From: Flectonema sp. DT1601
Taxonomy: Eukaryota
Assembly: GCA_964019425.1 (NCBI GenBank)
Contig: OZ025804.1
Span: forward strand, 1,116,001 to 1,180,000
Length of the DNA stretch: 64,000 nt
Reading direction: 5' to 3'
The position numbers and the translations under genes were made by a program. Position 1 is the stretch's first letter. Each line of letters starts with the position of its first letter. This document shows positions 1-64,000 of this stretch, one piece after another. The notes beneath the pieces were generated by a model. The model did no database searches and was not told where the DNA came from. It saw nothing but the letters and a program-made list of their open reading frames with translations.

Positions 1-1554
1 TTATTATTATAAGCTATATCACTATCGTTGAGAATGAAGAAATTCGATGTCATTTTTTTTTTTTTAAAATTATTTTTCTTCCATTGTTTATATAATGAAA
101 AGGGGAAAAAAAAAAAGTTATAAGCTACTATATTGTTAAATAATCAATAATAAAAACAAAAACAAGAACAACACTTGACTTTACAAGTTAACACAAACCA
201 GCAGGTAAGAGAACCAATTTGGACTTTTTTTTTTTTTTTTTTTTTTTACCCCCCCTTCATACAAAAAAAAAAAAGGGTTATCCCCTTTCTTATTATGAAA
301 TCAATAAAAAGAATTCAACAGGCATTCGATACAAAAATTCGAAAAAAAAAAAGTACATAAAAAGCAAACCATAAAAATACTAACAAAAAAAAAAATTTTT
401 TTTTAAAAATTCCCCTCATCAAATAAAACAGGGAAGAGTAAACTACTTTCTTTTTTTTTTTTTTTTTTTTTTTTTATTTCCCCAAAAAATCCAACAAAAA
501 AAAAAACCAATAATTTGGTACTACTAGTTGTAATTAGCTATACCGACAGGAAAGAACCAACGAAGTCAAACAAAGCAAGTAATAGTAACGACACTTAAAG
601 AGAACCAGAGAGTAACTCTTTTAATGACCACCAGTACTGCGGTAGATGACCGGACCCCCCTCCCCCCAACGAGTAATAGATATCATTTCACAGTGGGATG
701 CAACTAATTCTTTTTTATCACAAAAAAAACACTAAAATATAAAAAAAAAGAAAATATTACAAGAAAATATTACATAAATGTGAGAAGGAATAGAAGGACA
801 TCGTGTATTAAGAAAAAGAATTAAGAAGAGAAAAAAAAAAGTTTAAAAATTCTGGGTCCAAATTTCAAAGAGCCAGAGCTATAATAATTAAAAAGAAAAC
901 ATCAGTAAGAAAGAAAAGGTCAATTTTTTATTTCATTTTTTTTTTATTTTATTTTATGCTTTCTATTCGAAAGCGTGAATCAATTCAGAATACCTGACTA
1001 GTAATCTGAAATGAGAATTACCCTAGAGAGCAGCTAATAACGATGTGTGACGACTCTCCCTTATATAATATGATCCCCAACCCTCCCCTCCCCTGACAGG
1101 ATTAAAAAACACGTCGTTCAAACACATCAGCTACTCTGAATAAAGTAACTTTTTTTGAGATCTACTGAGATTTTTTTTTTTTTAAAAAAAAAAAAATCAA
1201 ACAAATATAAAGAATCCAAAAATAGCAACAACTAAAAAGGGGGGAAGGTCTAAAAAAAAAAAATTGAAAAATTGAAAAACGAGCGCAAATATAAATTCAG
1301 GTTAGCTTAAATGGGATAGGATGCTACCGTTTTTTATGTTTTTTTTTTTTTTTGAAGGAAAAAAAAAAAAAAAAAAATAGTATCACTCAACCCAATTTGG
1401 AACACACAAATTAATTCCTTCAGAATATCCATTACAAGTCAGTGTGTCGAATTAGAGGCCGCATCCCTTATTAAAGGATAGTTCTTGAGTAATTAATATT
1501 TTGTTTGTTTTTTTTTTAAGAATCTTACAGACGCTAATAATAATAATAAATATT

Positions 1555-2247
1555 TCATTTTCTTTTTAAAATAGTAACATTGTCCGCAGTAGAATCTTTC
1601 AATTCGTGAATTCCGTGTGCGTAAACACAACTCGAGCCGTATGGACAGCTTCCCTTGTCTTCGAAAACTCTGCAAAGTTTTGTTCTAAAAAGTTTATTTT
1701 GATCTTTAGATTTCAAAGTCGACGATGCGGGCCCAAGTTCATGTTTTCCATGAGCATATAAACAGCTGGCTCCGTATGGACATCTTCCTTGTTCAGTAAA
1801 CTTAGAACACAGAACAGTCTTAAACTTCGAAGGTACTTTCATCTTTTCATTTTGATAAGAATTCGACTTCCTTTCACGAACAACATCACCAGCAATGGTA
1901 AAAGTACACTTCTCTGGTTCTGACTGACGAGTTGTCGATTTGGTTGTTTTTAAAATATCCACATACGACGTAGTTTCTTTTTTTGGAGTTCCACTCCCTG
2001 AATTGCAAGAAGGTGGTGGTGTCCTAGAAAGTGATGATCGACTGCTATTGCTGGGTACGGTGAAATTATCAACTTCGTAACTGTTACCCAATTCAATAAA
2101 ATAATCAGAACCAAACACCGTGTTAGTCTTGTCTAATCCCAACAACAATGGGGTGCAGCTCAAATTGTTACTTTCATCAACTGGAATCGTTGGTGTTGTT
2201 GTTTGATAGCAGTTTGCGAAACTAAGAAGAGGGCCGAGATCATCCAT
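1555..2247 (-). CDS. Tandem CCCH zinc-finger RNA-binding protein (TTP/ZFP36-like), 230 aa
   Basis: Two C-x8-C-x5-C-x3-H fingers, each with the (F/Y)(K/R)TxLC lead-in: KFKTVLCSKFTEQGRCPYGASCLYAHGKHEL and LFRTKLCRVFEDKGSCPYGSSCVYAHGIHEL. Confidence 0.9.
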   Translation of the reverse strand: MDDLGPLLSFANCYQTTTPTIPVDESNNLSCTPLLLGLDKTNTVFGSDYFIELGNSYEVDNFTVPSNSSRSSLSRTPPPSCNSGSGTPKKETTSYVDILKTTKSTTRQSEPEKCTFTIAGDVVRERKSNSYQNEKMKVPSKFKTVLCSKFTEQGRCPYGASCLYAHGKHELGPASSTLKSKDQNKLFRTKLCRVFEDKGSCPYGSSCVYAHGIHELKDSTADNVTILKRK

Positions 2248-3360
2248 GTTGTTGTTGTTGTTGTTTTTTAGTTTATTTGTGAAAAGGATATCGCTGTGTT
2301 GTTGTTGTTGTTGTTGTTGTTTTTAAATTTAAACAGTGCAATGCCAACTAAAACAGAAGAAAAGTAACTCAGCTGACTTCCATGTTAAGGTCCTCTGGTT
2401 TTTAACTGGTAGAAAAATAATGTAAAGCAAACAAGAGGAAGGAGTTTTTTTTTTTTTTTTTTTTCCCCGTGGTTCTCGTTAACCGACTTCGTTTAACAGG
2501 TGGCAGCATTTTACTAAAAAAAAAACCCTTTTGTAGTTGGATGTTGGAAATATTATTTTATTTTTATAAACAGAAAACATCACAAATTTGATTCTCAAAA
2601 ACCTGAGAGGAGGAGAAAAAAAGAAGAAAAAAAAACGACTTTGAGAAAACAAAAAAAAATATTTTTTTTAAAAAAAAGTACCTGAAGGGAAAAAAGCCTT
2701 GCAAAAAGCACAATGAAAATGTAATATAAAAAAAGAAGAATTTCAAGGTAAGAATAGAATTTTCTTTTTAAGGTTCCTTTTTTTTTTTTTTTTTTTTTGC
2801 CTTTTCTTTCTTTCTTCCTTCCTTCCCCAAAAATTCAGCAAAAAAATCGAAAAATCAGCACAACGATTCCGTACCATTTGTGGGGAATAAACCTTCTCGT
2901 TTTTTTTTTTTTTTTTTTAAATTATTCCAGCTGGCAACCCAAAAAAAAAAAAAAAAAAAGGCCACCATCTATGGGAGAACTATCATACCTGAAGTAATAT
3001 GCTGGTTGGATGGATAGAAGGAGGGGTGAGAAGTCAACGGTGATGTCAGTTTATTAATATCTTTGTGAGGCCTAGTAAATGGATGTTCCATGTTTGGAAA
3101 TATTTATATAAGGCAAAAAGAAAGGGGGGGAAAAAATCGGAAAGGGACATAATATAGTTTAATTAACCTAGAGAGTTAGAATAAAGGTTTATATCGACAA
3201 TCCCTGATGTTTGTTTATTTTGTTTTTTTTTTTATTACTTAAGGATAACAACATAAAAAAATAAAGACAAAAGGAGGCTCGTTCGTTTTTTTTTTTTTTC
3301 CCTCCCATCACTTTTAACACAAGAAGTCACCCGTGTCTTGAAAACAGTTACAAAAAAAAT

Positions 3361-3396
<36 letters not shown>

Positions 3397-3657
3397 AATT
3401 GAGATATGAGGTAAATCAAGTACTATGTGCGAAACAGTTTTTCTTTTTTTTTTTTTGTACCTATTTTTTTCAAGTTTGCTTGCCGCCTATTCCTTTATTA
3501 GGAATTTTAAACAAAAGTGTGAGCAAAAAAAAAGTAAAAAAAGAAAAGAACGAGAAAAAAAAAGGCTTTAATTCATCCATTATTCTTTTCTTTTTTTTCT
3601 TTTTCCCCCCCTCCATGATGTTGAATGTCGTTCTCAGCAAGTAGGACAAAAGGTATT

Positions 3658-3698
<41 letters not shown>

Positions 3699-3893
3699 GC
3701 AAACAAAAATGAACATCGGGTGTAACGCAACCCTTTTATATGAAGCTCAGTAAGACTTTTTGTAAGTAGGAAGTAAAATATAAAATATGTAATACTAATT
3801 GTGTTAATTGATAACCGAATCACAGCAAAAAAAAAAAAAAAAAAAAGAGTGAAGCAACAAGGAAAAAAAAAAAACGACTAAAAAAAAACCTGA

Positions 3894-5540
3894 CTAATTT
3901 CCGATAACATTAGGATTGGCTAATAGTGATCCCAACTTAGTTGAATCAGCCCCAAAGAACATCGTTGAGTTAGCCTTGTTTATTGCGGTACCAGTTTTTT
4001 CAATCTTTGCCAACTCAACAGCCACCTGTGATGTCGATATTAAGTCTGCCGCGTTCTTCGATCCACGAGCCAGTTCCTCGTCAGCGTTAGCTGCTGCTTT
4101 TGCTTCGATTTCTTTGCAGTCTGCTGCTGCTCTTGCATTAATCATAGCAGCTTCAGAGTCAGCTTGAGCCTTGATACGAATAGCCTTAGCGTTACCCTTC
4201 GCAGTAGTCTCAAGCTGTTGAGCTTCAGCAGCAGCAACTGCACCTTTAGCTAACTGTGTCATTAGCTTACTGTCAGCTGGTTTAGCTGATATGATATTAA
4301 TACTGATGATCTCAACTCCGTAACGCATGGCTACGTTGTTAGCATGAGCTACGCTATCTTTCATACGATCGATGTCGAAGAGTAGACCTCCGTCTCCTGC
4401 TGCTGATCGACTTGTCTCAACAGGAACACCAACAGCAGGTGTACATGTCGCCTGTTGAACTTGAGCAGTTGGACTAAACGTATCACTGTAGTTAACAGTT
4501 CCAATGAAAGATGAGAGTGACGCAGACGCCTGTTTCAAGACGTCGTTTCTCAGTTTTGTAATGTCTCCTAAATTACCTTGACGGTTAGCTCCCATGGTCT
4601 CTGCAGCATTCCTCGCTGCCATTTCAACATCAGCGATTCTCCAATTAACAGTGGCTGCGATAACCATCAACACATTATCTCCTGTGATTACTTCAATACT
4701 TTGAAGATCATCTGTTTGGACTTTTGTTGTCAGGAATTTTTCAAATTTATGATTTCTGTGAGTTAACAAGTGAACTGCTCCTCCGTCTTTAATCTCCTGC
4801 TTTCCGTTATTCTGTGTGACTGCTGCGTATCCTTCGTCTACAGTAAGGAGGGTGTACGGCCCAAGGTAGATGACCGGGTTATTTAAGTCAATCGTCTTTT
4901 CAAATTTCAAAGTCGTTGATTTCCACTGATGAAATCCTGGTGGCAGTAATACAGGTTGACCCTTATCCATGGCGAGACCAATGAATCCCTGGTCTACAAC
5001 TACAAGACACCAATCACCGTGGGTTAACACACCACTAGAGTATGAAAAACATTCGTTTTGAACTCTCATGAATGGTGACATGTGACAGTGAACACCTTCA
5101 CCAGCTAGCAGGTAGGATCCTTCTCCGTCTTCAACTGGACGTACGAATCCGACGGGGACTTCAAAACGTTTAACGCAGCATCCAACTAGACACGGTCCTC
5201 CGATTGGCGCTAATAACCACGAAAAGCATCCAACTGTTGCATTTGATTTCGCAGATGAATTCGCTTCAATCCAGTAGTTGGGTTCTCTCCTCGCTAATTC
5301 TTGAGAAAGGTTTAATGATTGATTGTGACCTAATCTATACTTAGTCTCTAACAGAGCTGGTTGACATGGTAATGCTTCAGCCCACAACTTCATCAGCGCT
5401 TCTGGAGACAACGACGCGTGAAGCTGTTGAAAGTCTGACCAAGTTACTAACATTCCTGTCGCAGGGTCATGACGAGGACGGAGGACTTCATAACTGGGAG
5501 AGTCTTCAAAGTGTGCGGCATCAGCATCAATTTGATTCAT
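3894..5540 (-). CDS. SPFH/Band 7 (stomatin/prohibitin-like) domain protein, 548 aa
   Basis: Intact ORF with LLPPGFH repeats, EVITGDNV..I.A.VNWRI.D, YGVEIISINIISAKP and an Ala/Glu-rich C-terminal coiled coil, all typical of SPFH proteins. Confidence 0.85.
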   Translation of the reverse strand: MNQIDADAAHFEDSPSYEVLRPRHDPATGMLVTWSDFQQLHASLSPEALMKLWAEALPCQPALLETKYRLGHNQSLNLSQELARREPNYWIEANSSAKSNATVGCFSWLLAPIGGPCLVGCCVKRFEVPVGFVRPVEDGEGSYLLAGEGVHCHMSPFMRVQNECFSYSSGVLTHGDWCLVVVDQGFIGLAMDKGQPVLLPPGFHQWKSTTLKFEKTIDLNNPVIYLGPYTLLTVDEGYAAVTQNNGKQEIKDGGAVHLLTHRNHKFEKFLTTKVQTDDLQSIEVITGDNVLMVIAATVNWRIADVEMAARNAAETMGANRQGNLGDITKLRNDVLKQASASLSSFIGTVNYSDTFSPTAQVQQATCTPAVGVPVETSRSAAGDGGLLFDIDRMKDSVAHANNVAMRYGVEIISINIISAKPADSKLMTQLAKGAVAAAEAQQLETTAKGNAKAIRIKAQADSEAAMINARAAADCKEIEAKAAANADEELARGSKNAADLISTSQVAVELAKIEKTGTAINKANSTMFFGADSTKLGSLLANPNVIGN

Positions 5541-5874
5541 TATTATTGGTGTTGTTGTTGTTGTGTTTGTGCCGTGTTGGTGTCGGTGGACTGGATTTAG
5601 AAAAAAAGAGGTAAATCGTAAATACTATTTTTTTTTTTTTTTGTTCAAAAAAAGAAAATGCAACAAAAAATCTTGTTATTCACTTGCTTTTATAATAGGT
5701 CAGCCAATTATCTAATTTTCTTGTGAGGAAAATAAATGTTATTTCATTACACCAAAAATCAATGAAAAAGAAAAAAAAAAAGAAAAAAAAACAACAAAAC
5801 AAAACTCCTAAAACAACTTAATAAGAAATAACCTATTATGGTGTATTGTCCTCATATTGGCTATTATTGTGTAT

Positions 5875-7407
5875 TTATGTGGTTTGTTTTGATTGGTTTT
5901 TAATAATCAACTCCGAGGGCATGTCCCATACTTTGGTTTTTGTTTTTGAATTTAAATAAAATATCCTACCTTCATATTCGTATTCCACCCAGTCGCTTCC
6001 TTCAAAGACTTGCTGTTGTTGTTTTTTCTTTGTTTTTGTTTTTGTTGGAAAACTCTTCACAGAAAAACACACATACTCTTTTCTGTGATCGTTTTTTCTC
6101 AGCGCAAGTTTGTACACTCACTGGGGTTTGCTGTGTCGATGAGGATAAGCAAGGTGGGACTGACCACTGCTTTGAACGGGTTTTCTTATTAACAAAATAA
6201 GGAACTCCAGAATCGTTTTCATACTTAGTCCAGTTCTCAGGTTTGTTTTCATCCCGGGTGACTACCTGACCTCCGAGAGGGAGTTTCCAGCGTTTGGTTT
6301 TAGTCTCACGTTGGTAATAAAACATTCCACCTCCATGAGTTGTTACTTCTTCCCAATATGTTATTGGAGACTCAACGTCTAAAAGGGTTTCATGAGAACA
6401 GTCTTTGGGTGGTTCTGAAATCCGAGAATCGTCAGCAACGATATCCAACTTGTCTTCAATTCTATCATCGGGTGGTTCTGTTTTTAGAAAGTCGTCGCAA
6501 ATAACATCCTCGACTTTGATATCGGCATCCCTTTCAACTAGTTGAGTAGTTGATTGAAGTGGTTCCTCCTCCTCCTCCTCTTCCTGTTGCTGCTCATCTT
6601 TCACATCCACAACTTGGGAATTCGATTGAAATAACTTCTCTTCTTCCTCAGCTGTCGTTTCTCTTTGATCTTTTTGTACTTTCTGTAATGTCTTTAACTC
6701 TTCTCTGAGACTTGTTATTCTGGTTTTGATTTAATATATAAAAACTTGATATGATGTTTTATTATGAAGTTAAAACAACAACAACAACACATACTCCGTC
6801 CACATTGCGAGGCTATCTTTTTGTGACTGTTGGGTGTGTCGTATAAAAGCTTCTTTCATCGACTTCAACTCAGAAGTACATAACGATAAGGCATTTTGAT
6901 AATCAACATTGTCAGGACCACTTTCATTTGGTGTGGTAGACTGTTGCCCAGAAAGATTTTTTCCAGACAAGAATTCTTGTTGTCTACAATGCAAAGACTC
7001 AAGGTGGTGTCTTAATTTATACTTTTCAGATTCGACATGATGAGCCCTGAGCAACGCAGCTCTCGTTTCTCTGTTATTTTTTTATTTAAATACACAGAGA
7101 TCATGTATACATGAAATGATTATTTTTTTTTTTTTTTTTTTTTTTTTTTCTTGTCTCGCAGTATATACGAACAGGTAAAGTAGCTTCAGGTGTACCGTCC
7201 GTCACCTCGGAGACGATTTTGCATGAAAAAAATGTAAAAAATCAAAATCGAAAACAAGACATACAGATGTAGTGCCCCCATTTCAGAATTGGAGATGACA
7301 GACCCGGTTTCATTCATCAACCCGTCAAACAGGAATGTCCCACTTAGAGAATCTGGTGACAGGGTTCGTCTTCCGGCTCTCAACGAACTGCACAAATCGG
7401 TTTCCAT
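5875..7407 (-). CDS. Four-exon coiled-coil protein with three WW domains
   Basis: Exons ~7407-7265, 7070-6795, 6719-6077 and 6012-5875 join in frame through GTATGT..AG introns. WW motifs: WEEVTTHGGGMFYYQRETKTKRWKLP, WTKYENDSGVPYFVNKKTRSKQWSVP, WVEYEYEGRIFYLNSKTKTKVWDMP. Confidence 0.8.
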
Positions 7408-8294
7408 TATTTGCTTACAGATAACCCTTAAATAGATTTCATGTTATTTTTTTTTTTTTTGTTATGTAGTTGGCTTGAAGCAGAATGAAATGAAATAAAT
7501 AAAAGAAATGCGTGTGTGTGTTTTTTTTTTTTTTTTTTTTTTTTTTTGTTCAAACTTCTTATAACCCACATTTTAGAGAAGAAAAAAAAAAGGATAAATC
7601 AATGAAAAGAGGGGGTTAAAAAAAAAAAAAAAACCGTAGAAACAGTTGTATTGCTTCATATATGAGCCATATTTTAAATTAACTTTTTTTCATTGTTATT
7701 ATTTCTTTTTTTTTTTTTTTTTTTTTTTAAAAGTTTCTACAATATTTTTTTATTTTACTAATCTAAGAAAAGCTATGATGATGTAGCCTTTCATTTGTGT
7801 GTTGTTTGTTTGTTTTGTTTATTATTATTTTTTTTTTTTTTTCCAACACCCCCATCGTTTCGATTTTGTTTTTTTTTGTTTTTTTTGACACAAAACAATA
7901 ATACGGGGAAAAAAAAAAGAAAAAAAAGTTGTTTTTTTTTTTTTTTTTTTTTTTCTATAATTGATGGAAGGACCCAAAAAAAAAAAAAAAAGGATGGGAA
8001 ATTATTAAAAGTGAAATCAAAGTTGTCAAAACATAAAACGATTTAATATCCGTTAAGATACAACGACCACGGTGTAGAAACAAATTCAGGGAGGGACCAG
8101 TACAAACATTACTACATTAAAAACGTCTTTTTTTAGGATGATTGGAAGGGAAGAATTATTTAGCATTATTTTTTTTTTAAATTATTAATAAAAATTTACG
8201 TATTTTAAAAAAAAAAAAAAAAATTGCTGAAAACGCCGCTTACATTTCCAACAGCGGAGGGTAGACAAGAATTAACTTTTTACAGGTTGAGATG

Positions 8295-11200
8295 TCACAA
8301 CCATTTTCTTGACTTCGGTCCAGCAGATGAGTCTCTTGGAGTCACCAAAAGTCTTTTCGGTGCTGAACTACCAATTCGAACTACAGTTCCAGGACTTCTA
8401 GTTCGTATTCCTTTGTTCTTATTGTTTGACAGGTTCGATACATTTCCATCTTTTTTAAGTAGCGGTGAGGAGGTGCGTCTAGCGACGAGAGGAGAAGGCG
8501 ACGGAGATCCTCCAGGTCGCCATGCAGGACGAGGACAACCAACTGATGTATTGCTACGAGTTGAATTAGAACGACCCAACTGACGATCAACAGAAACTGT
8601 CCTCCCGACACGAACTGCTGGAGAGACAGAGATGCGAGAGCGTTGTGGACAATCACGAGAAGTGCTTCGTGTGGCTACCTTTCTGATTTCAACGCTAGGA
8701 TTTCTAACTCTTCCGACTCTCCCTTTCCCTGACCCAGTTGTTGGAGTACTTTGAGAAGATGAAGGTGTTAAGGTTCCTTTTATCCTTTCTCGATCTTTTC
8801 GTCTTCGTTCTGCACTCGGCATCCTCTTAACCATGTGATCTCTATCTCGTATGTGAGACTTTCTTAACTCTTGTAGTCTTGTTTTACTATCTCTTTTAAC
8901 TTGTTTTAAATTACCCGATCCTTTCCCCGCTGGGAATGTAGTAACTGTCGCTGGTCCCTGATAACTATTAAGCCTGTTAAAGTAATCAGGGTACAGACTA
9001 CTGTTAGAAGTTCCAACACCACTTCGAATTGATTGACCAGGAACACCACTACGACGTGTTGATGAGGATGTATTTTGATGTTGAATATCACTGTAGCGAA
9101 TAGGAACTCGATGACCTGATTGGTGACTCTGAACAGATGATGATGATGCTGCAGATGATTGGTGTCCACCTCCCATTCCAACTTCACGTCTTCCTTCTAA
9201 AGAGTGCATGAACTCTAAGAATAATGGATACAAATCACCTTGAGAACCTCCTGACGGAGTTGGACTTTGAGGAGAAGTCGGAACTTGAAAAACTTGTTGT
9301 TGCTTAGCCACAACTGGCTGATGTAAAGTAACTTTTTCTCTCTCTCTAATTCCACTCTTTCTGTCATTTCTTTCAAGCTGTTGTAAATCCAAAGGGTTCT
9401 CTCCAATTAGTTTACTCATGACGGGTATTGTTGACCTTCCTTGAGAACTTCCTGATTGAATTCCAACTGGTTCCTTCTTTTTTATGATTTTTCGATTTCC
9501 ATGAGGCTGTACTTTCTGAGGCGATCGCGAAGTTGTTGAGTTTGAAGTTGACGACGACGAGGCCATTCTGTTTTTAGGATGTGAAACCTTGACAACCTTA
9601 ACAACCTTTAGCACATTAATATCAAGTATTTGACCATCTTGTTTTTGAGAGGAAAAAAAAAAGGAAATGTAAACGGCACAAACCTTCCTTCCAACCGAGA
9701 CAGTCGTTCCTTAACCTCCTTGACACGAGCTCCTACAATTGCTTTAGATTCTTTTTGTTGTTCAGACAGCTGAGGTTCGGGCTCAGGGTCCCGATCAGGT
9801 ATCACAGGAGACGGTGAAGGTGGTGACTCGGGAGCGTCGTTCACAATGCGATCTGTAATAACTTCACTGTCGATATCTGGTCTGAGTTGATGAGGTGACT
9901 GTTTGATTTGTTTTTAATACACCTCCGCCACAAATTGTAAGTATAGTAGGCTGGGTCTTGAGACGGCTGTTTTCCCTCTTCAAGAAGTGTGAGCAGCTGA
10001 GGTGGGATCATTGAAGTAGTATGACAACAGAACTGTTGCTGGATTAGCTACTAAAGACATTCCAAGTGAAGGAGTATGATTACAAGTATGATCATAAAAT
10101 AACGCATCAGAACAAACTCGATTTAGACATCTCGTCGTTGATGCTGTTGGCTTCTGAATCCAATTAGCACTACAAGTGTGTACAGTAGCACAAATTGCTT
10201 CACAGCATTGAGCGTCTTGACAAGTTCCTCCAGTACACCTCGTTGCTGCATTTCCAGCAAGTAGAGTTAACGCACCTCCACAAGTATGAGAAGAACAAGT
10301 GATGTCACAACATAATGCGTCAGTGCGAGTAATCGGCGCAGTTAGCGAACATGCCAGACCACCAGCGTTAACTTTTAACAGAAAGTTCGCAGAACAAGTC
10401 CACAGGAAAGTGTTGTCTTTCTCTTTCACCACCACAGCAGAATAATAATACCCGGCAGTTTATAGGCGCAAACATTAATGGGAAAGATACAGACATTCAG
10501 GAGAAAGCCTTTTCTCGCATGTTTAAAACAAATAAAATCAAAACAACAATACCTTTGCGACGGGAGGATCTGGAGGCCGAGATACGTCATGTTCGGCTGC
10601 TGTTATCTCATCTTCGTAAATATCTATTTTTTTTTTGATGTTTTTTTTTTTTCCCCTTTTTTTCAATTAGCTATGACATACTGCTGGTTCGTTCTGCCGC
10701 ATCAACCACTTCCAAACTGGCTACCATTTTTTCATACTCAGAGAGATGGTTGACTGGTTCAGTGTCGACAGGTGAGTTACAAGAATCGATTGTTTTTACT
10801 GTTCCACCGAACTCAGGCCAGTGCATTGAGACTTCTGAAAGTGGTTCTTCATCTAATTCTGGACTCGCCTGTCGTTGTATTGGTGAAACCTGAATATTGT
10901 CACCAGATACCTGAACGTCCATTAATTTCATTTCCAACGACTTCAAATAATTTTCACGTTCTTTAACTTTTCTCTCTCTCTCCACCAGATCAGCCATTCT
11001 GACATCTATTTCAGTCGGTTCAGTTTTTGATAAAAACTTTTTATTATCAACCGAAGGAGTGTCATCGTTAGCTTCTGACTGACTACTGACATCACTCACA
11101 CTCAGTGGGGACATACTGATTGATTGATTGGTTAGTTAGTTGGGTTGGTTGGTTTATTACTATTATGTTGTATTCCCCCAAAAGATAAATAGAAACAAGA

Positions 11201-13933
11201 ATGTGATCAGTGGTAACTCCATTTTGTCCGATTGAAGCCCTCAAATCATCAGGCAACAACGAGTGATATAAACAAATAAAAATTATCATCCTGTCAACTA
11301 AAAACTTTTTAGGCAATCAACAGACAGCAAAAACAGATATCATGAGGCTGTCATTTCCTCTCCACTTACGAAAACTGCCTGACTTGAAGTTGTTCGGTGG
11401 AAAGGGCGGACATGGAAGTTGGCATGCTGGATTTATCCTCCAACGCCAGGCTGAACAGCAGAAGAACAAAAATATGATCAGTGGTAACTCCATTTTGTCC
11501 GATTGAAGCCCTCAAATCATCAGGCAACAACGAGTGATATAAACAAAAAAAGATTATCATCCTGTCAACGAAAAACTTTTTAGGCAACGAACAAACAGTA
11601 AAAACAGACAACATGAGGCTGCCATTTCCTCTACGAAAACTGGCGATGGAGTTGACCGAAGGTGGCGGACATGGAACTGGATTTACCCTCCAACGTCAGA
11701 GGCTGTTGAAGACCGACGAGGCTGAACAGCAGAAGAACAAAAATATGATCAGTGGTAACTCCATTTTGTCCGATTGAAGCCCTCAAATCATCAGGCAACA
11801 ACGAGTGATATAAACAAATAAAAATTATCATCCTGTCAACGAAAGACTTTTTAGGCAATCAACAGACAGCAAAAACAGATATCATGAGGCTGCCATTTCC
11901 TCTCCACTTACGAAAACTGCCTGACCGAAGTTGTTCGGGGGAAAGGGCGGACATGGAAGTTGGCATGCTGGACTTTCCCTCCAACGCCAGAGGCTGTTGA
12001 AGACCGACGAGGCTGAACAGCAGAAGAACAAGAATATGATCAGTGGTAACTCCATTTTGTCCGATTGAAGCCCTCAAATCATCAGGCAACAACGAGTGAT
12101 ATAAACAAATAAAAATTATCATCCTGTCAACGAAAGACTTTTTAGGCAACCAACAGACAGCAAAAACAGACATCATGAGGCTGCCATTTCCTCTCCACTT
12201 ACGAAAACTGCCTGACCGAAGTTGTTCGGTGGAAAGGGCGGACATGGAAGTTGGCATGCTGGATTTATCCTCCAAAGCCAGAGGCTGTTGAAGACCGACG
12301 AGGCTGAACAGCAGAAGAACAAAAATGTGATCAGTGGTAACTCCATTTTGTCCGATTGAAGCCCTCAAATCATCAGGCAACAACGAGTGATATAAACAAA
12401 TAAAAATTATCATCCTGTCAACGAAAAACTTTTTAGGCAATCAACAGACAGCAAAAACAGATATCATGAGGCTGCCATTTCCTCTCCACTTACGAAAACT
12501 GCCTGACCGAAGTTGTTCGGTGGAAAGGGCGGACATGGAAGTTGGCATGCTGGATTTATCCTCCAAAGCCAGAGGCTGTTGAAGACCGACGAGGCTGAAC
12601 AGCAGAAGAACAAAAATGTGATCAGTGGTAACTCCATTTTGTCCGATTGAAGCCCTCAAATCATCAGGCAACAACGAGTGATATAAACAAATAAAAATTA
12701 TCATCCTGTCAACGAAAAACTTTTTAGGCAACCAACAGACAGCAAAAACAGACATCATGAGGCTGCCATTTCCTCTCCACTTACGAAAACTGCCTGACCT
12801 GAAGTTGTTCGGTGGAAAGGGCGGACATGGAAGTTGGCATGCTGGATTTACCCTCCAACGCCAGAGGCTGTTGAAGACCGACGAGGCTGAACAGAAGAAG
12901 AACAAGAATATGATCAGTGGTAACTCCATTTTGTCCGATTGAAGCCCTCAAATCATCAGGCAACAACGAGTGATATAAACAAAAAAAGATTATCATCCTG
13001 TCAACGAAAAACTTTTTAGGCAACGAACAGACAGCAAAAACAGACATCATGAGCCTGCCATTTCCTCTACGAAAACTGGCGATGGAGTTGACCGAAGGTG
13101 GCGGACATGGAACTGGATTTACCCTCCAACGCCAGAGGCTGTTGAAGACCGACGAGGCTGAACAGCAGAAGAACAAGAATGTGATCAGTGGTAACTCCAT
13201 TTTGTCCGATTGAAGCCCTCAAATCATCAGGCAACAACGAGTGATATAAACAAATAAAAATTATCATCCTGTCAACGAGGAGTCAACAAAACTGTTTCAC
13301 TAAACCACAAGACACACCTGGAACTTCTGCTGCAGATGGCGCTGAGTTCGCGATTGAGGGCTTCATGATTTCCTGTGATGACGGATATCTTTTGATCAAC
13401 TTCAACAACTAATTCTGAACTCTCAACAATATGAGTCCCGCTGACTAAAGTATTCTTTTCGGATAATACAACAGCAGAGTATCCCTGTTGGTGTTCTCTC
13501 CCATCGCTGTTACTATTTGGAAAGATGTAATTATTGAAATTACTCTCCGGTTCAAAAGATTTTGATGAGACAATTTGATCTAACTCTCCTGGTTCATCAT
13601 CATCAGAGTGGTGATGTTGATGTTGATGTTGGTGTTCATCTATAGAATTATTATCTGCTGCATTAGTACCGTACACGAGTCGAACTTGTTTTTCCAAAGC
13701 TGATATTTCAGAATTGGAAATGTCGGTTGAGGACCAACTGTTTGATTGTTTTTTATTAATTTCATAAATTAACTTTTTTTTAAGATTATTAAAAAGATAA
13801 CATACACTTCACTGTTAAGTATCCCTCCGTCAGGTGAGGTGGAGTTATCCAGATTAGGATTCACAATCAGTTCCTCAGAGTGTCTCCTTCTCAGTAAAGG
13901 TTCTGGACTGATCCCGGCAAACTCGCTCACCAT
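8295..13933 (-). CDS. Six-exon low-complexity (acidic, then Ser/Arg/Pro-rich) hypothetical protein
   Basis: Exons ~13933-13806, 13737-13318, 11115-10682, 10623-10553, 9898-9684 and 9567-8295 splice in frame at GT..AG boundaries (phases checked by hand). No recognisable domain. Confidence 0.6.
9980..10435 (-). pseudogene. Fragment of a cysteine-rich repeat (surface-protein-like) gene inside an intron
   Basis: Repeats such as CCDITCSSHTC...C.G..C.D..CC and CCEAICATVHTC; no ATG or signal peptide; last repeat degenerate. Lies within predicted intron 10552-9899. Confidence 0.5.
11194..13278. repeat. Intronic tandem repeat, ~7 units of ~271-292 bp
   Basis: The marker TAGGCAA recurs at ~11310, 11581, 11852, 12143, 12434, 12725 and 13017. 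Two unit subtypes; starts and ends mid-unit; lies inside intron 13317-11116. Confidence 0.95.
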
Positions 13934-14119
13934 ACACCAGAGTAATGTAACCAACACCCTGAGAGAGAGAAAAGTTAGTTACTACTCAAAAAAAAAAAAA
14001 AAAAAAAAAACCAATAATGGTCAATAAACATAAAAAAAGACAGTAGAAACTGTTTTTTTTTTTTTAAATATAACAAAACAAAAACAAAAACAAAACCAAC
14101 CCCCTTCGTGTAATTAGAC

Positions 14120-14875
14120 TCACGCTAGTATTCCATAAGGTAAGTCTTCTTCAGGTGGGAACTTAAACATAAAATATTGCAACACCTCATAATCAAATGA
14201 GAGGGTATCAATGACAAGAAGCAGCTGATCTGTTGGCATTTCTTGAAGCTGTCGACGAATACGTGTCGGTAGATTAGAATGAGTAGCCTTCGCGTCTTGA
14301 AGCACAGCCGTGAATTGCTCTGCAGAAACGCGAATCTCACGCATCAGATCGAGAAAGGCGAGTCGAGTGTTTTCCATTTCGCGATTGCAAAGTTGTTTTG
14401 CAGTCTCGCGATCGTCAACAACATCTTCCATGACTCCGTGAATAACTGAGTTGATGTCTTTTATTAATTTCTTTTGTAAATCATCAATTCGATTACACAC
14501 AACTTCCTTCACATGTCGATGATCAATTCTGACGTCTCTCAACTTCTCTTCGAGGACTTCCTTCGCTCCAGTTGTGTGTTTTAGTGAAGCTTTTATTTCA
14601 GAGAGTTCATTCTCTATCTTTTCTTGGGTGAGAAGTTGTTGTTTTTCCAACTCCTTGTGACGAGACATTGATATTGATAACTCATTACTGCTGTCAACGT
14701 ATTCCTGTAGTTGTTGTAAAAGGATCGATTGCGATTCGAATTCCACGTGAAACTTTATCTCATCTCTGACACTTGTTTCTTCTTCCTCAAACCTTTCTCG
14801 ATCACGTCGACGTCCTTCCTCCCACGCTTCAATCTTTGCCTGCTTAAGAGCTTCTCTCTTATTCTGTTTCCCCAT
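14120..14875 (-). CDS. Coiled-coil hypothetical protein
   Basis: Open ~250-aa E/K/R/Q-rich helical ORF; likely start MGKQ at 14875 (ORF is open to 14914). Confidence 0.7.
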   Translation of the reverse strand: MGKQNKREALKQAKIEAWEEGRRRDRERFEEEETSVRDEIKFHVEFESQSILLQQLQEYVDSSNELSISMSRHKELEKQQLLTQEKIENELSEIKASLKHTTGAKEVLEEKLRDVRIDHRHVKEVVCNRIDDLQKKLIKDINSVIHGVMEDVVDDRETAKQLCNREMENTRLAFLDLMREIRVSAEQFTAVLQDAKATHSNLPTRIRRQLQEMPTDQLLLVIDTLSFDYEVLQYFMFKFPPEEDLPYGILA

Positions 14876-15106
14876 TGAAGTCTGTATGAGGGAAGTAAGT
14901 GAAATACACAACATGAGGAGAGAAAAAAAGAAAAAACAAAACGATCAAAATCTATTAAGGAACGTGAGATAACTGTAAAGTATCACAAAGTAACCTTTAA
15001 TAAGAATAATAAGAATAATAAGAATAATAAAAAATAAAAAAAAAACTACCCGGAGAGAAAAGTTCAGATGACTCTCCTTGACCAATAGCGGTGTAAATAA
15101 AAAAAA

Positions 15107-16156
15107 TTATTTTTTAATGATCCAAATATCAATCTTGTTGTGAGGCATTTCAACAGAAGCATTCTCATCTACGAAACCTAAATCTATTAAAGCGTTGGGC
15201 AGTTGATCTCTTACTATTGAACCAATATTCACAATCGATCCACTTCGTAGTAAACTCCCGGCAAGCGGTTGTGAGATTAGAGCACAAGCCTCATCTAATG
15301 TGGAGATTTTTAAAGAAAACAAAACATCCGTAAATTCAGGAACCAGGTTCGTTGAAGAAATAAACTTCTCAATAACCGACGACGGGTTGCAATCCCCATA
15401 TTCTGATTCACTCGGAAGCAGATAATCAAACAGAGAATACAACGGAAGAGAAGGATCAAAAACCGCCACCAACATCACTCCCGACTCAGACAACACCCTA
15501 AACGATTCGTTAAGACTGACGAGCATTGATTGCTCCGTTAAAATAGAATCCAATACAAAACAACAAGTGACTAATTGAAACACTGAATCATCATAAGGTA
15601 ACGATGTAGGCATTGCCGTGTCAATTCTTACTTTTGATCCGGAAGACCTTATCAAAGATTTACAATGTTGTTCTACAGAAGATGGCACCACACAAGTAAT
15701 ATCAACATTTGGAACTGATTGGAATAGTGAGATGGACAAGTGAGCAGAGAGAGCCACGTCGAGGATCGAAAACTCGTCTGTTCGATATTTCGGAAGTAGC
15801 CCTTTACATATTTGACTGAGTTCAATAAAAACATCGTCAGGTACTATCCCGCCATCCCATACAGCATATTGATTACCCTCAGATAGATTGCTGCCACGGG
15901 TTGAACTGGATAGTGTTCGTGGCCATTTTACGAGTCCATTTGTCGCTCCAAATCCCAGTTTTGAATTCAACTTCGCTGTAGAACAAAATTTTGATTTCCG
16001 AGTTGAGATTCCATTCTCCCGTCCTTTCTTCTCTCTCAACAAGTCGGCGATGAATTCACGTGGCCTGTCCGGTTTTGAGGAAACGAGAGCTGACACGATT
16101 TTATCGACCAATTGTGGGATCCGCATCCCTTCTAAGTATTCTCTCCCTCCGTTCAT
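15107..16156 (-). CDS. RIIa/Dpy-30-like docking domain fused to a class I SAM-methyltransferase-like domain
   Basis: N-terminal EYLEGMRIPQLVDKIVSALVSSKPDRPREFIADLL; later ILDV, LPYDDSVFQLVTCCFVL and FRVLSESG. The motif I glycines are degenerate, so it may be inactive. Confidence 0.7.
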   Translation of the reverse strand: MNGGREYLEGMRIPQLVDKIVSALVSSKPDRPREFIADLLREKKGRENGISTRKSKFCSTAKLNSKLGFGATNGLVKWPRTLSSSTRGSNLSEGNQYAVWDGGIVPDDVFIELSQICKGLLPKYRTDEFSILDVALSAHLSISLFQSVPNVDITCVVPSSVEQHCKSLIRSSGSKVRIDTAMPTSLPYDDSVFQLVTCCFVLDSILTEQSMLVSLNESFRVLSESGVMLVAVFDPSLPLYSLFDYLLPSESEYGDCNPSSVIEKFISSTNLVPEFTDVLFSLKISTLDEACALISQPLAGSLLRSGSIVNIGSIVRDQLPNALIDLGFVDENASVEMPHNKIDIWIIKK

Positions 16157-16992
16157 TTGTTTTATCAAAAACCTGAAATACAATAAATTTAAGTTTACAG
16201 ATCACCGGTTGTAAATAATTTTTTTTTTTTAAAAAAAAAAAAAAAAAGAAAGAAAGACAACAAAACAAACAATTGAAAATATCCGAACCTAATAACCCAC
16301 CACATATTGTTAATCAAAGAAAATTACGTTTAGAAAAAAGAAAACATAAAAAAGAGAAAACTATATTTTTTGTCTTACTGACCAGAAGACGTTGTCGAAT
16401 CTGGTAATTCGGGGACCACGTACTAACAGGTGAGCGTCCCATGCGAGAAGGGGGGTTGAATGTTTGAATTTGTAAAATACAACTGTTTTTGTATCGTATA
16501 ACATAGCGATAGTTTAACATCTGTTAAGGATACAGAGGGGGGGGATCGAAGGGGAGGGAGATAAACAAAACGTTCCTATCCCAAACATCATTACTTCAAG
16601 ACAATAGTCCCAAAGTTAGCAATGAGTGGGATAACTTCAACGACAGAAGAAAATTAAAAAAAAAAAAAAAAAAAAAAAAAGTTAATTTTTATGTTTTTTT
16701 AGGAGGGAAAAGATTTTTACCATTTATTTTAAAAAAAAATAAAAAAAAATACACAGCCATAGCCTAAAAGGAAAATACAATGTGAGAAGGTGACTGACAA
16801 TATGATTGAACATAAATTATTCATTAACTGAACCACGTGACAGGGGGAAATACAAACACCTCGAGGAAGATTTGAGCGCTATGGTCATTACAGTTGTTCG
16901 TGCCTGTGAGGGTCAGCAAGAATTATTGCCTGGCTTTTTTTTTTTTACGTTTTCACAGCCAACTCATACAACTTGATACTAATATTAAATGG

Positions 16993-17190
16993 AAAGCAAC
17001 TTGAAACTGGCAAAAACGAGAATAGGGTTCGGCCAAACCTGGTTGCAATAAAAGAAATCAACAGTTGGTATCGATAAAAAATCCCATATGTGCTGTCGAA
17101 TATGGGGATTCGGGGGCCACGTACTACAGGTTGAGCGCCCCATGCTCTGTAGCCCGTTACAGCTTAAAATAGTATTCCTTCACACTTTAA
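16993..17190. repeat. Dispersed short interspersed element copy carrying a structured motif
   Basis: Near-collinear with 19471-19667 (aaagcaacttgaaactggc...ttacagcttaaa). Core also at 16411-16445 and 27422-27475. Confidence 0.8.
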
Positions 17191-18314
17191 AGGTAAATAA
17201 ATATTAAAGGAAAATTTAAAAAAAAGAAAACTGGGGAGGGGGGGAAAAAAATAAAATAAAATAACTAAAAATAACTAAAAATAAAATACCCTCCCTTGGG
17301 TATTTTTTTAAGATACCTGCTGAAGCTGAAATAGCCGCCACTTATATTTCTACCTCCTTCTTTGCTACTTGTTGATTATTTGTTATTTTTTTTTTTTTTT
17401 TTTTTTAAATTTCTAAGAATAAGTTCTCAGATTATACAATCAACTGTTAAAAAATAAAATATAAAAAAAAAAACCATAGTTCAGGACATGACGTTTTTTT
17501 CCATTGGAAAGAGAAAAAATAATAAATAATCAGGGAAGAATTATTCCTAATGCCCCCCTCGCAGCTGTTTCCAAGAAATCAGAAAATACTATATTATGGC
17601 ACAGCTATTGGGAAACCATCGATCTTTAAGCACAATTAACTGGCCTGGTTAATTACTTCTATGAGGGAAAGAATTCATGCTTCTCGTGGTCTTCCCATTG
17701 AAAAAGACTAACTCGAAAATTCACAAAAAAAAAAAAAAAAAAAGTTATCGGCTCTCATATTTATCACACTTTTTCGAGTGAATTTTTTTTCTTCTTTTTT
17801 TTTTCTCGCAACAATAGATTTAGTTATCCAGTCGTGACAATTAGTTCCTTTTTTTTTTTCTTTTTTTTTTTTACATTTAACACAAGTACTTACTTAAGAG
17901 CTTAAACAGCACACGTAAACCTCCTTTAGTTTCTCAGTTTAGTCGGTTCACGGGATTCGTGTACAAACCCAAACATCAGCGCACATGATGGGATTCGTTT
18001 CTATTTTCTGTGTAGTTTAAAGTCAACCGGTCCAAAAAAATAAAATTTTTCATCTTAAGGGAGTTTAACACCAGAATTTGAAGTTCCTTTTTTATTTTAT
18101 TTTATATCCCACCGACAAAATCGGAGAAGAAACTATTCAGATTAAGAGCCTGTTTATTTACTATGTTCAAATGTTATTATTTTCCGTGTGCCGCCAGTAA
18201 TACTGTCTGGCGATCAACAAAATATATATAAGGCTTTATCTTGAATGGTTTTTTTTTTTTTTGTTTTTTTTCCCCCTCCTCTCCTCCCAAAACCATTACA
18301 TTTTTTTATCTTCA

Positions 18315-18360
<46 letters not shown>

Positions 18361-19470
18361 ATAGTTTAGTACCATAAGTAGAACAAATCAAGTGAGGAAA
18401 AATGTTCTCAGAGAAATTAAGGCTGAAAGAGAAAAAACCTAAACCTAATTATTATTGATTTATCCATATTACGTAATTGCTTCTTTGGAAAGGAAACCAC
18501 AAGTAATGTGGAGAAAAAAAGAATTCCTCGTTGATTCAGAGTCGTGTGTGAAATTGATTTTTTTTATTCCTCACAAGGGATAATTCCTTTTTTACAATAT
18601 AAAAAAAAAAAAATAATAATAAATAAAAAATATAAAAAATCCAAGGAAAAGAGAAACTGAGGGGGTGAACAAATCGTACAGCCGCCTGAAGAGAATAACA
18701 AAAAGTTGACAAATCAGCTAGCTAAGCGACTTGTAGAATTCTATACCGATTAGAATTTTTCTCAAAAGGCAGTTTTTTCGTGTGAAAGAACGAGAAAGAA
18801 AGCGAAAGAGAAAAGAGAGAGAGAGAAAGAGACACCCAAACTACTCGTTTTTTTTTTTTTTTTTTCCAGGACCGTTACATATAAAGTTAATTGTAGTGGC
18901 GGGGGAGGTACTTTGATGCTGCATTTTTTAATCTCGAAGGAACAATAATTTCTCCCGACAATCGACCGTTAGTATATGACTGCAAATAAATAAATAATGC
19001 GCACGTGAACATAGTTGAGCGCCCACTTGCCTATGTTACCGTAACAGTTTCTTCTTATAACTCGGGGGTAATTTGATCGGGTGAAAAAAAGATTTTCCGC
19101 TCTACAAAAGAAACATATATGTGGGGAAAAGAAGGGAGGAAAAAAAAAAAAAAAGGGAAGAAACGGTGCCGTCAACTATCTGAGTAATTTGATAGTATTT
19201 TTAAAACTCAACAAAGGGAACAACAATTTCTCCCGACGATCTTGACTGTCAGTAAGTGATCAGCCAATTATCCTGCGGGGGGTTGACTGTTTGATTTCGT
19301 ACGTAAAATACAACTGTTTTATCTGATTAACATTACGATAAAGGATAGGGCGATGATAAACTTTAGCCTTTTGTAACTATTTACGTTTCGAGAGTAATCT
19401 AATGTACCTCGTTACTTCTATTCCCTCTCATCAGTATGCAGGGGGTGTAACTTGATACGATGATTAAATA

Positions 19471-19667
19471 TAAAGCAACTTGAAACTGGCTAAAACGAAT
19501 ATAGGGTTCGGTCAAACCTGATTGCAATGAAAAGAGAACAACAGTTGGTATCGATAAAACATCACATGTGTGAATATGGGGATTCGGGGGGTCACGTACT
19601 ACAGGTTGAGCACCCCATGTTCTGTAGCCCCGTTACAGCTTAAAAATTAGTATTTCTTTACACATTT
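19471..19667. repeat. Second copy of the dispersed short element
   Basis: Matches 16993-17190; the neighbouring 19278-19340 resembles 16451-16510. Confidence 0.8.
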
Positions 19668-20406
19668 CGAAATCAAATAAAAATTTGAGAAAAAACTTAT
19701 TTCTAATTTTTGGCCACCCGCAGAGTTATAACAGTGCACCCATCCCTCAAAAAAAAATATTAAAAAAAATAAAAAATAAAAAATTGCAACGTAATAACGA
19801 AAACAATAATCCAACATACATAATCAAAAGATTGAAATATAGTTTTTTTTGTTTTTTTGTTTTCACAAGAAGGGAAGAAGGGTATCAAGCTTCACATCAT
19901 CCTACATCCCTTTCAGGACTTCCAACAAGGTGCGGATGATGACAACACTGCCAAGCAAATCGCAGCTGGGGGCACCAATACTAACAAAACGTTTGATCAG
20001 TAAAAGAGTATTCTCGCAAATTGTTCGTTTTTTTTTTTTTTTTTTTTAAAATCACTAAGTTACTACTCACGAAGGTGTTATATTATAGGGGAGAGGAAAG
20101 GGGGGCTACACAATTATAAAAAACACAAAAAGAGAAGGGAAAAAAAAAGAGGAGGAAAAAAAAAGGATTAAGGTATTTATAAAAATAAAATAACAAAAAA
20201 AATAGCGTCGCATCATAAAAAAAAAAAAAAAAAAAAAAAGGGACAGATATTAAATCATGGAGTTTTTATTTTGTTGTATCTCATAAATTATGATTCGATA
20301 ATTCGACATCCAGATTGAGTAGAATAAGGTGCACACGACTCGTGATTTTTTTTTTTTTTTTAAATCTTTTTTTCCCTTGAGTCCTCCGACATTCAACAAC
20401 AAGAGA

Positions 20407-22561
20407 TTATTCACTTTGACTACCAACTGTCGATTCTAGTGCTGCTTCACTGATTTGTAACTCTTCAGCACCCAAAGCTTCTAACTGTTTACGTAGAGCT
20501 GCAGTCTTACCTGTCGGTGCGTAAGGAACAGAAGGAGGAGTGTAACTTGGAGAATCTCGTTGGTCGTTTTCAACAACTGGAGACACGTCATCCATTAGAA
20601 GTCGAGGTCCCATTTCACTGTCTTCTTCGATTTCAGTTTGACGTTGGCGTTGCAAAAAATAAGTTACCGGAATAATTAATATTGTGATCAACATTAAACT
20701 CCAACCAATTGCCTGAAATCCAGGTCCGTAAGGATCCTGTTCCGATTGCGAATACGGTTTTAGGCAATCAGTTACAAAAAGTGTTCCTAATAAAACAGTA
20801 CAAACACACGGAGCAACCCAAACCAAACAATGTCTTATAAATCTAGGTAATTCTCGACCTCTTCCGTTGTTTATGTGATTTAAACCAGTAGTAGCCAATT
20901 GAACATTCGTTGCGAGGACTTCCCACGTGACATCCCATGCGAACATATAACACTCAAGTGAACACACAATAAGCATCGTGTACGTAGTGACGTAGTGGTC
21001 AACAATATCTAAAAGAGAGAAACCACCACTTGTACAGAATACCAACCCAACAAGAAACAGCGACAGTACAATAATTGCGAGGAGTCCTCTTCGTTCGAGG
21101 GATCTGTTTGTTTTTGTTTTTGTTTTTGCTTTTTAAATGCAGGGAAGAAACCACATGTTAGTACAGTTCTGTTACTTTTTTTTTCAACGTGATAAAAGAT
21201 AAAACAACATACGATCCAAATTTCCCTTTTCCGTCAGAAATATAGTAATCCTCAAAATATGTTACCAAAGTCTCAACTCCCGCGAAAGCAGTATCAAGAC
21301 CCAAACAATAACACATCGCAAACAAAACAAATGAAAAGAATCCCGACGACGATCCAAAAGTTGCCAAACCCTCAGCCAATGCAACGAATGCCATTCCAGG
21401 TCCGTTAGACGTCGCTAACGATTCGACTAAGTCGGAATTACAATTTTCGACATCCATTTCCTTACATCGTTCGTTTGCAACGTAACCAATAATTGAAAAC
21501 ACCGTTAACCCAGCAACAAGACTGAATGTGGTATTTATAACAATTACAATGACATTGATGCGATATATATCTTCCTTAGATCTCATGTAACTAGCAAGTG
21601 TGATTGATGTCCCAGGTAAAAACAACAACGTGAACAAAGTCTGTGAACACGCCTCTGCCCACATAACCGGATCTGCAAATTTCACTACGTCAAAACGACC
21701 AATGAAATAAGCGATACCAGTACCTGCACCTTCAAGAAAAAGACTTCTTATACACAATAAACAAATTAAAATAACTGGAAATCCCACTGTGACATAAGTA
21801 ACCTTAGCACTAATACTTATTCCTTTATAAACTGAAGCAGCAATAATGCCGTATGACACCAAGAGGCCCGATACCAAGAACCATTGAATACTACCTAAAG
21901 ATTCCGCTGGGCCTGTATGGTCTTTTCCGAGAACACTAATTTCCCAGTAGTACTGTGCTGCGGTTGTGTTTGCAGGAACATATGGTCCCAATGCTTCTCT
22001 AGACCATGGAAGAGGTGTTACAAAACTATTAACAAGATAAACGGAACAATACGACAGCAACACGGAGTAGTAAGTTTGAACAATAAAGAGAGCAAACACA
22101 CAAGAGTAACCAACTCCTATCCATCGTGGGTTTATTTCACGATATACATAGACCGTTGATTTTCTCATTGTCTGTCCATAAGCGAGTTCCAACAAGTAGA
22201 CGGGATGAGCTACAAATAACAAACATATCGCATATGCGAGTATGAATGAAAGTCCTCCAAACTTACCAACTAAATATGGAAATCTCCATAAATTCCCGAG
22301 TCCAACGGCGTATCCAACGAGTACTATGATGGACTCATTGGTTTCGATTCCCTCTCCTCGTTGAAATTTCAACCCTGCTTCTATGAATTTTTCATTTTCT
22401 TCTTTTAGTAAGATGTATTCTGATTCTTCTTCCGCAGGAAGTCCAGAAGATTCTCTTTTTGTTACCAATTCTCTTAATCTATTGTCTTTCTCTCGCGACC
22501 ACCCTGCCATTCCTTCTCTGTTTACTTCATTTTCGCGAATACGATTAGGAGCGGCAGGCAT
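20407..22561 (-). CDS. SLC6/NSS sodium:neurotransmitter symporter family transporter, two exons
   Basis: Signature GYAVGLGNLWRFPYL..K.GG..F, LELAYGQ, W.EACSQ, GPGMAFV, LGLDTAF. Intron 21212-21104 (GTATGT..CAG) joins the two ORFs in frame. Confidence 0.93.
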
Positions 22562-22852
22562 CTCCTTCTTTTAGGGTTTACTTGGTCCCCGTGTCTGATA
22601 AAAAAATGAATTTAAAAAAAAGAACTACAAACGGGAAAACTAAATTTATGGTTCCAACAAAACGCTCTTCTTACAGCTCACAGTTTTTGATGAAGTCCTG
22701 GTTGGGTTTAAAAAAATAAATAAATAAATTTACTTTCATTTCTTTTTTTTTTTTTTTTTTTTTTTTTTTCCAAAACAAGAAGAATTAAACGAAAATAATT
22801 ATTACAAATTAAATACAGCCAAAGATGAACTACTGGATAACGAAAGAGAATA

Positions 22853-22891
<39 letters not shown>

Positions 22892-23049
22892 ATCTAAAAC
22901 TTTTTAAGAAAATACTACTCCCAAGAAATACCAAAACCGTTATAATCTCGTGAGGTGGAAAAAAAAGGAGATGTGGATTTTTCATTTTAGAAAAGGAAAC
23001 TCGGGTAATAAGTTAGTAACAGATATCAAAAACGTTCTCTCTGTCCTTA

Positions 23050-23880
23050 TCATTGCAGCCTGAGATCTATATTAAGCTGTGGTAATTGTTCATTACAGCG
23101 CTGCATTTGCCCAAATGCCGATTCGATTATTTTACTCAGCCGTTCATTCTCAGACCGAAGGTCCACAATTTCAGCTGCAGATCCGAAACTGATGTGTCGT
23201 CTGCTGTTGTCTGCAGCAGCCTGTTCCTTAATAAAGGAAAATAAAGACTTGTCACTTCTGTTTAGAGAGAGTACGTGAGTCGTGAGGTTGGCAAGCTGCT
23301 GTTTTAGACGGTCATTGTCAGCCGCAAGCTCAGCACTTTGCAAAGAGCATTCTTTTGTTATTGTCGACAGTTTTTCAAAATCCTTCACGAATTCCATAAT
23401 CAAAGAAGATGGATAAACACTTTTTTTTGTTGCTTCAGACACCTGTCTCGCAGTCAAGCCTTCAATAAGTTCACTTTGTTGAAGCCGACTGCGATCAGAA
23501 CTTCTCAGCCTGTCGGAGAGATTTTTATTCTCCGATTGTAAATTAGAGATGTCTTCCTCGTGATTTTCACTTTCCTGATATTTTTGTTGTTGCAGTTTAT
23601 TAATATCCCCCTCTAAGTGTTTGATCAAATCAGAGAGTCTCTTAACTTTTTGTTCTAAACCGTCAACCTTTGTTGTAGCCTTCCTCCCCATCAATACCGC
23701 GTCTTCTAATTTGACGTGTGTTTCTTCACTGTCTGCTCTCTCTTTATTTAAACTCATCTCTGTTTCAGTTAGCTTGTTCGTTAAAATTTCATTATCTCTG
23801 ATCAGTCTCTGACATTCCAAATTGAGACGACAGTTCTCACGTTCGGAGAGTTGAAGATCAGCAAGACCCTCCTCATCCAT
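23050..23880 (-). CDS. Coiled-coil hypothetical protein, 276 aa
   Basis: Intact heptad-rich ORF, co-oriented with its neighbours. Confidence 0.7.
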   Translation of the reverse strand: MDEEGLADLQLSERENCRLNLECQRLIRDNEILTNKLTETEMSLNKERADSEETHVKLEDAVLMGRKATTKVDGLEQKVKRLSDLIKHLEGDINKLQQQKYQESENHEEDISNLQSENKNLSDRLRSSDRSRLQQSELIEGLTARQVSEATKKSVYPSSLIMEFVKDFEKLSTITKECSLQSAELAADNDRLKQQLANLTTHVLSLNRSDKSLFSFIKEQAAADNSRRHISFGSAAEIVDLRSENERLSKIIESAFGQMQRCNEQLPQLNIDLRLQ

Positions 23881-24092
23881 ACTTTCTGTCTGATTACTTG
23901 AAAAAAAAAATTTTAAATAATAAAATACTTAAATTTTTAAATATAAGATAACAAACACGTGTAAAATATTTTTTTGTGTCCGTCACAAAATCCTAATAAA
24001 GGGAATAGCTTAGTTAGCGCTGTCACAATTATCTTTCTACCAAACAATGGGTTTGTAGGTAGTTAACTTCACTCCTTGAGTAGAATCACCCT

Positions 24093-24466
24093 CTACGGTA
24101 ATGCTTTCGGATCGGGTGCATTCCACCAGTAACAACTGTCATCGTTTATACAACTCTGTCTGTTTGTTGTTTGATTTTCTTCTAGATTGATACACTCTAG
24201 GTGGAGGAAGCTGAGTAAACATACTTCTTTCCCCTGTGCATAAGACAAGATGATATATCAACTTCATCTTCACTGTGAGTTGCCTTGCAGTATCCTCCGT
24301 AATTTCTAATGTCATGATGAACCTTCGCGAATACCTTAAAACTCATAGCAGGGGGTTTAGCACTTGCAGTGCTCATAGTTGATGTGTAATCTGATGACAA
24401 TAATAATGCAGTTTGCTAACTCACCTTACCGAGACAAAGAATGTTTTGTTGTATAAATAACAACAT
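24093..24466 (-). CDS. Possible small spliced Cys-containing protein
   Basis: ORF 24197-24400 has a GTATGT donor after HRGK; splicing to aaacag| gives ...KQSCINDDSCYWWNAPDPKALP*. The 5' exon is ambiguous. Confidence 0.35.
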
Positions 24467-24839
24467 ACCATGATCGAAAATGAAATTGCTTTTATTCAAG
24501 AAAGCTGTGAAGCTAAAATGCCCTTCCTCTCTCGAGTGATATACCCGTCTCTACAATAGAGCTACTCAATGGGGGTGTTGTACTTCACATTAACTTTCGC
24601 ACGCCGGCTTCGTTTTTTTCTCTTCACACAATTAGTTCCTTTGTACAAAACCGAAGAGCAACGGTTTCCATGTAATCGGATATCTAAATCATAAGTCTTG
24701 GGATTGTAAAAGAAGACAAAATAGTTGAAAAAGAATTCCCACATTGAACCACACCTCTCACATCAGTAGCAACTAAGAAAAACATCTCAAAAACAATCGG
24801 CAAACTTCACTTCTTTACTTACTCACTCACACTTTTATT

Positions 24840-25142
24840 TTGTTTGTGCGCAACCGGATTCACGAAGAAACCCCAAGATTCTTCAAAAGAAGCCAACAAG
24901 ACAACTCCCCAACCAGAACCACTAGCATCAGTGGCGATTCTTATCACCTTGCGTTCTGGATCGATCACCCATGTCGCCCATTTGTTTTTGAAGAGCGCAG
25001 AGAACTGCACTTCAATGTACTTCGCGATCGGTTCAACAGATGTCAATTCAGTCCACGGACGTCCCAGGGCTGCAGTACGTGACATCCAAGCAAGAATGGG
25101 GCGTAGAATGAGACGATCGGCAGGGTGGAGGTGTTCATGATT
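24840..25142 (-). mobile_element. DIRS/YR-retrotransposon-type RNase H relic
   Basis: IATDASGSGWGVV matches the TDAS..GWG start of DIRS-type RNase H; truncated on both sides. Confidence 0.6.
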
Positions 25143-25350
25143 TTTCACTTTGCTACACGAAAATTCACAATTTTTTCACAATTTTTCACACTTTTTCACA
25201 CTTTTTCATACTTTTTCACACTTTTTCACACTTTTTCACACTTTTTCACACTTTTTCACACTTTTTCACAATTTTTCACTTAATTTTTTGCTGCTTTCTG
25301 GTAGTGAAATCCCGTGAAAATGTGTGAAAATGTGTGAATTCTAGTGAAAA
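25142..25350. repeat. Decamer (TTTTTCACAC)n tract followed by inverted GTGAAAA copies
   Basis: About 11 tandem 10-mers at 25170-25280, then gtgaaaatgtgtgaaaatgtgtgaa at ~25314-25338. Confidence 0.85.
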
Positions 25351-27617
25351 AAAGTGAGTGATATCCAGATGGTACCGTTGGTGCTGGTGTGCTGTGCGAT
25401 GTCAAACCTGTTCAGTTTGCCATACATGTCTCTTTGACAACTAAATGGGCATCGCTTGTGCCCAGTGACATCACCCTTCCTGACCATCGCTTGTGGTGAG
25501 GTTCCGGACTTTGGACCGGCGCATCGCGTGTGCGGTGGGTTTAATCACTGAGGGGCTCATTCTCGTTCAGACTGTTCTGTTCTGTTCTGTTCTGTGGTGT
25601 CTTTCCATTACTCCTCCCATCTCTGCCAGGAGACAGCCTGACAACCCATATTGATATTGCTTGAGAGACAATGAGAGGTAATTCATTGGGGTAGAAATGG
25701 CTGTGTGGCCTGTACTCCTTAATATTCCCTTAATCACACCACAGGTACCCTCAGAGAGACCACAATTCATGTGTGTGGGAATTACGACGTCTGCGAGATG
25801 CCCAGGAAACCGAAGATACAGATCGATTTCCCGCACACATAAACAGCAGACCACCGATAGCATGAGCGTTATCCCTTCCTTGACCTCCAGGTCCTTCGCC
25901 TGAATCCCCTTCTTGCGAATTGTTGTAAGGAAGCTGCGGAACCGTAGAAAATTCTCCTCTATACTCTTGAGGGACTCACGTTCGCAAGGCAGGGAACACT
26001 TTTCGTCAGTACTGTGTGTTTTCATCAGTATAAACGAAACAACCGTCAGGGGTGGACTCCTCAGACAATGTGAATGCTGGTTCTGTAAGCCAGATATCGC
26101 GAACAACCCGACCATGATCATTCAGCAAATATGAGATGTCAATTGTGGCTGCCTCTGACATGTCCCGTGCAACCTCTGCCCAAAACTCGAGAAGTTCACT
26201 GAGCGCAGAGGTAATCGTGCAGGTTGACAGAGGTGGCGGTGTCGGATCAGTGATTAAGATTCCCAGCTGCTGGAAGTGGTGCAGCGCACGTCGTAGTGTG
26301 TCACAGAATGATTGAGCTTGAAACGATGTTGCCCCAGGTTATGAGTCAGCAACCTGCACTAAGCAATGTCTCAGAGTGCCGTACCGAGTGTCCGAACGTG
26401 ACAGAACGAATCAGCAGTACGGATACGTCACGCACGACGTCAGCGGCGGCATTCCTGACGGAACGGTCAGTGCTGTAGCATCACGGCTCCGATCGCTATG
26501 TCGATCGACCTTTAATTGTTTTCATCTTGAACGGGACATCACTCTCGCAATGATTTGATTTTCTACAATCATATCGGGTTATTTTCTCTCTTTTTCTTTT
26601 ACTTCTCCCTTCCCGTTTTCCTTTTCCTTTTCCCTTTATTACTCTCTATCTGGTCTGTTATGTCATAAATCTCATTTAATTTTATCAACCTTTTAACTTT
26701 TCACTGTTTCCCATCTACATTTTATTTTCAAATAGTTCCGGTCTGTCTTTGCGGGAAGAAACAGAAGCCTCATCTTCAATTCCATGGAAGTAGCTAGGCC
26801 TGGCCAGCTTACAGGACGAAGACTTCTAAAACCTAAGATGAACCAATTGAGTTGAAACAAACAAATAACAGAGACGCAACACATACCGGAACATCATCAG
26901 GCGCATCTCTTGTCTTAGCCCTAGCATGCTACGTTGGAACATTGTCACCAGCCCGGTGGACCAAGTTGTAATTATTGCCCCTGGTTTACTCATCACTCTT
27001 CCGTGTGACGGCGGTTATTCCCTAATAACCTGTTGTATGCTATACCTAAGTCTTTTACTTTTTTCTTCTTCACACGCTGTCGGTTTCCACCTTCGATGCA
27101 GTCAATCTTGTTCCGCCTTGGTTGTTTTTGGAAGAGCTAAGCTAAGTGGCAAGGTTTCACTAACAGATCGACTTTTTGTCAGCATCTCAGGCTTCTTTTT
27201 GCCGAGGACGTGCGGCTTTCTTTGAGGTCTCACAGTGACACTTTTAAAAGAAATTATCTATTCCGGTGGGTATAAAAAAAAGGGGGGGACTTGGATAAAT
27301 AAATCAAGGTTAACACGCAACAAATTAGACATGAATCATTATAACTGGATTCTGTCCACACAAAATCGCATGCTTTAAATAAACTACCAGAGAAAGAAAT
27401 GCTGTCAAGTCAAATTGACCCGGGGACCACGCACTACAGGTTGAGCATCCCATGCCCTGCAGGTCGTTACAGCTTGAAAACATTAATGCATTAATGGGTA
27501 ACCAATAAAAATTATCTGGGTGGGCAGTTACAGGGGTGAGAAAAAAAGAAAAGATAAATAACATGACAAGAATACGCTGGTTCGTAGCACACTACCAGTA
27601 AAGCCCATCCCATAAAC

Positions 27618-29776
27618 TCAGTTATGGTTGGTTTGACTCAAAAGCAGGAAAGGTTCACAAGTCAACTGATGGATTTGCAAACCTCGAATTCCCGCAAACC
27701 ATGTGCCTGCTTTCGTCGTTCGCATGCCACATCCACAACAAAAGTATATTCCAACGCAATTCAAACAAACATTCCAATCACATGTTAAGCTCTCACCATT
27801 ACAAGGGAGACGACATTCAAATATTTGTCCAAAGAAAAAATTTGAATCACATAAATCACAAAAAACCGGTTTGTTAATGAGAACCATTTCAAGATCGTGA
27901 CCTTGTGGGCAAGTAGTGGTTACACCATTTTGTTCTAACTCGGTATGTACTTTCATTGGTGAGAGCACCTTGCAGGATTTAGAATCTGTTTCATTGACGA
28001 TACTTTTCGATAAGAATCTACTCGTTACGTCCTTTTCGTTTAAAACAAATAAAGGTAATATGATTTCTAAACCTCCTTCACGCAATTTATCAAAGAGTAC
28101 CCCGGCTTCGTCAGGTAAGTTTTCACTCTCCACATCAGTAAAGCCAGAACAGGTAACCAAATTAAACAGGCCATTGAGAACGACCTCAGTATACTCTATA
28201 CACCAATCATTGATTACTGACCAATCGTATGGCCCTAGTATTGGGAAAAAGTGCTCAGATGGAACATTTGCATGGTGCCCGAGTATGATAAACCCCCTGA
28301 CAAGTAAAAAAGTAGACCGTGCGTCGGGAGCGACAAAGTAAGCGGAGTCTTTTTGCTCATAAGGGTCCATACTTAGGAAGAAAAAACTAACACCCAATAC
28401 ATTTGATAAGGCTTGTATGGCTGCATGGTCTGCCCACACACCATCAAAACCCATTCCAAGTGCATATTCGTCGTAATTACCGAGTACAAAGTTTTTATAT
28501 TTATCACTGTTATCTACTAACTCAGCACTGGTAAATTCACGTAGCGTCGCTGCATCAAAGAAGTAAAAAATTTGTTTCGATACTGCTTCAAACAATTACC
28601 AAAACGGTTCACGTCTTCAGGGTAAAGACCAACTTCTTCCATATACCATATCGTGTGGTCAATTGTAAAGTAATCCACTTTTCCTTCTTGAACAATTGGT
28701 TCTTCTGGAATCAACACTACGGCTTTAGGCGGGTAAACAATAAACTGTCTTTCTTTTGGAAAATGGTAAGAGTGAGGGTTGTTCAATTTACCAAAAACAA
28801 CATGAACTAAAGAAAGTAATCTCTTATATGTGGAATCGTAGGCTTTATAAAACTCATCGCAGAATTCACGAAAAGCAAATGCTACGTCTTGTTTCTTAAA
28901 ACCTCTTTTCCACATTCTATAAAGTATAAATTCAAATTCAACAAAAAGATCAGGTAAATTATTACAAATCATTGCAGCTCTAAACATAGCACCTTTAACC
29001 ACTCCTTTCGGTATAGACACGGAGTTGAATTTCCAGGTGAGATTTGGACTGTTAGCTTTTGGCTAAGGCCCTCCCTGAAGAGCAAGAACAAAAAAACTAC
29101 TCACACCTGAAGAAAACATACACAAAGAACACACTGTAAGCTGTGTGTGTATTTTGTGTTTGTCACAACAGGAGAGAAAAGAAAGAATGTCAAGGTTGGT
29201 CACCTTGCCTATCAACGCACAACATTGGTGGTCTCTACTAGACCCTGAGTGATCCCACTGGATCTCTCATCGTTCATAGTACCCTGTGTGAAGTTATAAA
29301 ATCAAAGGTAAACTATGAACTACAAATGACTTAGCCTGTTATTATAATGCCACAGGCAGGCCCTGCATTCAGCAACTATCCAGCAGTGCTTGGATGTCCT
29401 GATCTTCTTCTAAAAAAAAGAAAGAAAAACAAAACTGTAGCTGGGATCACTCAGGATCAACAGACTACCAATGCTACCTGTTGTACTTGCTCACTATGGG
29501 GGGTGATGCCAAACACCCAGAAGTACTAAACTGCTTTCCTTCTTGCTGCCCAGGAGTTTCTGACCAGAACTAATAGAAAATAAAAAGTAGATGGGAAACA
29601 ATAAAAAGTAAAATGGATATAACTGAAGTTAAACAAGACAAATGAAGTAACAGACCAGAACAGAAAGAGGATTGTGGCATAGTTGAATTACTATGAACAT
29701 ATTGCAAAGGGCGAAAAGACCAATCCTTTCGGCTTATAGATAACCTGATAAACTTTCTCTTTTCCTTTGTTTCAAT
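27618..29776 (-). mobile_element. 5'-truncated Penelope-like RT ORF (thumb region) + OTU protease + Zn fingers; frameshifted and interrupted by R1
   Basis: 29776-29676 joined to 29021-28517 reads ISRKDWSFRPLQYVHSNSTMP|VSIPKGVVKGAMFRAAMICNN...F..E...L..RGF (PLE thumb pattern). Then D..R.GNC/LFEAVSKQ...WADHAAIQALSNVL...EHF (OTU), CPQGH..CDLC..C..CDWNVCLNC and a C2HC finger. No GIY-YIG seen. Confidence 0.7.
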
Positions 29777-32119
29777 GAGTTGAATTTCCAGGTGAGATTT
29801 GGACTGTTAGCTTTTGGCTAAGGCCCTCCCTGAAGAGCAAGAACAAAAAAACTACTCACACCTGAAGAAAACATACACAAAGAACACACTGTAAGCTGTG
29901 TGTATATTTTGTGTTTGTCACAACAGGAGAGAAAAGAAAGAATGTCAAGGTTGGTCACCTTGCCTATCAACGCACAACATTGGTGGTCTCTACTAGACCC
30001 TGAGTGATCCCACTGGATCTCTCATCGTTCATAGTACCCTGTGTGAAGTTATAAAATCAAAGGTAAACTATGAACTACAAATGACTTAGCCTGTTATTAT
30101 AATGCCACAGGCAGGCCCTGCATTCAGCAACTATCCAGCAGTGCTTGGATGTCCTGATCTTCTTCTAAAAAAAAGAAAGAAAAACAAAACTGTAGCTGGG
30201 ATCACTCAGGATCAACAGACTACCTATGCTACCTGTTGTACTTGCTCACTATGGGGGGTGATGCCAAACACCCAGAAGTACTAAACTGCTTTCCTTCTTG
30301 CTGCCCAGGAGTTTCTGACCAGAACTAATAGAAAATAAAAAGTAGATGGGAAACAATAAAAAGTAAAATGGATATAACTGAAGTTAAACAAGACAAATGA
30401 AGTAACAGACCAGAACAGAAAGAGAATTGTAATAGAAGATTACAAATAAAAAAATGCAAGTATCAACACATGATCAAGATACACCAGCAGCTAACAAACA
30501 ACATAAAATTGAAGATCAGTTGCCAGAGTATTTCAACCATGGTAGAATACTCGCCCCTCTGGCAGGGATTATCCCAGACTTGTCCTTTAATTTAGTTGGA
30601 CACCATGGCTTACAACCCTTCCAGAGGGAAGCACCATTATGACTTCTATTTTTTTCTTCAAGAAAATCATAAGGTGGTAACAAAGAAAAATGCTAAGAGG
30701 AACCCCTTATTAACACCTAAGACATCTAAACTGCAGCCCAGCTTATGCCCAATGCACTAACAGGTCATTCCCTCACACTCAGATCAAAAAATCAAAGTTC
30801 AGAGTGCATCTTAGCATGAATGAGAGAATTTCCTCCCGCTTTTTTTGAACAAAAGGGATAGGAGAAGGGATAGAAAACGAACATAACAATAAGATTCTAA
30901 GTGAGAAACACTTAGCAGAAACACTTAGCAGCTTTTAAGGAGCTGAAAAGCAAAAAAAATATCTAAGTGAGAAACACTTAGTAGAAACAATTTGTAGCTA
31001 ATTAAGCTGAAAATAAAAAAATAAAAAAAATTTCTAAGTGAGAAATACTTAGCAACTTTTAGAACAAATATTCCAGTAAATAACCTGTAATGATTAAACC
31101 ATTACAAGTTTGATGCCAAAACTGACAAAGACTGAGTTGAATTTCCAGGTGAGATTTGGACTGTTAGCTTTTGGCTAAGGCCCTCCCTGAAGAGCAAGAA
31201 CAAAAGAACTACTCACACCTGAAGAAAACATACACAAAGAACACACTGTAAGCTGTGCGTGTATTTTGTGTTTGTCACAACAGGAGAGAAAAGAAAGAAT
31301 GTCAAGGTTGATCACCTTGCCTATCAACGCACAACATTGGTGGTCTCTACTAGACCCTGAGTGATCCCACTGGATCTCTCATCGTTCATAGTACCTATGT
31401 GAAGTTATAAAATCAAAGGTAAACTATGAACTACAAATGACTTAGCCTGTTATTATAATGCCACAGGCAGGCCCTGCATTCAGCAACTATCCAGCAGTGC
31501 TTGGATGTCCTGATCTTCTTCTAAAAAAAAGAAAGAAAAACAAAACTGTAGCTGGGATCACTCAGGATCAACAGACTACCAATGCTACCTGTTGTACTTG
31601 CTCACTATGGGGGGTGATGCCAAACACCCAGAAGTACTAAACTGCTTTCCTTCTTGCTGCCCAGGAGTTTCTGACCAGAACTAATAGAAAATAAAAAGTA
31701 GATGGGAAACAATAAAAAGTAAAATGGATATAACTGAAGTTAAACAAGACAAATGAAGTAACAGACCAGAACAGAAAGAGAATTGTAATAGAAGATTACA
31801 AATAAAAAAATGCAAGTATCAACACATGATCAAGATACACCAGCAGCTAACAAACAACATAAAATTGAAGATCAGTTGCCAGAGTATTTCAACCATGGTA
31901 GAATACTCGCCCCTCTGGCAGGGATTATCCCAGACTTGTCCTTTAATTTAGTTGGACACCATGGCTTACAACCCTTCCAGAGGGAAGCACCATTATGACT
32001 TCTATTTTTTTCTTCAAGAAAATCATAAGGTGGTAACAAAGAAAAATGCTAAGAGGAACCCCTTATTAACACCTAAGACATCTAAACTGCAGCCCAGCTT
32101 ATGCCCAATGCACTAACAG

Positions 32120-32566
32120 AAATACTACCGAAATGCTTGTCACAATGGCTCTTGCCGTGCCTTCCGGGAAAGAAGTTAACACTTTTGACATTCGGGTGTG
32201 CCAGAAGCTCGCTTATGACTGTGGCATTCCGAAAGTGTGTGCCACTGTCACACCAGATGTGGATTGGTTTCATGTTCTTCCTGATTAAAGGCATCTCCCA
32301 CAGCTTGCGAAGACATAAATAAGTCACAGCCGCATCTTGATTTGTGTGTGGCAAGAGAAGGTCAATGTACTGTTGTCGAGTTTCATCGTGCAACTTGAAA
32401 TGCATAACTATACCCAGACAACTGTACTTCCCCTGCTGGTAGTAGTGTGATGATGACTCTTGTGGTACCTGTGGCAGGGTACCCTTCTCCTTATAGTCGA
32501 GTGTTATAATTAAGCTATCCCCAGGGTCAGCAGTGTTTTCTGAATAGACTGCATTCTGTCTCTTAA
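32120..32566 (-). mobile_element. Sola-like DDE transposase fragment (catalytic core)
   Basis: LIITLDYKEK ... IHIWCDSGTHFRN ... VNFFPGRHGKSHCDKHFG, matching the D..D..HGK..CD pattern of Sola2/3-type transposases. Confidence 0.7.
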
Positions 32567-34789
32567 ACTGAGTTGAATTTCCAGGTGAGATTTGGACTGT
32601 TAGCTTTTGGCTAAGGCCCTCCCTGAAGAGCAAGAACAAAAAAACTACTCACACCTGAAGAAAACATACACAAAGAACACACTGTAAGCTGTGTGTGTAT
32701 TTTGTGTTTGTCACAACAGGAGAGAAAAGAAAGAATGTCAAGGTTGGTCACCTTGCCTATCAACGCACAACATTGGTGGTCTCTACTAGACCCTGAGTGA
32801 TCCCACTGGATCTCTCATCGTTCATAGTACCCTATGTGAAGTTATAAAATCAAAGGTAAACTATGAACTACAAATGACTTAGCCTGTTATTATAATGCCA
32901 CAGGCAGGCCCTGCATTCAGCAACTATCCAGCAGTGCTTGGATGTCCTGATCTTCTTCTAAAGAAAAGAAAGAAAAACAAAACTGTAGCTGGGATCACTC
33001 AGGATCAACAGACTACCAATGCTACCTGTTGTACTTGCTCACTATGGGGGGTGATGCCAAACACCCAGAAGTACTTAACTACTTTCCTTCTTGCTGCCCA
33101 GGAGTTTCTGACCAGAACTAATAGAAAATAAAAAGTAGATGGGAAACAATAAAAAGTAAAATGGATATAACTGAAGTTAAACAAGACAAATGAAGTAACA
33201 GACCAGAACAGAAAGAGAATTGTAATAGAAGATTACAAATAAAAAAATGCAAGTATCAACACATGATCAGGATACACCAGCAGCTAACAAACAACATAAA
33301 ATTGAAGATCAGTTGCCAGAGTATTTCAACCATGGTAGAATACTCGCCCCTCTGGCAGGGATTATCCCAGACTTGTCCTTTAATTTAGTTGGACACCATG
33401 GCTTACAACCCTTCCAGAGGGAAGCACCATTATGACTTCTATTTTTTTTCTTCAAGAAAATCATAAGGTGGGAACAAAGAAAAATGCTAAGAGGAACCCC
33501 CTATTAACACCTAAGACATCTAAACTGCAGCCCAGCCTATGCCCAATGCACTAACAGGTCATTCCCTCACACTCAGATCAAAAAATCAAAGTTCAGAGTG
33601 CATCTTAGCGTGAATGAGAGAATTTCCTCCCGCTTATTTTGAACAAAAGGGATAGGAGAAGGGATAGAAAACGAACATAAAAATAAAATTCTAAGTGAGA
33701 AACACTTAGCAGAAACACTTAGCAGCTTTTAAGGAGCTGAAAAGCAAAAAAAAAATCTAAGTGAGAAACACTTAGTAGAAACAATTTGTAGCTAATTAAG
33801 CTGAAAATAAAAAAATAAAAAATTTCTAAGTGAAAAATACTTAGCAACTTTTAGAACAAATATTTCAGTAAATAACCTGTAATGATTAAACCATTACAAG
33901 TTTGATGCCAAAACTGACAAGGACTGAGTTGAATTTCCAGGTGAGATTTGGACTGTTAGCTTTTGGCTAAGGCCCTCCCTGAAGAGCAAGAACAAAAAAA
34001 CTACTCACACCTGAAGAAAACATACACAAAGAACACACTGTAAGCTGTGTGTGTATTTTGTGTTTGTCACAACAGGAGAGAAAAGAAAGAATGTCAAGGT
34101 TGGTCACCTTGCCTATCAACGCACAACATTGGTGGTCTCTACTAGACCCTGAGTGATCCCACTGGATCTCTCATCGTTCATAGTACCCTATGTGAAGTTA
34201 TAAAATCAAAGGTAAACTATGAACTACAAATGACTTAGCCTGTTATTATAATGCCACAGGCAGGCCCTGCATTCAGCAACTATCCAGCAGTGCTTGGATG
34301 TCCTGATCTTCTTCTAAAGAAAAGAAAGAAAAACAAAACTGTAGCTGGGATCACTCAGGATCAACAGACTACCAATGCTACCTGTTGTACTTGCTCACTA
34401 TGGGGGGTGATGCCAAACACCCAGAAGTACTTAACTACTTTCCTTCTTGCTGCCCAGGAGTTTCTGACCAGAACTAATAGAAAATAAAAAGTAGATGGGA
34501 AACAATAAAAAGTAAAATGGATATAACTGAAGTTAAACAAGACAAATGAAGTAACAGACCAGAACAGAAAGAGAATTGTAATAGAAGATTACAAATAAAA
34601 AAATGCAAGTATCAACACATGATCAGGATACACCAGCAGCTAACAAACAACATAAAATTGAAGATCAGTTGCCAGAGTATTTCAACCATGGTAGAATACT
34701 CGCCCCTCTGGCAGGGATTATCCCAGACTTGTCCTTTAATTTAGTTGGACACCATGGACACTTCTACATGATAATGAACCTCAACAAGT

Positions 34790-36058
34790 TCGATCGACTA
34801 TGTCGATTACTTTCTATTTTCCGTCCTGGTCAAGACGCTAAACTGATTGTTTTTTTTTTTTCAAAATAAAAAAAATATTAAAAAAAAAAAATAAAAAAAA
34901 AAGAATAAACAATGTTATCATTGTTTTTTTTTATCGTTCGACTTTGTCGACTAATTTCTATTTTCCGTTTTTTTTTTTTCTTTGAAAAATAAATAAAAAG
35001 AATTTAAAATAAAAAAAAAAGAATAAACAATGTTATCATTGTTTTTTTTTATCGATCGACTATGTCGATTACTTTCTATTTTCCGTCCTGGTCAAGACGC
35101 TAAACTGATTGTTTTTTTTTCAAAATTAATAAAAAAGAATATAAAAAAAATAAAAAAAAAAAGAATAAACAATGTTATCATTGTTTTTTTTTATCGTTCG
35201 ACTTTGTTGACTAATTTCTATTTTCCATTTTTTTTCTTTTTAAAAATAAATAAAAAGAATTAAAAAAAAAAAAAAAAAGAATAAACAATGTTATCATTGT
35301 TTTTTTTATCGATCGACTATGTCGATTACTTTCTATTTTCCGTCCTGGTCAAGACGCTAAACTGATTGTTTTTTTTTCAAAATTAATAAAAAAGAATATA
35401 AAAAAAATAAAAAAAAAAAGAATAAACAATGTTATCATTGTTTTTTTTTATCGTTCGACTTTGTTGACTAATTTCTATTTTCCATTTTTTTTCTTTTTAA
35501 AAATTAATAAAAAAGAAAAAAAAAAAAAAAAAAAAAAAGGAATAAACAATGTTATCATTGTTTTTTTTTTATCGATCGACTATGTCGATTACTTACTATT
35601 TTCCGTCCTGATCGAGACGCTAAACTGATTGTTTCCTTTTTTTAAATAATAAATAAGAAAAAAAAAAAAAAAAAAAAGAGCATCTCCCTGCTATCCCTCA
35701 TATCCCCACAATAATATTATACCTTTTCATTTTCTCTTTCCTTTTCTGGTCTTTTTTTTTTTCTTTTTTTTTCCTTTTTCATACAACGTTTTTTATTTAT
35801 ATATTTTTTTTTTTTTTTTTTTTTCATGTTTGATTATTTCCTCTTCATTTTTTTTTTTTTTTTTTCTCTGCCTCTCTCTTAATTCTGTTCGTTTCTTTGA
35901 AACGAAAATTCATTTGAATATTATTCCTTGGTCAGCAACCATCATTGTCGCCCTTTGGGCCTGTTAAAAGAAAATAAAAAATAAAAAGAAAGTTTACATC
36001 GGGAATAGGGCAGGAGCCAAAAGCTCCCAGTCCGTTACTTCCCACTTTATCGAAATTC
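34790..36058 (+). mobile_element. Family ST copy 1: ~110/130-bp satellite array plus ~380-bp unique terminal segment
   Basis: Alternating units with hairpins aaacaatg-ttat-cattgttt, atcgac-tat-gtcgat and cgtc..gacg; fixed right end ...ctttatcgaaattc. Confidence 0.85.
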
Positions 36059-36371
36059 GTTGATAAATGACATAGCACTGGTCGTGCACTGGCAGGTAAG
36101 CCACCCTTACTGGACACCATTAGCTGCAACGTCAGCGCACTGGCACGCGCAGCATTCCAAACAGTTAATGAGTAACCACTCTGTCGCTCAACACTGCTAA
36201 GTAGTTTTGACAGTTTCTTTCTAATTGTCTGTCCACACAGGCAGTACGAGCAGACGTCAGTTCGCCGTGCAAGGTGACGATATTCCTTCCCACGCATACG
36301 ACGGTATGTAGATTCTGATATCAGATCACGAATACTGCTGACTTCATAGATAGATTTAAATGTTCCAAGGA
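36059..36371 (-). mobile_element. Sola-like transposase fragment (RTDVCSYC zinc-binding region); duplicated at 44305-44617
   Basis: ISESTYRRMRGKEYRHLARRTDVCSYC resembles the TD.C..C motif upstream of the Sola DDE; joins neighbouring fragments in frame. Confidence 0.6.
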
Positions 36372-38568
36372 TGAGTTAAGTTACCAGGTGAGATTTGGAC
36401 TGTTAGCTTTTGGCTAAGGCCCTCCCTGAAGAGCAAGAACAAAAAAACTACTCACACCTGAAGAAAACATACACAAAGAACACACTGTAAGCTGTGTGTG
36501 TATTTTGTGTTTGTCACAACAGGAGAGAAAAGAAAGAATGTCAAGGTTGGTCACCTTGCCTATCAACGCACAACATTGGTGGTCTCTACTAGACCCTGAG
36601 TGATCCCACTGGATCTCTCATCGTTCATAGTACCCTGTGTGAAGTTATAAAATCAAAGGTAAACTATGAACTACAAATGACTTAGCCTGTTATTATAATG
36701 CCACAGGCAGGCCCTGCATTCAGCAACTATCCAGCAGTGCTTGGATGTCCTGATCTTCTTCTAAAAAAAAGAAAGAAAAACAAAACTGTAGCTGGGATCA
36801 CTCAGGATCAACAGACTACCAATGCTACCTGTTGTACTTGCTCACTATGGGGGGTGATGCCAAACACCCAGAAGTACTTAACTGCTTTCCTTCTTGCTGC
36901 CCAGGAGTTTCTGACCAGAACTAATAGAAAATAAAAAGTAGATGGGAAACAATAAAAAGTAAAATGGATATAACTGAAGTTAAACAAGACAAATGAAGTA
37001 ACAGACCAGAACAGAAAGAGGATTGTAATAGAAGATTACAAATAAAAAAATGCAAGTATCAACACATAATCAAGATACACCAGCAGCTAACAAACAACAT
37101 AAAATTGAAGATCAGTTGCCAGAGTATTTCAACCATGGTAGAATACTCGCCCCTCTGGCAGGGATTATCCCAGACTTGTCCTTTAATCTAGTTGGACACC
37201 ATGGCTTACAACCCTTCCAGAGGGAAGCACCATTATGACTTCTATTTTTTTCTTCAAGAAAATCATAAGGTGGGAACAAAGAAAAATGCTAAGAGGAACC
37301 CCCTATTAACACCTAAGACATCTAAACTGCAGCCCAGCCTATGCCCAATGCACTAACAGGTCATTCCCTCACACTCAGATCAAAAAATCAAAGTTCAGAG
37401 TGCATCTTAGCATGAATGAGAGAATTTCTCATCGCTTTTTTTGAACAAAAGGGATAGGAGAAGGGATAGAAAACGAACATTAAAATAAAATTCTAAGTGA
37501 GAAACACTTAGCAGAAATACTTAGCAGCTTTTAAGGAGCTGAAAAGCAAAAAAAAAAATCTAAGAGAAACACTTAGTAGAAACACTTTGTAGCTAATTGA
37601 GCTGAAAATAAAAAAATAAAAAATTTCTAAGTGAGAAATACTTAGCAACTTTTAGAACAAATAATTAAGTAAATAACCTGTTGAAATGGTAGTTAAATGA
37701 AAACCATTACAGGTTTGATGCCAAAACTGACAAAGAATGAGTTAAGTTACCAGGTGAGATTTGGACTGTTAGCTTTTGGCTAAGGCCCTCCCTGAAGAGC
37801 AAGAACAAAAAAACTACTCACACCTGAAGAAAACATACACAAAGAACACACTGTAAGCTGTGTGTGTATTTTGTGTTTGTCACAACAGGAGAGAAAAGAA
37901 AGAATGTCAAGGTTGGTCACCTTGCCTATCAACGCACAACATTGGTGGTCTCTACTAGACCCTGAGTGATCCCACTGGATCTCTCATCGTTCATAGTACC
38001 CTGTGTGAAGTTATAAAATCAAAGGTAAACTATGAACTACAAATGACTTAGCCTGTTATTATAATGCCACAGGCAGGCCCTGCATTCAGCAACTATCCAG
38101 CAGTGCTTGGATGTCCTGATCTTCTTCTAAAAAAAAGAAAGAAAAACAAAACTGTAGCTGGGATCACTCAGGATCAACAGACTACCAATGCTACCTGTTG
38201 TACTTGCTCACTATGGGGGGTGATGCCAAACACCCAGAAGTACTAAACTGCTTTCCTTCTTGCTGCCCAGGAGTTTCTGACCAGAACTAATAGAAAATAA
38301 AAAGTAGATGGGAAACAATAAAAAGTAAAATGGATATAACTGAAGTTAAACAAGACAAATGAAGTAACAGACCAGAACAGAAAGAGAATTGTAATAGAAG
38401 ATTACAAATAAAAAAATGCAAGTATCAACACATGATCAGGATACACCAGCAGCTAACAAACAACATAAAATTGAAGATCAGTTGCCAGAGTATTTCAACC
38501 ATGGTAGAATACTCGCCCCTCTGGCAGGGATTATCCCAGACTTGTCCTTTAATCTAGTTGGACACCAT

Positions 38569-38843
38569 TCTGCAACGTAACAGTCTCGCGACGTTGAGCT
38601 GAAAGCCTTTTTACTACTATTGAAGTCTCAGACGAGGCTGCATTGTGCTCGCTCTCTACCTGACTGCATAGCTCTGGGCAGATCTTCCTTGGCCTCCCTA
38701 TATCTACGGGCACATCGCTTTTAGCATCCCAGGCCTTTCTGCCTATTTTTAGCCCAGCTTCTTCTAGAAAGCTTAACTTCCATCCTTTTTCTTCTAGAGA
38801 CTGCAGTACTTCTCGTCTGTCACCCGTTTCCATTTTCACAATA
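38569..38843 (-). mobile_element. Sola-like transposase N-terminal fragment; duplicated at 46815-47089
   Basis: Open frame with GRPRK; continues in frame into 36371-36059 once R6/R7 are removed. Confidence 0.55.
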
Positions 38844-39264
38844 GAGTTAAGTTACCAGGTGAGATTTGGACTGTTAGCTTTTGGCTAAGGCCCTCCCTGA
38901 AGAGCAAGAACAAAAAAAACTACTCACACCTGAAGAAAACATACACAAAGAACACACTGTAAGCTGTGTGTGTATTTTGTGTTTGTCACAACAGGAGAGA
39001 AAGGAGTTGAATTTCCAGGTGAGATTTGGACTGTTAGCTTTTGGCTAAGGCCCTCCCTGAAGAGCAAGAACAAAAAAACTACTCACACCTGAAGAAAACA
39101 TACACAAAGAACACACTGTAAGCTGTGTGTGTATTTTGTGTTTGTCACAACAGGAGAGAAAAGAAAGAATGTCAAGGTTGGTCTTGCCTATCAACGCACA
39201 ACATTGGTGGTCTCTACTAGACCCTGAGTGATCCCACTGGATCTCTCATCGTTCATAGTACCCT

Positions 39265-42200
39265 TGTTTTTTTTCAAAATTAATAAAAAAGAATATAAAA
39301 AAAAAAAAAAAAAAAGAATAAACAATGTTATCATTGTTTTTTTTTTATCGTTCGACTTTGTCGACTAATTTCTATTTTCCGTTTCTTTTCTTTAAAGAAT
39401 AAATAAAAAGAATTTAAAATAAAAAAAAGAATAAACAATGTTATCATTGTTTTTTTATCGATCGACTATGTCGATCACTTTCTATTTTCCGTCCTGGTCA
39501 AGACGCTAAACTGATTGTTTTTTTTCAAAATTAATAAAAAAGAATATAAAAAAAAAAAAAAAAAAAGAATAAACAATGTTATCATTGTTTTTTTTTTATC
39601 GTTCGACTTTGTCGACTAATTTCTATTTTCCGTTTCTTTTCTTTAAAGAATAAATAAAAAGAATTTAAAATAAAAAAAAAGAATAAACAATGTTATCATT
39701 GTTTTTTTATCGATCGACTATGTCGATCACTTTCTATTTTCCGTCCTGGTCAAGACGCTAAACTGATTGTTTTTTTTTCAAAATTAATAAAAAAGAATAT
39801 AAAAAAAAAAAAAAAAAAAAGAATAAACAATGTTATCATTGTTTTTTTTTTATCGTTCGACTTTGTCGACTAATTTCTATTTTCCGGTTCTTTTCTTTAA
39901 AGAATAAATAAAAAGAATTTAAAATAAAAAAAAAGAATAAACAATGTTATCATTGTTTTTTTATCGATCGACTATGTCGATCACTTTCTATTTTCCGTCC
40001 TGGTCAAGACGCTAAACTGATTGTTTTTTTTTTTCAAAATTAATAAAAAAGAATATAAAAAAATACAAAAAAAAGAATAAACAATGTTATCATTGTTTTT
40101 TTTATCGTTCGACTTTGTCGACTAATTTCTATTTTCCGTTTTTTTTTCTTTAAAAAATAAATAAAAAGAATTTAAAATAAAAAAAAAGAATAAACAATGT
40201 TATCATTGTTTTTTTATCGATCGACTATGTCGATCACTTTCTATTTTCCGTCCTGGTCAAGACGCTAAACTGATTGTTTTTTTTTTTTCAAAATTAATAA
40301 AAAAGAATATTAAAAAAAATAAAAAAAAAAAGAATAAACAATGTTATCATTGTTTTTTTTTTATCGTTCGACTTTGTCGACTAATTTCTATTTTCCGTTT
40401 TTTTCTTTAAAAAATAAATAAAAAGAATTTAATAAAAAAAAAGAATAAACAATGTTATCATTGTTTTTTTTTATCGATCGACTATGTCGATTACTTTCTA
40501 TTTTCCGTCCTGGTCAAGACGCTAAACTGATTGTTTTTTTTTTCAAAATAAAAAAAAAATATTAAAAAAAAAAAATAAAAAAAAAGAATAAACAATGTTA
40601 TCATTGTTTTTTTTTATCGTTCGACTTTGTTGTTTTTTCTTTAAAAAATAAATAAAAAGAATTTAAAAAAAAAAAAAAAAAAAAAAAGAATAAACAATGT
40701 TATCATTGTTTTTTTTATCGATCGACTATGTCGATTACTTTCTATTTTCCGTCCTGGTCAAGACGCTAAACTGATTGTTTTTTTTTCAAAATTAATAAAA
40801 AAGAATATAAAAAAATACAAAAAAAAGAATAAACAATGTTATCATTGTTTTTTTTATCGATCGACTATGTCGATTACTTTCTATTTTCCGTCCTGGTCAA
40901 GACGCTAAACTGATTGTTTTTTTTTCAAAATAAAAAAAAAATATTAAAAAAAAAAAATAAAAAAAAAGAATAAACAATGTTATCATTGTTTTTTTTTATC
41001 GTTCGACTTTGTTGACTAATTTCTATTTTCCGTTTTTTTTCTTTAAACAATTAATAAAAAGAATTTAAAAAAAAAAAAAAAAAAAAAGAATAAACAATGT
41101 TATCATTGTTTTTTTTATCGATCGACTATGTCGATTACTTTCTATTTTCCGTCCTGGTCAAGACGCTAAACTGATTGTTTTTTTTTCAAAATTAATAAAA
41201 AAGAATATAAAAAAATACAAAAAAAAGAATAAACAATGTTATCATTGTTTTTTTTTATCGTTCGACTTTGTCGACTAATTTCTATTTTCCGTTTTTTTTT
41301 CTCTTTAAAAAATAAATAAAAAGAATTTAAAATAAAAAAAAAAAAGAATAAACAATGTTATCATTGTTTTTTTTATCGATCGACTATGTCGATTACTTTC
41401 TATTTTCCGTCCTGGTCAAGACGCTAAACTGATTGTTTTTTTTTCAAAATTAATAAAAAAGAATATAAAAAAAAAAAAAAAAAAAAGAATAAACAATGTT
41501 ATCATTGTTTTTTTTTATCGTTCGACTTTGTTGACTAATTTCTATTTTCCATTTTTTTTCTTTTTAAAAAATAAATAAAAAGAATTAAAATAAAAAAAAA
41601 AAAAAAGAATAAACAATGTTATCATTGTTTTTTTTATCGATCGACTATGTCGATTACTTTCTATTTTCCGTCCTGGTCAGAACGCTAAACTGATTGTTTT
41701 TTCTTTAAAAATAAATAAAAAGAATAAAAAAAAAAAAAAAGGAATAAACAATGTTATCATTGTTTTTTTTTTATCGATCGACTATGTCGATTACTTACTA
41801 TTTTCCGTCCTGGTCAAGACGCTAAACTGATTGTTTTTTCTTTAAAATAATTAAAAAGATTAAAAAAAAAAAAAAAAAAAAAAAATGAATAAACAATGTT
41901 ATCATTGTTTTTTTTCTATCGATCAACTATGTCGATTAATTTCTATTTTCCGTCCTGATCGAGACGCTAAACTGATTGTTTCCTTTTTTTAAATAATAAA
42001 TAAGAAAAAAAAAAAAAAAAAAAAAAAAAGAGCATCTCCCTGCTATCCCTCATATCCCCACAATAATATTATACCTTTTCATTTTCTCTTTCCTTTTCTG
42101 GTCTTTTTTTTTTCTTTTTTTTCCTTTTTCATACAACGTTTTTTATTTATATATATATTTTTTTTTTTTTTTTTTCATGTTTGATTATTTCCTCCTTATT

Positions 42201-42433
42201 TTTTTTTTTCTTTTCTTTTCCTTCTTTTTTTTTTTTTTTTCCTCTGCCTCTCTCTTAATTCTGTTCGTTTCTTTGAAACGAAAATTCATTTGAATATTAT
42301 TCCTTGGTCAGCAACCATCATTGTCGCCCTTTGGGCCTGTTAAAAAAAAATAAAAATAAAAAGAAAGTTTACATCGGGAATAGGGCAGGAGCCAAAAGCT
42401 CCCAGTCCGTTACTTCCCACTTTATCGAAATTC
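39265..42433 (+). mobile_element. Family ST copy 2, inserted into an R copy
   Basis: R breaks after catagtaccct (39264) and resumes tgtgaagttataaa (~42437); ~2.7 kb of satellite then the terminal segment. Confidence 0.85.
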
Positions 42434-43035
42434 AGCTGTGAAGTTATAAAATCAAAGGTAAACTATGAACTACAAATGACTTAGCCTGTTATTATAATGC
42501 CACAGGCAGGCCCTGCATTCAGCAACTATCCAGCAGTGCTTGGATGTCCTGATCTTCTTCTAAAAAAAAGAAAGAAAAACAAAACTGTAGCTGGGATCAC
42601 TCAGGATCAACAGACTACCAATGCTACCTGTTGTACTTGCTCACTATGGGGGGTGATGCCAAACACCCAGAAGTACTAAACTGCTTTCCTTCTTGCTGCC
42701 CAGGAGTTTCTGACCAGAACTAATAGAAAATAAAAAGTAGATGGGAAACAATAAAAAGTAAAATGGATATAACTGAAGTTAAACAAGACAAATGAAGTAA
42801 CAGACCAGAACAGAAAGAGAATTGTAATAGAAGATTACAAATAAAAAAATGCAAGTATCAACACATGATCAGGATACACCAGCAGCTAACAAACAACATA
42901 AAATTGAAGATCAGTTGCCAGAGTATTTCAACCATGGTAGAATACTCGCCCCTCTGGCAGGGATTATCCCAGACTTGTCCTTTAATTTAGTTGGACACCA
43001 TGGACACTTCTACATGATAATGAACCTCAACAAGT

Positions 43036-44304
43036 TCGATCGACTATGTCGATTACTTTCTATTTTCCGTCCTGGTCAAGACGCTAAACTGATTGTTTTT
43101 TTTTTTTCAAAATAAAAAAAATATTAAAAAAAAAAAATAAAAAAAAAAGAATAAACAATGTTATCATTGTTTTTTTTTATCGTTCGACTTTGTCGACTAA
43201 TTTCTATTTTCCGTTTTTTTTTTTTCTTTGAAAAATAAATAAAAAGAATTTAAAATAAAAAAAAAAGAATAAACAATGTTATCATTGTTTTTTTTTATCG
43301 ATCGACTATGTCGATTACTTTCTATTTTCCGTCCTGGTCAAGACGCTAAACTGATTGTTTTTTTTTCAAAATTAATAAAAAAGAATATAAAAAAAATAAA
43401 AAAAAAAAGAATAAACAATGTTATCATTGTTTTTTTTTATCGTTCGACTTTGTTGACTAATTTCTATTTTCCATTTTTTTTCTTTTTAAAAATAAATAAA
43501 AAGAATTAAAAAAAAAAAAAAAAAGAATAAACAATGTTATCATTGTTTTTTTTATCGATCGACTATGTCGATTACTTTCTATTTTCCGTCCTGGTCAAGA
43601 CGCTAAACTGATTGTTTTTTTTTCAAAATTAATAAAAAAGAATATAAAAAAAATAAAAAAAAAAAGAATAAACAATGTTATCATTGTTTTTTTTTATCGT
43701 TCGACTTTGTTGACTAATTTCTATTTTCCATTTTTTTTCTTTTTAAAAATTAATAAAAAAGAAAAAAAAAAAAAAAAAAAAAAAGGAATAAACAATGTTA
43801 TCATTGTTTTTTTTTTATCGATCGACTATGTCGATTACTTACTATTTTCCGTCCTGATCGAGACGCTAAACTGATTGTTTCCTTTTTTTAAATAATAAAT
43901 AAGAAAAAAAAAAAAAAAAAAAAGAGCATCTCCCTGCTATCCCTCATATCCCCACAATAATATTATACCTTTTCATTTTCTCTTTCCTTTTCTGGTCTTT
44001 TTTTTTTTCTTTTTTTTTCCTTTTTCATACAACGTTTTTTATTTATATATTTTTTTTTTTTTTTTTTTTTCATGTTTGATTATTTCCTCTTCATTTTTTT
44101 TTTTTTTTTTTCTCTGCCTCTCTCTTAATTCTGTTCGTTTCTTTGAAACGAAAATTCATTTGAATATTATTCCTTGGTCAGCAACCATCATTGTCGCCCT
44201 TTGGGCCTGTTAAAAGAAAATAAAAAATAAAAAGAAAGTTTACATCGGGAATAGGGCAGGAGCCAAAAGCTCCCAGTCCGTTACTTCCCACTTTATCGAA
44301 ATTC
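43036..44304 (+). mobile_element. Family ST copy 3 (duplicate of copy 1)
   Basis: Same flanks and sequence as 34790-36058 at offset 8246. Confidence 0.85.
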
Positions 44305-47300
44305 GTTGATAAATGACATAGCACTGGTCGTGCACTGGCAGGTAAGCCACCCTTACTGGACACCATTAGCTGCAACGTCAGCGCACTGGCACGCGCAGCA
44401 TTCCAAACAGTTAATGAGTAACCACTCTGTCGCTCAACACTGCTAAGTAGTTTTGACAGTTTCTTTCTAATTGTCTGTCCACACAGGCAGTACGAGCAGA
44501 CGTCAGTTCGCCGTGCAAGGTGACGATATTCCTTCCCACGCATACGACGGTATGTAGATTCTGATATCAGATCACGAATACTGCTGACTTCATAGATAGA
44601 TTTAAATGTTCCAAGGATGAGTTAAGTTACCAGGTGAGATTTGGACTGTTAGCTTTTGGCTAAGGCCCTCCCTGAAGAGCAAGAACAAAAAAACTACTCA
44701 CACCTGAAGAAAACATACACAAAGAACACACTGTAAGCTGTGTGTGTATTTTGTGTTTGTCACAACAGGAGAGAAAAGAAAGAATGTCAAGGTTGGTCAC
44801 CTTGCCTATCAACGCACAACATTGGTGGTCTCTACTAGACCCTGAGTGATCCCACTGGATCTCTCATCGTTCATAGTACCCTGTGTGAAGTTATAAAATC
44901 AAAGGTAAACTATGAACTACAAATGACTTAGCCTGTTATTATAATGCCACAGGCAGGCCCTGCATTCAGCAACTATCCAGCAGTGCTTGGATGTCCTGAT
45001 CTTCTTCTAAAAAAAAGAAAGAAAAACAAAACTGTAGCTGGGATCACTCAGGATCAACAGACTACCAATGCTACCTGTTGTACTTGCTCACTATGGGGGG
45101 TGATGCCAAACACCCAGAAGTACTTAACTGCTTTCCTTCTTGCTGCCCAGGAGTTTCTGACCAGAACTAATAGAAAATAAAAAGTAGATGGGAAACAATA
45201 AAAAGTAAAATGGATATAACTGAAGTTAAACAAGACAAATGAAGTAACAGACCAGAACAGAAAGAGGATTGTAATAGAAGATTACAAATAAAAAAATGCA
45301 AGTATCAACACATAATCAAGATACACCAGCAGCTAACAAACAACATAAAATTGAAGATCAGTTGCCAGAGTATTTCAACCATGGTAGAATACTCGCCCCT
45401 CTGGCAGGGATTATCCCAGACTTGTCCTTTAATCTAGTTGGACACCATGGCTTACAACCCTTCCAGAGGGAAGCACCATTATGACTTCTATTTTTTTCTT
45501 CAAGAAAATCATAAGGTGGGAACAAAGAAAAATGCTAAGAGGAACCCCCTATTAACACCTAAGACATCTAAACTGCAGCCCAGCCTATGCCCAATGCACT
45601 AACAGGTCATTCCCTCACACTCAGATCAAAAAATCAAAGTTCAGAGTGCATCTTAGCATGAATGAGAGAATTTCTCATCGCTTTTTTTGAACAAAAGGGA
45701 TAGGAGAAGGGATAGAAAACGAACATTAAAATAAAATTCTAAGTGAGAAACACTTAGCAGAAATACTTAGCAGCTTTTAAGGAGCTGAAAAGCAAAAAAA
45801 AAAATCTAAGAGAAACACTTAGTAGAAACACTTTGTAGCTAATTGAGCTGAAAATAAAAAAATAAAAAATTTCTAAGTGAGAAATACTTAGCAACTTTTA
45901 GAACAAATAATTAAGTAAATAACCTGTTGAAATGGTAGTTAAATGAAAACCATTACAGGTTTGATGCCAAAACTGACAAAGAATGAGTTAAGTTACCAGG
46001 TGAGATTTGGACTGTTAGCTTTTGGCTAAGGCCCTCCCTGAAGAGCAAGAACAAAAAAACTACTCACACCTGAAGAAAACATACACAAAGAACACACTGT
46101 AAGCTGTGTGTGTATTTTGTGTTTGTCACAACAGGAGAGAAAAGAAAGAATGTCAAGGTTGGTCACCTTGCCTATCAACGCACAACATTGGTGGTCTCTA
46201 CTAGACCCTGAGTGATCCCACTGGATCTCTCATCGTTCATAGTACCCTGTGTGAAGTTATAAAATCAAAGGTAAACTATGAACTACAAATGACTTAGCCT
46301 GTTATTATAATGCCACAGGCAGGCCCTGCATTCAGCAACTATCCAGCAGTGCTTGGATGTCCTGATCTTCTTCTAAAAAAAAGAAAGAAAAACAAAACTG
46401 TAGCTGGGATCACTCAGGATCAACAGACTACCAATGCTACCTGTTGTACTTGCTCACTATGGGGGGTGATGCCAAACACCCAGAAGTACTTAACTGCTTT
46501 CCTTCTTGCTGCCCAGGAGTTTCTGACCAGAACTAATAGAAAATAAAAAGTAGATGGGAAACAATAAAAAGTAAAATGGATATAACTGAAGTTAAACAAG
46601 ACAAATGAAGTAACAGACCAGAACAGAAAGAGGATTGTAATAGAAGATTACAAATAAAAAAATGCAAGTATCAACACATAATCAAGATACACCAGCAGCT
46701 AACAAACAACATAAAATTGAAGATCAGTTGCCAGAGTATTTCAACCATGGTAGAATACTCGCCCCTCTGGCAGGGATTATCCCAGACTTGTCCTTTAATC
46801 TAGTTGGACACCATTCTGCAACGTAACAGTCTCGCGACGTTGAGCTGAAAGCCTTTTTACTACTATTGAAGTCTCAGACGAGGCTGCATTGTGCTCGCTC
46901 TCTACCTGACTGCATAGCTCTGGGCAGATCTTCCTTGGCCTCCCTATATCTACGGGCACATCGCTTTTAGCATCCCAGGCCTTTCTGCCTATTTTTAGCC
47001 CAGCTTCTTCTAGAAAGCTTAACTTCCATCCTTTTTCTTCTAGAGACTGCAGTACTTCTCGTCTGTCACCCGTTTCCATTTTCACAATAGAGTTAAGTTA
47101 CCAGGTGAGATTTGGACTGTTAGCTTTTGGCTAAGGCCCTCCCTGAAGAGCAAGAACAAAAAAAACTACTCACACCTGAAGAAAACATACACAAAGAACA
47201 CACTGTAAGCTGTGTGTGTATTTTGTGTTTGTCACAACAGGAGAGAAAGGAGTTGAATTTCCAGGTGAGATTTGGACTGTTAGCTTTTGGCTAAGGCCCT

Positions 47301-48537
47301 CCCTGAAGAGCAAGAACAAAAAAACTACTCACACCTGAAGAAAACATACACAAAGAACACACTGTAAGCTGTGTGTGTATTTTGTGTTTGTCACAACAGG
47401 AGAGAAAAGAAAGAATGTCAAGGTTGGTCTTGCCTATCAACGCACAACATTGGTGGTCTCTACTAGACCCTGAGTGATCCCACTGGATCTCTCATCGTTC
47501 ATAGTACCCTGTGTGAAGTTATAAAATCAAAGGTAAACTATGAACTACAAATGACTTAGCCTGTTATTATAATGCCACAGGCAGGCCCTGCATTCAGCAA
47601 CTATCCAGCAGTGCTTGGATGTCCTGATCTTCTTCTAAAGAAAAGAAAGAAAAACAAAACTGTAGCTGGGATCACTCAGGATCAACAGACTACCAATGCT
47701 ACCTGTTGTACTTGCTCACTATGGGGGGTGATGCCAAACACCCAGAAGTACTTAACTACTTTCCTTCTTGCTGCCCAGGAGTTTCTGACCAGAACTAATA
47801 GAAAATAAAAAGTAGATGGGAAACAATAAAAAGTAAAATGGATATAACTGAAGTTAAACAAGACAAATGAAGTAACAGACCAGAACAGAAAGAGAATTGT
47901 AATAGAAGATTACAAATAAAAAAATGCAAGTATCAACACATGATCAGGATACACCAGCAGCTAACAAACAACATAAAATTGAAGATCAGTTGCCAGAGTA
48001 TTTCAACCATGGTAGAATACTCGCCCCTCTGGCAGGGATTATCCCAGACTTGTCCTTTAATTTAGTTGGACACCATGGCTTACAACCCTTCCAGAAGGAA
48101 GCACCATTATGACTTCTATTTTTTTTCTTCAAGAAAATCATAAGGTGGGAACAAAGAAAAATGCTAAGAGGAACCCCCTATTAACACCTAAGACATCTAA
48201 ACTGCAGCCCAGCCTATGCCCAATGCACTAACAGGTCATTCCCTCACACTCAGATCAAAAAATCAAAGTTCAGAGTGCATCTTAGCGTGAATGAGAGAAT
48301 TTCCTCCCGCTTATTTTGAACAAAAGGGATAGGAGAAGGGATAGAAAACGAACATAAAAATAAAATTCTAAGTGAGAAACACTTAGCAGAAATACTTAGC
48401 AGCTTTTAAGGAGCTGAAAAGCAAAAAAAAAAATCTAAGTGAGAAACACTTAGTAGTAACACTTTGTAGCTAATTGAGCTGAAAATAAAAAAATAAAAAA
48501 TTCTAAGTGAGAGATACTTAGCAACTTTTAGAACAAA

Positions 48538-50297
48538 AGAATAAACAATGTTATCATTGTTTTTTTTTATTGTTCGACTTTGTTGACTAATTTCTATTTT
48601 CCGTTTTTTTTCTTTAAAAAATAAATAAAAAGAATATAAAATAAAAAAAAAGAATAAACAATGTTATCATTGTTTTTTTATCGATCGACTATGTCGATCA
48701 CTTTCTATTTTCCGTCCTGGTCAAGACGCTAAACTGATTGTTTTTTTTTTTCAAAATTAATAAAAAAGAATATAAAAAAAAAAAAAAAAAAAGAATAAAC
48801 AATGTTATCATTGTTTTTTTTTATCGTTCGACTTTGTCGACTAATTTCTATTTTCCGTTTCTTTTCTTTAAAGAATAAATAAAAAGAATTTAAAATAAAA
48901 AAAAAAAGAATAAACAATGTTATCATTGTTTTTTTATCGATCGACTATGTCGATCACTTTCTATTTTCCGTCCTGGTCAAGACGCTAAACTGATTGTTTT
49001 TTTTTCAAAATTAATAAAAAAGAATATAAAAAAAAAAAAAAAAAAAAAAAGAATAAACAATGTTATCATTGTTTTTTTTATTGTTCGACTTTGTTGACTA
49101 ATTTCTATTTTCCGTTTTTTTTCTTTAAAAAATAAATAAAAAGGATTTAAAATAAAAAAAAAGAATAAACAATGTTATCATTGTTTTTTTGTCGATCGAC
49201 TATGTCGATCACTTTCTATTTTCCGTCCTGGTCAAGACGCTAAACTGATTGTTTTTTTTCAAAATTAATAAAAAAGAATATAAAAAAAAAAAAAAAAAAA
49301 AGAATAAACAATGTTATCATTGTTTTTTTTTTTATCGTTCGACTTTGTCGACTAATTTCTATTTTCCGTTTCTTTTCTTTAAAGAATAAATAAAAAGAAT
49401 TTAAAATAAAAAAAAAGAATAAACAATGTTATCATTGTTTTTTTTTATCGTTCGACTTTGTCGACTAATTTCTATTTTCCGTTTCTTTTCTTTAAAGAAT
49501 AAATAAAAAGAATTTAAAATAAAAAAAAAAAGAATAAACAATGTTATCATTGTTTTTTTATCGATCGACTACGTCGATCACTTTCTATTTTCCGTCCTGG
49601 TCAAGACGCTAAACTGATTGTTTTTTTTTCAAAATTAATAAAAAAGAATATAAAAAAAAAAAAAAAAAAAAAAAGAATAAACAATGTTATCATTGTTTTT
49701 TTTTATCGTTCGACTTTGTTGACTAATTTCTATTTTCCATTTTTTTTCTTTTTAAAAATAAATAAAAAGAATTAAAAAAAAAAAAAAAAAGAATAAACAA
49801 TGTTATCATTGTTTTTTTTATCGATCGACTATGTCGATTACTTTCTATTTTCCGTCCTGGTCAAGACGCTAAACTGATTGTTTTTTTTTCAAAATTAATA
49901 AAAAAGAATATAAAAAAAAAAAAAAAAAAAAGAATAAACAATGTTATCATTGTTTTTTTTATCGTTCGACTTTGTTGACTAATTTCTATTTTCCATTTTT
50001 TTTCTTTTTAAAAATAAATAAAAAGAATTAAATTAAAAAAAAAAAAAGAATAAACAATGTTATCATTGTTTTTTTTATCGATCGACTATGTCGATTACTT
50101 TCTATTTTCCGTCCTGGTCAGGACGCTAAACTGATTGTTTTTTCTTTAAAAATAAATAAAAAGAATAAAAAAAAAAAAAAAGGAATAAACAATGTTATCA
50201 TTGTTTTTTTTTATCGATCGACTATGTCGATTACTTACTATTTTCCGTCCTGATCAAGACGCTAAACTGATTGTTTTTTCTTTAAAATAATTAAAAA

Positions 50298-50335
<38 letters not shown>

Positions 50336-64000: not shown

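Follow-up and report, generated by a model that had tools for sequence, protein, structure and literature searches.

A covarying pseudoknot motif beside a Penelope-like element with loop strands resembling the twister-sister catalytic core

Introduction

Twister-sister ribozymes (RF02681) are known in one topology, from bacterial and phage DNA; the human look-alikes cleave slowly and show poor conservation. The catalytic loop L1 of twister-sister comprises G5 C6 A7 A8 G9 and G59 C60 U61 C62 A63 U64 (PMC5660989), and the Rfam consensus gives these strands as GCAAG / GCUCAU (RF02681). Twister-sister cleaves at C62-A63; the G5A substitution nearly abolishes cleavage, and with A8U activity is partly kept. 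The LINE-1 and OR4K15 lantern ribozymes (PMC11620745) have a minimal P1-L1-P2 core, and one of them lies within a retroelement. In the human LINE-1 lantern ribozyme the U64 position is occupied by A, and the A39U variant retains 0.8 activity (PMC11620745).

The SGC and CSG hammerheads provide a precedent for non-circular permutation, with blocks reordered so that stems become pseudoknots; the study that describes them (PMC10085705) found no such twister forms and is not known to report a twister-sister search. Hammerheads also occur near the 3' end of Penelope-like elements (PLEs) of several clades, on the sense strand (PMC8557442, PMC11167929). One PLE hammerhead depends on the PLE protein. 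Canonical hammerheads have mostly not been found in the Naiad/Chlamys clade, whose members, such as Chlamys-1_cBra (PMC8557442), have CxC, DKx and a finger insertion, a C-terminal cysteine-protease domain of the Josephin-like type with a Cys-rich motif, and no C-terminal GIY-YIG.

Results

Copies of the motif

The window, that is, the whole 64,000-nt stretch of Flectonema sp. DT1601 DNA analysed here, contains five copies of a motif of about 55 nt, all of them on the minus strand, which is the sense strand of a PLE; every neighbouring host gene is encoded on it too.

27423..27475, minus: c4, full length, in the PLE 3' UTR
27472-27465, minus: c4 SL4-like block
27462-27456, minus: c4 P1a
27455-27451, minus: c4 short strand
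27450-27447, minus: c4 P2 strand (X)
27446-27441, minus: c4 long strand
27440-27434, minus: c4 P1b
27433-27428, minus: c4 linker
27427-27423, minus: c4 P2 partner (X')
17113..17165, minus: c2, full length, P2 GGC/GCC, matching the Rfam consensus for twister-sister
19588..19641, minus: c3, full length, A at the G5-equivalent position
18997..19050, minus: c5, full but diverged, core GCAAG/GCUCAA, one mismatch in P2
16411..16444, minus: c1, 5'-truncated, lacking P1a and the SL4-like block
16970..17214, minus: repeat unit around c2, 83% identical to 19449-19694
19449..19694, minus: repeat unit around c3, similar to the c2 unit
27442..27443, minus: predicted cleavage site of c4, the C/A step of GCUC/AA
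17133/17132, 19608/19607, 19017/19016 and 16432/16431, minus: predicted equivalents of this cut

A preliminary description of this DNA had listed four copies (16411, 17112, 19586 and 27422), the first of them truncated. All four were found at these positions, with the truncated one ending at 16444, but the fifth (18997-19050) had been overlooked. The copy at 27422 does have flanks of its own, as had been claimed: it resembles the 17112 copy over only 59 nt (84.7%), with unrelated sequence on either side. The copies at 17112 and 19586 have 250 nt in common at 83% and are not independent; the repeat unit around c2 likely represents the 3' terminus of another family of elements. A related contig of run X1 spans 17055-17205 with 6 differences.

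The core 13-mer occurs exactly three times in the window, and with up to two mismatches it gives 8 matches against 0.70 expected, a number reached in 0/100 shuffles. A covariance model trained on three copies, excluding c5 and c1, ranked these two directly after its training set (c1 16.9 bits, E 0.024; c5 15.3 bits, E 0.063), with the next match at 7.7 bits. A sequence-only profile missed c5. All five copies are drawn from one window.

Fold and covariation

On the minus strand the blocks follow the order 5'-CUGUWACG, P1a, RCAWG, X, GCUCAA, P1b, YRCGUG, X'-3'. Both helices, P1 and X/X', covary, which bears out the covarying pseudoknot arms first described. Between c5 and c2, 21/23 loop letters are kept and only 6/22 stem letters (Fisher p 1e-5), yet P1 of c5, with different letters, forms 7/7 Watson-Crick pairs. 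P1 makes 6-7 of 7 pairs in 4/4 full copies, as against 0/104 chance pattern matches in prokaryote genomes and 2/210 in viral contigs among the matches listed. Two-sided changes were counted in 8 of 14 pairs (0/500 shuffles), most of them contributed by c5 alone and fewer if c5 is aligned one base off, in an alignment that was fitted to the model and with a c5 first noticed through its loop letters.

The folding energy of the copies is not unusual (z-scores -1.05 to +1.26). A possible further helix, ACG/CGU, is invariant in 5/5 and 4/5 cells and incompatible with P2 in one molecule. Homodimer folding, by a method that cannot model kissing pairs, yielded no arrangement that all copies share. Wobble pairs point both ways as to the strand: two G-U pairs of c4 speak for minus, and the terminal P1 pair of c2 and c3 together with the change in c3, which would be G-U on plus, speak for plus.

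Match to the twister-sister catalytic loop

In the minus-strand reading, GCA(U/A)G and GCUCAA border P1 in register, so that strands of 5 and 6 nt (GCAWG / GCUCA) stand beside P1 as in twister-sister (RF02681; PMC5660989). Over the ten L1 letters G5-G9 and G59-A63, c5 matches at 10/10, c2 and c4 at 9/10 (U for A8) and c3 at 8/10. A 3-4 bp P2 also adjoins the long strand, and in c2 and c5 GGGC stands before GCUCA, which also holds for 66/73 natural twister-sister-type matches listed, the last two of these letters being fixed by the search pattern. The preliminary description had drawn the motif on the plus strand; the structure is real, but the twister-sister loop letters appear on the minus strand. 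The long strand GCUCAA is identical in the LINE-1 lantern ribozyme.

The position of U64, which pairs with G5 in twister-sister, is A in 4/4 full copies, whereas U follows GCUCA in 73/73 natural matches listed. This U64-to-A change and the U that mostly replaces A8 both have known precedents of tolerance, in the LINE-1 lantern ribozyme and in A8U twister-sister with its partial activity. In contrast, c3 is predicted to be inactive, since it has A at the G5-equivalent position. Upstream of P1, C-UGUAAC-G can be compared with G-UGCAAG-Y-C of the twister-sister SL4; UGYAA occurs in 3/4 full copies, but C stands at the highly conserved G35 position, at most 1-2 closing pairs (P4) are available, and c5 has U at the A33 position.

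The topology differs from that of twister-sister. The second strand of P2 lies 3' of P1, giving a pseudoknot that the family does not have, and P3, P4, P5 and the three- or four-way junction around a nested P1-L1-P2 are absent. Nor is there a 5+6 nt loop closed by continuous stems, as in the lantern ribozymes, because X, and not the P2 partner, comes after the short strand. The lantern ribozymes are two-stem hairpins or circular permutations with poor natural conservation and no pseudoknot, whereas the window motif covaries among its natural copies and has additional conserved blocks.

The chance of both loop strands falling in register is 1.6e-6; assuming a factor of 100 to allow for the many cores looked at raises it to 1.6e-4. 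A loose lantern descriptor gave 0.375 occurrences per shuffled window; thus, lantern-like cores arise fairly easily by chance.

Searches for families and homologues

The whole window gave no Rfam match to the motif at the gathering threshold. The earlier judgement that it fits neither hammerhead, HDV, twister nor pistol agrees with this result, which extends to hatchet, and a hammerhead descriptor found nothing at the copies. The strand order is presumably also unlike that of HDV and pistol. RF02681 gave no match, either at gathering across the whole window or, near the copies, at E values up to 10 (cut-off 34 bits; natural twister-sisters score 74-91 bits); Rfam is blind to the motif because the second P2 strand has moved 3' and P3-P5 are absent. 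The claim of no known relative therefore holds at the level of Rfam matches, but the invariant loop letters are those of twister-sister L1.

The exact pattern gave 104 matches in prokaryote genomes (none with at least 6 P1 pairs), 5 in JGI metagenomes, all in bacterial or phage DNA and lacking the pairings by eye, and 2 chance matches in viral contigs. Two scans of viral contigs yielded at least 210 distinct matches, none with both helices among the matches listed. RF02681 was absent from the 3 genomes in which it was sought, and exact motif strings found no copy in the Craig 2021 supplement, a search weakened by line breaks and divergence. There was no usable match in a protein atlas, and the PLE protein had no locus in viral contigs.

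Several other readings were dropped: a circularly permuted lantern with RCGUG as short strand, where the 8-nt loop permits no P1; a symmetric X-X dimer, as X is not self-complementary; and SECIS, H/ACA RNA and splice signals, which had no Rfam match, the branch-point-like string being confined to the decayed c1.

The neighbouring Penelope-like element

Copy c4 is the sole copy tied to a PLE ORF, which is broken.

27618..29020, minus: 3' part of the broken PLE ORF, 88-97% identical to intact P0003
29669..29776, minus: upstream reverse transcriptase (RT) piece belonging to this PLE, P0003 residues 149-184
27274..27617, minus: putative PLE 3' UTR, with several distinct X1 contigs on 27274-27480

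The motif had been placed just 3' of this ORF, which is correct on the minus strand, where c4 follows the stop at 27618-27620 by about 140 nt. The ORF encodes the RT thumb, an OTU-like protease and a Cys-rich finger; it has a frameshift near 28535-28595, and a 654-nt repeat separates the upstream RT piece from the rest. P0003, to which the window pieces are so similar, has the RT of a PLE, including GIPMG, YIDD and the thumb. Both the window copy and P0003 lack the 5' part bearing CxC, DKx and the finger insertion; such marks are present in the relatives P0004 (the insertion), P0005, P0014, P0015 and P0017. GIY-YIG (PF01541) is carried by distant matches only (24% identity). The relatives are of the Naiad/Chlamys type and, like that clade, have no GIY-YIG at the C-terminus, the closest named ones being diplonemid, although the protease domain of the window element is OTU-like, not Josephin-like. 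PLEs are not mentioned in the text of the Diplonema genome paper or its 7 supplements. No X1 contig covers the PLE ORF or host genes, which is uninformative, and the truncation points 16444 (c1), 27425 and 27480 (X1) miss the predicted cut.

Discussion

The motif is likely a self-cutting RNA of a kind not known from Penelope-type elements. Judged from the sequence, our preferred reading, with a probability of roughly 0.55, is a non-circularly rearranged twister-sister-like ribozyme acting on the minus strand, with a predicted cut at GCUC/AA; this C/A step is chosen because twister-sister cleaves C62-A63. The preliminary description had proposed a candidate self-cleaving RNA in the PLE 3' region. 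The structured, covarying motif sustains this idea, but in place of an unrelated class it points to a known core, rearranged.

P1 and the two loop strands would rebuild the twister-sister L1, and X/X' would correspond to its P2, one strand of which has been displaced to the 3' end. In place of G9 the motif may use its invariant G before X', and UGUAA may mimic the SL4 loop, which docks on L1. The join between short strand and P2 strand seen in the twister-sister and lantern ribozymes compared here is absent, so that the active site must be split over two strands or molecules; in this arrangement, modelled by argument only, the motif could fold as an H-type pseudoknot of a single RNA or assemble from two copies. 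By analogy with the PLE hammerheads, which share the position at the element 3' end and the sense strand but have a CUGAnGA/GAAA core that the motif lacks, the RNA may cut read-through or tandem element transcripts with divalent metal ions, and the predicted products are a 2',3'-cyclic phosphate and a 5'-OH. With somewhat less than even confidence we propose further that this is the first natural non-circular twister-sister permutation, under selection in a eukaryote, replacing the missing hammerhead in the diplonemid Naiad/Chlamys branch, with an active site built from a split short strand or two RNA copies. The permuted hammerheads (PMC10085705) belong to another ribozyme class than the motif.

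The motif might instead be a non-catalytic pseudoknot of the PLE 3' UTR, bound by RT for template choice or positioning, its twister-sister likeness reflecting a shared loop fold or chance. It lies close to the element 3' end, the blocks CUGUWACG and RCGUG have no clear twister-sister role, one tested PLE inserted in vitro without needing hammerhead cleavage, and it is not very rare for lantern-like cores to arise by chance. However, this reading leaves unexplained both the P2 match and 11 loop letters that agree in register with a catalytic core, and we regard it as unlikely. Distinctly unlikely is a function on the plus strand, or a host regulatory element in polycistronic intergenic RNA derived from dead PLE ends. 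Four copies are clustered between two host genes (16202-20406), the neighbouring genes are all on minus too, and the c2/c3 wobbles suit plus, but the c4 wobbles do not, no known core appears on plus, and c3 and c1 have the look of decayed copies, not of maintained ones.

A self-cleaving RNA of an unrelated class, cutting another bond, would accommodate the foreign topology, the extra invariant blocks and the ACG/CGU helix that excludes P2 in one molecule; it would make the L1 core match a coincidence, and we hold it very unlikely. That these are ordinary repeat copies with accidental pairing, as few copies and ordinary folding energy might suggest, is extremely unlikely given the confinement of c2/c4 similarity to the motif, the two-sided changes in both helices, and the prokaryote and viral-contig controls.

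If the rearranged twister-sister-like ribozyme is real, the twister-sister core can be rewired, as that of the hammerhead can, and the motif offers a 55-nt natural test case for the disputed twister-sister mechanism. It would also be a possible answer to the apparent ribozyme absence in Naiad/Chlamys, where descriptor searches sought hammerheads only. This reading makes a base-exact prediction, namely a cut at the C/A step and an inactive c3. The element beside c4 also hints at undescribed deubiquitinase-bearing PLEs in diplonemids.

Conserved RNA motif, read on the minus strand

All four copies of a pseudoknot motif reported in the preliminary description are present in the sequence as described there, and reading of the minus strand of 16100-20500 revealed a fifth (c5).

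16411-16444, minus strand: copy c1, 5'-truncated
17113-17165, minus strand: copy c2
18997-19050, minus strand: copy c5
19588-19641, minus strand: copy c3
27423-27475, minus strand: copy c4

Each full copy shows the same minus-strand order of blocks: CUGUWACG, 2-3 nt, P1a (7 nt), RCAWG, X (4-5 nt), GCUCAA, P1b (7 nt), YRCGUG and X', where P1a/P1b form helix P1 and X/X' the pseudoknot helix. In all four full copies, 6 or 7 of the 7 P1 positions are paired. Where the same loop letters occurred by chance, at least six P1 pairs were found in 0 of 104 loci from prokaryote genomes, and in two among the 210 matches listed from viral contigs. When all five copies are aligned by fitting to the model, pairing holds in 84% of cells, and two-sided changes occur at 8 of the 14 pairs (0 of 500 shuffles), six of them in P1, resting mostly on c5, and two in the pseudoknot helix. 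Compared to c2, c5 keeps 6 of 22 stem letters and 21 of 23 loop letters, the latter count being inflated because c5 was spotted through those letters. With c5 included, a pattern designed post hoc matched four times in the window versus none in 100 shuffles. A fairer test of c5 is a covariance model trained on three copies alone, which ranked the truncated copy (16.9 bits, E 0.024) and then c5 (15.3 bits, E 0.063) next; these E values are rough, and the following match scores 7.7 bits. Folding energies are ordinary (z -1.05 to +1.26), and G-U pairs, taken as strand evidence, are split between the two strands.

The copies at 17112 (c2) and 19586 (c3) share a 250-nt repeat at 83% identity. The likeness of the 27422 copy (c4) to c2 is confined to the 59-nt motif, bearing out the earlier remark that its flanks differ. 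The motif had also been said not to fit the hammerhead, HDV, twister or pistol consensus, and Rfam returned no match to it; the gathering-level matches in the window were an rRNA fragment alone, and at E up to 10 only four matches, the chance level, fell around the copies. No homologs were found in the metagenome, genome and viral collections searched, which hold little eukaryotic DNA. On the strength of five copies from one 64-kb window, the RNA motif is judged real and conserved. Shortly 3' of c1, c2 and c4 (16360-16410, 17060-17112 and 27400-27422, minus strand) there is a hairpin with a UYGACARC string, perhaps an additional portion of the motif.

Similarity to twister-sister and lantern ribozymes

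The catalytic loop L1 of the four-way twister-sister structure sets G5 C6 A7 A8 G9 opposite G59 C60 U61 C62 A63 U64, cleavage occurs between C62 and A63, and the SL4 loop U30 G31 C32 A33 A34 G35 docks on L1 (PMC5660989). For natural examples, 126 loci were pulled by pattern from viral contigs and 20 were submitted to Rfam, which called 30 twister-sisters in 18 of them. Some gut-type phage contigs (L356, L359, L364, L372, L418 and others) carry two or three twister-sisters a few hundred bases apart. The Rfam consensus reads GCAAG-GCC ... GGC-GCUCAU with a P2 of 3 bp. In the motif, X is preceded by GCAUG or GCAAG and followed by GCUCAA, in identical register to P1; against the GGC/GCC of P2, X has a terminal GGC in c2 and c5, and X' an initial GCC in c2. 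By chance, both L1 strands would fall in register with a probability of 1.6e-6, rising to 1.6e-4 under an assumed factor of 100 for the choice among many cores. A looser core descriptor gave four window matches versus a mean of 0.375 per shuffle (200 shuffles), and such cores are therefore no rarity in bulk DNA.

The human LINE-1 lantern ribozyme, a twister-sister-like minimal ribozyme, also has GCUCAA and keeps 0.8 of its activity with A39U and 0.47 with U38A (PMC11620745), and twister-sister A8U keeps partial activity (PMC5660989). Both departures of the motif from the L1 letters are ones that these tested RNAs tolerate. In contrast to the twister-sister family, which is stated to have no pseudoknot (PMC6154101), the motif differs in topology, U64, G35 and P4, and hence is not a member of RF02681. 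It probably represents a new rearrangement of the twister-sister core. The literature, with subscription journals thinly covered, yielded no permuted twister-sister and no non-hammerhead ribozyme of Penelope-like elements (PLEs), and the motif is unmentioned in the available portions of the Diplonema genome paper with its seven supplements and of a 2026 retrozyme preprint.

Proposed mechanism

In the proposed rearrangement, the P2 strand found after GCAAG in twister-sister would have moved to the 3' end of the motif, with P3-P5 gone and a UGUAA block at the 5' end. Hammerheads offer documented natural cases of non-circular permutation (PMC10085705). With the P2 strand moved, the short strand cannot continue into P2; in the simplest model, the first loop would supply G5-C6-A7 and then cross the P2 groove as in an H-type pseudoknot, and G9 would be replaced by the invariant G preceding X'. 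Because the 3' linker is short relative to a 7-bp P1, either P1 would need to fray or two RNAs would need to exchange partners, with a loop in one paired to the other's tail. This two-RNA form is compatible with the invariant ACG/CGU pairs, and PLE hammerheads reportedly cleave as dimers, judging by the title of one study. The predicted cut is the C/A step; truncation points of the copies do not coincide with it. Since its G5 position holds A, c3 is predicted to be inactive. We consider self-cleavage as predicted slightly favoured (probability about 0.55). Its likely role would be to process tandem or read-through transcripts of the element, although in vitro insertion by one PLE did not depend on hammerhead cleavage, and that cleavage needed the protein (PMC11167929).

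Penelope-like element and its setting

The eukaryotic window carries a run of genes that share the minus strand. Among the motif copies, c4 alone is linked to a PLE ORF, starting ~140 nt past its stop codon.

27618-29776, minus strand: broken PLE with reverse transcriptase (RT) pieces, thumb, frameshift, OTU-like protease and Cys-rich finger

It is 88-97% identical to the intact PLE protein P0003. A search with its relative P0004 gave 27 proteins, the best species-labelled ones from Diplonema papillatum (~40% identity), and the distant ones have a GIY-YIG domain. The relatives have CxC, DKx and a finger insertion, which are marks of Naiad/Chlamys elements according to Craig et al.; canonical hammerheads are mostly absent from these elements (PMC8557442). 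By these relationships, the source of the window is likely a diplonemid or a relative of diplonemids. A group of PLEs, diplonemid ones included (P0003, P0004, P0005-P0017 and 27618-29776), bears C-terminal deubiquitinase domains, OTU or UCH (PF00443). In the available portions of the Diplonema genome paper and its seven supplements, deubiquitinase-bearing PLE-type ORFs are annotated as host genes and Penelope is not mentioned.

In sequencing run X1, 12 contigs matched 27240-27640, covering 27274-27480, several of them mutually different, and one further contig spans the c2 repeat with 6 differences. Because of this variation, the c4 and c2 units are likely dispersed repeats.

Other elements and repeats

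19386-19434 and about 19298-19306, minus strand: hammerhead-like remnant, between c3 and c5
29022-52017: 654-nt repeat, ~12 near-identical copies inside larger tandem units
24822-26340, minus strand: element remnant with RNase H-like motif (Pfam RT_RNaseH, E 0.18), perhaps also part of a tyrosine recombinase
54354-63295, plus strand: four units of ~2.7-2.8 kb in tandem, a 415-452 aa ORF in every one
11194-13278: tandem array of a ~291-nt unit, open frames on the minus strand

The hammerhead-like remnant has a CUGAUGA and GAAA core, a stem II of at least 3 bp, a possible stem III whose long insert ends in a GUA triplet, and no stem I. A 44-nt stretch adjoining it (19277-19320) is 84% alike to 16450-16489, just upstream of truncated c1, a sequence likeness that suggests nested pieces of related element ends. 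The 654-nt repeat splits the PLE RT, P0003 residues 184 and 183 lying on either side of it, and has an inverted piece (78% identical) at 26649-26743; its larger tandem units contain transposase-like ORF pieces, e.g. 32085-32648. The remnant at 24822-26340 is presumably DIRS/TATE-like. The 415-452 aa ORFs match HNH_2 weakly (E about 0.001), and an LSU rRNA fragment (52293-52523) lies just before their tandem units.

What the first reader, a model, noticed from the sequence alone, without database searches (positions are those of the whole stretch)
29022..36058. Two unrelated non-coding elements share a covarying terminal stem-loop at their fixed end
Seen: the R end on the minus strand (29077-29022) reads caggga-GGGC-c-ttAGC-CAAAA-GCTaa-CA-GTCC-aaatctcacctg-GAAATTC-aactc. 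The ST end on the plus strand (36001-36058) reads gggaata-GGGC-a-ggAGC-CAAAA-GCTcc-CA-GTCC-gttacttcccactttatc-GAAATTC. They share the loop, the 1x2 internal loop, a G.U-containing GGGC/GTCC stem, two compensatory pair swaps (UU/AA vs GG/CC), different but pairing outer stems, and GAAATTC near the end (R variant A). Established: SINEs are often mobilised through a 3' stem-loop recognised by a partner RT. Inference: this is the RT-recognition signal of one retro-mobility system, defining the RNA sense as minus for R and plus for ST.
Basis: partly seen in the sequence, partly recalled or inferred. Interest (0 to 1): 0.92.

Follow-up and report, generated by a model that had tools for sequence, protein, structure and literature searches.

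The report
Shared hairpin ends two mobile repeats
Two unrelated non-coding repeats in a protist genome whose closest named relative is a diplonemid all stop at a fixed point 24-25 bases after the same small hairpin, and have inserted without target duplications into a transposase-like gene and into each other; the hairpin is likely the signal by which one reverse transcriptase, not seen in this window, would copy both.

Summary
The 26-nt stem-loop GGGC-N-NNAGC-CAAAA-GCTNN-CA-GTCC occurs 18 times between 29.0 and 51.8 kb (0 expected). It has two forms that differ by two compensatory pairs. Every copy lies 24 nt (R, 14 copies, minus strand) or 25 nt (ST, 4 copies, plus strand) before a repeat's fixed end.

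New here: the "spacer" pieces between R and ST copies are collinear pieces of one gene, 98-100% identical in protein to an uninterrupted 673-aa paralogue on another contig. So R and ST are insertions. There are six R events and one ST event in about 1.3 kb of gene, and two later ST insertions into R. Every insertion has a complete hairpin-bearing end. The other ends vary, there is no target-site duplication (-2 to +2 nt), and fillers are 0-3 nt. Four of the six R events are a 5'-truncated copy followed head-to-tail by one full copy, the "partial tandem" typical of Penelope-like retroelements. Canonical Helitron and terminal-inverted-repeat (TIR) hallmarks are absent.

No genome was held, so no RT-bearing partner could be sought, and no RNA data exist. 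Novelty: a new member of a known kind, in a lineage without characterised transposons.

The parts
29046..29071 (-). Stem-loop core, R form (GGGC-C-TTAGC-CAAAA-GCTAA-CA-GTCC). The same core lies at 29801, 31158, 32594, 33950, 36397, 37763, 38868, 39028, 44643, 46009, 47114, 47274 and 51762 (start coordinates, all minus strand).
36008..36033 (+). Stem-loop core, ST form (GGGC-A-GGAGC-CAAAA-GCTCC-CA-GTCC). The same core lies at 42383, 44254 and 51610 (plus strand).
29022..29675 (-). R positions 703-1356: a single 5'-truncated insertion (event I6). Its fixed end at 29022 lies about 40 nt upstream of the next minus-strand ORF.
29777..32119 (-). Event I5. R 369-1356 (31134-32119) is followed head-to-tail by a full R unit 1-1356 (29777-31133). 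It sits after codon 450 of the interrupted gene.
32570..34757 (-). Event I4. R 525-1356 (33926-34757) is followed by a full R unit (32570-33925). It sits within codon 300. No target bases are lost or duplicated, and the 5' filler is TGT.
36373..38568 (-). Event I2. R 527-1356 (37739-38568) is followed by a full R unit (36373-37738, variant B end GGTAACTTAACTC). It sits between codons 184 and 185. A duplicate lies at 44619-46814.
38844..39267 (-). Event I1, 3' part. R 1199-1356 (38844-39002) is followed by one base C and then R 1089-1356 (39004-39267), which continues as R 525-1091 at 42437-43003 on the far side of ST copy j. A duplicate lies at 47090-48537 (R 1199-1356, C, R 66-1356).
51661..52017 (-). 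Event I1, 5' part. R about 1078-1356 (51738-52017) is followed by R 1-78 (51661-51737). It is joined to codon 91 of the gene at 52018.
34790..36058 (+). ST copy i (event I3): a 254-257-bp AT-rich satellite plus a 381-nt T-rich tail ending GAAATTC. It is inserted antisense between codons 289 and 290, with 2 nt of target lost. A duplicate lies at 43036-44304.
39268..42433 (+). ST copy j, inserted into an R copy at about R position 1090. One base (G) is lost, 3 nt of filler (AGC, 42434-42436) sit at the fixed end, and there is no TSD.
48538..51660 (+). ST copy k, inserted into an R copy at about R position 70. AA is present on both sides, so the TSD is at most 2 nt, and there is no filler. It carries a later TIR element at 50600-51376.
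32120..32569 (-). Piece of the interrupted transposase-like gene, P0121 residues 300-450. The other pieces are: 34758-34789 (residues 290-300; duplicate 43004-43035); 36059-36372 (185-289, with a 1-nt frameshift; duplicate 44305-44618); 38569-38843 (92-184; duplicate 46815-47089); 52018-52128 (about 57-91).
33874..33902 (-). 13-bp hairpin at R positions 24-52, near the start of the R unit. It is kept with altered architecture in variants at 37659-37738 and 51661-51737 (z -2.9 to -3.7).

Best explanation
R and ST are two otherwise unrelated families of non-coding insertion elements that share a 26-nt stem-loop placed 24-25 nt before a precisely fixed terminus, and they are likely non-autonomous retroelements that a reverse transcriptase encoded elsewhere in the genome would recognise through that stem-loop and copy into broken or nicked DNA (target-primed reverse transcription).

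Shown:
- The fixed end, the variable other end and the insertions themselves.
- No target-site duplication, and 0-3 nt of filler at junctions.
- R inserts as more than one unit (a truncated copy plus a full copy, head to tail).
- R and ST nest in each other, and R-derived reading frames occur on other contigs.

Inferred:
- The intermediate is RNA, of minus sense for R and plus sense for ST.
- Copying would start at a position measured from the hairpin.
- The template would be a tandem read-through transcript or a circle. This would explain why a full R unit is only ever seen behind another R end.
- The enzyme would be of the Penelope-like or R2-like (restriction-like endonuclease) kind rather than an AP-endonuclease LINE.
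For: 1. All 18 motif sites lie 24 nt (R) or 25 nt (ST) from the element end. Downstream sequence differs in about 8 R contexts and 3 ST contexts in the window. A contig of another run leaves the window exactly after 36058 (table 7). A gene model on another contig (P0130) joins R sequence exactly to the ST end.
2. Filled against uninterrupted sites. The pieces between R and ST are collinear with P0121 residues 61-450 at 98-100% identity. P0122 and P0123 (67% and 58% identical) are also continuous across the same points. Junctions show -2, 0 (or -3), -2 and 0 nt of target change. ST in R shows -1 nt with filler AGC, and +2 nt or none.
3. The other end is variable. R starts at about 1078, 527, 525, 369, 703 and 1199. 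ST starts at three different satellite positions.
4. Four of 6 R events are a 5'-truncated copy followed by one full copy. Passages of PMC8557442 and PMC3846280 describe this as typical of Penelope-like elements. They also describe non-autonomous derivatives that share only the 3' end, an insertion without a TSD, and a palindrome at the 5' end of the terminal repeat. R has a 13-bp hairpin at positions 24-52.
5. P0129 on another contig reads antisense R joined to sense R, which is a head-to-head inverted pair.
6. The two stem-loop forms differ by two compensatory pairs. Both keep a G.U pair that would be an A.C mismatch on the other strand.
7. No TIRs are present, and the Helitron termini and target are not met. 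A real TIR element with an 8-bp duplication sits inside ST for contrast.
8. R-derived reading frames occur in gene models on 6 contig lengths other than the window's own.
Against: - No RT gene carrying the motif was seen. None could be sought, because no genome is held and the window has no RT domain.
- There is no transcript evidence of any kind.
- The covariation rests on two families, and 54 of 500 shuffles match it.
- The R hairpin is not more stable than shuffled sequence.
- There is no TSD, whereas Penelope-like and AP-endonuclease LINE insertions usually make one.
- No hammerhead or other known ribozyme was found.
- There is no A-tail or terminal short repeat.
- Seven or more insertions in about 1.3 kb of one gene copy is far denser than random insertion would give and is unexplained.
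- The uninterrupted state is known only from proteins on other contigs, whose DNA I could not read. I also could not confirm that those contigs belong to the same genome.
Confidence: 0.58

Rival explanations
1. The hairpin is the terminator or origin signal of a rolling-circle DNA transposon system (Helitron-like or another HUH nuclease). R and ST would be non-autonomous DNA elements whose single strand is cut a set distance from the hairpin.
For: - A subterminal hairpin sits near one fixed end, there is no TSD, and the elements form head-to-tail arrays and nest next to each other.
- Helitrons have a palindrome upstream of the 3' end that acts as a terminator, lack TSDs and insert next to one another (passages of PMC4778049).
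- The D. papillatum genome paper reports ORFs resembling Helitron proteins (passage of PMC10161547).
- A G.T pair is also tolerated in folded single-stranded DNA.
Against: - The ends are AACTC and GAAATTC, not CTRR.
- No insertion starts with TC.
- No insertion lies between A and T.
- Junctions carry fillers and small deletions rather than being precise.
- The end opposite the hairpin differs in every insertion, whereas the Helitron 5' end is the part strictly required.
- A truncated-plus-full tandem is not what a bypassed terminator produces.
- The hairpin lies 24-25 nt from the end. By my recall the usual distance is about 10-12 nt.
Confidence: 0.12
2. R (and ST in other genomes) is a roughly 1.36-kb circular or concatemeric replicon, RNA or DNA. 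A polymerase starts on it at a site measured from the hairpin and runs round more than once. The linear by-products, with one fixed end, are joined into chromosome breaks. This would be a hairpin-guided rolling-circle mobile element belonging neither to Helitrons nor to Penelope-like elements.
For: - Insertions are 0.12 to 1.73 units long with one fixed end.
- No R unit ever shows a free 5' end next to non-R DNA (0 of 4 full units plus the 78-nt start).
- In two other runs R assembles as unit-length contigs (1366 and 1387 nt) that map as circular permutations. A 1382-nt contig begins and ends in the ST end (table 8).
- There is no TSD, and junctions have small deletions and fillers, as in end-joining.
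Against: - Collapsed tandem arrays give the same cyclic contigs, so cannot tell circles from arrays.
- R has no ORF and no known origin motif.
- The loop is not a CRESS-type nonanucleotide (my recall of that motif).
- No known ribozyme was found.
Confidence: 0.12
3. R and ST are not mobilised through the hairpin. The cluster would have grown by local recombination and break repair in a repeat-rich strand-switch region. The hairpin would be a shared functional RNA or DNA element, such as a 3'-end processing or termination signal, that happens to lie near a fragile site.
For: - A 5078-nt repeat unit is present in about two tandem copies. It is explained by unequal crossover between R copies.
- All copies in the window lie within 23 kb, between a minus-strand and a plus-strand gene block.
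Against: - Recombination does not explain one exact end in about 11 different contexts.
- It does not explain clean interruptions of a gene whose paralogues are continuous.
- It does not explain R and ST junctions in gene models on other contigs.
Confidence: 0.08

Closest known systems
Penelope-like elements and their non-autonomous derivatives (for example MRC1 and Chlamys families of Chlamydomonas)
   Same: - Frequent 5' truncation.
- Partial tandems in which a truncated copy precedes a full copy, and multicopy head-to-tail insertions.
- Non-autonomous families that resemble the autonomous one only at the 3' end.
- Tandem repeats inside elements.
- A palindrome at the start of the terminal repeat.
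- Documented insertions without a TSD and with a microhomology 5' junction.
Sources: passages of PMC8557442 and PMC3846280.
   Different: - No RT/GIY-YIG partner was seen.
- No hammerhead motif was found.
- No 30-40-bp tail and no inverted copy in the window.
- No TSD in any of the 6 junction pairs measured.
- The passages I read of PMC8557442 do not mention Euglenozoa or Discoba (0 occurrences of either word).
Stringent-type LINE/SINE pairs sharing a 3' stem-loop (eel UnaL2 and its partner SINE)
   Same: Two elements with unrelated bodies share a conserved 3' tail. Its hairpin with an internal loop is needed for mobilisation (abstract of PMC1636434 in the listing). The hairpin here also has an internal loop (1 x 2).
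   Different: - No LINE partner is known.
- There is no Pol III head, no terminal short repeats or A-tail, and no TSD.
- R is 1.36 kb and inserts as more than one unit.
R2-type (restriction-like endonuclease) non-LTR elements and their internally deleted parasites
   Same: By my recall, from no call: an exact 3' end without an A-tail; a few untemplated bases at the 3' junction; small target deletions instead of a TSD; 5' truncation; jumps of the RT from the 5' end of one template to the 3' end of another. The D. papillatum genome paper reports gene models annotated as R2 and SLACS RTs.
   Different: Those elements are site-specific. The R and ST targets here share no motif.
Helitrons
   Same: A hairpin near one end, no TSD, non-autonomous families that share only their ends, and clustering (PMC4778049).
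   Different: 5'-TC, CTRR-3', the A|T target, precise junctions and a fixed 5' end were all tested here and not met.

Membership tests
Penelope-like-element-dependent non-autonomous retroelement | Partial tandem: a 5'-truncated copy directly before a full copy (pseudo-LTR) | tested here: met
   Four of 6 R insertion events (I1b, I2, I4, I5) have this form. The other two (I1a of 159 nt, I6 of 654 nt) are single truncated copies.
Penelope-like-element-dependent non-autonomous retroelement | Frequent 5' truncation with an intact 3' end | tested here: met
   Fourteen of 16 R segments keep the complete end. The two without it (42437-43003, 51661-51737) are parts of R copies split by an ST insertion. 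Starts lie at about 1078, 527, 525, 369, 703 and 1199.
Penelope-like-element-dependent non-autonomous retroelement | Hammerhead ribozyme in the terminal repeat (canonical clades) | tested here: not met
   Rfam at E <= 1 over 27000-64000 gives only LSU rRNA pieces and one chance sRNA hit. The Naiad clade also lacks a canonical one.
Penelope-like-element-dependent non-autonomous retroelement | Autonomous partner encoding RT plus GIY-YIG endonuclease, with the same 3' end | not testable with these tools
   No genome is held. No RT or GIY-YIG domain was found in the window ORFs scanned.
Penelope-like-element-dependent non-autonomous retroelement | Short target-site duplication | tested here: not met
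   None of 6 measured junction pairs has a duplication longer than 2 nt. Penelope-like insertions without a TSD are on record.
Penelope-like-element-dependent non-autonomous retroelement | Inverted 5'-truncated copy next to the 5' end | tested here: inconclusive
   None of the 16 R segments in the window is on the plus strand. One gene model on another contig (P0129) reads antisense R joined to sense R.
Stringent LINE-dependent SINE | 3' tail with a stem-loop shared with the partner LINE | not testable with these tools
   It is shared between R and ST. No LINE was available to compare.
Stringent LINE-dependent SINE | Pol III-type head (tRNA, 5S or 7SL) | tested here: not met
   No tRNA was found and no Rfam match lies in R or ST. 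The ST tail has long T-runs.
Stringent LINE-dependent SINE | Terminal A-run or short tandem repeats, and a TSD | tested here: not met
   The ends are ...AACTC and ...GAAATTC. There is no TSD.
Helitron | 5'-TC and CTRR-3' termini | tested here: not met
   The 3' ends are AACTC and GAAATTC. The insertion starts read TTTTAT, ATGGTG, CCATGG, CTGTTA and ACAATC. The definition comes from a passage of PMC4778049.
Helitron | Precise insertion between A and T, no TSD | tested here: not met
   There is no TSD, but none of the 6 junction pairs is a precise A|T insertion, and fillers and 1-2-nt deletions are present.
Helitron | Short palindrome just upstream of the 3' end | tested here: met
   The hairpin ends 24-25 nt before the terminus.
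Helitron | Rep/helicase-encoding autonomous element with the same ends | not testable with these tools
   No genome is held. None was found in the window ORFs scanned.
TIR (cut-and-paste) DNA transposon | Terminal inverted repeats and a TSD of fixed length | tested here: not met
   The starts and ends of R and ST are not inverted copies of each other, and there is no TSD. For contrast, the element at 50600-51376 has perfect 27-bp TIRs and ATATATAT on both sides.

The most novel reading that the evidence does not exclude
R is the visible trace of a new kind of hairpin-guided rolling-circle mobile element. A roughly 1.36-kb circular or endless template has no 5' end of its own. A polymerase starts on it at a site measured 24-25 nt from a small structured hairpin and runs round up to 1.7 times. 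The product is joined into chromosome breaks without target duplication. ST is an unrelated body that has captured the same start signal. The system would belong neither to Helitrons nor to LINEs nor to Penelope-like elements, and would be the first mobile-element mechanism defined in diplonemids.
Probability: 0.12. Interest if true: 0.8.

Novelty: new member of a known kind. Interest (0 to 1): 0.5.

Why it matters
Diplonemids are among the most abundant marine eukaryotes. Their genomes are large and repeat-rich, and the one published genome paper states that rigorous identification of transposable elements is still to be done (PMC10161547).

This locus gives the first worked example, for a diplonemid-like genome, of how two abundant non-coding repeats are built and inserted. 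It provides:
- exact termini;
- near-nucleotide insertion junctions;
- a compact candidate recognition signal that can be turned into a genome-wide search model.

If the partner enzyme turns out to be Penelope-like or R2-like, that would extend trans-mobilisation through a 3' hairpin to Euglenozoa. If no RT partner exists, the fixed-end, more-than-unit-length insertions without target duplication would point to an undescribed mechanism.

In practice, R and ST split a gene into pieces and create 5-kb duplications. Such structures will mislead assembly and gene prediction in these genomes.

Tried and rejected
- **Genome-wide scan of the motif:** no genome is held.
- **Metagenome scan with the exact pattern:** 0 loci.
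- **Metagenome scan with the third inner pair freed:** 6 loci, three of them the same sequence. All have 50-62% G+C and inner arms that do not pair as in R and ST. About as many are expected by chance (my rough estimate). Rejected.
- **Expression:** no RNA holder listed.
- **First read-laying run:** A different stretch was then laid.
- **Cover:** the gene pieces at 36126-36351 and 38499-38724 had no cover in any of the four runs, while R had cover. This is not used as evidence.
- **Earlier findings of the scan:** nothing by place, sequence or words.
- **Known RNA families, including ribozymes and spliced-leader RNAs:** none in R or ST.
- **Spliced-leader RNA idea:** in R variant B a GT follows 38 nt after the start of the core. 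Rejected because variant A and ST lack it and there is no Rfam support. My memory of the diplonemid leader sequence is not a test. The supplement search for 'SL RNA' gave 0 occurrences.
- **Captured-mRNA idea:** I considered that the pieces between R copies are mRNA fragments picked up by template switching. Rejected because they are collinear, contiguous pieces of one gene.
- **Intron or 'introner' idea:** only 1 of 5 R junction pairs (I4) could offer GT...AG.
- **LTR/TRIM idea** (R 525-1356 as a terminal repeat starting TG and ending CA): rejected because there is no TSD and other insertions start elsewhere.
- **Likeness of the loop (TAGCCAAAAGC) to the 28S stretch TAGCCAAATGC at 52148:** 10 of 11 bases agree, which by my rough estimate has a chance of about 0.2. 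Rejected.
- **Naming P0121:** Pfam and PDB sequence searches gave nothing. The Atlas gives only a lead to DUF7869 / DDE-like clusters (0.85-0.95).
- **Outer stems as covariation evidence:** not significant for ST.
- **Orientation:** in the window all 16 R segments are minus-strand and all 4 ST copies are plus-strand, but P0130 shows ST and R in the same orientation on another contig. No rule is claimed.

Full report
**1.

The two quoted ends are in the sequence as written. The core pattern occurs 18 times, all exact, against none in 100 shuffles. There are 14 copies of the R form on the minus strand and 4 of the ST form on the plus strand, all between 29.0 and 51.8 kb. A covariance model built from the ends and run without filters over the whole window finds the same 18 sites (E <= 9e-17). 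Otherwise it finds only six hits at 9-11 bits. Extracting every site with its flanks shows two things:
- R copies stay alike up to ...AACTC, 24 nt after the core.
- ST copies stay alike up to ...GAAATTC, 25 nt after the core.

Beyond these points the sequences differ. Seven R ends read GGAAATTCAACTC and seven read GGTAACTTAACTC, so the shared GAAATTC is not a constant feature.

**2. How strong is the structure evidence?**

Both ends fold into the proposed hairpin as RNA and as DNA. The hairpin is a 4-bp stem with a G.U pair, a 1 x 2 internal loop, a 5-bp stem and a CAAAA loop. Only the ST end is more stable than shuffled sequence (z -3.5, 0 of 200). The R ends are not (z -0.8 and -0.1). The two forms differ at 5 of 26 positions. 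Four of these differences make two compensatory pairs (UA,UA against GC,GC), and all 27 cells pair. With only two families, 54 of 500 shuffles do as well. A simple count gives p of about 0.012 that five differences would fall on two complete pairs. The outer stems add little (p 0.049 for R, 0.39 for ST). Outside the core, R and ST share only T-rich similarity. The hairpin is therefore a real shared block with suggestive, not proven, covariation.

**3. Where we are.**

The window is eukaryotic. Long ORFs on the minus strand fill 1.5-29 kb, and ORFs on the plus strand fill 54-64 kb. An Na+/neurotransmitter symporter ORF is 53% identical to a Diplonema papillatum protein and 86% identical to an unnamed EukProt transcript. 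The host therefore looks like a diplonemid. The R/ST cluster fills the gap between two diverging gene blocks. The D. papillatum genome paper describes gene clusters separated by long repetitive regions, thousands of scattered 28S pieces, and tandem 2.5-kb units with an unexpressed ORF. It says that transposable elements there are not yet rigorously defined (passages). This window shows all three features.

**4. Anatomy of R and ST.**

A self-comparison and a map against one R unit give 16 R segments, all on the minus strand. Fourteen have the complete end. R is a 1356-1366-nt unit without a convincing ORF. It has a 13-bp hairpin at positions 24-52. Full units occur only directly behind another R end. 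No R start is ever seen next to non-R DNA.

ST consists of a 254-257-bp AT-rich satellite followed by a 381-nt T-rich tail that carries the hairpin.

**5. The key result: R and ST are insertions.**

The short "other" pieces between R and ST copies looked at first like captured fragments. A protein search with one of them found a 673-aa protein on another contig, P0121, at 99% identity, with relatives at 67% and 58%. A tblastn of P0121 on the window and reading of the junctions show that the pieces are consecutive parts of one gene, all on the minus strand:

| P0121 residues | Window coordinates | Duplicate |
|---|---|---|
| about 57-91 | 52128-52018 | none |
| 92-184 | 38843-38569 | 47089-46815 |
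| 185-289 (1-nt frameshift) | 36372-36059 | 44618-44305 |
| 290-300 | 34789-34758 | 43035-43004 |
| 300-450 | 32569-32120 | none |

P0121, P0122 and P0123 are continuous across all these points. The gene copy in the window has therefore been interrupted by these events:

| Event | Position in gene | What is inserted |
|---|---|---|
| I1 | codons 91/92 | 159 nt of R end; one base upstream, a second insertion of R about 1078-1356 plus a full unit |
| I2 | codons 184/185 | R 527-1356 plus a full unit |
| I3 | codons 289/290 | ST, antisense |
| I4 | within codon 300 | R 525-1356 plus a full unit |
| I5 | after codon 450 | R 369-1356 plus a full unit |
| I6 | next to the following ORF | R 703-1356 |

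Judged against the P0121 codons, target changes are:
- -2 nt at I1;
- 0 nt at I2, or -3 nt if a 3-nt microhomology is given to R;
- -2 nt at I3;
- 0 nt at I4, with a TGT filler at the 5' junction.

Two further ST copies interrupt R itself. One sits at about R position 1090, with one base lost and AGC filler at the fixed end. The other sits at about R position 70, with AA on both sides. The 5078-nt repeat (34191-39267 against 42437-47514, 99.8% identical) is explained by unequal crossover between same-sense R copies. This reading makes the first ST-in-R event younger than the duplication.

**6. Beyond the window.**

An R-derived reading frame finds gene models on contigs of six other lengths, all from one source. 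Their sequences show:
- R joined exactly to the ST fixed end, in the same orientation (P0130);
- R joined to the interior of an ST tail (P0126);
- an inverted head-to-head R pair (P0129);
- R truncated against unrelated sequence (P0128).

P0124 is a relative of the interrupted gene that runs into an ST tail. Contigs of four other public runs were laid on 35900-39260. In one, a contig leaves the window exactly after 36058. In two, R forms unit-length contigs (1366 and 1387 nt) that map as circular permutations. A 1382-nt contig begins and ends within the ST end. Collapsed tandem arrays and true circles would look the same here.

**7. Mechanism.**

The features to explain are:
- one exact end, set 24-25 nt from a conserved hairpin;
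- a variable other end;
- no target duplication, small deletions, and 0-3 nt of filler;
- microhomology at the variable end;
- insertions longer than one unit (0.12 to 1.73 units);
- an inverted pair;
- no TIRs.

This combination is what reverse transcription primed at a DNA break produces. The truncated-copy-plus-full-copy form in 4 of 6 R events is described as the hallmark of Penelope-like elements. It is also described for their non-autonomous derivatives, which resemble the autonomous families only at their 3' ends (PMC8557442 passages; PMC3846280 passages). The latter paper also reports an insertion without a TSD that has a microhomology 5' junction, and palindromes at the start of the terminal repeat.

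From recall only, R2-type enzymes also give exact 3' ends, untemplated bases, small target deletions and template jumps. I therefore commit to trans-mobilised, non-autonomous retroelements recognised through the 3' hairpin (0.58). A Penelope-like enzyme is the first guess and an R2-like enzyme the second. The RNA intermediate, the enzyme and the role of the hairpin are inferred.

**8. Rivals.**

Canonical Helitron features (passage of PMC4778049) were tested. The subterminal palindrome and the lack of a TSD are met. 5'-TC, CTRR-3', the A|T target, precise junctions and a fixed 5' end are not met. A rolling-circle DNA system of another kind, or a circular template copied more than once, cannot be excluded (0.12 each). 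Pure local recombination does not explain one exact end in about 11 contexts or the clean gene interruptions (0.08).

**9. What remains odd.**

Seven or more insertions lie in about 1.3 kb of one gene copy that is still 98-100% identical to its paralogue. One insertion lies one base from another. Two ST copies lie inside R in the window, and a third R-to-ST junction lies on another contig. Insertion is clearly not random, but no target motif is visible. Two independent R insertions, of different subfamilies, start within 4 nt of each other (R 525-527). This hints at a preferred template start.

**10. Limits.**

- No genome is held.
- No RNA holder is listed.
- One of the two read-laying runs was lost to a filter.
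- The uninterrupted gene is known only as protein, and I could not confirm that its contig belongs to the same genome.
- The supplement that describes D. papillatum repeats and spliced-leader RNA gave no hits for my terms. It may hold relevant detail I did not see.

**Papers.**
- PMC10161547, PMC8557442, PMC3846280 and PMC4778049: passages found by term search.
- PMC1636434: abstract in a search listing.
- The R2 biochemistry, the eel LINE/SINE experiment of 2002 and the usual Helitron hairpin distance are recalled, not read here.

Noticed in passing
window 50600-51376: A 777-nt element with perfect 27-bp terminal inverted repeats, flanked by ATATATAT on both sides. It sits inside the T-run of the third ST tail. 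It looks like a MITE-type cut-and-paste transposon with an 8-bp TSD, younger than that ST copy.
   Followed up: partly
window 52126-52523 (+): A piece of large-subunit rRNA (Rfam model positions 2255-2620). It covers the stretch CTCTTAAGGTAGCCAAATGCC and abuts, in antisense, the 5'-truncated start (about residue 57) of the interrupted gene. The D. papillatum paper reports about 3600 scattered 28S pieces.
   Followed up: partly
window about 52940-53015: A tRNA-like stretch with a GGTTCGAACCC T-arm motif. Neither ARAGORN nor Rfam calls it.
   Followed up: no
window 53123-64000 (+): Tandem units of about 2.7 kb (94-99% alike), each with a 415-452-aa ORF that gives a weak, sub-threshold HNH_2 match (E about 1e-3). 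This recalls the 2.5-kb tandem units with an untranscribed ORF described for D. papillatum.
   Followed up: partly
window 32120-32569 and pieces listed under parts; proteins P0121-P0124: The interrupted gene belongs to a multicopy family (673 aa when whole, with a C-terminal CX2CX4HX4C knuckle). It has no Pfam or PDB match. The protein atlas places it near DUF7869 / DDE-transposase-like clusters, so it may itself be the transposase of a DNA transposon.
   Followed up: partly
window 11194-13278: A tandem repeat of about 291 bp (85-95% alike) inside minus-strand ORFs. Two ORFs (11862-12440 and 12444-12947) are separated by a single in-frame stop.
   Followed up: no
window 33856-33925, 37659-37738, 51661-51737 (-): The start of the R unit carries a stable 13-bp hairpin (z -2.9 to -3.7). 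Its loop and lower stem differ between R variants while the pairing is kept.
   Followed up: partly
window 1-29000 against 54000-64000: All long ORFs on the left are on the minus strand and all on the right are on the plus strand. The R/ST cluster therefore fills a divergent strand-switch region, as expected for polycistronic gene clusters in Euglenozoa.
   Followed up: no
window 26649-26743 (+): A weak (79% over 99 nt) inverted match to R positions 719-816, outside the cluster. It may be an old R fragment or a T-rich chance match.
   Followed up: no

What the first reader, a model, noticed from the sequence alone, without database searches (positions are those of the whole stretch)
27618..29776. 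Penelope-like RT carrying an OTU deubiquitinase and Zn fingers where GIY-YIG would be expected
Seen: a PLE-type thumb segment runs into an OTU-like domain and Cys/His fingers in what was one ORF, with no GIY-YIG before the stop. R1 is inserted cleanly at ATG CC|C GTG. Established: OTU domains occur in some non-LTR elements and viruses, and endonuclease-less PLEs exist; I do not recall this combination in PLEs. Inference: an EN-less RT is a candidate driver of TSD-free R/ST insertion. However, I did not find the CAAAA stem-loop downstream of this ORF, so the link is unproven.
Basis: partly seen in the sequence, partly recalled or inferred. Interest (0 to 1): 0.75.

Follow-up and report, generated by a model that had tools for sequence, protein, structure and literature searches.

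The report
Penelope-like retrotransposon with OTU deubiquitinase tail
This is a broken copy of a Penelope-like retrotransposon whose reverse-transcriptase gene runs on into an OTU-type protease domain, predicted to strip ubiquitin, and two zinc fingers; it likely has its DNA-cutting domain at the front, as its sister family does, so it is an unusual variant of a known group and not a cutter-less element.

Summary
Window 27618-29776 (minus strand) is the 3' half of a Penelope-like element (PLE) ORF: thumb, OTU domain, C1-like finger and C2HC finger. It is cut by a 654-nt R1 insert and frameshifted just after the OTU cysteine. Uninterrupted copies exist: 4 of 12 cluster members carry RT, thumb, OTU and fingers in one ORF, with OTU above the Pfam cut-off. 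The 'endonuclease-less' inference is weak. The RT has the Naiad/Chlamys marks (CxC, DKA, long fingers insert). A sister family (38% identical, same tail) has an N-terminal GIY-YIG without CCHH in 3 of 15 listed members. In this clade nothing is expected after the thumb. The window's own family has no recovered endonuclease, so secondary loss stays open (about 20%). Chara Chlamys elements with a Josephin-like plus Cys/His tail are published; I found no OTU in a PLE in print. Two Naiad-group relatives carry a USP domain at the same place. R1 looks like a non-autonomous PLE, but no link to this family was found. Verdict: new variant of Chlamys.

The parts
29676..29776 (-). 5'-most surviving piece of the PLE ORF: end of RT palm and start of thumb (P0008 aa 583-616); abuts the 3' end of an R1 dimer
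   Evidence: 33 of 33 aa identical to P0008
29022..29675 (-). R1 insert: 5'-truncated (654 nt) copy of a 1357-nt non-coding repeat, inside the Pro616 codon, no recognisable target-site duplication
28829..29021 (-). RT thumb, remainder (P0008 aa 617-680)
   Evidence: the thumb is 64% identical between the two OTU families and aligns to the Naiad thumb of P0014
28634..28828 (-). thumb-to-OTU linker (aa 681-745)
   Evidence: in frame here and in 7 of 12 cluster members that span thumb and OTU Cys
28233..28633 (-). OTU-type cysteine protease domain (aa about 746-880). Cys codon at 28592-28594, followed at once by a frameshift; predicted catalytic His codon at 28251-28253
   Evidence: Pfam OTU 28.9 bits vs cut-off 23.3 on intact copies; PDB OTUD1 and OTUD5 hits; GNCFFE and SEH motifs kept in the sister family. 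The His assignment is inferred from motif position
27753..27917 (-). C1-like zinc finger (aa about 986-1040)
   Evidence: sister-family P0027: Pfam C1_2 E=0.0036, below cut-off; PKC-alpha C1 E=0.015; Cys/His kept in both families
27645..27752 (-). C-x2-C...H-x3-C finger (aa about 1041-1076)
   Evidence: pattern present in both families; no library hit
27618..27620 (-). stop codon of the ORF
   Evidence: all full-tail cluster members end at the same residue
27400..27485 (.). conserved 60-85 nt hairpin-forming motif about 140 nt downstream of the stop, shared with 17091-17169, 19587-19685 and partly 16410-16444; possibly part of the element's 3' region, unproven
   Evidence: 21-nt core found 3 times vs 0.00 expected; no Rfam family
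29777..32119 (-). R1 partial tandem (5'-truncated copy followed by a full unit) joined to the 5' end of the PLE fragment; context, not part of the ORF

Best explanation
The stretch is a dead, 5'-truncated copy of a young multi-copy Penelope-like retrotransposon whose single ORF joins the reverse transcriptase to an OTU domain and two zinc fingers; it likely belongs to the Chlamys type with the GIY-YIG endonuclease at the N-terminus, and the OTU is predicted to act as a deubiquitinase. Shown: the order CxC - DKA - RT - thumb - OTU - C1-like - C2HC in one frame in this family, and GIY-YIG - same order in the sister family. Inferred from known PLE biology: the N-terminal GIY-YIG nicks DNA, the RT copies the element's RNA from the nick, and premature stops give 5'-truncated copies like this one. 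Inferred, my preferred function (about 60%): the OTU removes ubiquitin from the element's own polyprotein, or from chromatin or repair proteins at the insertion site, so the ribonucleoprotein escapes degradation long enough to insert; the fingers would supply nucleic-acid, chromatin or ubiquitin contacts. R1 is likely a non-autonomous PLE that later inserted into this copy; which autonomous family moves it is not shown.
For: 4 of 12 cluster members hold YIDD, thumb, OTU and finger in one ORF. P0008 has CxC (C96-x-C98), DKA (aa 223), and 88 aa between RT motifs A and B, against 83-87 in five Naiad-type rows. The sister family aligns over 1123 aa at 38% including the whole tail; 3 of the 15 listed members (of 29) have an in-frame N-terminal GIY-YIG (Pfam E=0.002-0.005, below cut-off). 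That EN lacks the CxxC and matches the Chlamys-type EN of L008 (phmmer E=5.7e-10), which passes the Pfam cut-off. RT tree: the two OTU families group 100/100 and fall with L003/L006/L008 on one side of a 100/100 split from 20 Naiad-type rows (same split in the 50-row quick tree). No telomeric repeat and no canonical hammerhead were found, which EN-minus Athena/Coprina have. OTU Cys and His motifs are kept between families whose OTU domains are only 26% identical. Published precedent: Chara Chlamys-1, -4 and -6 have a Josephin-like plus Cys/His tail.
Against: No endonuclease was recovered for the window's own family. Its longest ORF (P0008) starts matching at about aa 337 of the sister protein, after 29 unrelated residues, and a search with the sister EN among shorter proteins returned only a sister-family fragment (1 hit of 10 candidates). 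The OTU is atypical: Phe or Ala stands where OTUs usually have Asp three residues before the Cys, and no Asp/Asn follows the His by two (the usual states are recalled). A viral OTU also has a hydrophobic residue at that position. The Pfam and PDB alignments cover only the N-terminal 60% of the OTU model and do not reach the His. The tree has no outgroup and the 50-row run warned of long branches meeting. No activity or expression data exist.
Confidence: 0.75

Rival explanations
1. This family has secondarily lost its endonuclease, like the PLE-X families inside Chlamys, and inserts at existing 3'-OH ends or borrows the sister family's endonuclease in trans. This is the surviving form of the first reader's idea.
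For: None of the 12 cluster members has an EN, and no separate cluster of 596 aa or more was found for this family; the EN search among shorter proteins found none. EN loss inside EN+ clades is published.
Against: P0008 loses similarity abruptly in mid-linker, as expected of 5' truncation or a frameshift, which the paper describes as common at this position. L008 shows exactly that EN/RT frameshift. The word-based search is insensitive at about 35-40% identity. Copies are listed with at least 11 different contig lengths, and the window copy is internal with no telomeric repeat.
Confidence: 0.2
2. The OTU is catalytically weak or dead and serves as a ubiquitin-binding module, or it cleaves the polyprotein itself rather than removing ubiquitin.
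For: Atypical residues around the Cys and His, and only 26% identity between the families in this domain, against 59-64% in RT and thumb.
Against: The Cys and His motifs are the best-kept parts of the domain. A USP domain, from an unrelated deubiquitinase family, occupies the same slot in L025/L026, which points to ubiquitin removal as the selected function.
Confidence: 0.25
3. The OTU part is a host gene that happens to lie next to, or was recently transduced by, a PLE fragment.
For: PLEs are known to transduce host DNA (passage in PMC6431247).
Against: In-frame fusion in 7 of 12 members, and the same fusion in a family only 38% identical.
Confidence: 0.02

Closest known systems
Chlamys Penelope-like elements, especially Chlamys-1/-4/-6_cBra of Chara braunii (Craig et al. 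2021, PMC8557442)
   Same: CxC linker, DK motif, long fingers insert, no canonical hammerhead found; N-terminal GIY-YIG without CCHH (seen in the sister family); long C-terminal extension with a deubiquitinase-type protease and a Cys/His domain; RT motifs visibly similar to the published Chlamys-1_cBra rows (by eye).
   Different: The protease is OTU, not Josephin-like, and it is followed by a C1-like and a C2HC finger. The EN is not recovered for this very family. The host lineage was not tested. The Chara tail sequence was cut in the supplement, so homology of the two tails was not tested.
Naiad PLEs
   Same: DKA, CxC, fingers insert, N-terminal EN layout.
   Different: Naiad ENs have a CxxC between GIY and YIG (17 of 20 EN motifs found in the loci); the sister family lacks it, and the RTs separate at 100/100. 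L025/L026 in the Naiad group carry USP instead.
EN-minus PLEs Athena/Coprina
   Same: No endonuclease after the thumb.
   Different: No telomeric repeats or canonical hammerhead found here; the CxC/DKA marks and the EN-bearing sister family point to Chlamys.
OTU/Ulp1/USP-bearing DNA transposons (Ginger1, Helitron-like elements, Mutator) and Josephin-bearing Dualen non-LTR elements
   Same: A ubiquitin or SUMO protease fused to the mobilisation enzyme; Ginger1 carries either OTU or Ulp1 at the C-terminus.
   Different: Unrelated transposition chemistry; an analogy only.

Membership tests
Penelope-like elements | PLE-type RT with core motifs and thumb | tested here: met
   RVT_1 E=4e-5, below cut-off; DFTTMY, GIPMG and RYIDD; nearest relatives are N-terminal-EN PLE-like ORFs
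Penelope-like elements | pseudo-LTR / partial-tandem structure of the element itself | not testable with these tools
Naiad/Chlamys clade | CxC motif in the EN-RT linker | tested here: met
   CKC in P0008 and CPC in P0016
Naiad/Chlamys clade | DKA / DK motif | tested here: met
   IDKA at aa 222 of P0008
Naiad/Chlamys clade | insertion in fingers (longer RT3-RT4 region) | tested here: met
   88 and 91 aa vs 83-87 in Naiad-type rows and 72-76 in L003/L006/L008; no canonical PLE row was available as a control
Naiad/Chlamys clade | N-terminal GIY-YIG endonuclease | tested here: inconclusive
   present in the sister family; not recovered for the window's family
Chlamys | EN lacks CCHH and the upstream CxxC finger | tested here: met
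   sister-family EN only: one Cys between GIY and YIG; best match is the CxxC-less L008 EN
Chlamys | RT groups apart from Naiads | tested here: met
   100/100 split, unrooted, with no published Chlamys sequence in the tree
Chlamys | no canonical hammerhead (most families) | tested here: met
   none by Rfam or regex in 1.2 kb downstream or in R1; the element's true 3' end is undefined
Athena/Coprina (EN-minus) | telomeric repeats next to a hammerhead; terminal location | tested here: not met
   0 matches to a TTAGGG dimer (the host's telomere unit is unknown); no other tandem array at the element's end
Canonical EN+ PLEs (Penelope/Poseidon, Neptune, Nematis, Hydra) | C-terminal GIY-YIG | tested here: not met
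OTU deubiquitinases | OTU profile match with catalytic Cys | tested here: met
   28.9 bits vs cut-off 23.3; OTUD1 E=3.2e-5; the sister family has no Pfam OTU hit of its own but the two-family profile hits OTUD5 at E=3e-4
OTU deubiquitinases | His placed in a catalytic dyad/triad in an OTU fold | tested here: inconclusive
   SEH motif kept in both families; both AlphaFold models had mean pLDDT about 33
OTU deubiquitinases | ubiquitin isopeptidase activity | not testable with these tools
   needs an assay

The most novel reading that the evidence does not exclude
Moving the endonuclease to the N-terminus freed the C-terminus of Penelope-like proteins, and separate lineages have filled that slot with three unrelated deubiquitinases: OTU here, Josephin-like in Chara Chlamys, USP in a Naiad subclade. 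Ubiquitin would then be a general host restriction on telomerase-related retroelements, answered by an element-borne counter-defence.
Probability: 0.4. Interest if true: 0.7.

Novelty: new variant of a known kind. Interest (0 to 1): 0.45.

Why it matters
It adds an OTU-bearing architecture to the permuted Penelope-like clade. With the USP relatives found here and the published Josephin-like case, it suggests repeated recruitment of ubiquitin-removing enzymes by retroelements, as already noted for DNA transposons. The sister family has apparently intact 1428-aa copies, so whether retrotransposition needs the deubiquitinase can be tested directly. It is also a caution: a missing C-terminal GIY-YIG does not make a PLE endonuclease-less.

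Tried and rejected
No whole genome was held, so the DNA of other copies, their termini and an upstream EN could not be examined. Sequencing runs: none was listed. The profile search of 1.84 billion representatives was never run, so the wider spread of the OTU fusion is not known. ESM Atlas gave no usable hit for the thumb or the tail. Two AlphaFold models had mean pLDDT about 33, so no fold search was run. Scans with the two-family alignment found no relative in viral contigs (0 of 65 stretches) or metagenome contigs (0 of 290); the wider alignment found 73 of 326 in metagenomes and 0 of 250 in viral contigs; phage records gave no match. OTU: 0 of 73 loci at E<0.5 with a two-sequence profile of limited reach; only 41 of the 73 reach the end of the thumb, and 7 of those have a tail of 60 aa or more. 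The Josephin-like look of the L008 tail is by eye only: Pfam and PDB gave nothing, so it is not counted as evidence. An apparent 35-nt PLE 'tail' on R1 at 51701 proved to be a tandem junction and was rejected. A sequence link between R1's 3' end and the region downstream of the ORF was not found; the only match is an inverted R1-like stretch at 26535-26768, similar to the middle of R1. A ribozyme reading of the 27400-27485 motif had no support. The careful 50-row tree did not finish; a quick tree and a careful 25-row tree were used, leaving out rows lacking the RT core, near-duplicates and the three long-branch rows.

Full report
Observation. The window is repeat-rich and looks eukaryotic (poly-A/T tracts, tandem arrays). 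Its lineage was not tested. On the minus strand, three pieces between 29776 and 27618 encode the end of an RT palm, a thumb, an OTU-like domain and Cys/His fingers. A search with the thumb piece returned one cluster (1 hit of 58 candidates) of 12 members up to 1084 aa. One member, P0006, equals the window's last ORF apart from its first residue. Against P0008 the pieces are 33 of 33, 140 of 141 and 314 of 324 identical. R1 lies inside codon 616 with no residue gained or lost, and a frameshift follows the OTU Cys codon. No upstream part of the ORF and no GIY-YIG occur in the window.

The fusion belongs to the element. 7 of 12 members run from thumb to OTU Cys in one frame, and 4 of 12 hold YIDD, thumb, OTU and finger together. 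OTU scores 28.9-29.7 bits against a cut-off of 23.3 and hits OTUD1 at E=3.2e-5. A whole-length search (4 hits of 7474 candidates) found a second family, P0013 (29 members, 15 listed). One contig length is shared between the two member lists, so the families likely come from the same assembly. Its 1428-aa members align with P0008 over 1123 aa at 38%, tail included. Identity is 59-64% in RT and thumb, 26% in OTU and 33-40% in the fingers, with the GNCFFE and SEH motifs kept. The sister OTU has no Pfam hit of its own, but a two-family profile hits OTUD5 at E=3e-4 and a series of other OTUs more weakly. The first finger is C1-like, with weak support.

Where the endonuclease is. Three of the 15 listed sister members begin with a GIY-YIG domain that has no CxxC between its two motifs. 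Craig et al. 2021 (PMC8557442; main-text parts 1-6 of 10 read, two supplement searches and one supplement part) define a clade with this permuted order, a CxC linker, DKA/DK, a fingers insert and usually no hammerhead. They note that truncation and frameshifts often detach the EN. P0008 has CxC, DKA and the long insert. The published Chara Chlamys-1 rows for EN and RT resemble ours by eye. Among 73 metagenome loci, the best RT matches (L008, L003, L006/L007) are Chlamys-like: L008 and L009 have the CxxC-less EN. A 25-row tree groups the two OTU families (100/100) and separates them, together with L003/L006/L008, from 20 Naiad-type rows (100/100; unrooted). The absence of a GIY-YIG after the thumb is therefore normal here. 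The open point is the window's own family: its longest ORF starts in mid-linker, and a search with the sister EN found no counterpart. I give secondary loss about 20%.

R1. R1 is a 1357-nt non-coding unit with a fixed 3' end on the minus strand and variable 5' ends; several insertions are a truncated copy followed by a full unit. Junctions show no duplication beyond chance, and a second insertion splits another ORF at a boundary compatible with a clean insertion. This matches the partial tandems of PLEs and the non-autonomous Chlamys partners described (PMC9977147, passages). In a canonical PLE, reverse transcription starts in an AC-rich stem-loop (PMC11167929, passages), which makes R1's CAAAA hairpin a lead. 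But R1 shares no 3' sequence with the region downstream of this ORF, so this family is not shown to be its driver. An EN-bearing PLE explains R1 as well as an EN-less one would.

Mechanism. Shown: domain order and multi-copy, near-identical members. Inferred from PLE biology: nick by the N-terminal GIY-YIG, then target-primed reverse transcription with frequent 5' truncation. Inferred for the tail: ubiquitin removal that protects the polyprotein or eases insertion (about 60%), against a binding-only or self-cleaving role (about 25%). The atypical residues near the Cys and His, and the failed folds, limit this.

Comparison and novelty. Chara Chlamys-1, -4 and -6 have a Josephin-like plus Cys/His tail. 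The supplement cut long protein lines, so I could not see or compare that tail. OTU, Ulp1 and USP domains are known in Ginger1, Helitron-like and Mutator transposons (PMC2836005, PMC11417382 and PMC6431247, passages). PMC5718144 and the retrozyme preprint 10.64898/2026.07.22.740005 (passages) added nothing on OTU. Seven searches (listings only, except for the papers named) showed no OTU in a PLE, and the Craig text and supplement hold no 'OTU'; the library lacks most subscription papers and Repbase reports. Among the loci, L026 has EN, RT and USP in one 1344-aa ORF (E=2.6e-26) and L025 has a frameshifted USP (15 of the 25 candidate tails were scanned, plus two others). That is 2 of the 41 loci that reach the thumb end; 0 of 73 had OTU. 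Two earlier AI notes from another genome report OTU in Chlamys-like elements; these are unchecked leads and show that the combination is not unique within this scan.

Verdict. A real and tidy new variant of a known clade. The OTU fusion is well supported, the 'endonuclease-less driver' reading is not, and the most interesting thread is the repeated recruitment of different deubiquitinases to the same slot. Interest 0.45.

Noticed in passing
L026:24-4055 and L025:3-2563: Naiad-group PLEs with a C-terminal USP/UCH deubiquitinase domain (Pfam UCH E=2.6e-26 in frame with EN and RT in L026; frameshifted in L025); they form a supported subclade with L021 and L039.
   Followed up: partly
L008:4486-5229; L028:650-1099: Chlamys-type elements with long tails; L008 has a Cys...His...Trp/Asp pattern that looks Josephin-like by eye, but has no library support. 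L003, L006/L007 and L008 share another Cys/His motif in the tail.
   Followed up: partly
window 27400-27485, 17091-17169, 19587-19685, 16410-16444: Conserved hairpin-forming motif in four otherwise different contexts; 16970-17188 and 19449-19667 are 86% identical. Possibly a small non-autonomous family or a shared RNA signal; no Rfam match.
   Followed up: partly
window 32085-32648, 35935-36375, 38552-38851 (minus; the last two repeated at 44181-44621 and 46798-47097): Fragments that look like one DDE-type DNA transposase gene (motif recalled; no Pfam hit) split by R1 dimers and ST arrays.
   Followed up: partly
window 26535-26768: Diverged R1-like stretch (about 79% over 99 nt) in the opposite orientation, downstream of the PLE.
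   Followed up: partly
window 54354-63292: Four tandem copies of a 415-452 aa ORF with a weak HNH_2 match (E=0.0009, below cut-off) near the C-terminus and variable N-terminal coiled regions.
   Followed up: no
window 24822-25175 (minus): Short ORF containing an ATDAS..GWG motif, recalled as typical of RNase H in DIRS/LTR retroelements; not tested.
   Followed up: no
window about 35000-39300 and 43000-47500: An 8.2-kb-spaced duplication of the ST array, R1 dimer and transposase fragments.
   Followed up: no
window 11194-13278: Tandem array with a unit of about 290 nt.
   Followed up: no

Follow-up and report, generated by a model that had tools for sequence, protein, structure and literature searches.

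The gene-less repeat R, whose partial head-to-tail tandems interrupt genes of a reverse transcriptase (RT) family at this locus, is likely to be a non-autonomous Penelope-like retroelement with the minus strand as its sense strand, the tandems deriving from a multi-unit RNA template on which copying begins internally; we assign this reading a probability of roughly 0.6. Directly apparent at the locus are the anatomy of R, its clean target sites, one empty site, a terminal module shared with a second element (S), and a host gene with a Penelope-related RT. Why Penelope-like elements form partial tandems has long been puzzling, and an in-vitro study proposed multi-copy RNA and internal initiation (PMC11167929). 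The locus offers natural inserts with the footprints predicted by such a scheme, namely precise unit junctions, no stops at a unit boundary, and, at the fixed end, additional bases agreeing with the next unit. Since these footprints occur in a gene-less element devoid of a hammerhead, the inserts could be used to test the multi-copy RNA model genome-wide.

Anatomy and target sites of R

A reference R unit of 1,357 bp (29777-31133) was compared by BLAST with the window, that is, the whole 64-kb stretch of DNA analysed, and the window was compared with itself. The unit carries no genes (longest ORF at most 68 codons). These comparisons recovered the arrangement reported in the first-pass annotation, three inserts (29777-32119, 32570-34757 and 36373-38568) that each hold one full unit of ~1.36 kb and a head-to-tail unit truncated at 830-990 bp, the cuts lying at 987, 832 and 830 bp, respectively; a fourth independent tandem occupies 47250-52021. 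The copies are as follows.

R1, 29022-29675, minus strand: single 5'-truncated R copy, unit positions about 1-654/675, within the RT-OTU reading frame
R2, 29777-32119, minus strand: full unit 29777-31133, then unit 1-987 at 31134-32119
R3, 32570-34760, minus strand: full unit 32570-33925, then unit 1-832 at 33926-34757 and 3 extra bases at 34758-34760
R4, 36373-38568, minus strand: B-type full unit 36373-37738, then unit 1-830 at 37739-38568
Stub/A-type joint, 38844-39267, minus strand: B-type stub 38844-39002 (unit 1-158), one base, A-type copy 39004-39267 (unit 1-268)
Continuation of the A-type copy 39004-39267, 42437-43003, minus strand: unit 266-832, resuming after a 3.2-kb S insert
R5, 44619-46814, minus strand: full unit and unit 1-830; segmental duplicate of R4, no independent insertion
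Fourth tandem with stub, 47090-52021, minus strand: B stub 47090-47248; full unit 47250-48537 (1-1292) and 51661-51737, with S3 in between; unit 1-283 at 51738-52021

All 14 R copy starts are in the same register and share GAGTT[G/A]A[A/G]TT[T/A]CCAGGTGAG, while the opposite ends are variable (unit 158, 283, 654, 830, 832 and 987, plus 624 in run X1) and carry 2-3 nt of microhomology or 3 extra bases. R thus combines a constant end with frequent truncation at the other, which we read, from the module described below, as a constant 3' end with 5' truncation. The only inverted R-like piece is a 95-bp fragment (79% identical, 26649-26743), and no inverted R copy lies adjacent to any insert in the window. 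Searches with the start pattern gave no match in public metagenome contigs or in genome contigs, a result of little weight as both collections are mostly prokaryotic.

The inserts break minus-strand reading frames that are continuous in the intact relatives P0001 and P0007. The interrupted host sequences are:

27621-29776, minus strand: host ORF, 97% identical to P0007 residues 149-650 (RT end, OTU protease, Cys-rich C-terminus), broken by R1
32120-52110, minus strand: host ORF pieces, 98-100% identical to P0001 residues 61-450
52110-52022; 38843-38569 (=47089-46815); 36372-36059 (=44618-44305); 34789-34761 (=43035-43007); 32569-32120, minus strand: the individual P0001-like pieces

R1 is situated between P0007 residues 183 and 184, where the flanks (ACTATGCC on one side, CGTGTCT on the other) restore the P0007 codons with neither duplication nor loss. 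The R3 flanks likewise restore codons exactly, P0001 reading ...VEE/FKR... over the site, and the R4 and fourth-tandem (47090-52021) sites fall between P0001-like residues 184 and 185, and 90 and 91, respectively. At R2, where P0001-like residue 450 lies on one side and P0007-like residue 149 on the other, some host sequence is absent. The tandems R2, R3, R4 and the 47250-52021 complex represent four different target sites, and the solo truncated R1 has the same fixed end. No target-site duplication was found at any R or S site in the window (about -2 to +3 nt); a 13-bp duplication considered at S3 was rejected as a BLAST coordinate artefact. An empty site is provided by a contig of run X2, which joins 32569 directly to 34761 and omits all 2,191 bp, arguing that the entire R3 tandem was a single insertion.

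Several other element types fit this anatomy poorly. R is not a poly(A)- or simple-repeat-tailed SINE/LINE retroposon by its ends: there is no A-rich or simple-repeat 3' tail, the fixed end reads ...GGAAATTCAACTC, and the flanks restore the target to within about -2 to +3 nt. An intron or introner-like origin was also rejected, as the boundaries lack GT..AG and excision at candidate sites, judged by eye, shifts the frame.

A 3' stem-loop shared by R and S

The second gene-less element, S, combines a 254-bp AT-rich satellite with a spacer; copies begin at different points in the satellite and all end at the same 3' position. The S copies and the terminal modules of both elements are:

S1, 34790-36058, plus strand: S copy in the P0001-like frame
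S2, 39268-42436, plus strand: S copy within an R copy, at unit position about 266
S1 duplicate, 43036-44304, plus strand: S copy
S3, 48538-51660, plus strand: S copy within an R copy, at about unit position 1292
R 3' module (example), 29777-29831, minus strand: three-tier stem-loop with loop CAAAA, then a single-stranded tail ...GGAAATTCAACTC; present at all 14 R starts
S 3' module, 42379-42436, also 36003-36058, 44249-44304 and 51606-51660, plus strand: the same module at the S fixed end

The fixed ends of R (minus strand) and S (plus strand) match at 22 of 27 bases at equal distance from the end, a score reached in none of 1,000 shuffles. Both modules adopt the same predicted three-tier fold: the inner stem is GGAGC/GCTCC in S and TTAGC/GCTAA in R, with two compensatory pairs, and the outer stem is different yet paired. 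One G.U pair exists only on the R minus and S plus strands, and this strand-specific pairing within a shared 3' module indicates the polarity of R, with minus as the likely sense strand. A profile of the module matched the window nowhere but at the 14 R and 4 S ends, no RT-encoding element carrying it there, and the host gene's own 3' region is likewise devoid of it. A stem-loop of ~45 nt common to two otherwise unrelated elements constitutes a compact candidate recognition signal.

Base composition counts against this polarity. The A-rich strand is the sense strand in many retroelements, and in R the plus strand is A-rich (38% A vs 24% T), which would make it antisense here. On a minus-strand sense, the layout becomes that of a full copy immediately preceded by a 5'-truncated one, seen in the four independent tandems and one duplicate; this is a pseudo-LTR, as that term is used in PMC8557442. 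The first-pass annotation was thus right that each tandem contains a truncated unit, but placed it after the full unit, whereas on the likely sense strand it comes before.

All R copies share one orientation and all S copies the opposite one, a uniformity that the Penelope-like model does not explain. The notion that R and S form one element with 8-bp inverted ends was discarded as chance, the B type having no match.

The fixed end, variable end, absence of duplication and precise junction would also fit a rolling-circle DNA mechanism. Acting on the plus strand, an HUH-type Rep would nick at unit position 1 and, starting from a circular or tandem donor, displace over one unit's length before terminating at random; the 5' end would then be the fixed one and the 3' end variable, and the hairpin would lie ~30 nt inside the fixed end. 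Helitrons begin with TC, end in CTRR with a hairpin near the 3' end, insert between A and T, and encode a RepHel protein. The R termini (GAGTT... and ...GACT) show neither signature, the bases flanking the starts are G, T, T, T and A rather than an A/T target, and no nonanucleotide origin motif was found. The first-pass annotation had raised a Rep/helicase partner, and no such domain occurs in the 61 ORFs scanned of the 74 of at least 90 aa, the other 13 being duplicate copies. Moreover, the opposite strand would have a C.A mismatch in place of the stem-loop G.U pair, so that the terminal structure is specific to one strand in an RNA sense. Likeness to Helitrons and Helentrons thus extends to one constant end, lack of target duplication, possible tandem arrays and a hairpin near an end. 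OTU domains are known in Helentrons (PMC6431247), and an OTU domain does lie nearby, but here it is fused to an RT and accompanied by no Rep. We regard rolling-circle DNA transposition as very unlikely.

Unit junctions and the template of the tandems

The joints between units are constant in length, ...GACT being followed directly by GAG in the A type and ...GAAT by GAG in the B type, with identical length and no untemplated bases in all four independent tandems. Contigs of three independent runs (X1, X2, X3) cross the head-to-tail junction, which is therefore no assembly artefact; combined with its uniformity in the four tandems, this gives it the appearance of a templated joint. Three of the six fixed-end junctions (at R3, in run X1 and at R4) carry 1-3 additional bases, ACT, CT and A, respectively, identical to those with which the next unit begins; a template extending beyond the start site would predict such extras. 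The ACT at 32567-32569 is present as had been reported, but its assignment to the insert did not hold: P0001 and the X2 contig identify it as target sequence, with 3-nt microhomology to the unit end.

These features can be accommodated by a Penelope-like mechanism with an RNA intermediate, and hence reverse transcription of R. The multi-unit RNA would probably arise by read-through transcription of R tandems and not as a circle. An RT, presumably supplied in trans by a Penelope-type element, would start at a fixed internal site beside the conserved 3' stem-loop and copy over the unit junction until stopping, leaving a one-and-a-fraction-unit insert. The RT-OTU family that hosts the inserts is a candidate partner.

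A competing account invokes end-to-end template jumping: on reaching the 5' end of one R RNA monomer, the RT would switch to the 3' end of another, which it copies incompletely. Such behaviour is documented for R2-type enzymes (PMC8857657). Total copied lengths are ~158, 624 (another locus, run X1), 654-675, 1,640, 2,187-2,189 (twice) and 2,344; none of the seven inserts ends at exactly one unit (1,357), though jumping predicts the RNA 5' end as the most frequent stopping point. The absence of unit-boundary ends, together with the precise junctions, favours a multi-unit template, and the equal length of four independent junctions without untemplated bases and the fixed-end extras matching the next unit also count against jumping. 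Copies of different lineages can nevertheless be joined in one place, as at 39003/39004 and 47249/47250; the B-type stub abutting an A-type start, noted earlier at 38844/39004, was confirmed as unit 1-158, one base, and unit 1-268. Divergence within the R2 pair (6 positions and 1 indel in 986) would also suit two monomers. Both members of that pair have private T residues at unit positions 902, 931 and 967, and the R3 pair is identical (0 of 832); over the first 830 bp, differences number 0, 0, 4 and 6 within pairs vs 7-10 between pairs, a comparison blurred by gene conversion. Template jumping, offered in the first-pass annotation as one source of the tandems, is accordingly disfavoured as sole origin of the unit junction and seems unlikely overall, yet at 39003/39004 either it or nested insertion is needed.

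A second variant would have circular R RNA reverse transcribed by rolling circle, in the manner of retrozymes, which are non-coding and non-autonomous, with hammerheads in direct repeats and circular RNA. R is similarly non-coding and non-autonomous with genomic copies exceeding one unit, and both the precise junction and the greater-than-unit length suit a circle. Run X3 yields the unit as a contig of 1,387 nt (1,357 + 30), the length expected for a closed cycle at word size 31; tandem arrays would give such a cycle too, and the contig does not amount to an RNA circle. No insert exceeds two units. In contrast to retrozymes, R has no LTR-like ribozyme repeats and no hammerhead or other ribozyme: Rfam at E up to 10 over 28900-32700 returned no self-cleaving ribozyme and four matches far under thresholds (two snoRNA, one microRNA, one sRNA), a crude descriptor of the canonical hammerhead (CUGANGA / stem II / GAAA) found none on either strand of R and S, and the proposed sense strands of both contain no CUGANGA box. 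At the gathering threshold Rfam detected only a 28S fragment in the whole window, and regions 23900-27700 and 50400-54400 held nothing relevant besides that piece. With no ribozyme on either strand this variant is unsupported here, and we consider it quite unlikely. Of the earlier proposal of greater-than-unit-length copying from a multimeric or circular template, the Penelope-like core is the best supported (clean sites, precise junctions, empty site, RT context) and the retrozyme part has no backing here.

The locus has been reshaped after insertion by segmental duplication of 8.2-kb period, gene conversion among R copies, and S insertions. Positions 34191-39267 and 42437-47514 form a 5,078-bp segmental duplicate (99.84% identity, period 8,246), which renders true but trivial the earlier remark that R4 and R5 share private SNPs; their full units differ at 0 of 1,366 positions. 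Seven of eight differences between the duplicates fall in R partial copies, suggesting gene conversion, and SNP patterns among R copies are mosaic. The stub/A-type joint and these mosaics need an extra template switch, nested insertion or gene conversion. Such a recombining array, with gene conversion and with host sequence missing at R2, might also suggest that single inserts became tandem later, through unequal crossover or slipped replication at the locus. A solo unit, however, lacks any internal repeat through which a crossover could link the end of the unit to the beginning, an identical precise junction is seen at four target sites and in three other runs, and the X2 empty site lacks the entire 2,191 bp; for the junction, the unequal crossover considered in the first-pass annotation is largely refuted, and as origin of the tandems it is highly improbable.

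Penelope-like relatives and the RT-OTU family

The reading of R as a Penelope-like dependant finds its nearest parallels in non-autonomous Chlamys/Naiad-type elements. According to PMC8557442, Naiad and Chlamys lack hammerheads, and non-autonomous Chlamys elements form pseudo-LTRs and multi-copy head-to-tail inserts. R resembles such elements, for example MRC1 of Chlamydomonas, in being gene-less, with pseudo-LTRs, head-to-tail multi-copies, internal tandem repeats and no canonical hammerhead (PMC8557442; PMC9940879). It departs from them in inserting into coding sequence, with no microsatellite at any R site, rather than into (CA)n or (C)n microsatellites, and in having neither target duplication nor a 30-40-bp tail, only 1-3 extra bases being seen at its fixed end. 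It differs also in that 3'-end similarity to an autonomous partner was not found, the module being confined to R and S in the window. Canonical Penelope/Poseidon elements share tandem or partial-tandem loci and a proposed multi-copy RNA template, and for the green anole element PAc a fixed internal start at a stem-loop with an A/C-rich loop (CAAAA in R), with no need for homology between target and start site, has been proposed (PMC11167929). PAc combines its RT with a C-terminal GIY-YIG nuclease, a pseudo-LTR hammerhead, a 30-40-bp tail and a preference for AT-rich ATT sites (PMC11167929), none of which was found for R.

The host gene is a Penelope-related RT fused to an OTU protease. P0007 has RT motifs and an OTU domain, and neither it nor P0008, also RT plus OTU, has GIY-YIG; the RT catalytic core (P0007 residues 1-148) is absent from the window. 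The P0007 RT aligns (E 5e-15) with proteins of the Naiad/Chlamys layout, having N-terminal GIY-YIG, a CxC motif and C-terminal RT, and the more distant relatives P0015, P0017 and P0019 have GIY-YIG, CxC and RT. The host RT is therefore related to the Naiad/Chlamys clade, although its architecture places it outside.

In the candidate partner family the RT is accompanied by OTU or UCH proteases and, unlike in Naiad and Chlamys, by no GIY-YIG nuclease. The locus points to an RT family fused to deubiquitinases, of which no description was found in the literature searched. We tentatively raise the possibility that R and S are gene-less dependants of an undescribed nuclease-less Penelope-like branch, whose RT, with a fused deubiquitinase (OTU or UCH) in place of GIY-YIG, would recognise the shared three-tier 3' stem-loop, start within multi-unit RNA and integrate with no duplication of the target, perhaps using breaks already present or intermediates of replication. 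Integration at such sites could explain the strict opposite orientation of R and S. In searches of solved structures the RT-family profile returned nothing informative, and a search with the single sequence matched only OTU domains.

Insertion of R units into protein-coding frames

Every R insert has entered a target site of its own. On the minus strand, the short non-repeat stretches that separate R copies form open frames and constitute consecutive pieces of two proteins known elsewhere as intact relatives: host pieces match residues 61-450 of P0001 (673 aa) at 98-100% identity, and residues 149-650 of P0007 (650 aa) at 97%. Joining the flanks of R1 (ACTATGCC before, CGTGTCT after) restores the codons of P0007 exactly, and those of R3 (GTAGAAG before, AGTTTAAG after) likewise restore P0001, with three additional bases at the variable, truncated end of the insert. 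At R4 and at the complex spanning 47090-52021 the flanks agree to one or two bases, as judged from protein rather than from intact DNA. An unoccupied site is present in a contig of the public sequencing run X2, where a gene copy of ~91% identity has 32569 joined straight to 34761; the 2,191 bp missing there correspond to a full unit, a partial unit and the three extra bases, and the neighbouring copy of S, the second gene-less element, is also lacking. Taken alone, this joint might come from a spliced RNA, but the boundaries lack GT..AG, and excision of the insert at candidate splice sites disrupts the frame. No target-site duplication accompanies any insertion (range about -2 to +3 nt), and the R inserts show neither a tail nor a preference for microsatellites. 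The ACT at 32567-32569, previously assigned to the insert, is target sequence that matches the unit end by chance.

By BLAST and self-comparison of the window, the 1,357-bp unit (reference copy 29777-31133) occurs 16 times between 29.0 and 52.0 kb, in one orientation throughout. Its plus strand is A-rich, and its longest ORF is at most 68 codons on either strand, the circularised form included. All copies start at the same base, GAGTT[G/A]A[A/G]TT[T/A]CCAGGTGAG, while their variable ends fall at unit positions 158, 268/832, 283, 654, 830, 832, 987 and 1292; on the minus strand the unit-to-unit junction reads ...AACTC followed directly by AGTCTTTG. The arrangement of a full unit plus a partial one, noted in the first-pass annotation for three inserts, is borne out at each and recurs elsewhere:

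29777-32119 (R2), full unit, then a unit ending at position 987
32570-34757 (R3), full unit, then a unit ending at position 832
36373-38568 (R4), full unit, then a unit ending at position 830
47250-52021, fourth R tandem, a full unit split by another element, then unit positions 1-283
44619-46814 (R5), merely a duplicate of 36373-38568, via a 5,078-bp segmental duplicate

The A and B sequence types of R differ at 38 of 1,354 positions, most of them beyond position 1040. A further stretch of 95 bp (26649-26743), inverted and downstream of the stop codon of the RT-OTU host ORF, is 79% identical to R positions 541-638 and may be an old R-family fragment.

A terminal module common to R and S

The S element, present at 34790-36058 (S1), 39268-42436 (S2), 43036-44304 (duplicate of S1) and 48538-51660 (S3), is built of 254-bp AT-rich satellite repeats and, behind them, a spacer of about 380 bp. 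Its insertions, one in the P0001-like frame and two inside R copies, begin on the plus strand at varying points within the satellite and end at a fixed position, ...CCCACTTTATCGAAATTC(A). (S3 additionally holds a MITE-like insert of ~780 bp, ~50600-51376, with 27-bp terminal inverted repeats, CAGTCATTCC..., and a TA-rich target; S1 lacks it at the equivalent place.) The last ~55 nt of S on the plus strand are homologous to those of R on the minus strand (AGGGCAGGAGCCAAAAGCTCCCAGTCC versus AGGGCCTTAGCCAAAAGCTAACAGTCC), with 22 of 27 bases matching at 24-28 nt from the end, a score reached by none of 1,000 shuffles, and after this module both elements close on the common terminus GAAATTCA. The ends of R and S fold into one and the same three-tier stem-loop:

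Outer stem, differing in sequence between R and S, paired in both
Middle stem, GGGC/GUCC, with a G.U pair
Inner stem, UUAGC/GCUAA in R and GGAGC/GCUCC in S, two compensatory pairs
Loop, CAAAA

A profile of the module matches all R ends (14/14) and S ends (4/4), and nothing further in the window. We take the module for a 3' recognition signal common to R and S; the minus strand would thus be the sense of R, and the full-plus-partial arrangement a 5'-truncated copy ahead of a full one. The mechanism previously proposed, reverse transcription of greater-than-unit-length RNA and/or template jumping, is supported in part, its polarity being corrected to the minus strand on the basis of the module shared with S.

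Read on the plus strand, the anatomy of the R inserts is equally predicted by a rolling-circle DNA mechanism, to which we assign a low probability: their ends and targets are not Helitron-like, the shared stem of R and S contains a strand-specific G.U pair, the OTU domain at the locus is fused to a reverse transcriptase, and a scan of 61 of the 74 ORFs of at least 90 aa, the other 13 being duplicate copies, found no Rep or helicase domain. The minus-strand layout of R is that of the pseudo-LTR of Penelope-like elements, a 5'-truncated copy before a full copy. Frequent 5' truncation and partial tandems are described for Penelope-like elements by Craig et al. (PMC8557442), as are MRC1 and similar non-autonomous Chlamys elements having pseudo-LTRs and multi-copy head-to-tail inserts; canonical hammerheads are given there as absent from the Naiad and Chlamys clades. 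Neither Rfam families at E up to 10 over 28900-32700 nor a descriptor of canonical hammerheads applied to both strands of R and S gave a hammerhead, and the circular-RNA or retrozyme variant suggested earlier is unsupported. The missing hammerhead counts against the Penelope-like reading, as do the missing tail, target duplication and microsatellite preference and the A-richness of the plus strand. R is a candidate, best filed as behaving like a non-autonomous Penelope-like element.

Unit junctions and the nature of the template

Four observations speak for a multi-unit template, one with the unit junction in its interior, over template jumping. The four independent tandems, and contigs of three sequencing runs, all show a junction of one constant length. 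The copied lengths (158, ~624, ~654-675, 1,640, ~2,187, ~2,189 and 2,344; n=7) never stop at 1,357. Past ...AACTC, three of the six fixed-end junctions carry 1-3 nt identical to the beginning of the next unit, and two independent inserts that differ in type have ends no more than five bases apart (827-830 and 832). By analogy with Penelope and Chlamys, these last ends might be where transcription began in the upstream unit, which is only a hint, such a coincidence among six ends having a chance of roughly one in ten. In one element studied by Frangieh et al., reverse transcription initiates within a stem-loop inside the RNA, where the site has no homology to the target, and a multi-copy mRNA was proposed as template (PMC11167929). 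Where a 158-bp B-type stub meets an A-type copy there is no unit junction, and this joint needs an additional template switch or a nested insertion.

Differences within pairs (0/832, 0/830, 4/830 and 6/986) are fewer than those between pairs (7-10 per 830), a comparison blurred by gene conversion; the R2 pair has three private bases in common. Gene conversion appears active among R copies because mosaic patterns are found and the differences between the segmental duplicates are concentrated there. These duplicates (34191-39267 and 42437-47514; 5,078 bp, 99.84% identity) differ at eight positions, seven in R partial copies, which suggests conversion among them. The borders of the duplicate coincide with both ends of the S2 insert, a fact for which our model gives no explanation, and the duplicate may be a misassembly of this repetitive stretch. 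Equally unexplained by the model is orientation, the independent R inserts all lying one way and the S inserts all the opposite.

Host reverse transcriptase and surroundings of the locus

The host ORF at 27621-29776 (minus strand) encodes a Penelope-related RT fused to an OTU protease and a Cys-rich C-terminus; P0007-P0014 and P0021 are its relatives. P0007 displays the RT motifs QTKGIPMGGNASPLIANLY and RYIDDF (RVT_1, E 2.8e-5), then the OTU protease (E 1.8e-6); in its closer relatives a UCH protease replaces OTU at the same place beside the RT. GIY-YIG occurs only in more distant relatives, P0015, P0017 and P0019, where it stands N-terminally and is combined with a CxC motif and an RT at the C-terminus in the layout of Naiad/Chlamys (P0007 versus P0017, E 5e-15). 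The copy in the window is without the RT core, P0007 residues 1-148 being missing and the gap bridged by R2. This context fits the Penelope-like reading, and the R and S copies thus sit in a decayed Penelope-related element, with R parallel to it. No account of a deubiquitinase joined to a Penelope-type RT turned up in the literature searched.

The sole Rfam match in the window at gathering threshold lies at the other end of the locus:

~52128-52540, plus strand, diverged 28S rRNA fragment, ~18 bp from the 5'-truncated end (52110) of the P0001-like ORF

It starts near ...ACTCTCTTAAGGTAGCCAAATGCC, which we take to be the classic R2 target region (not our insert of that name), and could be left over from an insertion targeted to rDNA; Rfam finds no 28S sequence on the other side, at 23900-27700. 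Chlamys-like families without a nuclease that target 28S are reported in PMC8557442.

Over 28900-34800, contigs of X1, X2 and X3, each run labelled as a different organism, carry R at 99% identity or more, while the adjoining gene copy in X2 shows 8 differences in 95 bases (identity only about 91%). The unit assembles in X3 into a contig whose length, exactly 1,357 + 30 nt, is that of a closed cycle. These findings could reflect a cobiont in common, a very recent spread, or no more than relatedness among the strains.

The window is eukaryotic, and 1-24 kb holds ordinary genes with long exons. At 11194-13278 a 291-bp tandem repeat (7.4 copies, 91% identity) in minus-strand reading frames encodes a 97-aa protein repeat with no Pfam match. 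About four tandem 2.7-kb units occupy 53123-63677, each with a plus-strand ORF of 415-452 aa that matches the HNH_2 endonuclease family weakly (E about 1e-3, short of the Pfam cut-off); these ORFs also yield a weak Atlas lead (score 0.76).
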